A stretch of 64,000 nucleotides of DNA from Takakia lepidozioides. Lineage: Eukaryota > Plantae > Bryophyta. The stretch is taken from the NCBI GenBank assembly GCA_030704615.1, contig CM060734.1, positions 18,972,001 to 19,036,000 of the forward strand, given 5' to 3'. Below are positions 1 to 64,000 of this stretch, piece after piece (the first letter of the stretch is position 1; every line of letters starts with the position of its first letter). The notes beneath the pieces were generated by a model. It had not been told where the DNA came from. It ran no database searches and worked only from the letters and a program-made list of their open reading frames with translations. The position numbers and the translations under genes are program-made.

Positions 1-189
1 TGAGATGGAGAGTAGGTGAGGTCTATATGGTGGAGTCCTTTAGCAAAGGTGCCATTGGCTTGACTTATATAACGTGATAAAGTGGTTTCTCCTCTTTTCA
101 CCATTTCCGTATCATTGTGGCATGGCTTTCTAAGACTATATGCTAGGAAGTGTGGTTGGACAACGATGTATGTTGTGGCACGATGCTTA

Positions 190-1700
190 GGGGCACGACA
201 CTATTTTCCCTTCTTACGACTCATTAGGGCCGCCGTAAGGAGTCCTAATGACAATTATAAATAACAAAATACATCTTTCCATTTTTCCCCTCTTAAGAGG
301 CTATTATAATTATATCATTCTATTTTCCCACTCTTAGGACTCTCCCTAAAGAGTCCTAAGGGCAATTATAAATAATATTTTATATATTTCAAATTTTCCC
401 TTCTTAGGACTCCTTAGGGCGGCCCTAAGGAGTCCTAAGGGCAATTATAGATAATAATGTATATGTTTCTATTTTCCCCCTCTTATAACCTCTTAGGTTG
501 CCTAAAGGGGTCTTAAGGGCAATTATTTATGTCTTTCCATTTTTCTCATCTTAGGACTCCTTAGGACTGTCCTATGAAGCCCTAAGGGTAATTATAAATA
601 ATAATTTATACGTTTTTATTTTCCCCTATCTTAGGATTCCCCTTAGGGCCGTCCTAAGGAGTCCTAAGGGCACTTATAAATAATAACTTATACGTTTATA
701 TTTTTCCCCTCTTATAATCCCTTAGGCTGCCTAAACGGGTCTTAAGGGCAATTATTTATGTCTTTCCATTTTTCTCCTCTTTGGACTCCGTAGGACTGTC
801 CTAAGAAGCCCTAAGGATAATTATAAATAATAATTTATATGTTTTCAGTTTTCTCTCTCTTAGGACTCCTTAAGACCGTCCTAAGGAGTCCTAAGGGCAA
901 TTATAATAATAATTTATATATTTTTATTTTCCCCTCTTATGACTCCTTAGGGCAGTTCTAAAGAGTTCTAAGGGTATAGATAAGGACTCCTAAGGAGTCC
1001 TAAGGGTAATTATAAATAATAATGTATATGTTTTTATTTTTCTATAATTTATATATTTCCATTTTCCCCCTCTTAGGACCGCCCTTAGGGCAATTATAGA
1101 TAATAATATATGTTTCCATTCTCCCCCCTCTTATAACCCCTTAGGCTGCCTAAACACCCTTAAGGGCAAATATTTATGTCTTTCCATTTTTTTCCTCTTA
1201 ATTTCCCTCCTCTTAGGACTGCCTAGGGCCGCCCTAAGCCGCCCTAAGGGCAATTATAAATAATAATTTACATATTTCTATTTTCGTCCCCTTAGGACCC
1301 TAAGGAGTCCTAAGGGCAATTCTAAATAATATCTTACTATTTTTGTATTTTTAACATAGGTACTAACACGTAAAGGTTTATTTCAAAAAAGGATGCCAGT
1401 GCATTACAAATGGATGTATGATCGTTTATCAAAAATAAAGTTTTGTTTTAATTATAATAAATGATAACAACCTACCAATTTTATCGATATATACCAATAA
1501 ATAGTATATTTGATTCATAAATATAATGACCAAAGTTGATAGTTTTATTATAGTAATTTATATATTTTTTATTTCCCTTAGAAAATATTATTTTCTCTTA
1601 GAGTTATAAATAATAATTTACATATTTCCATTTCTCCCCCTAGGACTCCTTAGGGCAGTCCTAAGGAGTCCTCAGGGCAGTTATAAATAATATTTTTCTA
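190..1700. repeat. Degenerate AT-rich tandem array (~60-85 bp units) with hairpin core CTTAGGACTCCTTAGG...CCTAAGGAGTCCTAAG
   Basis: Recurring unit 'cttaggactccttagggc..tcctaaggagtcctaagggcaattataaataataatttata..tttccattttcccct'. The two halves of the core are reverse complements. Confidence 0.85.
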
Positions 1701-1856
1701 TTTTTCTATTTTTAACATAGGTACTAACATGTAAAAGTTTATTTCAAAAAAGGATGTCAATGCATTACAAATGGATGTATGAACGTTTATCGAAAATAAG
1801 GTTTTTGTTTTAATTATAATAAATGATGATAACCTACCAATTTTGTCGGTACATAC

Positions 1857-2674
1857 CAGTGTTTGGGCGGTTACTCGCCGGGACCCAGGTTAACCGCCGG
1901 TTCAGGTTCAGGTTCAGGTTAACCGGAACCGGGCCCATTCCTACAGAACCTGACCCGGAACTGGAACCTGCCAATGGGGATCGGCGCAAAACCGAACCGG
2001 CGGTTCCTGCTGGGTGTGAGAACCGGAGAACCGGGGCGCATGGGGGGTAAAAACAGGTTCCGTTCTTGACCCCTTGGTGGGGCTGGTGGGCCCAGGGCAA
2101 AACTTATTTAATGCTCTCAAGCTCGTGAGATCCTGGGTTCAATGCTTGAAGGCCATGAGATTCTATGTTCAATGCTTCAATGCCATGAGATCTTGGGTTC
2201 AATCTCCAGCTCCATGATATCCTGGCTAAGTTCATTAATAAAATGTTTGAAGATGCCAATACTTGCCAGGTAGCTGAATAGTACTTTCAACCCATAAAAT
2301 TTTACCCATTTTCTTCTACCAGTTTATTTAGAGTATTTTTGTTTGTTTTTTTGTGTTAGTGAAAACTAACAAAATCGTTGGATTTTAGTTCAAATATGTG
2401 AATACACTGCTATTTAATCTACCGGACTGATAAAATATTTTAAATCTAATTAAATTAAACAAATATATTTTTACAATAGAACCAGAACCTAACCAGGAAC
2501 CGATGGTTTTTATCAGCAACTAACCGGTAACCGGAACCGCCCCCATGTTTAAAAGTTGGATCCGGAACCGGCTCAATAAAAAAAAACCGGAACCGGATCC
2601 AGAACCGTCTCTTGAAATAATTGTGGAACCGGAACCGAAGGTTCCTTCACAAATGCAAGAACCGCCCAACACTG
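1857..2674. mobile_element. Non-autonomous hAT-type MITE (818 bp)
   Basis: TIRs CAGTGTT(T)GGGCGGTT / AACCGCCCAACACTG. Exact 8-bp TSD GTACATAC at 1849-1856 and 2675-2682. Many subterminal GGAACCG/CGGTTC motifs. Confidence 0.92.
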
Positions 2675-3204
2675 GTACATACCAATAAACAGTATATGTA
2701 ATTCATAAATATAATGACCAAAGTTGATACATTTATTATAGTAGTTTATATTTTTTCTATTTCCCTTAGGAATTTATTTTTTATTTTTTAGTTTTCAAGT
2801 GTCTCATGATCTCGCTTAGCCTCTTCAAACATACATGTACATCTTCCACAGTTTTTGACAATGTTGCCTATAGTCCGACTCTCTTAATTAATTACAGTAG
2901 AAAGAAAAAATAGATTGAAATACTTAGAATCAGATTGTTACATGTCCGATCTTTAGATGTTTAGAAAATGAAAGTGAGACTGAATTTTGTGTGATAGATC
3001 TTTGAATATATATATATATAACATACTTGTTTAAGAGCATTGTGCAGTTACAAGTGACTGGTTGTATAAAAGTTAAATTTTAAATAATTATTTTTATTAG
3101 TTTAATAGTAAATATATGTTGATTTAATTCGTACAGTAATATTACTTTTAATGATTCTAATAAGTGATGGATAATAATGGATTGCCCACGACATAGATAT
3201 CTTT

Positions 3205-6200
3205 ATGGCAAAAAACCCCATCGACAACAGCCCGATTCCCACCTTTCACTCCAAGATCAACAATTTCCTGCGGAACAGGCAACCACATCTAGCTCTTAAT
3301 CCTCAGGCTGGAATCACATGGGGAGCTTTTATTGAAGACTGCCCCGGACTTGGATCCAATCTTTCACCTTCAACACAGATTCTAGCTATCATGGAAGAAA
3401 AAGAACTGATGCTTCCATGGCATTCTTCTAGAGGTGAGTGGATCCATCCGGCCCCCTTCGAGCTGCCGGCTGCAGATAATTCTACAGTGGTTAGAATGAG
3501 TTCCCACAATGGTTTTGCTATTCTTCACACCATCTTCGAAGCAGAATCAGAGGAGCACATTGAGCACATCGACACGCAATAGAGGACAGACAACACCAAT
3601 TTTGTTCAGTACAGCAACGGGATGCTCTCATCAGCTAGTTCTTCTCAACTGCAATTTTCTCCATTCTCCCCTCTCCAAGAGCCTCCGGCCTCGCAGCCAA
3701 GGGACTCCTCCATTCAACAGCCAGTGCTCCACCTTCGTCCTACTCCAACCCCGGCCCAGGAGGGAGTTGCCTTCACGTCAATTCCTCTTCAGTGCGCCTC
3801 TCCATCTCACGCCGAGGGAAGGCTCCTCCTCGCAGCGCCGCTTCTGCCCACTCCCACTCCAGCCAGCCCATTGTCCCCAGCTCTCCAAGTAAGCTCTCAG
3901 ACCTCCTCCATTCCATTCATTATCTTTTTTAAGTCAGAGTCTAACTCTAGCAGGTGTAGGGTGCTTTGTCTCCACAACTCCCTTCCTGCACAGAACCTCT
4001 GGAAAATTCTTCCCTCCATTATATTTCCTTCAAATCAAGAGACTTTCTCTATGTTCCTAGGGAAAGGCCCATTGCCCCACGACACCCCCATTCCCGTTAA
4101 GCTCATCCTTCTCTCGGACTTCTTTATGCAACTCTCTGGTAGGCCCTGTTGTATCCATGCCAGAGTTCACCCAACCTCTCGGTTTCAGCCTCTCCACCTC
4201 TCTGACGCAATGCAAAACCCTCCCGCAGAGACATTGGTTTTAATCATTGAGCTCAAACAGCCAGTCCTGCAAGCCCCAGACGACCATTGTTGGGTTCCCT
4301 CCTTCCTTCCCTCTGACAAAAGAACCAAATTTTGTTTTCATATCTCCAGGCCATCATTTGAGACTAACCCTCTCAACATGCTCCCTTATCAAGATGAAAA
4401 CTAGTCTCTCATCCTGGAACATAAGGGGCATAGGATCTGACCACGCCAGCATTAAAAAAATAAAGCTCAGAGCCTGGCTGGCTCCCCTTCAGCAATCTCA
4501 AGCAATTGTTTTTCTCCAGGAACACAAACTAAACCCCGGTAAAATAGCCGCGCTTTCAGACCAGCTTTGGCCTCTTTCCTCAGCGCTTTGGAAACCCAGC
4601 TACGAAGGCTCCAAAGGAGGGACGGCAATCCTTCTTTCCCCTTCCCTCATGCAATACCTCACTAAAGAGGAAGTCTGGGAATCTGGCCGGGTGCAATTCT
4701 GCGTTCTCAAGCTTCCAAATAATCCGGAACCTACGGGCTTCGTTAACATCTATGCCCCTAACTCTATCCCTGAAAGAACCACCCTATGGGAGAACATCAA
4801 TCGACATATGACAGATGAGATCTCAATACATACCTGGATCCTTGCGGGGGACTTCAATATGGTGGAGAACGATGTAGACAGGTTGGGAAGCTCTTCCCCC
4901 CGCTTGAGTGCTGAAGAAGAAGCAGCTTGGCTCATGCTTTCTCAAACCCATAATCTAGTAGATCCTGCCAGACATGCTAACAACCTAGCTTCCATCAACC
5001 CGCTTTTCACTTGGTCTAACAACCGCTTGCTAAGCGACCTCTCTATGGCCCGACTAGATAGGATCTACCTCTCGCTTGCTCTATCCAATGGCGCAACATT
5101 ATGGCCCCAAGAACCGATCTCCCAAGGTTTTGACCATGCAGTAGTGGCTGTGTCCATAACTCTACTGTCAGCTCAGAAAAGAGGAAGGGGCATCTACAAG
5201 CTAAATTCAACTCACATTTTGAACACGTCCTTCAAAACCTCCCTCGAGAAACAGTGGATTCAAGCTGGGTCCCTTCTCGCCTGCCCAATCCTAAAGTTCC
5301 AGGCAAAGCTTGCGGCTTCCTGCAAATCAAGTCAAGACCTAAGTAGGGAAATCTCGGCGGCTCAGAAGCGTAGAATCCTAGCCCTTAAAAAATGCCATGG
5401 AAAACAATTCTTGTGATGAGCATACTTTCCAAACCTATCTTGAAGCCCGGGCCAACTTAGGGAAGTTCCAGCTCCTTTAGGAACAGAAGATGCAAATGCA
5501 GGCTGGCATAAATTGGTCGGCCAAGGGTGAGAAGATGTTTAAATACTTCTTCCAAAAGATGAAACAGAGGAGAGCGCTTCAATGTATTGCAGAGCTTTAC
5601 ATAGACAATATAGGCACCAAATCCTCTATCCCTAGAGATCTTTGCAACAAAGCCTTCTCCCATTTCAGCTCCCTCTTTTCAAGGGACCCCCAGGACCAAA
5701 ACACCAATCCCCTTCTTGTGCAATGCCTGCAGACCATTCCAGTCAAGCTGGTCGGCTCCGAGGCGGCACCCCTCCAAGCTGAATTTACTCCAGAGGAGCT
5801 GGGAAAAGCCTTAAATCTCATGAGTAGCAACAAGCGCCCAGGGATAGACGGTATGCCAGTCAAGTTCTACAAGGCTCTATGGCCCAAAATTTATGGTGAC
5901 TTCTGCAACATGGCCAATGAAATCAGAAAAAGAGGACTGATGCCAAAACAGATGTCGCAAGGAGTCATCACCCTTCTCTTCAAGAAAGGGGATAGGGCTG
6001 ATATCAGTAACTATAGGCCAATCACTCTCCCCAATGTCTCCTACAAGATAATTGCCAAAGCCTTGGCACTCCGTATCCAACCTTTGCTCCCCACTGTTAT
6101 CCGGATAGGCCAAGCGGGTTTTATTAAAGGTAGATACATCCTGGACAATGTCCTCCTTGCCCAGGAAGCCTCTATCTTCGCCAAAAACTCCAACCAGGCT

Positions 6201-8828
6201 CTAGCGCTTTGGCTTCTAGACTTTGAAAAGGTCTTTGATAGGGTGGACTGGAATTTCCTGCTGGCAGTTCTTCGCAGAGTAGGTTTACCTCATGGCTTTT
6301 GCCAGTGGGTCCAAATTCTTCTCTTCAACTCCATCAGCAGGGTCATAATTAACGGACATGTCTCCAAAGAATTTTGGCTCCAGAGGTATGTCAGGCAGGG
6401 TTGCCCTTTGGCACCCTTCCTCTTCTTTTTTGTGGCTGATGCCCTGGGTTACCTGCTGGATGACAACCTCCTGGTCAAGGGACTTAGGCTTAAAAACCCA
6501 AAATCCCAGTTGTGGATTCAGGTCAAGGATTCTATGTTTGTGGACGATACGTTCCTGCTCCTGGAGGCACATCCCTCCACCCTGCAAGCCGCAGAAGATA
6601 CCCTCCTCAAGTTTTGTACCATCTCAGGGTTTCGGGTTAATTGGTCCAAAACCAAAGCTCTTCTAGTGGGGGACTCCTCTCAATCTATAATTGCTATTGT
6701 TCCTACATGGGGATCTGACCTTTGCCTGGTCTGGTTGAAGGACGGGGAGACCACTACTCTGCTGGGCCACACTTTTGGCAATAACATCTTTGATGAGCAA
6801 AGAATGGAACCCACAATAAAAAATCTCAAGAGACAAATGGTTTATTGGGGATCCAGACACCTATCTCTTACAGGAAGAGCCCTAGCAGCCAACCAGATCT
6901 TGCAAGCGGGAATCTGGTACTTTGCATCAACTTGGGGCCCTAACTCGAAAATAATTCAGGAGGTCAAGCGTTGTGTTCGCAACTTCATTTGGGGGGCTTA
7001 ATGTTATGAGCAATACAAACGCCCGCAGGTTTCGTGGCATCAAATCTGCCAGCCAAAAGAACAAGGGGGTCTGGGGGTTCTGGATCCCAACACTCAAATT
7101 CAAGCCCTGCTAGGTAAATGGATTCCTCGCTTTGTGGGTCCTGAAGGGGGATGGTGGAAACTGTTAATTACTGCTAACATATCTGCCAGTTCCCCTCTCC
7201 AATCTACCTCTTGGGCCCCCTCGCTGCGTTGGATTGCTCAGGGTTTCAACCACAAGATAGTGGGATCTCCCCTATGGACCTCCATCTGGAGAGCATGGAA
7301 CAGGTTTAGGCCTTTTTTGATAAAGCAAGCACCCACTACCTTCCAAGAAACCCTCAGACAACAGCTCTTCCTCAACTCGGCCAATCCATCCACGCTTGAG
7401 AAAAAGCACGCCAAAAGGTGGGCGGTTTGGGAGACTAGGGGCATTAGCAAAGTAAGTGACCTTTGGATCAACACACCAGCTCCTCTCCAAGATGCTTTGG
7501 GTTCCCGCATACTGACTTCCGGAATTCATCAGGTCCTAGCCTCTGTCCCAGACCCTTGGAGAAGGGTGCTTGCTGCTGGTGATCTCCCAATTAGGCCAAC
7601 CCAATGGGTGATGTTTGAAGACAGGGAGTTCCAAGTCCTTTATGTTACCGCAATTCAGAATGCGATGCTCATAGGTTACAGGTTCCTAGCTGACCCCTTC
7701 TCTGGTATGTTGTCTCTTCCGAGTCCTCAAGAAGTGGGAGAATGGCTGCAATTTCAGGAAGCCCTTCTATGCAAATGTTGTACCTCAAGCTTGCTGGAAA
7801 CGCTCGAGCATTGCCTTCTAGGTTGCCACGCTCCCAAAAAAATATGGACTTTGGTGAAAGACCTTTACAGAGATTGGGACCCTCAACCACTGTCACCCAT
7901 CAAGCTGCTGCTTAACTATGACGCACACTCTAAGAGCACAACAATACACTGTCCGGTCTTCGAGTCTCTTCGGGCATCTATTCTGTGGCACATTTGGAAA
8001 TCACGGTGTGCCTGATCACTGTCACATTCTACATGCTCTATGTCTGTGCTGCTCTCCAAAATTTTCTGGGACTTGCAAATTGAGGCAAGAAAGGCATGGT
8101 TGAAACTGTGTGCAGATATTCGAAGGCCCCCCCAAAATGCAGCAGGATTGCATGCCTCATTCTGGGGCACTTGGGCAATCGGTGGCCACCTCTGCACTAC
8201 CAGCGATCAATCTACATGCCACTGGTTAGCACTCCCCCCTGTCGCATGGAGGGATATCGGGACAGCAGTCCATGGGGGCATCCCCAGAGTTTGACAGGGA
8301 TATTAACTGAAGGCACATCAAGACGGCTGCCAGACTCAAATTTCTTTAGACATTCTAATAAACTCCAATAGACCCAAGCTGTGTAGCCAATCTTGATCAG
8401 TTGAATCTTCGCATAGTGATGCTTACCTTGGAACGCAGCTACAATCCTTGTATGTTGTCCGTAGAGCTCCTGCTCGTCCACCCCGACCCCCTAAGCGTCC
8501 AGCCCTTAGGGCTCGTCTAAACACTTCTATGCTCGTAAGCATTCCTACACAAAGAGAATGGTTTTCATCCAGGATTGGATGGATGGCCAATTTGGCCAGC
8601 ACTATTTCACAGAAACACTCCGGAGATGTTTAGCATCCATCTAGATTGATGCTAGTTGTTCTCACATTGATACACTCCTTTTAGGGGGGCAATTCCACCT
8701 TCACTGATTACGGTGTGTGTGCATGTATGGCGTTCCAACGGGGTTTTAATTTTTTTCCCCACAAATAATTATCATAATAAAGTTTCAGGGTCGAGGCCCT
8801 TTCTCAAAAAAAAAAAAAAAAAAAAAAA
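3205..8828 (+). mobile_element. L1/Tx1-clade LINE retrotransposon, degenerate (5' boundary approximate)
   Basis: APE endonuclease, RT and C-terminal zinc-knuckle segments in order, followed by a 3' UTR and an A23 tail at 8806-8828. Confidence 0.9.
4394..8294 (+). pseudogene. LINE ORF2 (APE endonuclease - reverse transcriptase - zf-RVT), broken by stops and frameshifts
   Basis: SWNIRG, FLQEH, NIYAPN, GDFN, RLDRIY, FDH (APE). PGIDG, YRPITL, DFEKVFDRV, RQGCPLAP, FVDD (RT). CKCC..ETLEHCLLGC. Split over ORFs 4247-5416, 5490-7001, 7134-8015 and 8040-8294. Confidence 0.92.
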
Positions 8829-8829
8829 C

Positions 8830-9860
8830 TTTTTTTTTTTTTTTTTTTTGTGAAAGGGGATGAGGCCCTTGTTTGTTTTATTGAATATTATTGAAGGGAA
8901 AAAAATTAAAACCCTTACATGCCCGTAGGCTGCCATGAGGCCTATCACACGATAAATGTGTTGGAGAATCCATGAGAATAGAGACCGGATGCCTGCCATG
9001 AGGCAAAGAGCTTAATTTTGTCTAGGACCTAGATCCGAAGCAGCGCCTAAGCTAGGGTTCTGACTTATGAGGATGAGACTGATGACGAAAAAAGGGGGGC
9101 GGTAAGACCAATATGACCAAGGTGACAGACGGATCGATGATGAGGAAGCCCGAACAGAAACCCTGAATGAGGGAAACACTGATTGCATGGAATCTAACCT
9201 AAGAACTGCAATCGAGCCCGAGAGGCCACCTTCACATGTTTCCAATTGATGTCTGATTTGTCAAATTCCAGAGATGCCGAAGATGAGGGCCCAGTGATGC
9301 CTCCAAGGTTCGGGAATTCCTCGAGGCCACTCGCATGAGCCTGCTTCAGTGCATCTGCAAATGAGTCCGTCCCTCCCCCATGTGTCCTGGAAAATGGCGA
9401 GGAGGGTGAACTGGCATTGAGGTTTCCTGGCGATTTCTGCACACATTTTTGCCCAAGCCAGTTTAGCAGCAACCGTCAAGTCAAAAAACACTTGAGTGAG
9501 TATGGCGGTGGCCGAGGTATTGTGCGAGTCCAAAGTCCATCTGCATCCGGCTTTCCATAATTGCCATAGAGTTGCAGATCTTAAGGCTTCAAAAACTGGA
9601 CAGTTTGTTGCTCTGGATTTTTTGTTTTGATTGTAGTTGAGAAGCAAGGCAATGGGCCCGAAAGGGGGTTGTCCCCAAGGGCGATAGAAGGGCAGGACTA
9701 GGTGCCAGATCGTCATTGGGGCAATGCAGAAAAGAAGGCAGTGTTCCAAGCTTTCAATCGTGTCTATTAAACAGCATTTGCACAGGAGAGCATCCTGGAA
9801 ACCTAGATATTGCCCTACCTTCAATACCCTGTTGGCAACTTGCCAGAGAATGTCCACATT
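8830..9860 (-). mobile_element. 5'-truncated LINE of a related family
   Basis: ORF 9261-9857(-) 'GQYLGFQDALLCKCC..ESLEHCLLFC..CPVFEALRSATLWQLWK' is homologous to the C-terminus of the first LINE. T20 at 8830-8849 is its poly(A) tail. Confidence 0.88.
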
Positions 9861-10278
9861 TTAGCTCTAGGAACCCACTCCTGCTCCAAGTAGTCACAAA
9901 ATTCACTTAGAGTGGGGTACTTGAAACGCAAATTCACAAGTTCGCACACCGCCCATGCTTCTCCTGCGTCGCCCTCGCTTTTTGACGCACTATACATGAT
10001 TTTAGACATGTCTTGTATGACACATGCACGCAAATCTGCATCTTTGATCTTAGACACGACATTCTTTTGTCATGCTCTCATCACATGCCAAAGGCATAGA
10101 AATACTGCAAACTGCCCCACACGGCCCTGACATAGAAAGACATGTGAGAACATTATAATGTGGAGAAGTGCAGAAAACCTCGGAATTTCAGAGAGGTGTG
10201 AATTGGCAATCACCTGATTGCTTTTATTTCAGCATCTGCGTCATCAACAATGAAAGCATGTGGGCACCATCCTGCTTG
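9850..10278 (-). pseudogene. Mutator-like transposase, downstream part (continues the gene at 30138-31644)
   Basis: Minus strand reads QAGWCPHAFIVDDADAEIKAI (second catalytic D), AVFLCLWHVMRA (CxxH) and FCDYLEQEWVP. It is truncated at the LINE fragment. Confidence 0.85.
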
Positions 10279-10725
10279 GGGGGCTGCTATTTCATGAGCC
10301 ATGAGCCATGAGCAGAGTCGTAAGTGTCGAAAAAAACATAAGCAGGACTATTTTCCGGAAATGAGTGTCCGTGGGAATAGGGTTTAGGGTGTCACGGTCA
10401 TAGGGGGAGAAGGACCTCCCGATGAAGGAGGTTCGACAATGTTTTCTAGAATTACATATTGAAAGGCAATGCTTCGCGAATGGTAGGGTGGTACTACTCT
10501 GTACAATGGGGGCCCATTTCAGCCTACCAGCCACTTGCAAAATCCACCCACACTCCCAATCCCAAACGAAATGAGGAATGATGCATTCTGGGAACGATGG
10601 ATACAGAATAGAACAAAAAGAGGGCACAATGGGGTTTTTATTGATCCACATGAATTGCATTTGAAGCACGTCTACTGTGCTGATTGTGCAAACAAATCTT
10701 TAGCCCTGTGCCTTCTGAATACAAG

Positions 10726-11439
10726 TCATGTTGTCAATGGGACTTCGACTGCTCTGAAAACTAGCTCATGAGTCATCGGGCTCCTCCAGGTAAACTGGAT
10801 TGCAGCCGTTGTACCGCCCCTGTTGATGTTCACCACAATGTCGTGCCCTTTAATCATACCACCATCGAATATGGAAAGCTTCACGTTTTTGTCGTCCACA
10901 CCAATGCGAATATCCCCACACAATGGAGAAGAGGAGCGCACTCCTTCAGGAGTATACGTCTCTCCGATGGAGTCCACCCACGTCCACTCGTAGCAGTTCC
11001 ACCGCAACTGCATAGCAGTGCGCATTCTTCTGCATGGGTGCCCATCGTAGCTGGGAAAATCGGAATCAAGGATGCGCAGGAGCCACTGACTCCTCAGACC
11101 AAGATCGTCACCCCGCTCGAAGGCGTAGTGGCCTGGGATATACTCAAAAGCGGACAATGTTTCCACATTCGAACCACTATCTTCTGTGTAAACTATGTAC
11201 CAGATAACGATGTCTCCCGATGTGGCCGAATACATTGCATAATCGAAGCCTCCATAAAGGCAGTTGTCCCGGTTCCGGAAGCACGACATCCTTGCAAAGG
11301 AGGACCTGAGAACGTCTTTGATGCCGATGACAATGACCTTGCGGACAACAACGAAGCCCTTAGATTTTCGATATGATGAGAAGCGGAAGAGCAGTGCGGG
11401 CTCCAATAATGGAGCATCTGGGTCCCACGTACCCACCAA
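10726..11439 (-). CDS. Unknown protein, paralogue 1 of a head-to-head pair
   Basis: Open 237-aa frame aligning end-to-end with 11850-12430(+): DYAM..SGDI, EY..G.Y.FERG, RWNC..WTW.D, DGG.I.GHDIVV, EL..RA.EVP. Confidence 0.7.
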   Translation of the reverse strand: MVGTWDPDAPLLEPALLFRFSSYRKSKGFVVVRKVIVIGIKDVLRSSFARMSCFRNRDNCLYGGFDYAMYSATSGDIVIWYIVYTEDSGSNVETLSAFEYIPGHYAFERGDDLGLRSQWLLRILDSDFPSYDGHPCRRMRTAMQLRWNCYEWTWVDSIGETYTPEGVRSSSPLCGDIRIGVDDKNVKLSIFDGGMIKGHDIVVNINRGGTTAAIQFTWRSPMTHELVFRAVEVPLTT

Positions 11440-11849
11440 TCATCATGTAACGTGTTCATCTCGCTCGCCAGTAGTGGATGAACCGATACCTCTTTCTCAT
11501 CCACGGGGTACAGTTTGAAATTTGCCACCGAAGTCCATCCCCCGGATGGGAATTCGGCGCCGCATTTACATCGAAGGGGGGATGGACTTCGTCGTCTCGA
11601 GTGGCTATAGGCCCACCTGGCACTTACTGCCCATAGTTTGCATGGCAGGGAAGGAAACTGAAACGGCTACATTCATGGAGCAGCCAATCTTCATCCGTGC
11701 AGGTTCCTGTAGGGGGGGAATTTAAATGTGCCCTGGAGTGTTTGTGAGGAATTGCAGCGTTTGCTTGAACTTCTTCCAGCCACCGCGCTGCTGCCTCCTC
11801 CATCCGGGAGCTGCTGTCATTGAGCGTACTCTACTAATCTTTTTCAAGG

Positions 11850-12430
11850 ATGTCGTGCCGCCGAAATCCTGCTGACTGCCCTTATCATGGCCACGATTAT
11901 GCTATGTTCAAACCAGAATCAGGAGACATCATTGTCTGGCTCTCTGTTTTCACTGACGCTTCTGGAATCAAGCGGGAGTCTTTGCGCGCAATGGAGTATT
12001 TGGAGGGCTATTACCGCTTTGAGCGAGGTGAGGGCGAGGGTCAATGCGGTCCGTGGGTCCTGAAAATTGTTGACCTCGATATATACCAAGCTGGAATGGG
12101 ATGCCGGACAGATCACGCACGGCCTCGCTTTGGCGCTGGAACTGCTGCCAGTGGACCTGGGAGGACGGCACCGGAGAAAACTATATTCGTGGAGTTCACT
12201 CCGCTCTTTCAGTGTATGGAGAAATTCGGCTGAGTTGCAAAGACGAATCGCACGTGCACATGAGGCCCACAGTGACCTTGTCAATGTATGATGGTGGTAT
12301 CATTGATGGGCATGACATTGTCGTCAGCTCCACCAAGGGCACCAGAACGACCACATTGCAGTTTACCTCGAGGTGCCGCATCAGTAATGAGCTTATTTTG
12401 AGGGCTATCGAAGTTCCGTCGACTTGGTGA
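11850..12430 (+). pseudogene. Unknown protein, paralogue 2 (one frameshift near 12100)
   Basis: ORFs 11850-12233 and 12101-12430 together align to the 10726-11439 protein. Confidence 0.7.
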
Positions 12431-12640
12431 CGCCCATGTAGAAGGAGGAAGGGCTTAGATTTGTCTAGAGTTGCTAAATGTGAGACACCGTGTTCGATCA
12501 ATAAAACAACCCATTGTACCTCACTTCTGTGTGCTGTGTTTCATTGTGTTCAAGAACTGCCGTAATTGGCCCACTGTTTATAATTTGTGGTCTCATTTCT
12601 ACAATGTGTCTGTCCACATGAATATATCATACTTGGAATT

Positions 12641-13402
12641 GGAAATGCAGCACCGCATTTCCATATTGGACCTTGAATTGTCCAAGCATGTCCAATCGCC
12701 AATGCTTGTCCATGTCCGTTTTGGAAATGCGGCACCGCATTTCCATGTCCGTCATCAAATTTTCTTATTGGACAATGGAATGCGGTGCCGCATTTCTGTC
12801 TAGCAAGACGGAATGCCCACACACATTTCCGTCCAAGGGTCTGGAATTGGACAAAATGCGGCGCCGCATTTCCATGTTTGGCAATCGAAAGTTCTTATTG
12901 TGCCGCATTTCCGTCCAGGGGTCTGGAATTGGACAAACAACGATGTCCGTTCTGGAAATGCGGCGCCGCATTTCCATGTACGTCATCAAATTTTCTTATT
13001 GGACAATGGAATGCGGTGCCGCATTCCCGTCCAGAATCATGGAATGCGGAGCCGTAGTTCCGTCGATGGGTCTGAAGTTGGAAAATCGTCCATCTCCAAA
13101 ATGGAAATGCGGCACCGCATTTCCATGTCCGCCATTTAAATAACGTGTTCGACCTCCGCATGCGGGGTGGCATTTCCATTTACCTCCATGGAAGGAGCTG
13201 GCAATCGGCAAAACTGTCGTGTCGAAAACGGAAATGCGGTGCAGCACCGCATTTCCGTTCGTCCGAACAGTTTCTGATGTCCAAACCATGAAACGGAAAT
13301 TGTTCTTGCCCTGGTTTTGGAAATGCGGTGCCGCATTTCCAAACGAGGTTTTTGCAGTTCCCACATTTCCGTTTCGACATGGAAATGCGGTGCCGCATTT
13401 CC
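12641..13402. repeat. Cluster of about ten copies of the 22-bp palindrome GGAAATGCGGYRCCGCATTTCC
   Basis: Copies at 12641, 12723, 12777, 12853, 12954 (perfect), 13008, 13103, 13230, 13319 and 13381. Outliers near 14709, 15952, 29499 (perfect) and 29643. Confidence 0.92.
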
Positions 13403-13538
13403 GATTTTGGGAGGGATGTGGTTTGGACGATGGTGTCGTTGAGAAGCACATGGGAGAGGGGACATGAACGACAGGGAGAATTTCCTTTATATACTCTGGA
13501 AGAGAATTTAAATGTACAGAGAGTTCATTAAAATTCTA

Positions 13539-15871
13539 CTAATATTGAAAATCATCACTATCGTCGTCTTGTCCTTGACTGTCATGCTCCACCTCCACCC
13601 CGTCATTGCCTTTCTCATGTCGAGCGGACTGCTCATTGGCCAGGCTTTCAAAAATCCCATCTTCTCCTTGCGGAACCGACCATCTCACCTCCGTTGGGTC
13701 GTCGTCCTCCCTGTCTGCATCGCTCCCATCCGCTGAATCACATATGAACTTTCGCACCCGTCTACCTGTCTCAGCTGCTACCAACTCTTTCCTTGTCCTT
13801 CTGTCCTCCCTAGCCCTCTCCAAAATCTGCTCTACTTTACTGGGATTCTCACATCGTCTAATCGCTGTATTTGCGAGTTTAGCAGCATAACTAGGAAGGG
13901 AGTAGTCCTTCACCGGGCTCGTCATGAAGTCGGCCCTCGCAAAGAACGGGACATTCGTCCTGGCAGGAAGTGTAGGCCCTACATGTTTCGACCCGGATCC
14001 TGGAATCCTGCACATAACAATCACCCACGAGACCAATGAGAACCACAGTCTGGAAATGCGTTTGACAAAAAATCACCCAGAAGGCTTTGCAAACTTACAA
14101 TGTTTGCACTCACTCGTATTCCAGGTTCTCCTCGGCATCAATGTCCACTGTCTCTTCCTCCGACTCCGACGAATCCGAGGAATCTTTGGCTTCGATGGGA
14201 GCCTTCACATTCCATTGAAGCCCTTCCAGATGGGATCCCCAGATGGATGTGTCCTCCTCGTAGGCAAAGAGGTGCCGGTCGGAAAATCGCCCAGCCCACA
14301 TTGAGGCACCTGTTACAATGCCATCCACTCATTGAAAAATATCCCTTCACACATGGCAAATTTGAACAGAATGAGAATTCACAGAACAACATAGTACAAG
14401 AATCTGCATACCTGTTCCACAGATGAGGTCCAGCACTCTGCCCTCCAGGTCAGTGCATGCCTCCATAATTGTCTGGATGAAGGCAGGGCTCCGAGTCCGT
14501 GAATACCGCAGGGGATCCGTTGAAGTGAGACTATGGGGGAGGAGTTCCTTGGGAATGTTGTTGAACAGGACGTCGTAGTCGATGGGGTTGCAATTCGGGT
14601 CAACCAACAATCCCTCCTTCTGGAAAGCAAAGGTCGAGTTCTCCTTCACAAAGCAGTATGCATCGAACTGCTTTGTCTGCATACACAGTGGGGAACGATT
14701 AGAAATCGAATGCGGCACCGCATTTCAAAACAGGTTACAAAATGAATGGAAGATTGCTAATGTCCTAATTACCTTCTTCCTTTCCGACCAAAGGCCCAAT
14801 GTGTTGATGCACGTCCACTTCTTCTTCAGAATTGGGACGGCGCTCTTGCGGGTCCACTTCGCAATTCCTGTCTCCGTGTTTTTGCCTCTACTCGCCAGGA
14901 CAACCACACAGCCTCTATCGTCCAACACCATGCGGGCGAGCCCAAATCCTTTCTTCCAAAAGTCCTCGGAGTACCTGTTCCAAGATGACAAACCTTGCAG
15001 TCCTTCCACAGGCTCTCCGTCCGGAATATCCAAGATGATCATATCGCAAGACCACTCTGTGGGTTTTCCTCCCCTCTTGCAATCCTTCCCTGCACACACC
15101 TTCTCAAAGAACGAGACCATCTTCAGAAACCCAGGGGTGTCGGAAGGCTCTGCTTCAGCCGCCTTCTTCAGTGCTCTGCCCTTCAGACCCTCCATGGTCT
15201 TGATGTATGCCAACTTGGTTGCCCGTCCGTCCAGAGCCGCCAAGAAACTCTCATTGACACACTGAACTATTGTTTCTGGCTCCACTTTCGGCCTCTTCAT
15301 TTCCACCAGCTCGAAAGGGTGCCCCCCCGGGGGGTTGAAGAGTGCCTTCTTGGCTGAGCCTGTTCTCATCCCTCTTGTGACAACGGTGGGCACAGAGGGT
15401 TTCGGCTGCGTTTCGGGGGAGTGGGCTGGTTTGCCTAGTCTCCATCGTTGTGCTCTTCGTCACCCTCTTCCTGCTCGTCTTCTTCGGTGTCACAACTGCT
15501 GCTCCTTGCTGGCGAGTCCTCTTCTTTGACCCCTTCTGTTGAGCCTGCACAGCTGCATCCACTGTCTTCTGTGCCATCTCAGCTGCCTTTCTGGATTGTT
15601 CCAGAGCAGCAGCGTCCGTTGCCAACTCAGGCCCAGCAGGGACACGTCTTTCCTTTCTCTTCTCCTCCGCTTTTGCGTGCAGATCTTTCTCCGATTCGTC
15701 AACAAGTCCGCCAGACATGTCCAGGTACCACGGACATCCAACGAGATGCGCGGCATGCCATTGTTTCTGCATCTCTGGTAGGTAGACACAGCTTGGTCCC
15801 GGCACGGTCCAAGCCATGAAAAACGGGGGCTCTTGCGCTAGGGCCCCTGTCTTAAGTAGCATGTATTTCAT
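13539..15871 (-). pseudogene. Spliced beta-class N6-adenine/N4-cytosine DNA methyltransferase-like gene with acidic flanking regions
   Basis: CDMIILDIPDG (DPPY-like motif IV), LARMVLDDRGCVVV, then RSPAFIQTIMEACTDLEGRVLDLICGT|GASMWAGRFSDRHLFAYEED (motifs X-I-II). GT-AG introns 14772-14677, 14411-14310 and 14113-14008 all splice in frame. Frameshift(s) near 15400-15500. A probable upstream exon lies at ~27716-27950, beyond the nested retroelement. Confidence 0.72.
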
Positions 15872-15972
15872 ATACGTGCAAGACAGTCAACATGCGTGAG
15901 CACAAGCTATGAGAATGTACTCGTAGAGTGCAACCGAAACGATAAAGTGCTAATGCGGTGCCGCATTTCCCA

Positions 15973-16289
15973 TGTCAAGTTATTTTACCACTAGTGTGAA
16001 ACTAGCTAGGAAATAGCTAGCTTTTACATATTGACATTTGGGATTGGCCCAAGTGTCAATCCAGGGGTCAAGGCAGATTTAGGCCCTGGAGTGGTTATCT
16101 TCACGGCAAGCGCGGAAGGCTCATCTTTCTCGAGTTGAGCCTCACCGCGCCTAGCTATGGCGCCGTAGTGTGGATTCCCCATGGCATGGGGTGCACTTGG
16201 CTTGACTTGTATTTGAGTGATGAGGTTATATATGCATGAGTTTATGCTTCAGATTTGTGAGCTCGTGCTTGTATTCTTCATCTTTATCA
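15973..16289 (+). repeat. Terminal repeat A1 (317 bp, TG...CA)
   Basis: Matches 27199-27515 with about 2 substitutions by eye. Also matches 62787-63113. Confidence 0.95.
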
Positions 16290-16305
16290 CTCGAGAAAGA
16301 TGAGC
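16289..16305 (+). promoter_or_regulatory. Putative self-priming primer-binding site
   Basis: ACTCGAGAAAGATGAGC, directly after repeat A, is the exact reverse complement of 16119-16135 inside A. No TGG-type tRNA PBS is present. Confidence 0.7.
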
Positions 16306-17820
16306 TCGTATCTGTGAATGCCAGATACGAGTTAGTTGTAGCACTTGTGGTTTTTGCTTGAGAATGAGAGAAACCAAGTTGTTATACAAGGAGCACCGTG
16401 GAGCTCTTGGTTGTTAGAAGCGGAGGCGATGTGGGTTACGAGGTGGTAGACCTTGGCATTCGATCTGCAGCTTTAGAGATGAAAGCACCATGTTGCAGGT
16501 AATTCCAGAGCACCTTGATGGTTTCAGATTGTGTACATGCATGAGCAAGCACGATTGGGAAGAGGACCAGTCAAGAGCAGGTTATAGTGGCTTTGGTGGC
16601 AAAACTGAGAACTGGACTTGGGAATGCGAGCTTTCATTGTGTGAAGGATTGCAAGACCAAGCGAAAGGGCTGATTTGGCTTGGGGCAAATCAGTGCACTT
16701 TGTGGAGTATGGTGAGATTGGGTTTCAATCTCGAGCTTCAGCATTGAGAGGGCTCTTGTCATGGCAAGAGCAGGGCTGGAACAGGAACTAAGAGGTGCGG
16801 CAAGGCCATGGAATGTGCACCTAGGGTTTCAGAGCTTGGAAGAAGAGCTCTTGCACCACAAGAGAAGTGTCTTGTGGCTGGAAATGTAAGCCTTAGGGTT
16901 TCAGGAGCTTGGCAAAGGCTGTGGAGTGCTTAGTCTTGTCTTAGAGAGCATCAAGGAGCCAAGGAGCCAAGATAGGGGGCTGATATCTCTTGTGTGAAGA
17001 GGTTGCATGTGTGGAGCATGTATTCAGCTCATTCAAGCTTCCATCTTCAAGCTTGGAGGGCAAGCAAGGAAGAGGGAAGGGCTGACTTCCCTTATGTGAG
17101 GGCAATGCATGTGTGGAGCATGCTATCAGCCTGATGAAGGCTTGCACTTTCAGGTGTGGGAGTGCAAGAAAGGAAGGAAGGGGCCGGTTTCCCTGTAGGG
17201 CATGTGGAGCATGCTTTCAGCCTGCTGAAGTTTGTATTTTCAGGTTTGTGGGTGCAAGAAATGAAGCAAAGGAGCTGATTCTCTTATGGTGAGAGTGGGG
17301 CATGTGTGGAGCATGCCTTCAGCCCATTGAGGCTCTTGTTTTCAAGCTTTAGAGAGCTAGAACGGAAGGTCTAGGGCTGGTTTCCACTTGGAGTGAAAGA
17401 AAAGCACTTGTAGGGCCTATGTGAGTTGGGGTTTCAACTTCAAGCTTGAAGGGAGCGCAACTCTTGAAGCAGCAGGTGTAGGGGGCTGGAATAGGCTCTA
17501 AGACAGATGCTATGGCCAATGAGAGTGCTTGAATGAGTGCTCACAAGGGCTGGGAACCAGCAGGGCTTGGTTGTTTGCCATTGAGTTTAGTGGCGTGTTT
17601 GGGGAGGCTAAGTGAGAAAGAAGGCTTGGTTTGTGGCAACCACCTCATGGCTTAGGGCTACTATGGTGGTGTGTGGGAGCCGAAAGAGCAAGAATACCTT
17701 GCTGATTTCCTCACAGCCGCCATAGCTTGGTGGAAAGAAGCCTAGAGTCCAAGAGACACAAACCCTAGCTTGGCGTGGCTAAACCCCTTGGAGAAATGGC
17801 TAAACTGCCAGAGCGGCCAT

Positions 17821-19140
17821 GGATGGGGCTGTGACGGGCTGTCCTGTGGCCTTGGGGGCTGTGCCGGGCTGCGCCGGTGGCCTTCGGGCTGTGACGGGCT
17901 GTGAGGGCCTGTGACGGGCTGCACCGGTGGCCTTGGGGGCTGTGATGGGCTGTGAGGGGCTGTCACGGGCTGTGCCGGGCTGTGCCAGTGGCCTTCGGGG
18001 CTATGACGGGCTGTGACGGGCTGTGAGAGGCTGTGATATAGGCTGTGCCCGTGGCCTTTGGGGCTGTGATGGGCTGTGAGGGGCTGGGACAGGCTGTGCC
18101 TGAGGCTTTGGGGCTGTGACGGGCTGTGAGGGGCTGTGACAGGCCGTGCCTGAGGCCTTTGGGGCTGTGAGGGGATGTGTCAGGCTGTGGCGGGCTGTGA
18201 CAGGCTGTGCCCTTTGGCCTGTGGGGCTATGACGGGCTATGTGGGCTGTGACAGGCTGTGCCATGTGGCCTGTGGGGCTGTGACAGGTTGTGACAGGCTA
18301 TGCCCTGTGGCCTGTGGGGCTGTGACGGGCTGTGACAGGCTGTGGCGAGCTGTGACGGGTTGTGAGGGGTGCTGTGACAGGCTGTGGCGGGCTGTGACAG
18401 GCTAAGCCAGTGGCCTGTGGGGCTGTGACGGGCTGTGAGGGGCTTTGACAGGCTGTGGCGAGCTGTGATGGGCTGTGAGGGGCTATGACAGGTTGTGGCG
18501 GGCTGTGACAGGCTAAGCCGAGTGGCCTGTGGGGCTGTGAGGGGCTGTGACAGGCTGTGCCCTGTGGCCTGTGGGGCTGTGATGGGCTGTGACAGGCTAT
18601 GGCGAGCTGTGATGGGTTGTGAGGGGATGTGACAGGCTAAGCCCAGTGGCCTGTGGGGCTGTGATGGGCTGTGAGGGGCTGTGACAAGCTGTGGAGGGCT
18701 GTGACAGGCTGTGCCTGTGGCCTGTGGGGCTGTGACGGGCTGTGACAGGCTAAGCCCAGTGGCCTGTGGGGCTGTGAGGGGCTGTGACGGGCTGTGACAG
18801 GCTGTGGCAAGCTGTGACGGGCTGTGATGGGCTTTGCACTTTGGCTTGTGGGGCTGTGATGGGATGTGTGAGGGGCTGTGGCCTTTGGGGCTGTAACCCC
18901 TGTGACCTGTGTAGGGTTGTGATAGGCTGTGCCATGTGGCCCGTGGGGCTGTGACCCCTACGACTTGTGTAGGGCTGTGACAGGCTGTGCCATGTGGCTG
19001 TGGGGCTGTTGTAACGGGCTTGTGAGGGGCTGTGACAGGCTGTGGCCTTTGGGGCTGTGATGGGCTTGTGACAGGCTGCGGCGTGTGGGGGCAGTGACCC
19101 TGTGACCTGTGTAGGGCTGTGGCTGTGTGGGGCTTGTGAC
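17821..19140 (+). repeat. G-rich ~10-bp minisatellite (GGCTGTGACG/GGCTGTGAGG) in the retroelement leader
   Basis: About 1.3 kb of degenerate ggctgtga-core units with higher-order blocks. Confidence 0.95.
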
Positions 19141-19639
19141 GGCTGTGTGACCAGTGATCTGTGTGGGCCTTGTGTTGGTCTGTTGGTGGCCCGTGTTTGA
19201 CCTGTGGACGGCCCGTGCTGACTCGTGGAGGCATTGGTGGACTGCCTAAGGACTGACATGTGGTCTTGAAGGCCGAATTTTGAAGCTCGTGGAGGGCGGT
19301 TGAGGAGTATCTTCATGATATCCCATGGTCATGCAAGTACAGGTGTAGGCTATGTTAGGAACTTAGTATTCCAAACCATAAGCCGCAACAGGTTCTCTAC
19401 CCGGTTACCTTATGGAGGGGGGTAGGGACTGTTCATGACCGGTTGAGTGTCAACACGGAGGTGTCACTAGTTGCTGGGGACAGTGCCGGTTCGAGCACTA
19501 GCAATACTAGTGGGTACACGAGATGAGGTGTGGCGGTTTTAGGCCACTTCACCTCCTATGTCTTCTACAGAAGGTTCTGATTCGGATTGTGAATCAGGAG
19601 GACTTATACCGGCGGTAAAAGTTGTTTCCTTACCATTGT

Positions 19640-21050
19640 TGTGGGACACAATGGAGGAGATGTATGGAGCTACCAAGGGGCCACGAAGGTACTCTGGGCG
19701 GTGGGCACCATCGAGTTGGATGATTTTATCCAAGAGTTTGATAGTTGGGGTGATTTGCAGCAAATGCGCAATCCACAACTATTACGCCTTTCATGGCATG
19801 GAAGGGGCTGTTTCAGCACCTTGAGGGGCCGCCTATGGATGATTACCATGAGTTCAGGCGGGGGCATGAGGTTGAGATCAAGGAGTGGAGGATGTACTGG
19901 TCACCCGACTATGTCTCCATTACTAGGGGTACTAGAGCCACGAGGGGAGGGCAGTGGCTGCACCTGCCGCTGCACTGGCAGCTTCAGCAAGTAGCAGAGG
20001 GACTAGTGGGACTGGTGGTACAATAGCTACGACGTCCACCCAAGCCACTACCGCACCAGCACTAGTACTCGTGCCTGCATTCAACCCTGTTGTGGAGTTC
20101 TCGAAGAGTTGAGAGGAAGTACAAGGGGGGTGAGGACAGAGAAGTTGCGGAGCTTGCAAGAGTTCCAACGGAAGCCGACCGAGAGCTTGAGGGAGGCTTT
20201 CACTCGCATGAGACGCTTGATAAATGTAACCCAAGGGATTACGGAAGCTCAGGCAGTCCAATTCTGGTATGGGATATTGGACAAGGAGCTGAGGAGAAGG
20301 GTGCGGGATGATGCAACTCTCCTACAAGCGGCCCAACCCACCTTAGCAAATGTGTTTTGCTGGTAGAGCGGATAGAGCTCAACATGGTGGAGGAACGAGT
20401 GGTCATGGGGGGATTTGCTAAGGAGACACCACGGGTAGTGGTGCTCCTAGCCAACCACTACCTCAACGTGCTCAAGGCAACAAGGGGGCTTAGGTGAAGC
20501 TCAGGGAAGGGCAGAGAAGACCTCAGATGCAGGGGTCTCTCCCTTCATTTGCTGGCCAACAACGGGCGGATGTGGTGTGCTGGACATGTCGAGGACCCCA
20601 TGTCAAGAATGATTGCCCAGAGGGAGGCAAAGGGCCGGCACATGCATAGCCTGCACAGTTGCAGTGTGGGCATTGTGGCAAGCACGCGCATGGAGGGGCC
20701 CAGTGTTATGGTTTGCATCCTGAGTTGCGCCCAGGCCAGTTCCCAAGGGAACAATGGTGGCCAGGGGCGAGGTGGAGTAGCCCAGAGAGGACGAGGTGGC
20801 CAGCCACGAGGTGCAGGCCAAGGGCAAGCTCAACATGGCCAAGGACGCGGAGGTCAGGGTGTTGACCAAGGCATGGCCAACCGGCTTCAACAGCTAGAGC
20901 AAAGGCTCGTTGCCATGGCTACAACTCAGGTGGTACCGGCTCTAAGGCCGGATGGTCCACCTCCTGCTCCTGAGGGAGGAGAGATATGGGAGGCATGGGA
21001 TTCATGGTGGAGCAGCAGCACTACCACTAGTGCAGGTGGAGTCTGCTGCA
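19640..21050 (+). pseudogene. Retrotransposon Gag with zinc knuckles (frameshifted)
   Basis: ELDDFIQEFDSW, LQEFQRKPTESLREAFTRMRRL (gag-like), CWTCRGPHVKNDC and CGHCGKHAHGGAQC (CCHC), and a Gly/Gln/Arg-rich tail. Confidence 0.8.
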
Positions 21051-21629
21051 GCCGTGACTCGAGGAGCAGCACGAGGTGCAGAGGTGGAGTTGGATCCACA
21101 GCGTAGGGAGGCAAGCCGTCAGGCTAGGTTCCTCAGTCATTCACATTGGCGGAGACAGTGTCGACGCCATCCATGGCACCTAGTTCTCGCCCGACTGTTA
21201 CCGAGGCGGAGGTTACTATGCCATTAGGAGAGCTACACGGGTAGCACCACTACCTAGTGTTGCCAAGGCTACGGCAGCTAGTGTGCTGCTAGGAGCGGCC
21301 ACATCTGTGTGCCAGGCTCCATTGTTCTCGGCTACCATGATTGCGACGCCGGGGGTAAGACCAGCTGAGGTGTTCAGGTGGCAGCTACACCTGGAGAGGG
21401 AGTGGGGAGATTACTTCATCTCTGCGGAGATAGTGGGAGGTGTAGTGCCGGAGGGATCCTCGGATTTGAGGGTCAAGACTGCCACGGCGGCGCCATGGCA
21501 AGCTGCAGCTGCCAGGTTGATGGAGCTGTCAGCTAGGCCATTGAGCGGCCATGGTGACACCTGGAGTTGTCAGTTAGACAACCAGGATGGCATTTTCTGT
21601 TTGAGTGGACCGGCAGGCAAGAGGTTACC

Positions 21630-21970
21630 GGCCACTGCGGGTCTTGTTGGACTCGGGAGCTCAGCCATTGATGTTGGGCAGAGCTGCTATTGCAGGCTTG
21701 GGCCTCACGGAGGCGGATATGGAGCCTTGTCCTTTCCAGATATAGACGTCTCTGGGAGGATCGGAGCAGGCTCGGGGCATGAAACGGCGTGTGAGTGGCT
21801 ATCAGACTACGACCGGATCACCCTATAGATGGCTCAGTGATGCGAGTCAAGGCCATTGTGACAGACGCGGTCTCATACGATGTCCTGGTTGGTGGGGCAG
21901 TGTTGTACCCCATGGGCTTCACCCTGGATTTTTGGGAGGAGTCAGCTTCCTATAGGCCTGCATGGCAGTC
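21630..21970 (+). pseudogene. Retropepsin aspartic protease
   Basis: RVLLDSGAQPLMLG at ~21640-21680 and YDVLVGGAVL at ~21876-21905. Confidence 0.8.
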
Positions 21971-22357
21971 AGGGGAGGGCCAGCGTGAGCAGCTCCATGT
22001 GACGTTCATAGGAGGAGTTGCGGTTGCCCAGCGAGGAAGATGCCGACACTAGCAGCATTCACAGCGGCAGTGAGTTGGCCTAGAGAGTTGCTTGAGGGCA
22101 ACGCCATTCAGAGGATGTGCCACCTCTGGAGAGCAGGATGACATGTATGGTATGGCGGAGTTGCCTACCATGGTTGCTCAGACTCCATTGTGGGGCACGA
22201 GCAAGGATTTGCAGCGGGATGCTAATCAACGGGTGCAACAAGCTTGGGTGGAGGCTTTTGTACCGTCAGGAGAGGAGGAGAGTGCGGGGATTGACCAGGA
22301 CCACCTCAGTGTCTCCATTGGACCACCGCACCTATGTGGTGGCAGTATCCGGATGAA

Positions 22358-23300
22358 GACATTTGTCTTCTGGACTTGTTTGGCGGGATCAGCACCGATT
22401 GGCTGCTGTGTTACAGGCAGGTGTACGAGTTGGGCGTTACCTGTATGTGGAGAGGGATGATGACTGCACGACGCATTTCACTTCGCCATGTTGCTCAGTT
22501 GGTGCAGCGGTACCCTGAGTTGTTGTCGGTGTCTGCAATTCGTGGATATTAGCAGCCTTGCCAGCAGACATTTCATTGCTAGGGGCGCAGGATTTGGAGC
22601 AGGTTGGCTCCATTGATCTGGTAGTGGCAGGTGGCCCCTGCCAAGGGCATTCATCAGCCGGGCATGGCAATGGATTGCGAGACTCAAGGTTGGGTTTGTT
22701 TGGGAGATGGTGGTGGTTTTGCGCCACTTGCAGCTTCATCAAGCTGTATCTCAGCATACATCTTGGAGAATGTGCCATTATGGGCGATTCTCGGGCCAGG
22801 GTGATGGCGAGTGTGCATCAAGTCTGGTCGTGGCTTGGGTCAGCAGTGTGTGCTAGATGCAGCTACAGGGGGGTCACGGGCTCATCGTCCACGACTATGG
22901 TGGACTAAACTTGATGCCACACGCACTGCTCACGTGTCATTTGATGGGGTTTTGCAGCGGCCAGCACATCTCACATTTGGATAACATTTAGACACAGGGA
23001 GGCAGTCTCAGCGTGTGAGACACGATGACCGTTCGCCTTTGGCAGTGGTCAACAAGGGGGTCAACCACGAGCAGCATTACCTACACTGCTCAGCTTCCCA
23101 GGATCGCATGCTTTCCGGGATAGTGGACCTGGCCTCTTGTGGGATGCTCAGTTGCAGCAGTAGTGGAGCCTAATGCGACAAGCGTGAGCGGGGCAATGGG
23201 TTTTACCACTGGTACCACGGCGGTGTCGTATCTTTCTGAGGCATCACGTCGTCAAGTGTTGGGGCAAGCAATGGATCTCAATTGCTTGACCTGGATTATC
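22358..23300 (+). pseudogene. DNMT3-like C5-cytosine DNA methyltransferase domain within the retroelement polyprotein
   Basis: Motif I LLDLFGGI (22367-22390), II YLYVERD, IV DLVVAGGPCQGHS (PCQ 22636-22644), VI YILENV (ENV 22766-22774), VIII DAA..SRAHRPRLWWT(N)L, IX-X ERAMGF..GTT..LSEASRRQVLGQAM. Several frameshifts and a stop. Confidence 0.9.
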
Positions 23301-23739
23301 AGCTTGGCTCTGGTATGAGCAACGCAGGTGCAGAGTACACTTCCCTCAATGGTCTCTCTGCCTACCGAGACGGTACAGGCAGTGAGTGGGGGCGAGCATG
23401 TGAGGACCACGGGGGCATGCATCCATGGCACATGTGGGAGGTGCTCGAGGTTCAGAGGGAGTTGGCAGCCAAGGCGGCTGTGATGGATGAGGTTGGGGAT
23501 TCTTCTGGGTTGGGGAGGTCCTCAAGGATGAGATGATGGGGCAGGATGAGGATTGTCATTGTCATGACTGAGCAGGCAGGGGAGTACTGTTCAAGAGGTT
23601 GCAACATAGCAAACCACTGGACGCGTCCTCTACCTCTAAGCCACTGGACTTAAGATTGCAGTTACGGAGGACAATGGGGAGCCTGACATTGGACCCATTG
23701 TCACCGGAGGAGAGAGACGACGTATACGGCGGTTCTGAG

Positions 23740-25110
23740 GGCTTACAGGAATTGCTTTGCCTTCAGTTTGAAGGACTTAGGAGCACTGAAGGGTCAAGAG
23801 GATCCGTATTGAGTGGACCACTGACACGCCAATCTTTCGGAGAACCTATAGATACAATGACAGGGAGAGGTCTTTGATCAGATGAGGACTCAAGATCTCT
23901 GGGAGGAGGTTTGGTGGAGCTCTCTGGTGGAGATTATGCTTCAGCACAGTGATGCCAGCCAAGAAGGATGTCTATGGCAATTGGACGGAGAGACGTATGT
24001 ACGGTGGATTATCGGCTTGTAAATCGCAGGGGACCAAGTCCGATAAGGATGTCATGCCAACACTAGAGGAGATCTTTGATGCCATCGGGCATGCTAAGGC
24101 CTTTAGCACTTGGGATTTACGATCCGGATATCACTAGTTGCCAATCAAGGAGGCAGACAAGCAGAAGACGACTTCTGGGTGTTTAATGAGCACGGCAAGA
24201 TGGCCTATATCAGTGGCGGGTTTTACCATTGGGCTTAAGAATGATCCTGCAGAGTTTCAGAGAGTCATGGATAGGATTCTAGGAGGGGTGGACTTTGCTC
24301 GGTGCTACATAGATGACATCATCATCTTTAGTGTTACGATGGAGGAGCATGAGAGACACCTTCAGGTGGTATTGGAGCGCTTGAGAGCGCACGGATTGAA
24401 GTTGCATCCGGGGAAGTGCAAGTTTTTCCACAACCAGATTGAGTATCTGGGTCACATGATATATCCTGGAGGATTGGGGGTACAGCAGACTAAGGTAGAG
24501 GCCATTGCACAAATTCCACGCCCCACGGATGTGAGCCGAGTTCGAGCTTTCATGGGGTTGGCAAACTATTATAGACGGTTTGTCAAGGGATTTAGTACCA
24601 TTGCAAAGGCTCTAACCAAGCTGACCAAGGTGGACCAGGAGTGGCAGTGGAAAGATGAGCAGGAATGAGCTTTTCAAGAGCTCAAGACGAGGTTGACCTC
24701 GGCGCCTATCCTGAGACGACCTATTAGGGGGCGTCCCTTTCAGCTGCATACGGATTGGAGCATGCTGGGGCTTGGAGCGGTGCTCACACAGGTGGATGAT
24801 GAGGGAGGGAGAGAGTTCGTAGTGGCTTATGCTAGCCGCTCGAACAACGCTGCAGAGGCTAAGTACAGCTCATATGAGGGGAGAGTGCTTAGCTGCAGTG
24901 TGGGCCGTGGCACACTTCAGGTGCTATCTATACGGCAATCTTTTCACCCTTGTCACGGATCACCAGCCACTCAAGTGGTTGATGGAGTCAGACAAGCTTA
25001 CAGGGAAGCTTGCACGGTGGGCACTCATACTCCAGGAGTATGACTTTCAGGTTGTGCATCGACCAGGTTTGGTCAATCGGGATGCGGATGGATTGAGTCG
25101 CAATCCATGC
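23740..25110 (+). pseudogene. Ty3/gypsy reverse transcriptase and RNase H
   Basis: DLRSGYH, GLKNDPAEFQR, YIDD (24306-24317), KLHPGKC, FMGLANYYRRF, LHTDWS, GLGAVL, ECLAAVWAV, TDHQPL, ADGLSR. Confidence 0.95.
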
Positions 25111-25439
25111 ATGAGCCAGCAGGATGACACTGGAGCTCGGTGGCATGGTGAGACGGACGAGGAGATGGTGCCGGGATGGCACGCATCTGCATTTTTGTGT
25201 ATCTTGGCATCGGGAGGTCAGGTTGGACCTACAACAGAGATGACTGTAGACGGAGTGTCTGAGGACCCTGAGGCTAGTGATGAGCCAGGTGGTGCCAGAG
25301 ATACATGATGAGGATTCGGCTGTGTTGGACTACCTCCGCACGGGAGACACGACAGCCACTGTGACTGCCAGGGAGAGGGATCGGATCCTGCAACGAGCCA
25401 AGAGGTTCAAATGGGAGGGGATACACCTACTTTGAGTGT

Positions 25440-26530
25440 GGGAGGATGGTCAGGTGAGGATTGTGCCTCACCCCACACAGCGTGCACGTTTAGTGCGGCA
25501 TGCCCATGAGGAGTTGGGGCATTTTGGAGTGTGACGCACTCACAGTTTATTGCAGGAGCAGTATTGGTGGCGTGGTATGCATACAGAGGTGCAACAGTTC
25601 GTGGCTAGGTGCATGGTGTGTGACAGGGTGCGTGCTTCATTCAACGCCCCTATACCACAGTTTCATCCTTTACCAATCATGGGATTGGGCTACAGGTGGA
25701 GTCTTGACTTCGCAGGACCGTTGCCACTGACTATGCGCCACCACATATATGTATTGGTGATGGTGGAGCACTTCTCCAAGTGGATTGAGTTGGTTCCATT
25801 GCCTGACAAGGCTAGTGAGGGGGCTGCGTATGCATTCTTGGATCGTGTGCTTAGCCGATTTGGTGCTCCAGCTGAGGTACTCACGGACCAAGGGAGAGAG
25901 TTCTTGGGGGAGTTTCAGGTTTTGTGTGATAAAGCCTTGATAGACCACCGCACCACTTCTCTGGATCATCCTGAGGCCGATGGCTTAGCAGAGAGAGTTG
26001 TTCAGACGGTGAAGAGGGGTTTGCGCAAGTATGGCTTGCAGAAGGGACACCTAGGAGATTGGGATCTTCAGGTTCCTTTGTTAGCCATAGGCTACAGGTT
26101 CAGCAAACAAGCATCACTTGCCTCCTTCTCACCATATTTCCTTCTCTTTGGCCGAGAGCCGGATTTGCCTGCAGCCATTCGTAGGGACACTGCTCAAGTC
26201 CTTAACCTTGATGATCCGGACGTGTGGGTACGTGCATGTGATCAGCGTGCAGAGTTGTTCAAGAAAGTCATGCCCATGGCTTTTGAGAACCTTGCCATTG
26301 CACAGCACCGTGATACGTTGAGGTATGCCACTATACGTGGTGGAGGATATCGTCCTGGGGTTCGGAGGTTTAGCCCTGGTGACTATGTTTATTTGCAGCA
26401 GACTGCTCCTACGACTCTGGATGTTACTGCAGGGCGTGTTATTCTGAGGGTTCGAGAGGTGTTGCCCTCAGGGGTCCTGATCTTAGAGGTCGTCGGGATG
26501 GCATGACTTGGAAGGACCATGTGCGTAATT
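25440..26530 (+). pseudogene. DDE integrase (HHCC zinc-binding plus rve core)
   Basis: HEELGHFG...CMVC, SLDFAGPL (D), TDQG (D), GLAERVVQTVK (E), SPYFLLFGR. The core 25550-26506 is open. Confidence 0.95.
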
Positions 26531-26604
26531 GTGCGCCATGTCACCTTCCCAATGTCGATGGCAGAGTTGACCCAAACTTGGCAGTGGTACCTGCAGGTTT
26601 GAGG

Positions 26605-26743
26605 TGCATGCTCTGTGGGTCTGCCAAAGGGGCAGCCACCATGCCGGTGTGTGATCGATGCTCAAGGGGTTGGCATATGGGATGCTTGACACCACCTCTT
26701 GAGAAGGTTCCTGACGGAGATTGGTTGTGTCCACACTGCTTAG
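26605..26743 (+). CDS. C-terminal PHD finger of the integrase
   Basis: CMLC...VCDRCSRGWHMGCLTPPLEKVPDGDWLCPHC gives a complete C4HC3 pattern. Confidence 0.92.
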
Positions 26744-26997
26744 GATAGTGACAGTGGACATGACTGGAGGCAGCTAACAAGACATGGGAGGCCAAGCTCA
26801 TAGGAGTCAATACATGAGATCCCAAGCTCAAGTTCACAGGTTGCAAGACGGCGACTAACGATGGGGCAATTCTTGCACCCGGCCTCTTGATCTATCGAGT
26901 TTGAGTGTAGTAGGGATAGTGGTGGAGGACTTAGTGAGGCTATGGTCACTATCACATCTTGTGGCTACCTGGACTTAGAGGGACCTAAGCACCAGCT

Positions 26998-27006
26998 AGG
27001 GGGGCG
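26998..27006 (+). promoter_or_regulatory. Polypurine tract (short)
   Basis: AGGGGGGCG followed by AT and the TG that starts repeat B1. Confidence 0.6.
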
Positions 27007-27008
27007 AT

Positions 27009-27704
27009 TGTGTGGACTAGTGACTGCCATAGTGGGCAGCATAGTGGCAGCCTAGTGAATGACTAGTTGTAGCCTAGTGGTTGGACTAGTGGCTAGACTA
27101 GTGGTAGACTAGTGGTATACTAGTGTGTGGTGTGCACATGTGTTGTGTGGTTTTGGACAGCGATGTAGTTGTGTAGCGATATGTATGCGCACGACAGCTG
27201 TCAAGTTATTTTACCACTAGTGTGAAACTAGCTAGGAAATAGCTAGCTTTTACATATTGACATTTGGGATTGGCCCAAGTGTCAATCCAGGAGTCAAGGC
27301 AGATTTAGGCCCTGGAGTGGTTATCTTCACGGCAAGCGCGGAAGGCTCATCTTTCTCGAGTTGAGCCTCACCGCGCCTAGCTATGGCGCCGTAGTGTGGA
27401 TTCCCCATGGCGTGGGGTGCACTTGGCTTGACTTGTATTTGAGTGATGAGGTTATATATGCATGAGTTTATGCTTCAGATTTGTGAGCTCGTGCTTGTAT
27501 TCTTCATCTTTATCATTGTGTGGACTAGTGACTGCCATAGTGGGCAGCATAGTGGCAGCCTAGTGACTGACTAGTTGTAGCCTAGTGGTTGGACTAGTGG
27601 CTGGACTAGTGGTGGACTAGTGGTATACTAGTGTGTGGTGTGCACATGTGTTGTGTGGTTTTGGACATCGATGTAGTTGTGTAGCTATATGTATGCGCAC
27701 GACA
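27009..27704 (+). repeat. 3' repeat block B1-gc-A2-t-B2
   Basis: B1 and B2 are 188 bp each with about 5 differences by eye. A2 is 317 bp. The B1/A2 junction is the palindrome GACAGCTGTC (27193-27202). Confidence 0.95.
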
Positions 27705-28022
27705 TCCATACTAACCTCATAACCCAGCTTTTGCATACAACGGGAGCTGGGCTTCACCTGTACACAATTCGCATTGCAGCTTTTCCCGCCCCCTCCTGGT
27801 GTGTAAACTCCACACTCCTTCTTGTTGTCTGTAGCTCCCTGGCGAAGAGGTTGTTCTTGTACGCACATCTGAAACGTGTCACGTAGTCCGTCTTCTGCCG
27901 CACATCTGGTGGACGTAGCGACGGCCACAACAGAGGACATCGACAGAGCAATCATGCAGCAAGCCACGTACTACAAGTTCATGAGCGGGAAACAATAGGG
28001 CTTTGGGCCGGACAGGGAGGAA

Positions 28023-29245
28023 TTGTTGGTACGAACAGCTTCGAGGTCGAAGAATCCACTGAAATGGGCGACGACATTGCAAGAGAAGATCAAAGGGACG
28101 CCTCTGCACCGCAGAGGTGAACACCTAGAGGGGGACGTCCGTACTCGCCCTGTGAGGCGGAGGATTGAAGAGGAACCCGGGTGCGAAGAGGATTCCTGGA
28201 GATCCGACAGGAACATTCGGACAGCACCTCGAGGTCTCGTCATGTTGCCGCACAATGTGTCTTCCAGCAGTGGAAGCCCAAGAAATTCCAGATCGCCATC
28301 GCCTTCAAGCGGGGATTCCGTGCGAGAAATTCCCACCGCTCGCTTGCCCCAGATTCCGCCCACTGTTATGCAGTATGGCCAAGCCATTGTGGAGACGACT
28401 GTGTCTGCGTCACAGTGGAGAATTGCTCGCACAAAGCCGGCGTTTCGAGGCAGATGTTCCGCAATTCGAGTGGATACACGACAACGTTGTTTAGAGATGA
28501 TAAGGAGGAATCCAGATGGGGTTGTCCCTGCTCCTACTTTTACAGGAAGATTTGTCCATGCAAAGTTTGCGGAGTCGACAACCACCCAGTTCTGGTTCTG
28601 CAGGCACGACATTATGACTTGCGTGTATGGAAAGCCCAAGTACGACATACAAACAATGCCAGAGGCTCCCCCGGTGTGGCCGGTGGAACCAGGCTGCGAT
28701 CTGAGTTAGGTTGAGGCCGACGCCCTTACTGCCGCAGGATTTCGGATGGTGCAGCGCACTGACGTCCCCAGACAACCATTTCCGCTTCCATAGCCTCCAC
28801 CACCGACCCCTGTGAGAGCAAGAACAATGGGACGCGACATCTCTAAGCATCCTACACACCGTTGGGGAAACCGAAGAGGCGGCGACCTCCCTCAAAAGTG
28901 AACGAGACAAGGATGGGGAATGCACTTCGGATGAACTGTACAATCCAGAGCTCGACAGAAGTGCCCCCACCAGGCTTCGGGCATGTGTATCAGATGGCCA
29001 CGACAGGCTCAGCTGTTTGCAATGAGGTGTACACCATCACCATTTCAGAATTACCCACCTGCAATTGCACCGACTTCCAGATCATGGCGAACAAGGGGGC
29101 ATCATATTGCCCTTGCAAGCATCTGTACTAAGTGTACCTAAAGAGACTCCGATATAATTCCACAACTCATCACTTCATACATGCACCAGGGTTGAGCCCC
29201 CAAGAGGTGCACACTCTTCTGAATATGGATCCAGGGGACCAGTGA
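28023..29245 (+). pseudogene. SWIM zinc-finger protein of the inner MULE-like element
   Basis: YTITISELPTCNCTDF...CPCKHLY (CxC-xn-CxH) at ~29030-29128, with an upstream Cys/Trp-rich region (SQWRIART, FWFC). Stops at 28707 and 29129. Confidence 0.7.
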
Positions 29246-30137
29246 GCTTGGCTTGCGGTCCCCACACAATGGTACGCCCATCCTTTTTGGATAGTAGAAC
29301 TGTACTGCTGCAAGTACCTCTGACTCTGGCCACAGAAAGGTCCGACTTATGTCTTGCCTACTAGTAACCTGTTTTGCTCGAACTAAGATAATACTATGTC
29401 ATTCACTTGTGTTTCCACGTGCTTGTATTTTTGTTTGTTGGAGGGTTCCTGTTTTTCTGCTCTCCCAAACTTTGCTTTCTTCATTCGACCCCCGGCAAGG
29501 AAATGCGGCGCCGCATTTCCAAGTAACGTCGTAGGTCCTGGTAGATGCGGCCTTCGTCATAGCAAGATAGTAGCACCCAGCCTTCAGGGAGCCGACCGTT
29601 GCCAACACCAAACCGCCCATAAATTTCGCACGTGCGAACCCTAATGCGGCACCGCATTTCCCAATTGTGTCGCAAACCTTTCCCGCCGAATACCTGAAGA
29701 TGACAGAATTGTGAAGTACTGCAGACTCTATTGGTGCAGACTCTATTGGTTCAATCGTGGCAAAAGGTCATTCCAATGTTGAAGGCATGTAAAACCGCGG
29801 AATACTCTATACAGGCCAGTATGCGACGTCTTTTTGCCGTGGTATACTGGATTTCTCATTGCACGGTCACTCATTTCCATGAGCGGATCTAAAAAACCAT
29901 GAGCGGACTTGTTACTGACGACATATCTTCGCCGCATTATAGGATCTGGAACTTCCAAAAACGGCAAGGTCAAATAAAAAACTATTATTTTAATACTTGT
30001 TTAATCTGTTGCATTTCCAAATTTGGAGGAGTCCGCTCATGAAATCCGCGTGTCTTAGACTTCGGCTCACCGCTCATGCGGTTCATGCGGCTCATGGCTC
30101 ATGGCACATGGTTTCTGCTCATGAAATAGTAAACCTC

Positions 30138-31644
30138 TCCTGCTTGGTCACCCTGAAGCTTCCCGTTCAGTGCAGATATCCATGGCTCCAAATCGATTGC
30201 CTTTGATCTCGCTGTGATGATGAATGCAACTGGGATTCCATTCAACCACTGGTCGAATACCATCATGGTGTATAGCGGGTACTACATAAACAGCAGTCAA
30301 TGTACAACAATTCAAGCAAGTTTGAATGGAGAAAGATGTGAGGAGGACCTTTGTACGATGTGGGGATGCAGTATGGCAAGTACACCCTAAACCTGGCTTC
30401 AACGATTGTAATGAAGAAAAAACAGAGATCACACCTTCTTCTCATGGTTCCGAAGGTGGCGTCGCAAGCGACAATTCTATGATGGCCAAATTTCAACATT
30501 TGATCTTGCTGCCACACTGTTTGTATGCCAAGAACGAATGGAAGATCAAGCTCGATGTCACTGGATGTCCAAGCCTTGTGGTTCTTTTCTTCTTGGTAGT
30601 AGAAAACACTGGCCATATTTTCATGCACCCACATGCGGACACTCTGGGCATCATTTGGGTGTTTTCTGAATGTCTCTACATCGCATAGCGTCGCAATATT
30701 GCGTATGTCTTGGGAGAGGAGAAAAGTGTCACGGTTGACGTCCAACCCTTGCTCCATCAACTCCTTCACTTGCATGGTGTGCTTGGCCATTATCTTGTTT
30801 ATGCTCAGCCCAAGACGCAAATTGTGCAAAATCCATGACTTCATGTCATCACTAAGATGGGGAGCCATTGCACTTCGGTTCAACTGACATGAAGGTCCGT
30901 GGCATATCTCACCTCTTCCATTTACATGTTGTTTCTCATGATAAACTATCTCCGCCATAGTAGGGTCCAGGTAGCATTGTTTGACAACAAATCGGCACAT
31001 GCAACCTCTTTTCATGCCTTCTCCTGTTTTGTTGTTTGTAGTCCTTACTTGTTTTGGTTTTTGTCCTTTGGATTCCGGCCCTACTCTAGGCTTCCTCCCC
31101 CTTTTCTTGGCTGGACCTGCACGCCATTTTTTGGCACGCATAGCATCTGTTACCTCCACAGTGTTTTGGGTATTGTCTTGTGGGCCATAGGCGCAGTGAT
31201 ACCTATGCCAAAAACATGAGTGGCCTTTTAGAACCGCTCCTATGAAAAGCAGAAGTGCATGGCTAGTGGGATTGGACACAACCTATATAGTGGGCAGCAT
31301 TCATTTCATTTTTCATGAATCATGAATTCATACTTTGTAATGTTCATGGCACTATTGATGCGTGGTGCCTGAAGACTCCCAGCAAGGGTGCCCTTCTGTC
31401 GATGACTTCGGAAGGTGCATGGGGCCTCCTTCAGGGAGGACTCACCAGCAATGAAGTCGACCACCCGATTCCAAGGGATATATGCAATTTCATCTATGTT
31501 TTGATCAGGTGTCTGTCCATGCCATTGGGACCTCCATTGCACGTCATGGTGTGTGAAAGTACCTGTCTTTGGTGTTTGTAGCAGACCTTGCACTTTACAA
31601 AGAAGGTGGGGCAAAATTTTGCCATCTTCAACCACTTCAGCCAT
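30138..31644 (-). pseudogene. Mutator-like transposase, upstream part (At1g60560-like SWIM/MULE family), spliced
   Basis: IPWNRVVDFIAGE, YHCAYGP, RGCMCRFVVK..HV..CHGP, DAQSVRMWV, FVLGIQT, CDATFGT (first catalytic D), YPLYTMMVFDQWLNGIPVAFII. Confidence 0.88.
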
Positions 31645-34600
31645 GCTTACACAAACAAGATCCTTCTGAGTTTGTTGTTATCTTCTTTCGCTGCCCTATC
31701 CTGCCACAAACGTCGTACTCTTTTATTTTGCTGGCAGATTATGGCATGTATAGCTGGTATATTTATGCATCGGACAACAAATTGCACCCTATGAAAGCAC
31801 CAACTTCTTTATGTGGGCCAAACATGCACACAATTGCAATTTACTATGGAATGCTTCATGAACAACTGGTGCAAGATACAACAACAATTCGATTTAGAAT
31901 GTGAATGCAGAGTGCCAGGGTAGGGACGCGTTTCGGAAGCATGGAGAGAACGGAAATGCACGATGAGGGTAGCAAAACCCTCGATTGGGGTGGCAATGTA
32001 TGTGACCACGTGGCGTATATCTGAACGTCCATTTGTTTCCTCAGATTTGCCATTTGAAATTTGAATTCCTGTCAGAATGATTATGAAACAGGGCATAATG
32101 TATGCTTAGGATACCATGTATGCTTGGGATAGCATGTACTATGGGGGATGGACGACAATGGCATGCCCAGGATGGGAGGCGGGATGGGGATGCGGGTGAG
32201 GACACGTCTCATGTCCCCGCAGCGGGCACATGAGGCGCGGGGAGGCGTGCCGCGCAGTGTGCGGGCGACGGAGGTGGGGGTGGGCATGGGGTGGCGGGGG
32301 GTCCACGCTGGCTGAACCGGCTCCTTCGCATTCAACTCCAGGGCCCCATCACCGTAAGTGAATGCACTCACAATCAACGAGTCACACTTATTTATATTCT
32401 TTAGATGGAAAACAGTCAATCAACTTACAAAAGTTTTTGGGAGAAAATGGTGCATTTTCTCTAAGGATAACCAGCCTGCACCATTCTTGAGTTGGAAATG
32501 ACTAGTTTGGGCAATGCTATTTATAGACTACAGGGCAAAGGCTCAAAATATGTGAGCTCTGGATTTTTGCTCTCTCTTCTATTATGTAATACATGGTGGA
32601 GATAATCACCTCAAGGACTTCGAAAGCAGAGACTTATAGCTACCTCAATGCAGGTTGTTTTAAAATTGCCTCTATGAAGGTAATTACAAAAACGAACTAG
32701 ACCACTTTAAGATAGGTAGTCATATTCAATTGTCCACCAATCCATCCACCAACAAAATGTGGAACCCACAATCTATTCCATTCCAATACTATGTACCCCA
32801 ACTGATTTGCCCAGTTTGGGAAGGTCAGGCAATCCGACACTGTGGGAAGAGCCAATCAGTGGGCCGCAGGAGGCTCTAGCGTAGAAGTAGGAGAGTCGAT
32901 GGGAGGTACAGTATGCCATGGACAAATGTTACCTCTATAGACGTTAAACTATCATAAATGTTAAGAAAATTTTACTCCCGTACTTTTTTTATTCTGGAAA
33001 ACAAATGGGTGCCTTCAGTGTGTTGTGTAGAAAACCAAAAGGTCCCAAGTCCCAATGTATTCAATCGAATTGAAAAGATTCTCTTAGATGTTTTATGAGC
33101 CCCCCTCAATTAGGATTTACCTCTAATTTTGCATTATTTCACTGTTTAAGAGGGTTTATTCAATGTGTCACCCCTGAAGATGGGATTTATACACTCTGTA
33201 CAACCCCCCGGCCAACAAGTATCCCACCCTATCATTGACATACGTTCAATGTGAAGGGCGGCTCCTCTTTCTAGTCGTGCCATGTGCAAGTAACACAAGT
33301 CTGAGCAACCCAACCCAACAAGACGACGTGCTTTAACCCCCAATCATACAGATAGTATCCCCTAAAGGCCTACAGCTTTTTCCACCCTTGACTGCAAAAT
33401 ATGCACCCCTATCCACCTTTTTATTCGTTACTAAGAGTGTGCTGGTCTACACAACTTGACCGTTCGATCATGTTCCTAACTATCTCCCTTGGGCCTTAAG
33501 TTACCCTCCCCTCTAATTTCATGATTTGTTTCACTAAGCATGAAAATATCTGCAACCTTTGCAAAATAGGAAACTAAAATCAACAAATTTTATCGAAATT
33601 CCTGACTGGCTGATCCAATTGAACCCAATTTCCCTAACAATATATCTTGTTGGGCAGCTTCTCCTAATATTTAAAAAAAAAACAAGATTTGGGTATACAT
33701 TCTTTGTAGTGATATGGATGGGAGTCAACACATTGCATTTTCAGCACTTTGCCACCTTTTTTTTATTCTTTAAAAAAAAACTTCAAAATGAAACGGTCCC
33801 AATGTTTTCAACCAAGTCAGGAAGGTCCTCAAAAAATTCTTGATTGATTCCATCCATGTAATCCCCCTCAAATGGGGTTTGCACTGACCTATTGTTTCTT
33901 AAGGCTTATACAATGGGCCACCCTATTCCATGCAACTAACCCCAATCCATTAAATTGTCCTTCTCGTGCTCATCCCCGTCACCTATCAAAACAGCCGTTT
34001 CCATCAGAGTAGATCACACTTTGGTAAAGGAGATCTTCCAGCAGATGCTACCTATTGGAGCTTTGGATTCCGTTGAGAATCCATCAAGATCTTTGTGTTG
34101 AAGGGAAACCATGAGGCCACTGGATGGCCTCTTGGACATTTATGGGATATGATAGTCTCACCGTTCACTACTATGAAATTGAAGATAATGGATAAATGGC
34201 CTGGATAGAAATGTGTTGATCCAAAAACATGTAGAGTAATAGCTATTTCCATTCATACATAGACGAGGGCCAAACCCTTTGTGACCAACATTATGTGTCA
34301 TATCAAAAATTCCCTACATTGAATGAAGTTGAAATATTAAGAAACAAGCGGCATGTAGATATGTTGTGAATGGAACTATCGGAGCTTGGAATTTGCTAGA
34401 TTTATTTGGACATCAGTCCAAGCAAAAACATGACAATCAATGAAACTGCAGACATATTAATTCAATACACCATATATACCATAATATATATTAACCATAT
34501 ATAGTTCAATTGAATGTTTAGTTGAGCAATATTAGCGAGGGGTTCTTTTAATAAAAAAAAATTGGTTCAGTAGCCCTTCTAAACATATTGAAGGTGCAAT

Positions 34601-35984
34601 TGGAAAAAATAACCACACCAAGGAGTCCATGAGAGATCATCAACAAGGATTGGGTGGCACCTTGACCAAAACCCCAAGCGCTGCTTTGAACCAGATAACT
34701 GGGGGCAGCCAGCACATTCTGGTCCTTGAGAGAGTGAAAGACTTAGCGAGAGTGGAACAACGAGAATCACAATCCAGCTTCCTAAACCAAAAATGAAGTG
34801 ATTGCAGCCTAAGGACAAAAACTAGACAACGTTAAGTTAAGGAGAAATCATGGTGCTCTTAGCTATGATTAGCCTAGATAAACTGAACCATTATATTAGA
34901 TCCGGCAAACAAGCAACGGAGATAGTAAGAAATGGTAGCATCAAAGTCCTGAGATAAATCTTGCGAGGGGCTGAAGGAGAGGCCAGCAATCAGAGGCCAT
35001 GGCTGCAGCATAGGAACTGAACGAAAGCCAAAATTAGAACCGAAGTACAACTAGCCTAAGAGCTGAAGTAGAGCCAAAAACCAACACTAAGGTAGAACCA
35101 AAGAAAGGGATTTTAGCGCTTGGCCTAAGAGTTTCAAAATTGAGGTATGCTTGAACTTTGGACTCCCAGTTCTTTCTTATGCCTCCAGTTCACGTCGGGG
35201 TCGTCTCTACCAATTAGAGAATGTCATGGACTACGTGGCTCCCCATCCTGGGGGCCGAAAAGAATGGGCCCAGGTAGGGTGGGCAGTGGGTTGTTGTTAG
35301 CAAAGAATTCCATCTCTGGCCCAATTGGCATCAAAGCTAGCAAAAGAGGGCTCGTTTCCTTCCCTCACTACATATGTATATTGAATCCGACAACATGCCC
35401 AAACTTTCTTCCCTTTGTTTAGAAAATATGAATAAATATTACAGAGTGTGTGGGAGAGCAAAAGAGGTTTAGCATCAAAAATATGTGAACATCTTGCCTT
35501 CCAGATATGCCAAAGAGTGATGACGCGTAGGGAACACTAGACCTGGTCACGACACCATGGACTGGAGGCAAGCTACTGACTTAATAGAAGGATGGGTAGA
35601 TCATTAACAACAAAAGAATTCTAAGAAAGAAAAAAAGTACAAACAGGTTGCCAAACTAACTTGGCAAATGGACATTCTACCAAACCGTGTTTCATGGTTT
35701 CAGAAACTTGCAAGGAGCAACAAAGACAAAGATTAAGAGGGGGCTCCCTGTTAGCAGAAAAAGACAGAATACGATTGCGAAGTCACCAAAGGAAGCATTG
35801 TGTTTCACAAGACGGAACTTCAACAAGGCATCAAGCCAAACGGTGTTCCAAGTTGGCGAAGCAGGGATAATTAGTCATTTGACCAACATCTTGTGAGACA
35901 TTGTCACTTGGGGAGAGAGCATTCTGTATCCCGTTTTAACATTATAAGAGGGAAAAAAGAGCTTTGGCATCCAAGTACGTCCAG

Positions 35985-36017
<33 letters not shown>
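35985..36017. repeat. Poly-C tract (~33 nt)
   Basis: Direct reading of the sequence. Confidence 0.9.
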
Positions 36018-36018
<1 letters not shown>

Positions 36019-39000
36019 CCGAGTCCCATTCAAGATTGGACTAGAGAGAGAAGCGAAGTAACCAAAAGGCTTGAAGGTTAGAGCCCCATGTACCTAAATA
36101 CGTCCGAAGTGGAGAAGAAAGTGTGTTGGACTCAACGACCCGAACCCCATGTAGAGAGAAAGGGATGGTAAAGATGGGACCGAGACAAGAGGGACGGCCA
36201 GAATCTGAGGCAGCAAAGCCTAACATGTGTGACATTGTGAGTGATGGAGGTGACCAACATGATGGGCAAGGAGCACTGCATAGGCAGCCACCCTAGGCAA
36301 GGGGGACCATGCTTCCCTATCTAAATTAAGTGGGGTAGCTCGACTTGCGACAATAGCAAAGAGGAGAGGCCAAGTGGCCTACATGTTTTGGAGGAAGGAG
36401 TAGGACCGAGCGAAGAGTTCTCAGGCTGCAAGTCTCTTCCAAAGAGCCAATTTGTCAAAGAATTAGGAAGCAAAAAGTTCGTTGTTAAGCTTAGGATTTT
36501 CAAAAATGAATTGTCTGGCAACCTCATCCCAAGCTTGTTGAATTGATAAGTACCAATGGCGATATCGTTGCAAAAGGATCATTGATGTGTTTCGAGTACG
36601 TACAATTCCTATTAAAGAATCGGAAGTTGTTGTCTGTACAAAATCATCGATCTATTTATTTGTATTTTTTCATAGTAACAAGTTATTTTACAGATAATAA
36701 ATTCATGCAACTTCCATTTCAACAACTCTAATTATTAATTCATGAGTTTTTTTATTACTATAAAAAGATAAAAGTAGCATTTCAACATATGTAAGGTATT
36801 CATATTATGCACATATCAGAACCGTAGATGATTTATTGTATCTTGTTTTATGGATGGTTGAGTTTAGAGCATTATTTGTTTTATGATCAAATCATAATTT
36901 AATTTTATAAAATATTATTTATAATATTGATTTAACTAATTGACATACAAGTCATATTTTACACTTGCAAACAATCAAATAAAAAATGTACTTGAAACTG
37001 TCTATTGCAATAAGATAGACATGTTAAATTAAATTATTAGAGCAATATTATAACATGTGCATTCTTTAGTATTTATAATAAATGAAATCATATTTTCAAG
37101 CAATGGACAAAATCTCTAGCAAATCCATATGTTTTACCAATAGTTGGTATTGATAGATAAGTAAATAAATAAACATGTATACATGTTTTGGTGGGAGACA
37201 GCCACCACCAGAAAAAAGAATTTTAAAGAAAGAACTTGGGAATTTTTTTAATAATCTCACTTCAGGTAATACAATGTGGAAAAGAAACGACCCCGGGAGA
37301 AGAAAAAATATATACATCGTTGCTATTACGCTAGCACGGACATGCGCGATTTTTTTTTTTGTTTGTTTTAGATGCTCCCACGTGGCATATTATGGCCAAA
37401 CGTCGTCAGAAAAAAACCAAACAAACAAAACAAAATAAGTTTTATATGCAGCCACGTGGCGCAGGGCGGACAAGCGAAGCCATAAAACAAAACAAAAAAA
37501 ACAAAAACAACATCTGTTTTTGAGTTTTATATGCTATCACATGGCACAACGCGGCGGTCCGCGCAATGCTGCCACGTGGTGCAGCGCGGACAGGCGCTGC
37601 GAGAAAAAATATAATAAATAATAAATAATAAAATTGAGTTTTATATTCTGCCACGTGGTGCAGCGCCGACAGGCGCCGCCGCCAGAAAGATAAAATAAAA
37701 TAAAAATGAGAACGATCGTTGGTTTGTCGGTGAGACGTTGTCTGCATGACGATACATGATAGGTCCATAATGATGTTTTTTTTATAATTAATAGTGGTTG
37801 TTCTTTTGTGGGCCCTATATAAAGAGGATCACCCCAATATGGATGTTCATTTTCAACGTTTTGGACTATGGAGAGATTTCGCGAACGTTAACAAATGTGA
37901 CTTTCTGTTAGTGTGGGGGTATTGAAATTTGCATTTTGAGTTTTGTATTGTTTTATGTTATGTCGTTGTAGGTTATTTCAATAAGGAGAATACAGAAAAA
38001 ATGAGAAAACAAGAAGAAGAAGAAGAGGGTCGAACATATGGGTGTAGTGTGTGCGCAACACCCTTAATAAAATAAAAATTATAAAATGGACATTCATACT
38101 ATATCCACATCTTTTTTCTAAAAGTCAATAAACAAGTTATAAGAAGAAAGAGAAGTTAGGAAACATATGGGTATAACATGCGCAATACCCTCCTTATAAA
38201 ACCTTCATAATCACTTTTATTTGCGATGTAATAATCTTGACTAAGGGGGTGTTGCATACGCAACCATCTCTTTAGCGTTTAGGGTTTAAGATTTGGACAT
38301 ATTCAAATGTAAGATATTTCATCATGTTCACTAGGGTGTTGCATACGCTACACCCTCTCTGCACTACCAATCTCAATCCGCCCTCAAAAGCAGTGATCAT
38401 GGTGGAGGTGGTGCCCCTGCTGCCAGTCTCTCCTTAAAAATGAGAAAAAAAATTGGTAGAAAGATATTGAAGTCAATGACCATAGGGGTGTTGCGCATGC
38501 TACCCCCTCATCTTCTACTTGCAGAGAACATATGTAGAAGTGTTTATCATAAACATATCTGGAGCTATGTTGTCCACGTTTTGTCGAAACTCCATTAGTT
38601 TGAGAGGTCCATCCACTAGAGTAAATCCATGTGAAATGAACTCAAATTGGAGGCATAAGCCTCTTATATTGATGGAAGATACGTAAGTAGGTTTGTAGTA
38701 CTTGGTAGGTTTATATTGTTTGATAGGTAGGTTGATATTACTTGATACGTTTATATTGGTTGATAGGTTACGAATATCACAATGTTTAAATTAATTTTTT
38801 AAATATTGTGTGTAGGTTTATCCATCTCACCGCCATACGATATCTTACAACCCTATTAACTAATAAACGACAAATACAAAATACTTAACCCTAAGCTGCA
38901 TATGAACATGCACAACGACGTTTGTATGTATATATAGCCCATCCCCAAAAGAGGGCAGTAGCCGCAAGGTGAAGTGACTCTTAGTTACGCCAGCTATGGT

Positions 39001-41849
39001 TGACGTCTTCATAGCTTAAACATAAATCAAAAAAATATTGGCTTCAAATATGGCTCGAACAAAAAGCACAACACGTATTATACGCCCAGAAAATCCTTCA
39101 CTGTATCCTGAGGCTATAAGATCTACATGACCGAATCGTCCTAAAAGATGACAAAGATGCGGAATGACGTAAGTTTGGAATTTGTGGATCATAGATTTTA
39201 TGTGACCCCTTTACAAAAACAATGACATTCAGAGACACTGTCTGCAAGATTATATGTGATGATCGATCCGTTGACAGATTCCTTGCGACTACATAACACA
39301 CAATTTTTGGGCATACTAAGAGGGAAAATTCGAACCAGGAAACCGTAAATCGGCACTAACTTATCTTTATGTAAGAACAGACACAGTATCAATTTTAGGT
39401 TTAAAAATTTCGTTACTCGAAAAAAACAAAAAAACAAAACAAAAACCATAAATCGGCACCGACTATCTTTAGATAAGAATAGACACAGTATCAATTTTAA
39501 GTTTAAATTTTGAATTATCTGAAAAAACAAAAAAAAATTGATGAATCGCGATTTGCGGCGCCTACCAAACAATGATTATATTGGCAATCTCTGCCGACTA
39601 CCAGGCAATGATTACATTGTCAATCTCCAGCGACTACCAGCGACTACCAGTGATCGGCAATGTAATCTTTTGTCGGCTATAAAGTTTTCTTCTCCTTCCT
39701 CTTGAAAATGAGGAAGTCATTTGTGTTCATATGGTAAGATGTATGTTTCAGTTTGAGGCAGTCGCATTGTTGGATATTGTAATCGGTGCCGACTTAAGAT
39801 TGTAGCTGCAGGTGCTGTAACTGCACTGTTTTTGAAATTGCAGAGGTCGGATCTGAGATCACCCCATCAATTTTCAGTCATGGTGCACTGAAAAGTAATT
39901 CCGAACTTCAGATGATAAATAAAGTGGATGAATGACAATGCGAACTTATGGACAATAGGAATAACAATGGACATTGACAACAACAACGATAATGTCAATG
40001 AGGATGAGAATTTATGATAGACATTGTTGTTCCGGGGTCTAGAAGGTCCAGCAGCAATGGTGGTTCGCATGCTGTTGCGCTTGACGCTGGATCTCTAGAC
40101 CCCGGTGAAATTCTGCGAAATTAAAGCATGACATCCACAAATGTTGCTTTGGGACAACGTCGCAATGGGAAGTCGCTATCGATTTATCTTTTTTATTTAT
40201 TATGTCAATTCTTATTTACTTTTGGATATTATGAAGTCTGCAAATCGGGACTAACTTCGATCCTTGGACCAGGACATAGACGACATTCTTGGTTCTGCAA
40301 ACTTTTCACCACTGCAATTTTTTCTGTGTTCTCTTCAATTTTTCGTGAATACATCATTTCTATTCTCTTGGCCTATGGGCCAAATTGGTAAGTCGGCGCA
40401 GATTTACCTCCATTCCATAGACTTAAAATCCTCGTGGGTTAGGGGGTGTAATGTGTAAATCTGCTGATTTTCCCTATTTTCCTCTCCGTCTCTGTTCTGC
40501 TCATGCTTATGGCCATTCTGCTCACCGCTCATGGGAAAACATTCCCCTTGTGAGGCATATCACTGCCTCAATAGTGGAGGGCTGAGGCAGATTTAGCCAT
40601 ACACCTCTGAAATAAGGTATCCAAAATTAGAGTGTCCAACATTCTTGAAACATAGGAGGCTAATGGCTATCTATGAGGGTGGATCTTCTCGCATTGCTCC
40701 GTTGATTCAAAGTTTTGGATTCTCCTCTTGCTTCAAGGTTTTGGATTATCCTCTTTTTTCACGGTTTTAGATTGAACTTTTTGTACATAAGGTATGATTT
40801 TTTTCTATTTCTTTGTGTTTAGAGGTGGTTTAGAGATGGTAAAGCTTGAATACATTTGTACTCTTAAGTGGATTGCATATGTGTTGATTTTAAGCTTAGG
40901 GTTTCTATATTATTCGTTACACTAGTTGAATTGAAAATGTATATTTTAATCATAATGTACCAATCTTTTTAATAACTTGAGCCCTCTTTGATTGGAAATG
41001 ATTAAACCCTAAAAATGTGATAAATGATTTAGAGAAAAATCTCTGAACTTCATAGAAACCCTAATTCAACCTGAAAATCCTCATAATTTGATCGATTTTT
41101 GTGTTTAGTGTCTAGATAAGATATGCATATATGTCATGTTAGGGTTTTCTATAAGGTCTCCACGAGGTATAAGCGTCTATAATACTAATTGAGCTATAAT
41201 ATTATACATAGAATACTACTACTTTTATAAAAAGTTCCATAATATTGAAGTTGTTTCCTTATTTTTACATGTCTTTTCTACATGAGATTTTGTTTAAATT
41301 GCCATTTATTTTCATGCACACTTTATTGTTAGGAATCATGGCTCCTTGTGCAAAAAAAAGTGTAAAAAAAAAAGGACTAGAGATGAAAGTCAAAAGAACG
41401 CAATGAGGGCGAATAAAGTTGAGGAGAATGAGACCAATGTTTTTTAAACACATTGAGGCGAGAATCAATTCGAAGTTTGAGCATGAAAGAAATACAGTTG
41501 ATAAGTCGGGTGACATGAAGGTGGATGTGGACGAATATGAATTTGTGCGGGATTTCTTGATTGTTTGAAAGGGGTGCGCACCAAGCAACACCACACTTTG
41601 GTGCCTCCATTTACCATCTATGAGCATTGGTTTTCCAAGCTCATCCGCACTGCAGAGTAGTGAATGTCAACGTCACGTCCAAATGTGCATCGCGTCACGT
41701 CCAAACCATACGTTACTACGTGTAATTAATTTTTATTTATCATCTTTACTATTGACTATTTATCCTGGATACCACGATGGCGGCCCAGGTGGACTGACCA
41801 CGTGGATGAAATTTTACTATATTTAAAAAATTAAAAAACAAATATATAT

Positions 41850-42520
41850 GGGACCACCAATATTGACGATAGCAGAATTTTAATTTTTTTTAATACATAT
41901 GGGATGTTTTACGCATTTAAAAAAAATGAAAAAAATATGCGACCGCCAATAATCCTAGGCATTTTTTCAAAAAAAATAAAAAAAACACTGGCTGTCGAAT
42001 GTTTTTTCAATATTGAAGAAAAATAAAAACATTTTCTATGTTTTTTTATAAAATAATGCGGTGCAATAAATAATATTGGAGGTCCCACATATTTATTTTT
42101 AAAAACAAATATTAAAAAAAAAACATATACATATATAATAATACGTGCGGCCGCCAATATTGGCGGTCGCATGCATTTTTAAAAACTGAAAAAACACGCA
42201 ATCGCCAATATTGGCGGTTGCACGCATTTTCAAAAAATAAAACAGCCCGTCTATATTGGCGGTCACACGCATTAAATAAATAAATATATATTGGCGGTCA
42301 CATGCTATTTTATTTTTTGAAAATGCGTGCAACCGCCAATATTGGCGATTGCATGCAAGGGGAATGTTATATATATTAAAAAACATACAACCGCCAATAT
42401 TAGCGGTCGCACGCATTTTCAAAAAATAGAAAAAACATATAACTGCCAATATTGGTAGTCACATGCATTTGTTTCTTAACAATATGTTGCGACCATCGAT
42501 ATTGATGGTCGTAAACATTT
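41850..42520. repeat. Array of palindromic ACCGCCAATATTGGCGGT motifs in AT-rich DNA (DNA-transposon subterminal-like)
   Basis: About ten degenerate copies, e.g. near 42152, 42201, 42332, 42391 and 42445. Confidence 0.75.
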
Positions 42521-43609
42521 AAAAATAAATATAAATATAGCCATATGTTTACGATGTGGCTGTTGAAAACGACACATTTTTACCTTTAAATATTTTTTAC
42601 TTATATATCTGCAAAACCGACGCGACGTAGGTCGCGTCAGCGTCTGCTCTAATGCGACATGAGTGACGCTGATAACTAAGCCCCACAGGTCTAGAGAAAT
42701 ACCAACAATCTCTTCAAAACTTAGATAAACAAAAGATGGTGGAGCGCATCATTGACATCTTCAGTGGTAAGTAAGATCTGAATTGATGTTCAAGATTTTA
42801 AATGTTTATGATTTGCTTCATGTGATTACATTGTCCATTGCATTGCATTGAACCTTCTAATACATTGTATGTGTAGAGGACGACTGAGAGGACGGGTTGG
42901 AGTATCGTGCTAAGGCTCTTGGACTCGTTCCTGAAGCAAATGACTACTTTTATGCTAAGCTTTTATGGGAAGATGAAGAAGAGTGGAAGAAAAAGATAAG
43001 AGCTAGGAAGGTTGGGGACTGACAAGTGATGCATCCCCGCAAAGTCCCTGAAACGCGAGAGCAGGCTAGAAAGAGAGAAGAAGACTAGACAGTAGGAGAG
43101 GCAATGGAAGTTGCACGGGTTAATCAATTTCGTGAAGGAAGTACGGTTGAAAGGCGTGTGTACGGGCATAATTTTTTATTATTTATTGTACGTGGTTTTT
43201 TAGTCGGGAGAGCCTATAAGCATTCTGTAGCGTATGTTGTACCGTTCAGTACGTTGTCGAGATCATCAAAGACAATCAAAACGACATTGCACTACAAGCA
43301 CTTGTGCAAATACTTATAAAAATAACAATCAAAACGACCATGCACTACAAGCACTTGTGTGAATACTTATAAAAATAAATTGGCTTTAAGTTGACTTCAT
43401 AGTCTTCTTAATTATATTTTTTTTTCAAATAATATTTTTATCTATGTCAAAAGACAAAGGGTAAAACAAGCATAAATTATGGTGTCATTTCACCCAAATT
43501 AATGCTAGTACATTCAATTTGGAAAGTAAAAACCTTTTAGTGGTCCTAATTAACGGAATGTGGTTGTCCAAACATATCTCATAAAAAAAGCCTCTCATTG
43601 AACAATATT

Positions 43610-44200
43610 AGCATCTTCAATGCCCGCGCGTCTGGCTGCGGCGGGCCCGCATGTGGCAGAGGGGGTCGCGGAGGGAGGGAGTGCCCGGACCCAGCCAGTT
43701 TGCTGGGGCCACAATATGCAAATAAAGCATTAGTTATTTCAAAGGTTTATAGAAAGTGATGGGTAGTGTGGTGGTTAAAGGGCAATGAACCAAAAGCACA
43801 AGGTTTAGTGTTCAAATCCTATCAAGTTGTATTGTGGCAGTGACATGTGTTATTAAATATATATTTTATCGAAGGGTCTGCCAGTGACGTGTGTTATTAA
43901 ATATATATTTTATCGAAGGGTCTGCCAGTGACGTGTGTTATTAAATATATATTTTGTCAAAGGGTCTGCCAGTCCGTTGGAAGGTTGGAGTCAGTCCGCT
44001 CATCGGTCTATTGGAGGGTGTGCCCAGTCCGCTCGTCGGTCTGCTGGAGGGTCTGCCCAGTCCGCTAGAAAGTCCGCCGCGGTAGATGAACAAGGACTTA
44101 GAAAAATTTCAGAATCTGGCCGACCCGACAAATGGGTGGTGGGCTTATGAGCTCACCCCATGGCCGTACTAGCGGGGCCCATAGGTGCATTGAAGACGCT
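43610..44200. mobile_element. PIF/Harbinger(Tourist)-like MITE
   Basis: TIRs AGCATCTTCAATGC / GCATTGAAGACGCT, flanked on both sides by AATATT. Internal ~44-bp x3 tandem at ~43838-43972. Confidence 0.7.
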
Positions 44201-45491
44201 AATATTAAAAAATGAAAGGCATAAATAAATCCTCATATATCCACACATTAATTAGATGACCGGTTCACCATTTGACCCCCTTTTTAAAGATTGGCTTAGG
44301 TGGGTGACATCCAACATACATTTATGTAGTTTTGGAACCAACGAAATTGTTTATGAGCAGTTCTTCGTGTGCCCTAACTATTGGGTCTATCGTATATTTT
44401 ATGTCAAGAGAGAAACAACTCTTGCTCAAACCAACGTAAATAAGAGCCATGCTCTCTAGTAAATTTGCTCAAAACATTATTGTGGCTTGATAGCCGTTTT
44501 TGAGCTTGCATATCTAATTTGACATTATGAATTATACATCTAACTATGATGTCAATGCAATATATGATGAATTATATATGTTGACAATGTTGATTGACCG
44601 ATTGTATGCAAAGAAATTACACATCACACATTGATTGTAACTATTAATTAATGTGGTGTTGTCCATTCCCAACGCAAGGACACAATAGCCCTTCAAGATG
44701 AAAGAATACAGTAATGTACATTCGCTTTGACATTTGTAAACCCCCCCCCCCCCCCCCTCCCTCTTTTTTGTGTAGTGATTCGCAATGTCGTTTCATTAAT
44801 TTAGACAAAAAATTTGCGTATATTATTATCACCCAAGTCAATTGAGCGTTATTATACTCATTTCATAGCTGAAGAGTAGATGAATGTCGGGTCTAATTTG
44901 ACTAGATGTGGAATATGTATCTACCACTTAGTACCTTAGAACAATGTTCATGTTTGAGGTATAGTTAGCGAAGAATCCAAAATAATGAGTATGTAGTACA
45001 TATGTACCTCTATAGTACATTTTGTTAGTTTGCCCTAAAAATGGACAACTATTTTGTGAGTAGTGAGTAGAAGTGTTTTTATTTTTTTATTTTTATTTTT
45101 CCAAAATCGCTGGCGGGCCACATGGTGAGAATAACGAGGTGGCAGGGCTAGAAAAGTGGCTATATTCCAGGTGGCACGTTTTAACTGGTCCACGTCTACA
45201 AAAGTAGGCTCCTAATTCTCAACTATTGGTGCTTTTTGGCGAAATTTTTGGGTTTTACCCCCCGTAATTCCATTGTACAAGTAGCTGACCCATTTTTCAG
45301 TTCTAAATCTGACGATTTTTTGCCAGAAAATAAAACACTGGTGAGTAGTGACCTCTCACCAAATTGCTACGAAGCGTCGGCACAATTGGCACAAAATTTC
45401 AGTGCAAATAAGGTTGAAAAAAACATTTTATAGAATGTTGGATATTTAAAATTGACAATCCCAACAATAACAGCCCAAATATGATAACTCG

Positions 45492-45492
<1 letters not shown>

Positions 45493-45530
<38 letters not shown>
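45493..45530. repeat. (AT)n(AC)n microsatellite
   Basis: Direct reading of the sequence. Confidence 0.9.
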
Positions 45531-45531
<1 letters not shown>

Positions 45532-45629
45532 AGATGGTAGAATGGTGAGAGAAGAGATAAATTTATACTAAGAGATAAAAGAGCATGTAGATCACGACTA
45601 CATAGTCTAAACAATTAGTAAGCTAATAC

Positions 45630-46430
45630 TTACTATTCCCCATAGCCATTCATCTACCTCCATGTTTAGATCATATGTTCTACTTTGGAATTGGCCTTCA
45701 AACCTGTGGATGGCAACCTACATTTCATTCATTCTAGTCTTCATGTAGTTCAAAGCGTGACTTTCATTCATCATGATCCTTCTATATTTCTAGAATTCAC
45801 TTTACAATTTACTCCATTTGTACATAATTTAGCCCTATTTGTCAAATGTGGTATTATCTTCTCACTCTACTTTTGGAGTGTCCCATGACCTTGTGCTTGG
45901 TGCCTCATAAGGCCCCGGCTCCACCTGCCGGTTAGCTAGTGGGGCAGTAGCTGAGGCTACCGCGCTTGTTAGCTAGCAGGTCTGGCAGCCCGAACTATTA
46001 TTTTTTTGCGACCCAGTTAACAAACTGCGCGCGACAGTTTGTTAGCGGGCAGGTGCGGCTGCCGCCCAATTTCCTGCCAGACCTGCTAGCTAACAGGCGA
46101 GGTAGCCTCAGCTACTGCCCCACTAGCTAACCGGCAGGTGGAGCCGGGGCCTTATGAGGCACCAAACACAAGGTCATGGGACACTCCAAAAGTAGAGTGA
46201 GAAGATAATACCACATTTGACAAATATGGCTAAAATATGTACAAAATTGTCAAGTGAGTTCTAGAATAATAGAAGGATCATGATGAATCAAAGTCACGCT
46301 CTGAACTACATAAAGACTAGAACGAATGAAATGTAGGTTGCCATCCATAGGTTTGAAGGCCAATTCCAAAGTAGAACATATGATCTAAACGTGGAGGTAG
46401 ATGAATAGCAGCTATATTGGGGAATAGTAA
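45630..46430. repeat. ~800-bp fold-back inverted repeat centred on the MITE
   Basis: 45630-45910 is repeated in reverse complement at 46152-46430. Confidence 0.92.
45911..46151. mobile_element. Tourist-like MITE (241 bp) with ~78-bp TIRs
   Basis: GGCCCCGGCTCCACCTGCCGG...CCGGCAGGTGGAGCCGGGGCC, preceded by TAA and followed by TTA. Confidence 0.85.
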
Positions 46431-47194
46431 ATGATCCTTCTATAATTCTAGAATTCACTTGACAAATATTTACTCCATTTGTACATATTTTAGCCCTATT
46501 TGTCAAATGTGGTATTATCTTCCCACTCTATTTTTGGAGTGTCCCATGACAGGCTTGTGCTTGGTGCCTCATAACAAAAACAAATAACAACCACTATATT
46601 TTCAGCAGCTAATAGATGGCTCAATGCCAGTTTGGGTACAGCTAAGGTCGCCTTATAAATGGTTGCGGTCCACCTTCCAAATGGCAAACAAAAGGCCGTA
46701 GTTTCTTCGGATGAGGTGACACCATAATTTGCGTGGCAAGAGTCTTCTTCCTATTGACATCTATTTAATTAGCCAACCCATAAAAAGCTGTAGCCAAGTC
46801 AATTGGTCATAGGGGACTTTCCAGTCATTGATGGGAACGATTTGGACAACTGCATTGCTCCAGTTACGGCCATCAAACAAAAAGCACGCCATAATATGTG
46901 CTTGCTTCAGTAGGTGTCAACCTTTTTTACAACCACTACTACTTTTTAAACTATGTGTTTTTTTATAAAAAAATTTAATCTTCATTAAATTAGTTTATAT
47001 GTATATTCTTCAACCATCCAGAAAATCATCATTTTGAGCTGCTAGTTGCTACAGTTTTATAAATAGTTTGACAGAAATTTTGTGTTTTCAGCCCCTAGTA
47101 TGTACACTTTTAAATGAGGAGATTTATTTTGGTTGGGGCCTGCGGTTTGGGAGATCTCAACGCTACAAACTGCAAACAAACAAACAGCCTTGCT

Positions 47195-48010
47195 TCATAT
47201 ATTGACTAGGGGAGCCTGTGCCGTTGGCCCAAGTGTCCAGTACTGTCATGTAAGCCCAAGTGCAATCTCCTATGTATCCAAGTGCAACCTCTAGGCCCTA
47301 GGGTAGCATGTGCCGTTGGCCCAAGTGTCCAAAGTCATCTAAGTCATCTAAGTCTAATCATTTTTTTTTTCCACAGAGACTACGACCAGATTTGAACCAG
47401 AGACCTTTTCCTTGATATCTCTTCTATCGAGGCTCCAACCATTGTCCCAGGAATGCCCACTTCGCTATTTTCCGTGAATTTCCAGCGACCAAAAGTACCT
47501 GGAATTCCACATCTCCCACACCGCAAGTCCAAAAATTATGAGACCAAGCCCGTGCACCTCTCCTCGTCGAGGGTTTTCCAATGGTACCAAGCACCAGGGC
47601 TGGGGCCTCGCGGTTTCGGACATCTCAACGTGACAAAACAAAACAAAACAAAACAAATGCCTCGCTTCATATATTGACTAGGGTAGCATGTGCCGTTGGC
47701 CCAAGTGTCCAGTGTCATCTACGCCCAAGGGTCCACTGTCATCTACGACCAAATGTAATATCTTCTATGTATCCCAGTGCGTCTTCTATGTCGAGGCCCA
47801 AGTGCGAACTCTAGGGTAGCATGTGCCTTTAGGGCCCATGTGTGTGAAGAATTGAAATCTAAGACCAAGTACAATTTCATATGTATCCCAGTGCGTCTCC
47901 TATGTTGAGGCCCAAGTGCGACCTCGAGTGTAGCCTACGCCTTTGGCTTATGTGTGAAGAATTGAAATCTAAGACCAAGTGCAATTTCCTATGTAGGCAA
48001 GTGCGTCTCC
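47195..48010 (+). repeat. Dispersed repeat family built on GGCCCAAGTG/TATGTATCCAAGTGC modules; inverted copy at ~56050-56190
   Basis: Multiple 'ggcccaagtgtcc', 'ctagggtagcatgtgcc' and 'tatgtatcc.agtgc' modules. The part at 47440-47630 recurs at ~57240-57455. Confidence 0.7.
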
Positions 48011-48221
48011 TAAACTTATGGTCTAACCCTCCCTTTCAAAATCTAAGCCTACACCAATCTAATGGAAAGTGGGTCCGAAAACAACAACTACAGATCTACT
48101 CTATCTTCTTCCCTTGGCAAGATACCCTCAACAAAAAGAGATTGAAACATAGCATTCTTCCAATGCATATGTTCATGACTTTGGGAGGACTGTCTTGCCA
48201 TTGAGTAGCGAACGATCAATA

Positions 48222-48500
48222 CACTACAGGAAAAGGGGGGGGTTAGCGACGTCGCTAAAGCCCCCTTTTGGGCGGGGTAGAAGCCCCATATTGCAATGCC
48301 CGGGCGTCGCAGTGGTTATTGTCGCTAATTTGCGACGTAGGGGGTCGCTAGGTAATGCCGGGGCGACTTGCGACGCCGGCGCGATTTGTGACCCCCGGAC
48401 GTCGCAAAAAAAATTTAAAAAAAAATAAAAATAAAAATTGTTTATTTATCTGTGATGTCGCATTAACGACGCCCCGGACGTCGCAGTTTAGGGGGGGTAC
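48222..48500 (+). mobile_element. CACTA (En/Spm) element left end
   Basis: CACTACAGGAAAA followed by GCGAC/GTCGC subterminal repeats in both orientations. No partner end was found. Confidence 0.7.
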
Positions 48501-50333
48501 ATTTGTTTAGGTGGGAAAATTCGAACTTCAAAATTCGAATTTAAATTTGAAATTCAAAAACTTGTTGACCATTGGTTTTGTTCAATGACAATACGTTCAT
48601 TGTTCTGCATATATTAGGCATACTTTCGAAGACACTACAGACTAACCAACACACCTACAATACATCTAAGCATCATTAAAGCAGTCTAAGTATATATGTG
48701 CATATCAAGACTAGGGCTTCGCGTTGCTCCGTACTACTAGCGACGAATTCTGAGAACAATGATTCTTTTGATTGGAAACATATGTTATTCATTGTTTGAT
48801 GCAGCTACCTCTATCGATGCCCAAGAAGTGAGGGGGAGTTGAACCCCATTTTCTGTATTTTTCCCTTTGTTTAGCATTTGTTTCGTCCGGACGAGAAGTC
48901 GGTTATTTATATCTTTTCCATCACTCATGATTTTGTTTCTCAACATTTAGTTGTATTGTCTTAATAACAAATGATTGTATTGATAAAAGATAATTGTCTT
49001 GATAAAAAATGATCATCTTTTCAACTTCTGAGAACAATGATTTCTTTGATTGAAAATATATACTATTCGAAAAATACTAGTAAATAAAATATAACATAGG
49101 CATATGATCTTATGGTACTCTGTCTAGGTTTAGGTGACCTCTTGTCCTCGATCCCTTGTTCTTTTTTTACCGTTTCACCTTCTATTTGTAAAGATTTATG
49201 GGCGTCTGCTCCCCTTCTTTTTAAGAAATTTAATAAAAGTAAAGAACAGTGTAAAAACTTACAGATTCGGCAGTGATAAGTTCAGAATTCATCTTTTTCT
49301 TTTTCTTTTTTCCTTAAAAGAAACCTGGGAGGGACAACCCATAATTACATTACTGACGCACTTGAAAGTTGGATGTCTCTGTCAACAGACAATCAAACCT
49401 CTGCTCTACACAATTGGAAGATATGACAATTGTTCATATTCACTTCATGAGAAGTAGCAGTCACCAACTGCCCATCTCCCCCAAAACCCTTTAATTCTTC
49501 TCTTCATCCACAAGGCAAAATTGTACACTCAGACCACACCTACCAATTCACATGGACAAAGCTATTTATAAAACCATATCTTACAGGTCCTACAGTCCAA
49601 GTTCTCTTACAACATGGATCTCTGTAGTTCATCAATTTTGGCTGGTCTGAAACAGAGTCACAGTCGCAATATGCCCATTCTTCATGACCTGCAGCAAATC
49701 ATACCAGAGAACCGCCATGGTCAATATAGAAGCAATGAGACCAACAAGAGCATGGACTATCTAGGCAGCCACAACCCTGGCAGTGTGGGGACAGTGTAAG
49801 CCATTGATGCTTGCTGAAGCCATAGAACCAGAACAAGAGCACAGCTTAACACCACATACCTCAAGGGCTATGTGGCGATAACCATACACAAATGTAGGAC
49901 CAAAGGGGTTGCTGACAGAGCCTTGAGTCTGGATTGCAGGATGAAGTCAAGCACCTGACCATCGAACAGGATGTCAATGAGAAAAAGAGTTGTAAAAGTA
50001 ATCACCACAGAGTGTTATGCGGGGTCGTGGATCAGAGGCTGAATGTATTACCATCGGATCCACCTATCAACAACCCAGTCACTGGTTGGCCAGATACAAG
50101 CACAAGCCATGCCTCTTCACCTCTCCTTTCCAATGGCTAATTATGGTGAAAAGTTTGATATAGCTCGTGACCTCTGTGATTTTTAAGTAGACAATAGGCA
50201 GCTGCACTCAAGGAGTACACCTATTAAAACCACACAGACAAACACACACTCTCTCTCCCTCAGCTAAACGTAAAGCTTTGGGTCTCACTAAGTTTTCCAC
50301 TGCAGAGGGATTAATGTTGAAGTTAAAAGGACC

Positions 50334-50768
50334 ATGCTTTGTAGCGTTATTAGGCCCGCCTACAACTCTACTGTGTGGGTCCACAATTCCAACCATACTG
50401 CATCTCTAGGATCTATTCAGGTCGCGGTGCTCAAAGAAAGCATGTCGGGTTGTTCTAGAACAGCTAATGTGGTTGTTCGGGGCGAGTTTGGCATACCTCC
50501 CTTAAGCTCTCAATGTGACCAATTAAGGTCAGAGGTGGGGTCAGAAGTTAAGCATAAAACTTCCCTGAACTTGTTTCCAGTGTGTGACATGGGCGAGGAC
50601 CTTAATAACGATCTCAAGGGCCTACCTACCCACAGTACCAGACTGAAATTTAAAATCAGGGCGGGAGGCCTACCTTCGAACAATAAACAGATGCAGAGAT
50701 TAGGAAGAGGAGATTGGAATTGCCCGATGTGCGGGCAACCTGAAAACAATATCCATTTTCTGATATTT
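50334..50768 (+). pseudogene. Remnant of a LINE ORF2 C-terminus
   Basis: TANVVVRGEFGIPPL, KFKIRAGGLP, CPMCGQPENNIHFL zinc-knuckle pattern. Confidence 0.55.
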
Positions 50769-50789
50769 GCTCATAGGTCTCGAAAGCCT

Positions 50790-50960
50790 CCATCTCGCGC
50801 CCCTGCAAGCATCGCACTCCACGACACCACATCTCTTTCAGCCATAGTGTTGAACACTCCCTCTTTGCATTCCTCGATGCACCCACATTTGGCATACATG
50901 TCCACCATGGCAGTGTTCAAAATGACATTTGGTAATCTGACATGCATTCACCTTTTTGCC
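50790..50960 (-). pseudogene. PLS-class PPR gene fragment
   Basis: Minus strand reads PNVILNTAMVDMYAKCGCIEE..VFNTMAERDVVSWSAMLAG. Confidence 0.8.
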
Positions 50961-52307
50961 TCGATTGTCCCATCATTGGCTGGGGTCAGAAAAGTATTCA
51001 TTCCACAACTTCTTCTCGTCTTTGTTACCTGTTTCTAGATACTTTCCTGTTGTTACATTGGCAGTATCATGTCAAAGTCACTCCAAACTATCAAAGATTC
51101 ATTCAACCAGCCAACTTGCAAAATTCAAAATGACAATTTAGGGCCAATTCTGATAAGAGGGAAAAACAGGGTGAAATGTATTGAAGAAGGTGCCATGAAG
51201 GTTCATGAGCACTGCCCTGATTTTATCAATTGTGTCGTTGCTGCTGCGGCTTCCAGTTGACCATCTACCCAAGTAGGTTTTTTGTAGCTATCCTTCCACA
51301 GGGAATCATAGGTAATCTGGAGCTTGAAATCCGGCCCTCTTGGATAAATCTGGACCCACACTATATCCTTGCTCCTTCAGCTATCCATGCCTCTGCAGAA
51401 ATCATGCATACATCCTTGTCTTGCTGCTAGCAACTGACAATGACAGCCTAGAATTGTTCCAGCAAACAACCCTAACCCAATCATACTTATCACACTAGTT
51501 CTGTTTTTCAATACCTTCCACATTGGCAGTAACATCTCAAAATCACTCCAAAACCACCATAGATCCACCAACGAGCTAACTTGCAGAATTTAACATGAAA
51601 GTTAGGGACGATTATGATAATAGGGTGAAATGTGTTGAAAAAGTTGAATCTGGACCCACACTCTATCCCTGCTCCTTTAGCATCCATACCTCTGCACAAA
51701 TCATGCATACATCTTTGTCTTGCTGCTAGCAGCTAACAAAGACAGCCTAGAATTGTTCCAGCAAACACCCCAACCCTACTTATCACACTAGTTCCTATGC
51801 TGACTTCCGACTGCTTCCAACATGGATTCGCCTTTTTGCCTCGATTTTTCCACCATTGAGTGGGATCGGAAACATATTCATTCTAGAGCTTCTCCTCGTC
51901 TCTGTTATCTGTTTTTCGATACTTTCCTGTTAACATGTCAAAATCACTCCAAAACCACCATGGATCCACCAACAAACTAACTTGCAGAATTCAACTTGAA
52001 AATTTATGGACACTCTGATAACAGGCAAAAACAGGCTGAAATGTGTTGAAAAAAATGCCTTCATTAGCAGTGTCTTGTTCTATTGGTTGCGCTGGTGCCG
52101 TTGCTGAACTTCTAGTTGACCATCTACCCACGCAGATTTCTTGTAGCTATGGATCCACAGGGAATTAGAAGTAATCGAAAAGTTTTTGGATAAACAATGT
52201 CAAACATCCTTATGTTATAGACCTCATCATCTTGGATATTGTAGAGGGGTTGTAATCTCTCAGAGTGTATCGCCCCCAAGAGACTCCGTCTGTTTTTGGA
52301 ATGCGTA

Positions 52308-52657
52308 TGTAAAGTTAATTTTGCCTGTAATGTGAATTTATAACTAGGACATAATTAGTTTTATATATTGACAGTTGGGGTGGCCCAAATGCCAAACTAG
52401 GGATCAAGAACTTTTCGGAGGTGGCCTCATGGAAGTCGCTATGAGGCCCAGCTTTCTCGAATTAAGCCTCACCGTTTGGTTATGGCATCGTAGTGTGGAT
52501 TCCAACAGGACGGGGTACACTTGGTTTAATTGATTTTATGAGGGCTGATTCCTTATGAATATTGAGTGAGATTTATCTATTGTGGCAAACTAGTTTATTG
52601 TGTGTTGTGTGGTTTGGACCCTGATGTAGTTGTGTAACGATACATATACGCACGACA
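52308..52657 (+). mobile_element. Diverged solo A-B terminal unit of the split-repeat retroelement family
   Basis: TGTAAAGTTA.. start, A-like motifs (tattgaca, ctttctcga..agcctcaccg, cgtagtgtggattcc), then a B-like end 'tgtgttgtgtggtttggac..gatgtagttgtgta..cgcacgaca'. Confidence 0.8.
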
Positions 52658-54399
52658 GTTGGATGAAAATATGACATGTTTCATCTTCTGAAACAATTAT
52701 ACAAAGGTTTCAAATGGAATATAAGTAATGGAACAAACATCGCTCTTAAATCTGTGGGTCGATTAAAATATTGTCGACTTCATGTGGAGTCTAAGACTTA
52801 AAGATCAGCAACCGGGTTGGAACCTTAAGAGGTCTGCAGTTAGTCTGGAAAGTCATTTTAGAGTTACTATAGAACCGATGACTATGTGAAAGAAAGAAAG
52901 AGATAGACAAAGATGTGACTCAAGTAGACAACCACCTTTGCTAGTGTACATCAAACATTGAGCACCTAGAATCTGCTTATTTATGATTGTGGTTTGATGT
53001 TTCAAGAGTACAAGTTATGCAACAAAATGGCACTAAATTATATATAATTTGAGTATTTCATAATTGCATATATACTAACTGGAGTGTCTGTTCTTGCTAA
53101 GTAGTAGCACTAGTTAGAGATTATACATATGAGATGTCATCATAAAGCTGAAACAGTAAAAAGATCTGATAGTTTAGAAGCTGCAAATCTATATTGGATT
53201 ACTTGTTTTTCGAGCAGAAACTGTCAAGCCTTTAATTCAAGTGTTATTGTAGTCGTTGTATTTCTAGATCATGCGGGTTGAGTCTTAAGATATGTTTGAC
53301 AAATGTTCATGCGTGGTGTGTAAATCTTGAGAGGTTACCAAGGATGACGAAGTGCTGGTGACAACATGCACAAATGACTCTACGGGTGATATTTCTCAAG
53401 TACTACGATGGTGCTCTAATGCATGTAACTTAGACACTATGAAGAATGATATGTGCATTGTATTGTTTTATCTTCCATTGTAGCAATACTGTGCATCAAG
53501 ACCTTAGACTAACGGTTGACCATGAGTGGAATTCAGAGCGATATTTTGCACTATATGTTATGTATGATGCCTCCCGAAGGAAACATAAATTATGGTGTCT
53601 CTTGACCCCGAAGCGCTACTGCCTTCCAACAGGAAGGTGGACACCTTTGTGACACCAATCGGTGGATTGAACCCACAACCACTTCCGAGGTGGTATGTGC
53701 CCATTACCACTGGGCTACAACTTGGTTGTCATTTGAACTACATAAGATTGTGGTTAACATGTAGAGTACACCTCCATCAAACTCCTATAAATTTGATACT
53801 AGGGCTTCGCGTTGCTCCGCACTACTAGCGACGAATTTTGAGTACTATGTTCAATTTTCAGAAAAAAAAAAACGGGGTCATCCCTACACTATGGTATATG
53901 TACATACATCCCGTATTTCATTGTTTTGCGGGGGGTTGGTATCAACAGAGAGACAGACATTGGAAGCTGTGCGTTCTGCATTTCTAGAGCCACTAGTGCC
54001 TTGCCAGGCTGATACCGTGCATCCCCAAAAAGTAACCTTGCAACCAAAGATTCAAGACTGTGACAAGGGCTGAGTAGTTGGACGAGTGTGACAGGTGTGA
54101 GGCTGAAAACCTTTGTCAAAACAGTGAAGGAAGTACGTCTGCACACAGAGGGATTCAAATAGCCTTTTGTTCAAATAGTTGGAGGGCCTCCATCCCACAC
54201 CCATGATGGACATATCCTGCTATCATCTTGTTCAGCCTGCTTATTGTATATCGATGATGTCAGAATGGACCTCTTTGCCCCTTTCCAAATCTCTAAGGCT
54301 GGCACATGCATGTAAAACGGAAATGAATGTGACTCTGTCAGGCATCATCGTTTCTCATTGCACTTGCTCACCCACCCACCCAAAATGGACCTCTTTACC

Positions 54400-54600
54400 A
54401 CACCCCAAAGCTTGGCATATCCTTCTATCATTATAATGCACGTAAACATATCTGATTCGGGCATTTTGTCAAACACTTGGAGTGCATCCACGATGCTCCC
54501 ACACTTGGCATACATTTTAACATGGGTACTAAATAGAAAAATATTTGGCTTGCATCCACTTTGGACAATGTGGGCATGCACCTGCTTTCCCTCAGCCATT
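54400..54600 (-). pseudogene. PLS-class PPR gene fragment
   Basis: GKQVHAHIVQSGCKPNIF..MYAKCGSIVDALQVFDKMPESDMF..MIEGYAK. Confidence 0.85.
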
Positions 54601-55289
54601 TCATGTTGATACACTCCTGCAAGATTGAGACATAAGTGTTGGAATTTGCATGAATGCCCTAGAAGTGCAAAGCCCTTTTTAGTCGTCCTGCCTTACACAA
54701 CATCTTCACATCCCTGGTAGTGCCAAATGAGTTTTGTTTACCCCCTCTCTTTGTTCTCTTTTGAGTGCAGTGGTGATACCCCTGCAACTAGTCTGATGTC
54801 CAACCAGTGACTGTGCCTGATTCAACCCTGTCATCCTGCATGACTGTGAACTATTTTTTACAAACCTTACACTCCAACAAAGATAATGTCTCAAAGCTCC
54901 TTGAATATAGCCTATTTTCATTAGGACAGGCTTATTGGTACATAGCAATGGAGTTACAAAACTACAATAGTCATCTTTAGGAATAAACTGTACAATCTCT
55001 ATTTGTTCAGGTTTGACCCTTGGATGATCATCAGAACCATACCAATTGTACTCTTCGCCTGGAAATCCATGGCGCACATCAGCATTAAGACTATCTCCAG
55101 ATTGTGCTTGACGTTGCATCACAGTAGCTAGCTCTGCTTACACCCAAAGAGGGTCCAACCATTTCTCAATCCCAACTACTTCCTTTGTAGCCTCATGTCT
55201 GAAGTCTGGCGATCTTGGATTTTTCTGTGAAAACCGTGAGTGGATAGCTGATACAGCATACAGCGGGCTATATGCACTCCATCTCCAGA

Positions 55290-55716
55290 GATGGTTCAAA
55301 TAGCAGGGTGTGGGCAACGTTTTTCTATGAGGCCAACATACCATTCAACGTGGCACGGTTCTCATCGTTTGTTTCAGCTGTGAGAACAACTTCGGAGTCA
55401 AAATGCACGTACATACCACCTCCTTACAATGCTCTACGTACGGGATTGTTGGAAGAGGCCATGACTGACCTTTCAAAACGAGTAACAGAACGAACCGGGG
55501 ATTCATTGCGAAAATATGGAAATACATTATGTGCCAGATTGGAGCTCAGTCACAAACCGACCATTATTCAACATCATGCTCGTATGTCTAGCGGGGGAAC
55601 AATTTATAGGAGCTATTGACACAACCGGGGAATGGAAGGATGCACGTTACCAGTTTCAGGTGCTATCGAAAGCCATTGACTCTGTTGAACCAGACAAAAT
55701 TGTACAAATTTATTGA
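55290..55716 (+). pseudogene. hAT transposase fragment (DUF659-like)
   Basis: FFYEANIPFNVA, YIPPPYNALRTGLL, DWSSVTNRPLFNIML, FIGAIDTTG. Frameshifted. Confidence 0.8.
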
Positions 55717-58700
55717 TAACAAAGTGGACATTCCTGGACAATGGTTGGAGCCTCGACATGAGAGATATCAACGGAAAGGTCTCCGGTTCAAATCTGGTCG
55801 TAGGCTATGTGGAAAAAAAATGATGAGATATGGCTAAAACGAATTTCAAGTACTTTTGGTCGTTGGACAATGATTGGAGCCTCGACAAGAGAGATATCAA
55901 GGGAAAGGTCTCAGGTTCAAATCTGGTCGTAGGCTCTGTGGAAAAAAATGATTAGATATGGCGTGCTTCATATATTCATGCACTTGGAGATATATCAATA
56001 ATGATTGGATATATTACTACTCAATAAATTCATGAAAAAAATTAAATTGGGCCTTGACATGGGAGACGAACTTGGATACATAGGAGATAGCACTTGGGCT
56101 TAGATGACACTGAACACTTGGGCCTCTACAGAGAGATGCACTTGGATGCATGAATAGAAGATTGCACTTGGGCTTAAATGGGCCTCGACAGATAGGGCTC
56201 TATGTCCATGATGTCGTTCATCATGGACATCAGGGTTCATTATTGGCATGAAGGTTATGTCTGTTGGGAAAATTTTGGGAAAATTTTGGGTCCAGCTTTT
56301 GAGGCGGGTCCATTTTTTTTCCGCTCCCACTTTGGGCAAATTTATGTTTGCCATGGCCAAACAAACAATGGACCAATCAACAATACCAATTATTTGGGTC
56401 TAGAGGTATAAAAGTAGATAGTACACATCATGTTGGATATTATTGATGTCCCTGCTTTTTCATGTTCCTGTCTTTTTCCGGAGCTGGCACACCCCAAGTT
56501 CATCCATCTAAGCAGAAGCTTCATCCTTGTAAGTGCCCAAGCCTTTAAAATACATAAATAAATATAAATATATCAAACGACCTCCAAAGTAGGCCCATGC
56601 ACCTTTCACTTTATAGAAGATAATCTGCTCAATCTTGCCATCTTGCTCAAGTCGAGAAACAATCAAGGATCAAGGGTAAGGGAGATTAAAACAACTGACA
56701 AAATGCACCCAATATTGTGGAAAAAAACACATACCAATATTGATTTCTTACACCTGCCAAAGAATTTTTGGTCTCAAGTTTTGGGCTTCACCCTACTGTA
56801 CCTTGGTATAGTATTCTTCAATGAGCACATTCATCCATCCTCATACTTTAGTTAAGGGAAAAAAAAATGTGGATGCGTTGCCAAGGCAAGCGTAAATTAT
56901 GGTGTCATCTGATGCCGATTAAATTAAATTGCAAGCTCTCAATAATAATAACACCTTTCCCCACTCCATCAGATTAGAACAATTGATTTTCTCATGAAAA
57001 AAAACATTAAAACAAAACACCGACCGATATCGATCTTTTCAGCTGCCAAATAATTTTGGTCTCAAGTTTCGGCTACTAACTTAGTGCTAGCCTCGTATAG
57101 TAATTTTCAATGTAGCATATTCATCCATCCTCATACTTTAGTTTTAAGAAAAACATGTGGATGCATTGCCAAAGCAAGTGTATGGTGTCACTTGACCCCC
57201 ATTAAAATATGATGCAAGTTATTGAGTAGTAATATATCCAATCATTGTTCCAGGAAAGCCCACTTTGCTATTTTTCATGAATTTCCAGCGACCCAAAGCA
57301 CATGAAATTCTATATCTCCCACTTCGCAGGTCCGAAAATTGTTTTCATTTATTTTTTTTAAAGAAAAAAATTGGTGTGCACCTCCTCATCGAGGGCTTTC
57401 CAACGGTACCAGCACCAAGGCTGGCCCCGCGGTTTCGGAGATCTCAACGCTACAATTGCTTTGGCGCAACATAAGAGGAAGGTAAGACTAGGGAGCTTGA
57501 CTCAGCCCAACACACCAATCAGCGCCTTGACAAGGTGTAAGGTACTTTGACCACATTTTCTCCATTGACTTGCATGTCTCCTCAAAGTCTCCCTCTACAA
57601 GAGAGCCAACAATCAAACAAACTACTTTGCTTGATATAGGCTATGGTAACAATGTTCTTTTCTCCATCCCATGATTTAAGCTCTAAGGGACTCCAAGTTT
57701 CCAATCCATGGGTAAGTCCGTGCCTTTATGAAAGGCGAACTTTATGTCCAAGTGTGGGGGCCAGGGGTCAACATCCCAATTGCCAAATTCCTACAATAGC
57801 AATACCTATACTGTAAACTTACTGCAAATTCCTGACAGTGTTTTCCCTCTTAAAATGCATGGAGTGCCACCCAGGTGGTCCTGGGCTCAAATCCTGGATA
57901 CTATCCCTCTCATAACCAGGTTTGGCGGTTCAATTGATGAAAGGGGGTTATTTTTTCTGAATTGTCCCAGTAGTCAGGAGTCAGGACCAGGGCTGTGGGT
58001 TTTATTGAAGGACCACCAAAGTTAACCGGAATGTTGAGTAATAATGAGGGTGTGGAATCTCCCCACAGATGTGGTGGAAGTGTCCGGAGTGATTATGGCA
58101 GCGGGAATGGTTGTTGCCGCAGCGAAGACCAAAGCTTTATGGCTCTTGCGCAGTACCCGATCTCTTCAACAACCCAGCTCCGCACTGTGGGGATGACGCT
58201 CAAGCTGCTCAACAGACTCGTTCTTGGCCTCCTCTCTCATCAGGCTCAAGTTGGGCATGGTCCGTTATGATTGGGTCCTACACCAAGATCTCACTCTCTG
58301 TCTCTGTATCTCTCACACACACACCAAGGTGAGCTTCTCGTCTCTGTCTGTCGGAGAGTGTCAGACTTTGAGTGGGTCTTGGAGCTAAGGATCATGTGGA
58401 GTCTGGGCTCTGCACATACCAAGATCACAATGTGGGGTTAGTGTTGTGTTGGTGGCATGATCTGAGAGAGCGCCGGCGCGGAGACGGGTGGAGTGCATGA
58501 TATTGCAGCGGGGCAGCCTTGTTCATGCTGGAGCTCTTTATATTCTCCAGGTCAGTACTTGTCCAAACCCTCCAGCCCATTTCAAAAGTATGAATACAGC
58601 GTTCTACAACTATTTACTCGGCCTTTAGCATGACTAAAAGTGCTTGATGAAAGCTGTAGAGGGAGCCGGTTCCTCAGATTCTTAGAAAATCAACCGATCA

Positions 58701-59481
58701 ATCAAGTGTCCCTAGCACAGGTCTGGTGCGAAAGGAGGAAGCGTTATTCTACCAAAGCCTTGTCCTTTTTCTTTGAGTACAATATCATGATGGGCGATTT
58801 CTAGCCGGAGTCCTAGAGCACATTTTCTAGGGTTCCTCTCCCTGATGGGCGGAGCGCTTGTTTTTTTGGTAGGCCATTGCGGTGGTTGGTCTTCGGGGCC
58901 GGCAGATGAAGGTGGAGGGAGACCTCCTCAGAAGAACGGCTAAGGCTTACGTCGAGCGAAACAGGGGCAGTGCTACTTTGTCGACACAAATGTAAGTAAT
59001 TTAGAAGGCATTCTACCGGAATTCGGTGGAGCGAGACTGAAGATGAATCAAGGTCTCGGGGCTCTGAGATAGAGCGATGCGTAAATCTGAAACCATGAGT
59101 GCTGTATCAAGGGATTACAAACCTTTTATATCTGCATGGAGATGCCACGACAGGAAGTTTTGTACAGACAAAACGTGAGGTGTGTTACGCAGGCAAGTGG
59201 ATGGTGTGAACGGGAGAAAGGCCCTTTGTATGAGGATCGCAGTTATGCCTTACTTCTGCGTCCTTATACCAACTTTATTGGGTACATTGGTGGAAGGAAC
59301 TTCCGATTAAGTACCGAGAGAGGTCGCTGGTAAGAAATTTGCAGAGAAATGCTGAAGACAGGGGCTAAGAAACTCACACGTTCACGTGATTCATTCTCCT
59401 GCACTGGTGTCACCGAGTCGTCTCGTGACCTGTAAATCTAAATCCGAGTCACCGTGCAGTGGGGAAGTGGATGCGACTGAA

Positions 59482-60570
59482 ATGGCGGCGTCCCAAATCT
59501 TGGCAATAGGCCTCAGCGTAGTCATCGGTGGGTTCATTCTATTGTTGCTTGGGGAGCTCTATTATCTTCTTTGTTGGCGGAGGCGACCAATTACAAACGC
59601 ACGAGTGAACAGCATTGCTCAGGACCTTCTGGTATCTGTCGAAGGTGGGGAGATGGAGGTAAATTTGGACGTTGCTTTCACTGGCACCTGTGGAGGCTAC
59701 CAGGTTTCAGCCCTTCACGCTGACATTGTTAACAAGCATGCTGAACTGGTTGAAAAGCTCTTTCCTTTAGCATTCAATGCTGATACAGAGGGAATCCCTT
59801 TGCACACATTGTTGGGTCCACCTCGCATGCTTTTCACCATCAAGGAAGAGACCAAGGAGGATTTAGAAGGCATCACATTCGACAACAAGAGTATGTGGAG
59901 GTCCACAGAAAAGAGTTTGGACAGCTTGCAGTTGTCTTTGGACACAGTAATAAGCCCAACAGACAGCCCCTATATTACCCCCCCTTCATCTCCGCCGTCC
60001 ACTAGCCCCGATAAGACCCCCCCAATAACCCCATTGTCAAGCCTGCAGACCCTCTCACCTACTTGTACCCTACCTTTTTTCTCACCTTCCTTCGAGTGTT
60101 TCAACACTCCCCTGGACTCAATTCCTCCCATTGGCTTTGGTGTGGGACTTCTTCCCCCTTCAGTCGGAGGTTTTCTGGAGCAAGCTTTTTCTTCAACACC
60201 TCCAATACCCTCTTCTCCTACAGCCTCCATCCTATTGTCGTCTTCTCCCAAGACTTCCTGTAGAGCCCCATCTCCCAGCAGATCCCCTTTCCTAGCATTG
60301 GCTTCCCCCAAAAGCCCTTTCTTGCTGCCACCTTCCTCAAATTCCCATATTTTAGCGACAGCCTCTCCTAAGACGTCCTTGCTGGTGTCGTCCTCCCCCC
60401 AGACCCCGTTCTTTGTGACCACACCCAGAAGTCCTAAGGAGGATTTGTCCAATACTACTTCCTCTTCCCCTCCAGTCATGACCTTCTGTACTAGTTTTGG
60501 CCCAAAGAAGGGACCTTTAAGCCCCAGCCAACCTTCCTCTGGTCACAGTCCCCTGTATGCAGCAATGTAG
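59482..60570 (+). CDS. Conserved plant single-pass membrane protein of unknown function (At5g59350/At2g39560-like), Ser/Pro-rich C-terminus
   Basis: Intact 362-codon ORF from the ATG at 59482. N-terminal TM 'IGLSVVIGGFILLLLGELYYLLCWRRR' and family motifs GPPRMLFTIKEETKEDLE and PYITPPSSP. Confidence 0.85.
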   Translation: MAASQILAIGLSVVIGGFILLLLGELYYLLCWRRRPITNARVNSIAQDLLVSVEGGEMEVNLDVAFTGTCGGYQVSALHADIVNKHAELVEKLFPLAFNADTEGIPLHTLLGPPRMLFTIKEETKEDLEGITFDNKSMWRSTEKSLDSLQLSLDTVISPTDSPYITPPSSPPSTSPDKTPPITPLSSLQTLSPTCTLPFFSPSFECFNTPLDSIPPIGFGVGLLPPSVGGFLEQAFSSTPPIPSSPTASILLSSSPKTSCRAPSPSRSPFLALASPKSPFLLPPSSNSHILATASPKTSLLVSSSPQTPFFVTTPRSPKEDLSNTTSSSPPVMTFCTSFGPKKGPLSPSQPSSGHSPLYAAM

Positions 60571-62786
60571 CCAGGAGGATATTTAAAGCAGCACTCCCTC
60601 AGTGACAGATGCAATGATCTGCAGCTAGGCCACCTTGCATGGGTGCATTGCTGGAATGGATGGCAATTTGCCGTCTTTCAATAAGATAGTTCTAGTTCTG
60701 ATGACAGTTGCCGGGGATCTGCATTCTAGCTGAATTAGTTTGTTCTTTGAGCTACAGCTCGCTCTAAGTGGGAGTATTCGAAGACTAGCTAATCAGTCTC
60801 TGTACTTACACAGACTTGTGCAATCTTAAACTTTCCCCAGTAATGAAGGCGTTGGTTAGTGGGGCTATTCAACTCGTTGACCTTAGTATTTCAAACCCAG
60901 TCTCTGTATGGAACAGTCGTGAATATTTCACATGTTGGTGTGGAGCAAGCCCTGGTGGGTTGTAGAGATGCAGACAGAACAAACAAATGGGCTTCAAAAA
61001 TGATACTTTGCACTTGTTAATGTGTCCCTGATGTCAGCCCTCTTGTGACTCAATCTTCCCACTGCTACATGGTGCGGAGGTTTGTGACCCTTTCGTGAGG
61101 ATCCGTTTGACGCTTTCAAGTAAAGCAGTGAAGCCAAAACGTACCAGACTCCCAAGGAAGCTATTTCTCAGTCCAGACACGCACACACCTAGTTATAAAC
61201 GTTCTGATGATCTTGAAATCAGGCTGCTCAAGGTCTCCACGAGTGCACCTCACCAAGAACGAGCGAGTTAAAAAATCGAAGACTCCTCGTAGATGAAGAC
61301 ACGTCGTAATCAGCGACTTCGTAGGTAGTGAAACTTTAGGAGGTGCAACTTGCATCTCCCTACAATGTCAACCCACCCCGGTCCCCCATTTACTTCACTT
61401 TCTTATTAGAGGAAACCGTGTATCTTCCATAATAAGGGATTCAGAATCTGCATCCTACTTGTGTGCAATTGAAAAGGCTACCCGGAATGTTCATAGTTAT
61501 TAGCATCTTAATGTTGTCTTTGAATGTTCCTTCCCTGTGGACTTCTTCGTAAATCGTCGGGGCCCACCAACCTCTGTGAGTCTTCAAAGTTACAAGGTTA
61601 GCCACCGGTCCTTCTATATGTAAGTTACGTACCTGTTGTCATGCACGTCTGTCTCGGAGTATGGAACGATCGCAACAGCCAAAATCCGTGGGACCCACAC
61701 GCAAGCCTTAAGTGCTTTTGCATAATTGCTCGTGCCTCGCACGTATACTGATCTTGCAGATCACCTTCCATGTTGGTACTGCTGTGTGTACCTACAACGG
61801 AGGGCTGGCTGCTTATCGATGCACACGACATTCATGCATCCTCTCATGATCATCAGTAGGATGCATTTTGGAATAAGATGAGAACAAGATGAAGGCGTGC
61901 AACAACAAGCAGCTTTGGTTGCAGACTGTCACTCACGAGAAACGATATTGCAGTGGGGATTTTAATCTGCGTTTATGGACTCGTGCGCTTTCTGTCATCA
62001 TACGGTTTCGTCAGTTTGAGGTTTGTTGGGACGTTCTTGCCGTTCTGGGAGGTAATAATAAGTCTGTTTCTTGGTCTATTCCTTTCTTGCACTGATGAGA
62101 GGAGCTTCTCCTTGAGGGGCTGCTGAAAAGCATTCCAATTTGCACTTCACTGTTGTTTTCTGCAATTTACTCTCCTTCAAAATTCCAGAATACTTGACTG
62201 TCTTGTCAACTACCGGAAGTACATTACCCAATAGACTGAATGTTTGAGCTAGTTCAAAGTTCAAACACAACAAAGAGGGATATTATTACTATTCTCATTT
62301 TTGCAAGAGGGGACAGAGGCCCTGGACAAGTATGTTTTTATTGTGTGGGACCTTCTAGGGCCTCTCCCAAAAGAAACTATTTACGTCCGATCTATGAAAG
62401 AATAGATCCCCTTGACATGTTCACTGAAAAATCATATAGGTCAATCAAAAGAAGAAGATGATCTCTATTGCACATCCAATGCAGCACAACTTGGAGAGCA
62501 ACTCCACTGTAAAGCAAAATGCAGACCTCTCGTTTTCACTACTCATTTTAGAAAATTGTTATCTCAATAGCTTCGTGTGACTCTTCATCAACTCTTTTCT
62601 ATGTTCCTCCGCACTGAACATTCTGGAAACGAATCTCTGATGCAATGGAACACGGGGAGTGGAGAAGTTGTCACTGTCCGGCCTGTGCGAGTCCGCATCC
62701 GAACCAGGAGGGGTGTTCAATTTCTGTTTACAAGAGCCGAATCTCTCCTCGCCCTCCAGATGCGGAACTCTGGACACCAGAGGAGT

Positions 62787-64000
62787 TGTCAAGTTATTTC
62801 ACCACTAGTGTGAAACTAGCTAGAAAATAGCTAGCTTTTACATATTGACATTTGGGATTGGCCCAAGTGTCAATCCAGGGATCAAGGTAAATTTAGGCCC
62901 TGGAGTGGTTATCTTCACGGCAAGCGCGGGAGGCCCATCTTTCTCGAGTTGAGCCTCACCGCGCCTAGCTATGGCGCCGTAGTGTGGATTCCCCATTGAT
63001 TGGGGTGGACTTGGCTTAACTTGTATTTGAGTGATGAGGTTATATATGCATGAGTTTATGCTTCAGCTTTGTGAGCTCGCATGAGCTTGTGCTTGTATTC
63101 TTCTTCTTTATCACTCGAGAAAGATGAGCTCGTATCTGTGAGTGCCAGATACGAGTTAGTTGTAGCACTTGTGGGAGAGAAACCAGGTTGTTATGCAAAG
63201 AGCACCGTGGAGTTCTTGGTTGTTAGGAGCGGAGGCGATGTGGGTTACAAGGTGGTAGACCTTGGCATTCGAGCTTCAGCTTCAGAGATGAAAGCACCAT
63301 GCTGCAGGTAATTCCAGAGCACCTTGATGGTTTCAGATTGTGTACATGCATGATGAGCAAGCACGATTGGGAAGAGGATCAGTCAAGAGCAGGTTATAGT
63401 GACTTTGGTGGCAAAGCTGAGAACTGGCCTTGGGAATGCGAGCTTTCATTGTGTGAAGGATTGCAAGACCAAGTGCATGTGTGGAGCATGCATTCAGCCT
63501 AGTTAGGCCTCCATCTTTAAGCTTTGGAAAGCTAGAAGAGAAGGTAAGGGGCTGATCTGCTCTTATGTGACAGTCCGACACTTGTAGAGCGTGTTCTGAG
63601 TTGGGGTTTCAACTACAAGCCTAGATAGAGCATGGCTCTTGAAATGGCAGGTGTAGGGGGCTGGAATAGGCTCTAAGACACATTCTATGGCCAAGGAGAG
63701 CGCATGAATAAGTGCTCACAAGGGCTGGAAACCAGCAAGGCTCGGTTGTTTGCCATTGAGTTGAGTGACGGGTTTTGGGATCTAAGTGAGAAAGAGGGCT
63801 TGGATTGTGGCAAACATCTTCCTCATGACTTGGAGCTATTATTGGTAGTGTGTGGGAGCCGAAGAGAGAAAGAATACCTTGCTGATTTCCTCACAGCCGC
63901 CATAGCTCGGTGCAAAAAAAGCTTAGAATTCAAGGAAATACTAACCCTAGCTTGGTGTGGCTAAACCCCTTTGGAGAAATGGCTAAACTGCCATGAGCAG
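62787..64000 (+). mobile_element. Second copy of the split-repeat retroelement (5' end; runs off the window)
   Basis: Repeat A at 62787-63113 begins at the same TGTCAAG and is followed by the same ACTCGAGAAAGATGAGC site. The leader is homologous to 16290-17820 with an internal deletion. No B repeat lies upstream. Confidence 0.93.

Follow-up and report, generated by a model that had tools for sequence, protein, structure and literature searches.

How does a Gypsy-type retrotransposon that encodes a DDE integrase come to be inserted with split direct repeats in place of two LTRs? The element that raises this question occupies positions 15973–27704 of the window, a 64,000-nucleotide stretch of Takakia lepidozioides DNA. 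We address its anatomy, its coding content, its relatives and its termini in turn, and then weigh the routes by which it may have been inserted.

The end repeats are split around an internal copy of the joined termini

A repeat search, BLAST and direct reading of the sequence all gave the same order: A1, an internal region, a polypurine tract, B1, the dinucleotide GC, A2 and B2. A1 (15973–16289, on the plus strand, as are all repeats and coding features described below) starts with TGTCAAG, is preceded by sequence other than B, and is identical to A2 (27199–27515) at 315 of 317 positions (99.4%; repeat search and BLAST). B1 (TTGTGTGG…GCACGACA) and B2, which ends in CGACA, share 97.4% identity; direct reading places them at 27008–27196 and 27516–27704, and the repeat search and BLAST bounded the match at 27007–27196 and 27515–27704. 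The spacer between B1 and A2 is GC (27197–27198), while A2 and B2 adjoin exactly, with no extra base between them. The original prediction, whose A…B-A-B positions proved correct to within 1–2 nt by repeat search and BLAST, had set a lone T between A2 and B2; this T (27516) is instead the first base of B, since the same T stands 3' of the polypurine tract ahead of B1. With lengths of 317 and 189 nt at 97–99% identity, a chance origin of the repeats is excluded.

The window element is a real Gypsy-type retrotransposon with split end repeats, not two LTRs: B precedes A1 in no copy, either in the window or among the relatives, and none is bounded by two identical flanking LTRs. The DIRS-order trait that the element does display is a set of split direct repeats together with a further copy, inside the element, of its two joined ends. 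The two repeats can nonetheless be read as the parts of a single LTR. The polypurine tract (AGCTAGGGGGGCGA, 26994–27007) lies directly 5' of B1, an arrangement also seen in the moss, Marchantia, L085 and K. nitens elements, and A1 comprises part of the promoter, the presumed transcript start at a motif designated p, and R-U5. With the polypurine tract marking the start of B and a covarying primer site (described below) marking the end of A, B-GC-A corresponds to a primer-bounded LTR, which agrees with the earlier proposals that B+A has the anatomy of U3-R-U5 and that the inserted copy is circularly permuted relative to the form with B+A LTRs.

The primer site resembles a self-priming site

The minus-strand primer site, P (CTCGAGAAAGATGAGC, 16290–16305), begins with the first base past A1. 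It is a 16-nt perfect complement of p (GCTCATCTTTCTCGAG, 16119–16134), a motif inside A that is followed by a conserved TTGAGCC and is presumed to be where the genomic RNA begins and to act as its self-primer. RNA folding pairs p with P (z = -7.8), and 10 of the 16 pairs show compensatory change on both sides across lineages; in the alignment, 91.7% of the p–P cells are paired in register, as opposed to 34–51% when the two segments are slid against each other. Perfect complements of 12–16 nt starting at the first base past A1 occur in four lineages, with the transcript start being a presumed one, and a TATA-like box lies 27–32 nt upstream of p in L086 and, by eye, in Marchantia and the window. 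No tRNA-type TGG… site was found in P. The original prediction had placed the primer site correctly, after A; rather than a tRNA-type PBS, P looks, from its sequence, like a self-priming site as in Tf1.

A degenerate Ty3/Gypsy element with a Dnmt3-like methyltransferase

The window copy, 11.7 kb long and defective, carries at least six frameshifts in tblastn comparisons with the ORFs of the near-intact relative L034; it is dead and therefore uninformative on activity. Most of its extra length over the 9.1–9.2-kb moss relatives lies in the leader (16977–19134), in the form of three ~100-bp repeats (16977–17368) and a 10-bp minisatellite (GGCTGTGAC/G, 17824–19134). Further downstream, a gag remnant with a CCHC zinc knuckle (20578–20733; translation CGHCGKHAHGGAQC; tblastn with residues 369–438 of L034 ORF1) is followed by a frameshift-broken aspartic protease (21632–22007; tblastn against L034, whose homologous part matches Pfam Asp_protease_2) and by a Dnmt3-like C5 cytosine methyltransferase that is broken over three frames (22331–23312; Pfam and tblastn). 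The latter is located within the gag-pol coding region, between the protease and the reverse transcriptase. A piece of it (22558–22908) matches PF00145 with E = 1.2e-5 (1.8e-13 for its L034 counterpart), and its best matches among solved structures are DNMT3A, 3B and 3C (E = 2e-7 for DNMT3A/3B).

The reverse transcriptase and RNase H (23670–25233; Pfam and tblastn) are frameshifted and match RVT_1 (2e-19), RT_RNaseH (1e-18) and RT_RNaseH_2 (5e-16), the last two, as in L034, being the matches that bear on a probable grouping of the reverse transcriptase with those of Gypsy. They are followed by the integrase (25283–26488), which is composed of an H2C2 zinc finger (Integrase_H2C2, 5e-6) and an rve core (1.3e-13), and by a C-terminal PHD finger (26494–26739; PF00628, 6.9e-10). 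Alignment shows that the D,D35E triad is kept, with D at 25706–25708, D at 25886–25888 and E at 25991–25993 (D58, D118 and E153 as numbered in the piece 25535–26503). The integrase is 84% identical to that of Calypogeia and 56% to that of K. nitens. In both the window element and L034 the PHD finger occupies the position at which chromoviruses have a chromodomain, and the rve-PHD architecture recurs in most relatives. Pfam gave no match to Phage_integrase or another tyrosine recombinase in the window pieces scanned or in the two L034 ORFs that span gag to PHD; Pfam and alignment together agree with the original prediction of an rve integrase with D-D-E and no recombinase. The domain order protease, reverse transcriptase, RNase H, integrase is found in the window, in L034 and in intact polyproteins of 2350 amino acids. 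The element is a Ty3/Gypsy retrotransposon with gag, protease, a Dnmt3-like methyltransferase, reverse transcriptase, RNase H, a DD35E integrase and a PHD finger.

An element of this kind has been described from K. nitens. KnitGypsy-Dnmt3 was reported to combine Gypsy domains with repeats arranged as in a DIRS element, A-coding-B-A-B (de Mendoza et al. 2018, Nat Commun 9:1341, PMC5890265, Fig. 4c legend), and the layout is accordingly not new. That paper assigns the acquisition to the K. nitens lineage, and the passages of it consulted give no account of termini, target-site duplications, primer site, palindromic junction or integration route. Its features as given there, namely a Dnmt3-type methyltransferase inside the polyprotein, Gypsy domains and A-coding-B-A-B, are all present in the window element. 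At the locus of the K. nitens protein KFL_005000010 the 3' end reads PPT-B-GC-A-B and has the same GACAGCTGTC junction as the window, and the integrase and PHD finger of the two are 56% identical, a comparison limited to that part by a contig cut at the integrase. Compared with KnitGypsy-Dnmt3, the window copy is degenerate, has a minisatellite-expanded leader and resides in a different host; its relatives come from Marchantia, Calypogeia and metagenomes associated with mosses. It is a defective copy of a streptophyte Ty3/Gypsy lineage of the KnitGypsy-Dnmt3 kind.

The layout is the normal form of the lineage

Rare as the layout is, and given that short repeats can be mis-assembled, it could in principle have come from a single rearrangement at this locus, from nesting of one insertion in another or from mis-assembly of a BA…BA element. 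The same layout was found at three Marchantia polymorpha loci (L088 and L092 are in the chromosome-scale Tak-1 assembly), at one Klebsormidium nitens locus (L001, with a PPT-B-GC-A-B 3' end) and at ~17 independent moss-metagenome loci, for which 17–18 independent 3' ends read B-A-B and 10 5' ends had a single A; L085 likewise possesses it. The window itself holds a second copy of the family, cut by the window end (62787–64000), in which an A repeat (62787–63113, 92.7%) has sequence other than B on its left, with the primer site and then the leader on its right. Order and junctions agree between this copy, K. nitens, numerous metagenome contigs and M. polymorpha assemblies of chromosome scale, and related loci each have their own flanks and target-site duplication. 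The original prediction had named ordinary BA…BA copies as the sign of a one-off event; none was found in ~90 related loci, and the layout is family-wide. A one-off event or an assembly artefact is already refuted by these loci and retains a negligible probability.

The integrated arrangement A-internal-B-GC-A-B is the normal form of the lineage. It is about as common as an A-internal-B form (17 independent loci compared with ~16), and its A2/B2 junction varies very little from copy to copy. No A-B-A-internal-B arrangement was present among ~15 5' ends examined. A related family has left a solo A-B unit in the window (52309–52657; A ~70%, B tail 86% by BLAST), as expected where A1 and A2 of an A…BAB element recombine with each other.

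Termini and target sites point to a DDE integrase

By direct reading, the window element is flanked by CCCA (15969–15972) on the left and TCCA (27705–27708) on the right, which match at three of four positions and represent a degraded target-site duplication. Perfect 4-bp duplications flank nine relatives (TCTC, AAGG, CATA, AATG, GGTT, CCCT, TGTT, TACA and TGTG), and the element termini are TGTC…GACA in all lineages. The TG…CA ends and 4-bp target duplications point to insertion by a DDE integrase. Insertion by DIRS recombinases is not known to leave a target duplication. Movement in trans by the tyrosine recombinase of a DIRS, PAT or Ngaro element, with the integrase as a passenger, would accord with an A…BAB order that is otherwise known only in recombinase elements; this is highly improbable, as nine perfect duplications together with TG…CA ends are characteristic of a DDE integrase, the catalytic residues are kept, the integrase lies within long open reading frames in intact relatives, and a recombinase was found in no copy scanned.

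The two termini meet once more inside the element. At the B1/A2 junction, the end of B, the GC spacer and the start of A form a 10-bp att-like palindrome, GACA-GC-TGTC (GACAGCTGTC, 27193–27202, direct reading), which equals the element's two termini joined. The same 10-mer is found at this junction in every lineage checked (K. nitens, moss, L085, L086/L087 and Marchantia). An internal att-like site, as originally proposed, fits both this palindrome, conserved from Klebsormidium to liverworts, and the 4-bp duplications.

A putative route through end-joined cDNA

On these sequence features, the most likely reading (with a probability of about 0.55) is that ordinary reverse transcription would generate B-GC-A LTRs, after which the cDNA ends would be joined and the integrase would cut at the internal palindrome. 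Transcription would start at motif p in A1, and the 5' end of the RNA would fold onto P and prime the minus strand in a Tf1-like manner, with the usual strand transfers then yielding a linear cDNA whose LTRs are B-GC-A. The natural ends of this cDNA would not be used by the integrase; the end of A would be joined to the start of B, in a 2-LTR circle or by repair, and the integrase would cut both strands after CA in GACA|GC|TGTC within one LTR. Such a cut would leave recessed CA-3'OH ends with 2-nt overhangs, a normal substrate for strand transfer, and insertion would produce A-internal-B-GC-A-B. This would be the replicating form, as it alone retains the downstream A that the first strand transfer requires, and A-internal-B copies would be sterile by-products.

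In a 2-LTR circle the att site is present twice, in identical form, so that random opening predicts A-B-A-internal-B as often as A-internal-B-A-B. The former is unseen, and the scheme consequently needs an extra assumption, either a fast A x A collapse to A-internal-B or a preference for cutting in one LTR. Two further observations weigh against the scheme: A-internal-B copies are about as frequent as the full form, and locus L087 has the arrangement A-B-A…B-A-B-A, which the scheme in its simple version does not predict.

The bias towards A-internal-B-A-B would follow directly from an alternative, DIRS-style restoration of the ends without a circle, which never gives A-B-A-internal-B. Here an RNA running from inside A1 to inside B2 would be copied end to end and the outer parts of A and B rebuilt on the B1-GC-A2 template, giving a linear cDNA that ends at the start of A and the end of B and is used by the integrase in the usual way. 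Consistent with this, the internal junction carries exactly both terminal sequences, like the ICR or B1A2 in DIRS/PAT (PMC7192593), and a near-constant A2/B2 junction is expected if it is passed on through RNA. However, end restoration offers no reason for B to start exactly at the polypurine tract or for A to end exactly at the covarying primer site, which is itself absent after both B1 and B2; copying would moreover run beyond the start of A into GC-B1 with no obvious stop, so that this route, too, would require the integrase to cut the palindrome. We regard it as unlikely.

Extending the preferred reading, ordinary reverse transcription followed by end joining and a cut at the palindrome, to the whole group, we tentatively propose that the clade from Klebsormidium to liverworts and mosses may have moved its integrase site from the cDNA ends to an LTR-internal palindrome. 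Productive integration would then depend on prior joining of the cDNA ends, in a 2-LTR circle or its equivalent, and on the integrase opening the molecule at the internal site. If so, the clade would be the first among LTR retrotransposons to integrate obligatorily from end-joined cDNA, which would here not be a dead end, and would represent an integrase-based convergence on the DIRS layout.

Comparison with known systems

Troyka shares with the window element its status as an unusual Gypsy-like lineage with non-standard termini. The original prediction had described it as having split repeats and lacking an integrase; the reverse holds on both counts, Troyka elements having ordinary LTRs, CG…CG termini, 3-bp target-site duplications and an integrase, in animals (Kojima 2025, PMC12440569). 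The window element, with TG…CA ends, a 4-bp duplication and split repeats, falls outside this group.

With PAT/Ngaro/TOC1-type DIRS elements the likeness is one of architecture: the same order A1-internal-B1-A2-B2, with the joined termini repeated internally. In contrast to their tyrosine recombinase, the window family possesses a DD35E integrase, 4-bp target-site duplications and TG…CA ends, as well as a polypurine tract and a primer site that bound B-GC-A. As in Tf1 and sushi, the primer site right after the 5' repeat complements a sequence within that repeat, located ~30 nt past a TATA-like box; the LTRs of Tf1, however, are ordinary, and self-priming in the window family is suggested by complementarity and covariation.

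The closest parallel to the proposed cut comes from retroviruses. The integrases of foamy virus and HIV-1 are reported to cleave palindromic LTR-LTR junctions (Delelis et al. 2005, 2007; PMC1180852, PMC1905944), so that, as would be the case here, an integrase of retroviral type generates usable ends by cutting within a palindrome in which two ends abut. The viral junction arises from joining of the cDNA ends and represents a side path at most, whereas in the window family every LTR contains the palindrome from the outset, and no other site appears to be used.

Split direct repeats of the window element

The element at 15973-27704 of the window carries the split repeats where the original prediction had placed them. 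Repeat searches and BLAST showed that A1 (15973-16289) and A2 (27199-27515) differ at only 2 of 317 positions, and that the B pair is 97.4% identical, with five differences in the window. Direct reading of the sequence refined the borders of B to 27008-27196 (B1) and 27516-27704 (B2), and A2 directly abuts B2 with no base between them. The additional T proposed at this joint is where B starts, as is clear from B1, in which the same T comes directly after the polypurine tract (PPT). This tract, AGCTAGGGGGGCGA, lies immediately 5' of B1, while a GC spacer separates B1 from A2 and forms the center of a perfect 10-bp palindrome (GACA-GC-TGTC, 27193-27202). The element starts with TGTCAAG and finishes with CGACA. 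Its left flank is CCCA and its right flank TCCA, which match at three of four positions. The plus strand is G-rich across 16-28 kb, as expected of one oriented element. In the leader (16977-19134), three ~100-bp repeats are followed by a minisatellite of ~1.3 kb with a 10-bp unit (GGCTGTGAC/G); together they largely account for the length of this copy (11.7 kb, compared with 9.1-9.2 kb for moss relatives). The window additionally contains a second copy (62787 to the window end; A 92.7% identical), which starts with A and is preceded by unrelated sequence, and a solo A-B of a related family (52309-52657). Elsewhere in the window (3622-8015, plus strand) lies a LINE-like non-LTR retrotransposon, in which one ORF contains an Exo_endo_phos endonuclease (4247-5416) and the next one RVT_1 (5490-7001).

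The layout is shared by relatives

The integrase piece of the window copy found its best matches in the liverworts Calypogeia fissa (84%) and Marchantia polymorpha, and also matched many moss-associated metagenome proteins and one protein of the alga Klebsormidium nitens (56%); nearly all of these proteins combine rve with a PHD finger. The methyltransferase region matched many annotated M. polymorpha proteins as well as intact 2350-aa polyproteins. These matches assign the contig to a liverwort-like plant, not to human. Using the integrase as query, we fetched 80 metagenome loci, compared each with itself and mapped A and B. In these loci, 17-18 independent 3' ends read integrase-PPT-B-GC-A-B, and at ten 5' ends A is single. 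The repeats of two copies from M. polymorpha Tak-1 (L088 and L092) are 96-100% identical, and the 3' end of the K. nitens locus likewise reads PPT-B-GC-A-B. The same end occurs in L085, a lineage farther removed (integrase identity 50%); no A1 was found in the 10 kb upstream of it. In no copy examined does B precede the 5' A. The ordinary BA…BA form, which the original prediction had named as its refutation, is absent from the related loci. The A…BAB layout is thus a family trait, with chance or artefact ruled out by the repeat identity and the independent loci.

Several other loci were set aside. The Calypogeia loci L002 and L083 and the Marchantia locus L084 are too old, nested or masked for their repeats to be read. 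An attempt to recover a full K. nitens copy returned a cluster with one member. The best representative hit (L089) belongs to another genome and has the junction-like sequence GACAACTGTC without a B pair, and the remaining hits are 1.5-kb contigs.

Coding content

The broken reading frames of the window copy were searched piece by piece, as they stand in the sequence and not as a consensus or repaired version, and spliced gene models of the fetched loci were left unjoined. Pfam recognized a C5 cytosine methyltransferase (22558-22908), RVT_1, both RT-linked RNase H families, Integrase_H2C2, rve and a C-terminal PHD finger. Comparison by tblastn with a nearly intact relative (L034) placed gag/CCHC at 20578-20733, the protease at 21632-22007, the methyltransferase at 22331-23312 (around the Pfam piece), RT-RNase H at 23670-25233, the integrase at 25283-26488 and the PHD finger at 26494-26739, the last three also being matched by Pfam. 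At least six frame changes across gag-pol indicate that the window copy is dead, and its integrase piece keeps D, D and E at a 35-residue spacing. Such damage in gag-pol contrasts with terminal repeats that are still 97-99% identical, and it is probable that the copy was defective by the time of its insertion and was moved in trans.

The relative L034 has two long frames with one in-frame stop between them, the first encoding gag-protease-methyltransferase and the second RT-RNase H-integrase-PHD. Pfam found no recombinase domain in either frame, and the closest solved structures to its methyltransferase are DNMT3A/3B. A single in-frame stop divides the two frames at the same place in L034 (5083-5085) and L031 (4661-4663), separate metagenome contigs that may share flanks; programmed read-through could occur at this stop. 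In two related polyproteins (P0146 and P0148) the entire polyprotein lies in one frame.

Integrase-type insertion marks

Complete elements at nine loci are flanked by perfect 4-bp target-site duplications (TSDs). Some have the full A-int-BAB form (L019, TCTC; L029, AAGG; L062, CATA; L059, AATG; L088, GGTT; L092, CCCT), and others a short A-int-B form (L006, TGTT; L015, TACA; L065, TGTG). The termini are TGTC…GACA in all lineages, and the internal B/A junction consists of those two termini joined via GC. In old copies this spacer has decayed to AC, GT or AT, as expected of a methylated CAGCTG.

Repeat borders coincide with the putative primers of reverse transcription

In every lineage checked, B starts directly 3' of the polypurine tract, and A ends where a sequence begins that is exactly complementary to a motif within A. 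The motif (p) and the site (P) are GCTCATCTTTCTCGAG and CTCGAGAAAGATGAGC in the window (16119-16134 and 16290-16305), CAGTTCTTCGAG and CTCGAAGAACTG in Marchantia, AACATAGTTCTTTGAG and CTCAAAGAACTATGTT in moss, and AACTCTCAGCCAAAT and ATTTGGCTGAGAGTT in the metagenome locus L086. In an alignment of eight copies, 10 of the 16 pairs of the p-P helix have changed on both sides, 91.7% of the cells are paired (34-51% with the partner shifted) and the covariation score exceeds that of every shuffle. This covariation, to which only three lineages contribute, backs the pairing in a supportive rather than conclusive manner. The predicted fold of the window RNA (16119-16312) also pairs p with P (z = -7.8). 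A tRNA-type primer site was rejected, as the sequence after A1 does not start with TGG and the self-complementary motif fits better. To judge from sequence, p and P have the same anatomy as in the self-priming Gypsy element Tf1, and B-GC-A is consequently the LTR expected from reverse transcription. A TATA-like box lies 27-32 nt upstream of p in L086; by eye it is also present in Marchantia and degenerate in the window. The A repeats of Marchantia (L088 4980-5007), moss and K. nitens (L001 1818-1852) additionally carry a copy of the primer site just upstream of p, which would allow p to form a local hairpin inside A; this arm is absent from the window copy.

A candidate integration route through an internal site

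Standard strand transfers from these primers would generate a linear cDNA with the structure B-GC-A-internal-B-GC-A. The integrated copies run from the start of A to the end of B, with an exact A-end/B-start joint inside. Most simply, the natural cDNA ends would be joined and the integrase would then cut after CA, on both strands, at GACA/GC/TGTC within one LTR. Such cleavage would expose at each end a recessed CA-3'OH with a 2-nt overhang, which is what integrases normally use for strand transfer. Retroviral integrases are reported to cleave palindromic LTR-LTR junctions (PMC1905944, PMC1180852). A-int-B-GC-A-B would be the replication-competent form, since the first strand transfer needs a downstream A and no other product retains one, and B2 would be a by-product. 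We give this route a probability of roughly 0.55. The att-like internal site of the original prediction holds up as the best-supported mechanism, given the palindrome, the TSDs and the primer-bounded borders, while the intermediate is one that we infer.

Several observations are not yet accommodated by this route. An end-joined circle carries two identical sites, so the opposite permutation (A-B-A-int-B) should be equally common; it occurs in none of about 15 5' ends. A DIRS-style restoration of the repeats would directly account for this one-sided permutation but gives no reason why the repeat borders coincide exactly with the polypurine tract and the primer site, and we consider it unlikely. 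The A-int-B form with intact TSDs also equals the full form in frequency, and it lacks the downstream A required for strand transfer. Such copies could arise from one-LTR circles, from cuts at both sites, through deletion between the B repeats or, finally, if A-B-A-int-B quickly collapses by A x A deletion, the last of which would also explain the roughly 1:1 ratio of the two forms. About 16 independent moss copies (L005, L006, L013, L015, L020, L026, L047, L065 and others) read integrase-PPT-B-flank without A2-B2, and the complete ones among them are A-int-B with perfect 4-bp TSDs.

Two metagenome loci have other arrangements that the route does not yet explain either. L087 (4590-14801; ENA ERZ25039523, contig_43623) has an intact 2352-aa ORF with A-B-GC-A to its left and B-GC-A-B-A to its right, showing mosaic identities (outer A pair 97.8%, inner BA pair 90.6%) and a 5-nt deletion in the last junction. 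L086 (1-16272; ENA ERZ25067493, ctg159469_5x_c) is an intact element in a head-to-tail array with a period of 8262 bp and 99.9% identity, with one palindrome (GACAGCTGTC) in each unit; no A-end/B-start joint falls within 1-16272. A tandem array in the chromosome and a multimeric circle are the two possible readings.

Extra bases occur at some A2/B2 joints (~20 nt at L019 10838-10858, the same insertion as L024; GAA at ~3050 in L023) and resemble the aberrant junctions of retroviral LTR-LTR circles. In moss copies the first base of B2 is A in about half, while that of B1 is always G, a difference explained by ordinary methylation-driven decay. This base was discarded as a sign of newly made versus inherited junctions, owing to the CAG (CHG) context of B2 and to polymorphism at one orthologous locus (L044/L053/L058). 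The mismatches between A1 and A2 and between B1 and B2 (2 and 5 in the window) are too few to trace templates. L070 and L073 were considered as one locus in both forms, produced by deletion after insertion, but their flanks diverge after 9 nt; these different insertions share AAGTCAATG right after the B end (2196-2204 and 2751-2759, respectively).

Comparison with known systems

Split direct repeats are tied by textbooks to tyrosine-recombinase retroelements, and LTR-LTR circles of integrase elements are regarded as dead ends. The family contradicts the first rule, and its anatomy suggests that it contradicts the second as well. It is common in bryophytes, including the model liverwort M. polymorpha, where eccDNA can be sequenced, 5' RACE and assays of the integrase are feasible and marked elements can be tested. 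LTR finders built around a pair of identical terminal repeats will annotate these elements wrongly.

The window element is not a DIRS element, given its TSDs and the absence of a recombinase from the pieces scanned. Nor is it a Troyka: members of that group encode an integrase, have ordinary LTRs, end in CG…CG and make 3-bp TSDs (PMC12440569). Its kind is already in the literature: KnitGypsy-Dnmt3 of K. nitens is a Gypsy element with a Dnmt3 inside Pol (de Mendoza et al. 2018, PMC5890265), and the legend to Fig. 4c of that paper describes its repeats as arranged like those of a DIRS element. This legend, on a charophyte alga, is the sole published mention that we found in the parts of the literature consulted; a text search returned no other paper using the name, and a literature search no bryophyte report of this Gypsy/DNMT3 family. 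A Dnmt3 domain and the A…BAB layout define this kind, and the window element has both; it is also related through its integrase, these three points being what the comparison covers. It extends the KnitGypsy-Dnmt3 family to land plants. As the Dnmt3-like methyltransferase and the PHD finger were carried along, the methyltransferase capture, which had been assigned to the K. nitens lineage, must either predate that lineage or reach beyond it. Five features come from the present analysis and go unmentioned in the relevant passages of PMC5890265: target duplications of 4 bp, termini of the form TGTC…GACA, a conserved internal palindrome, a candidate self-priming site and a class of A-int-B copies.
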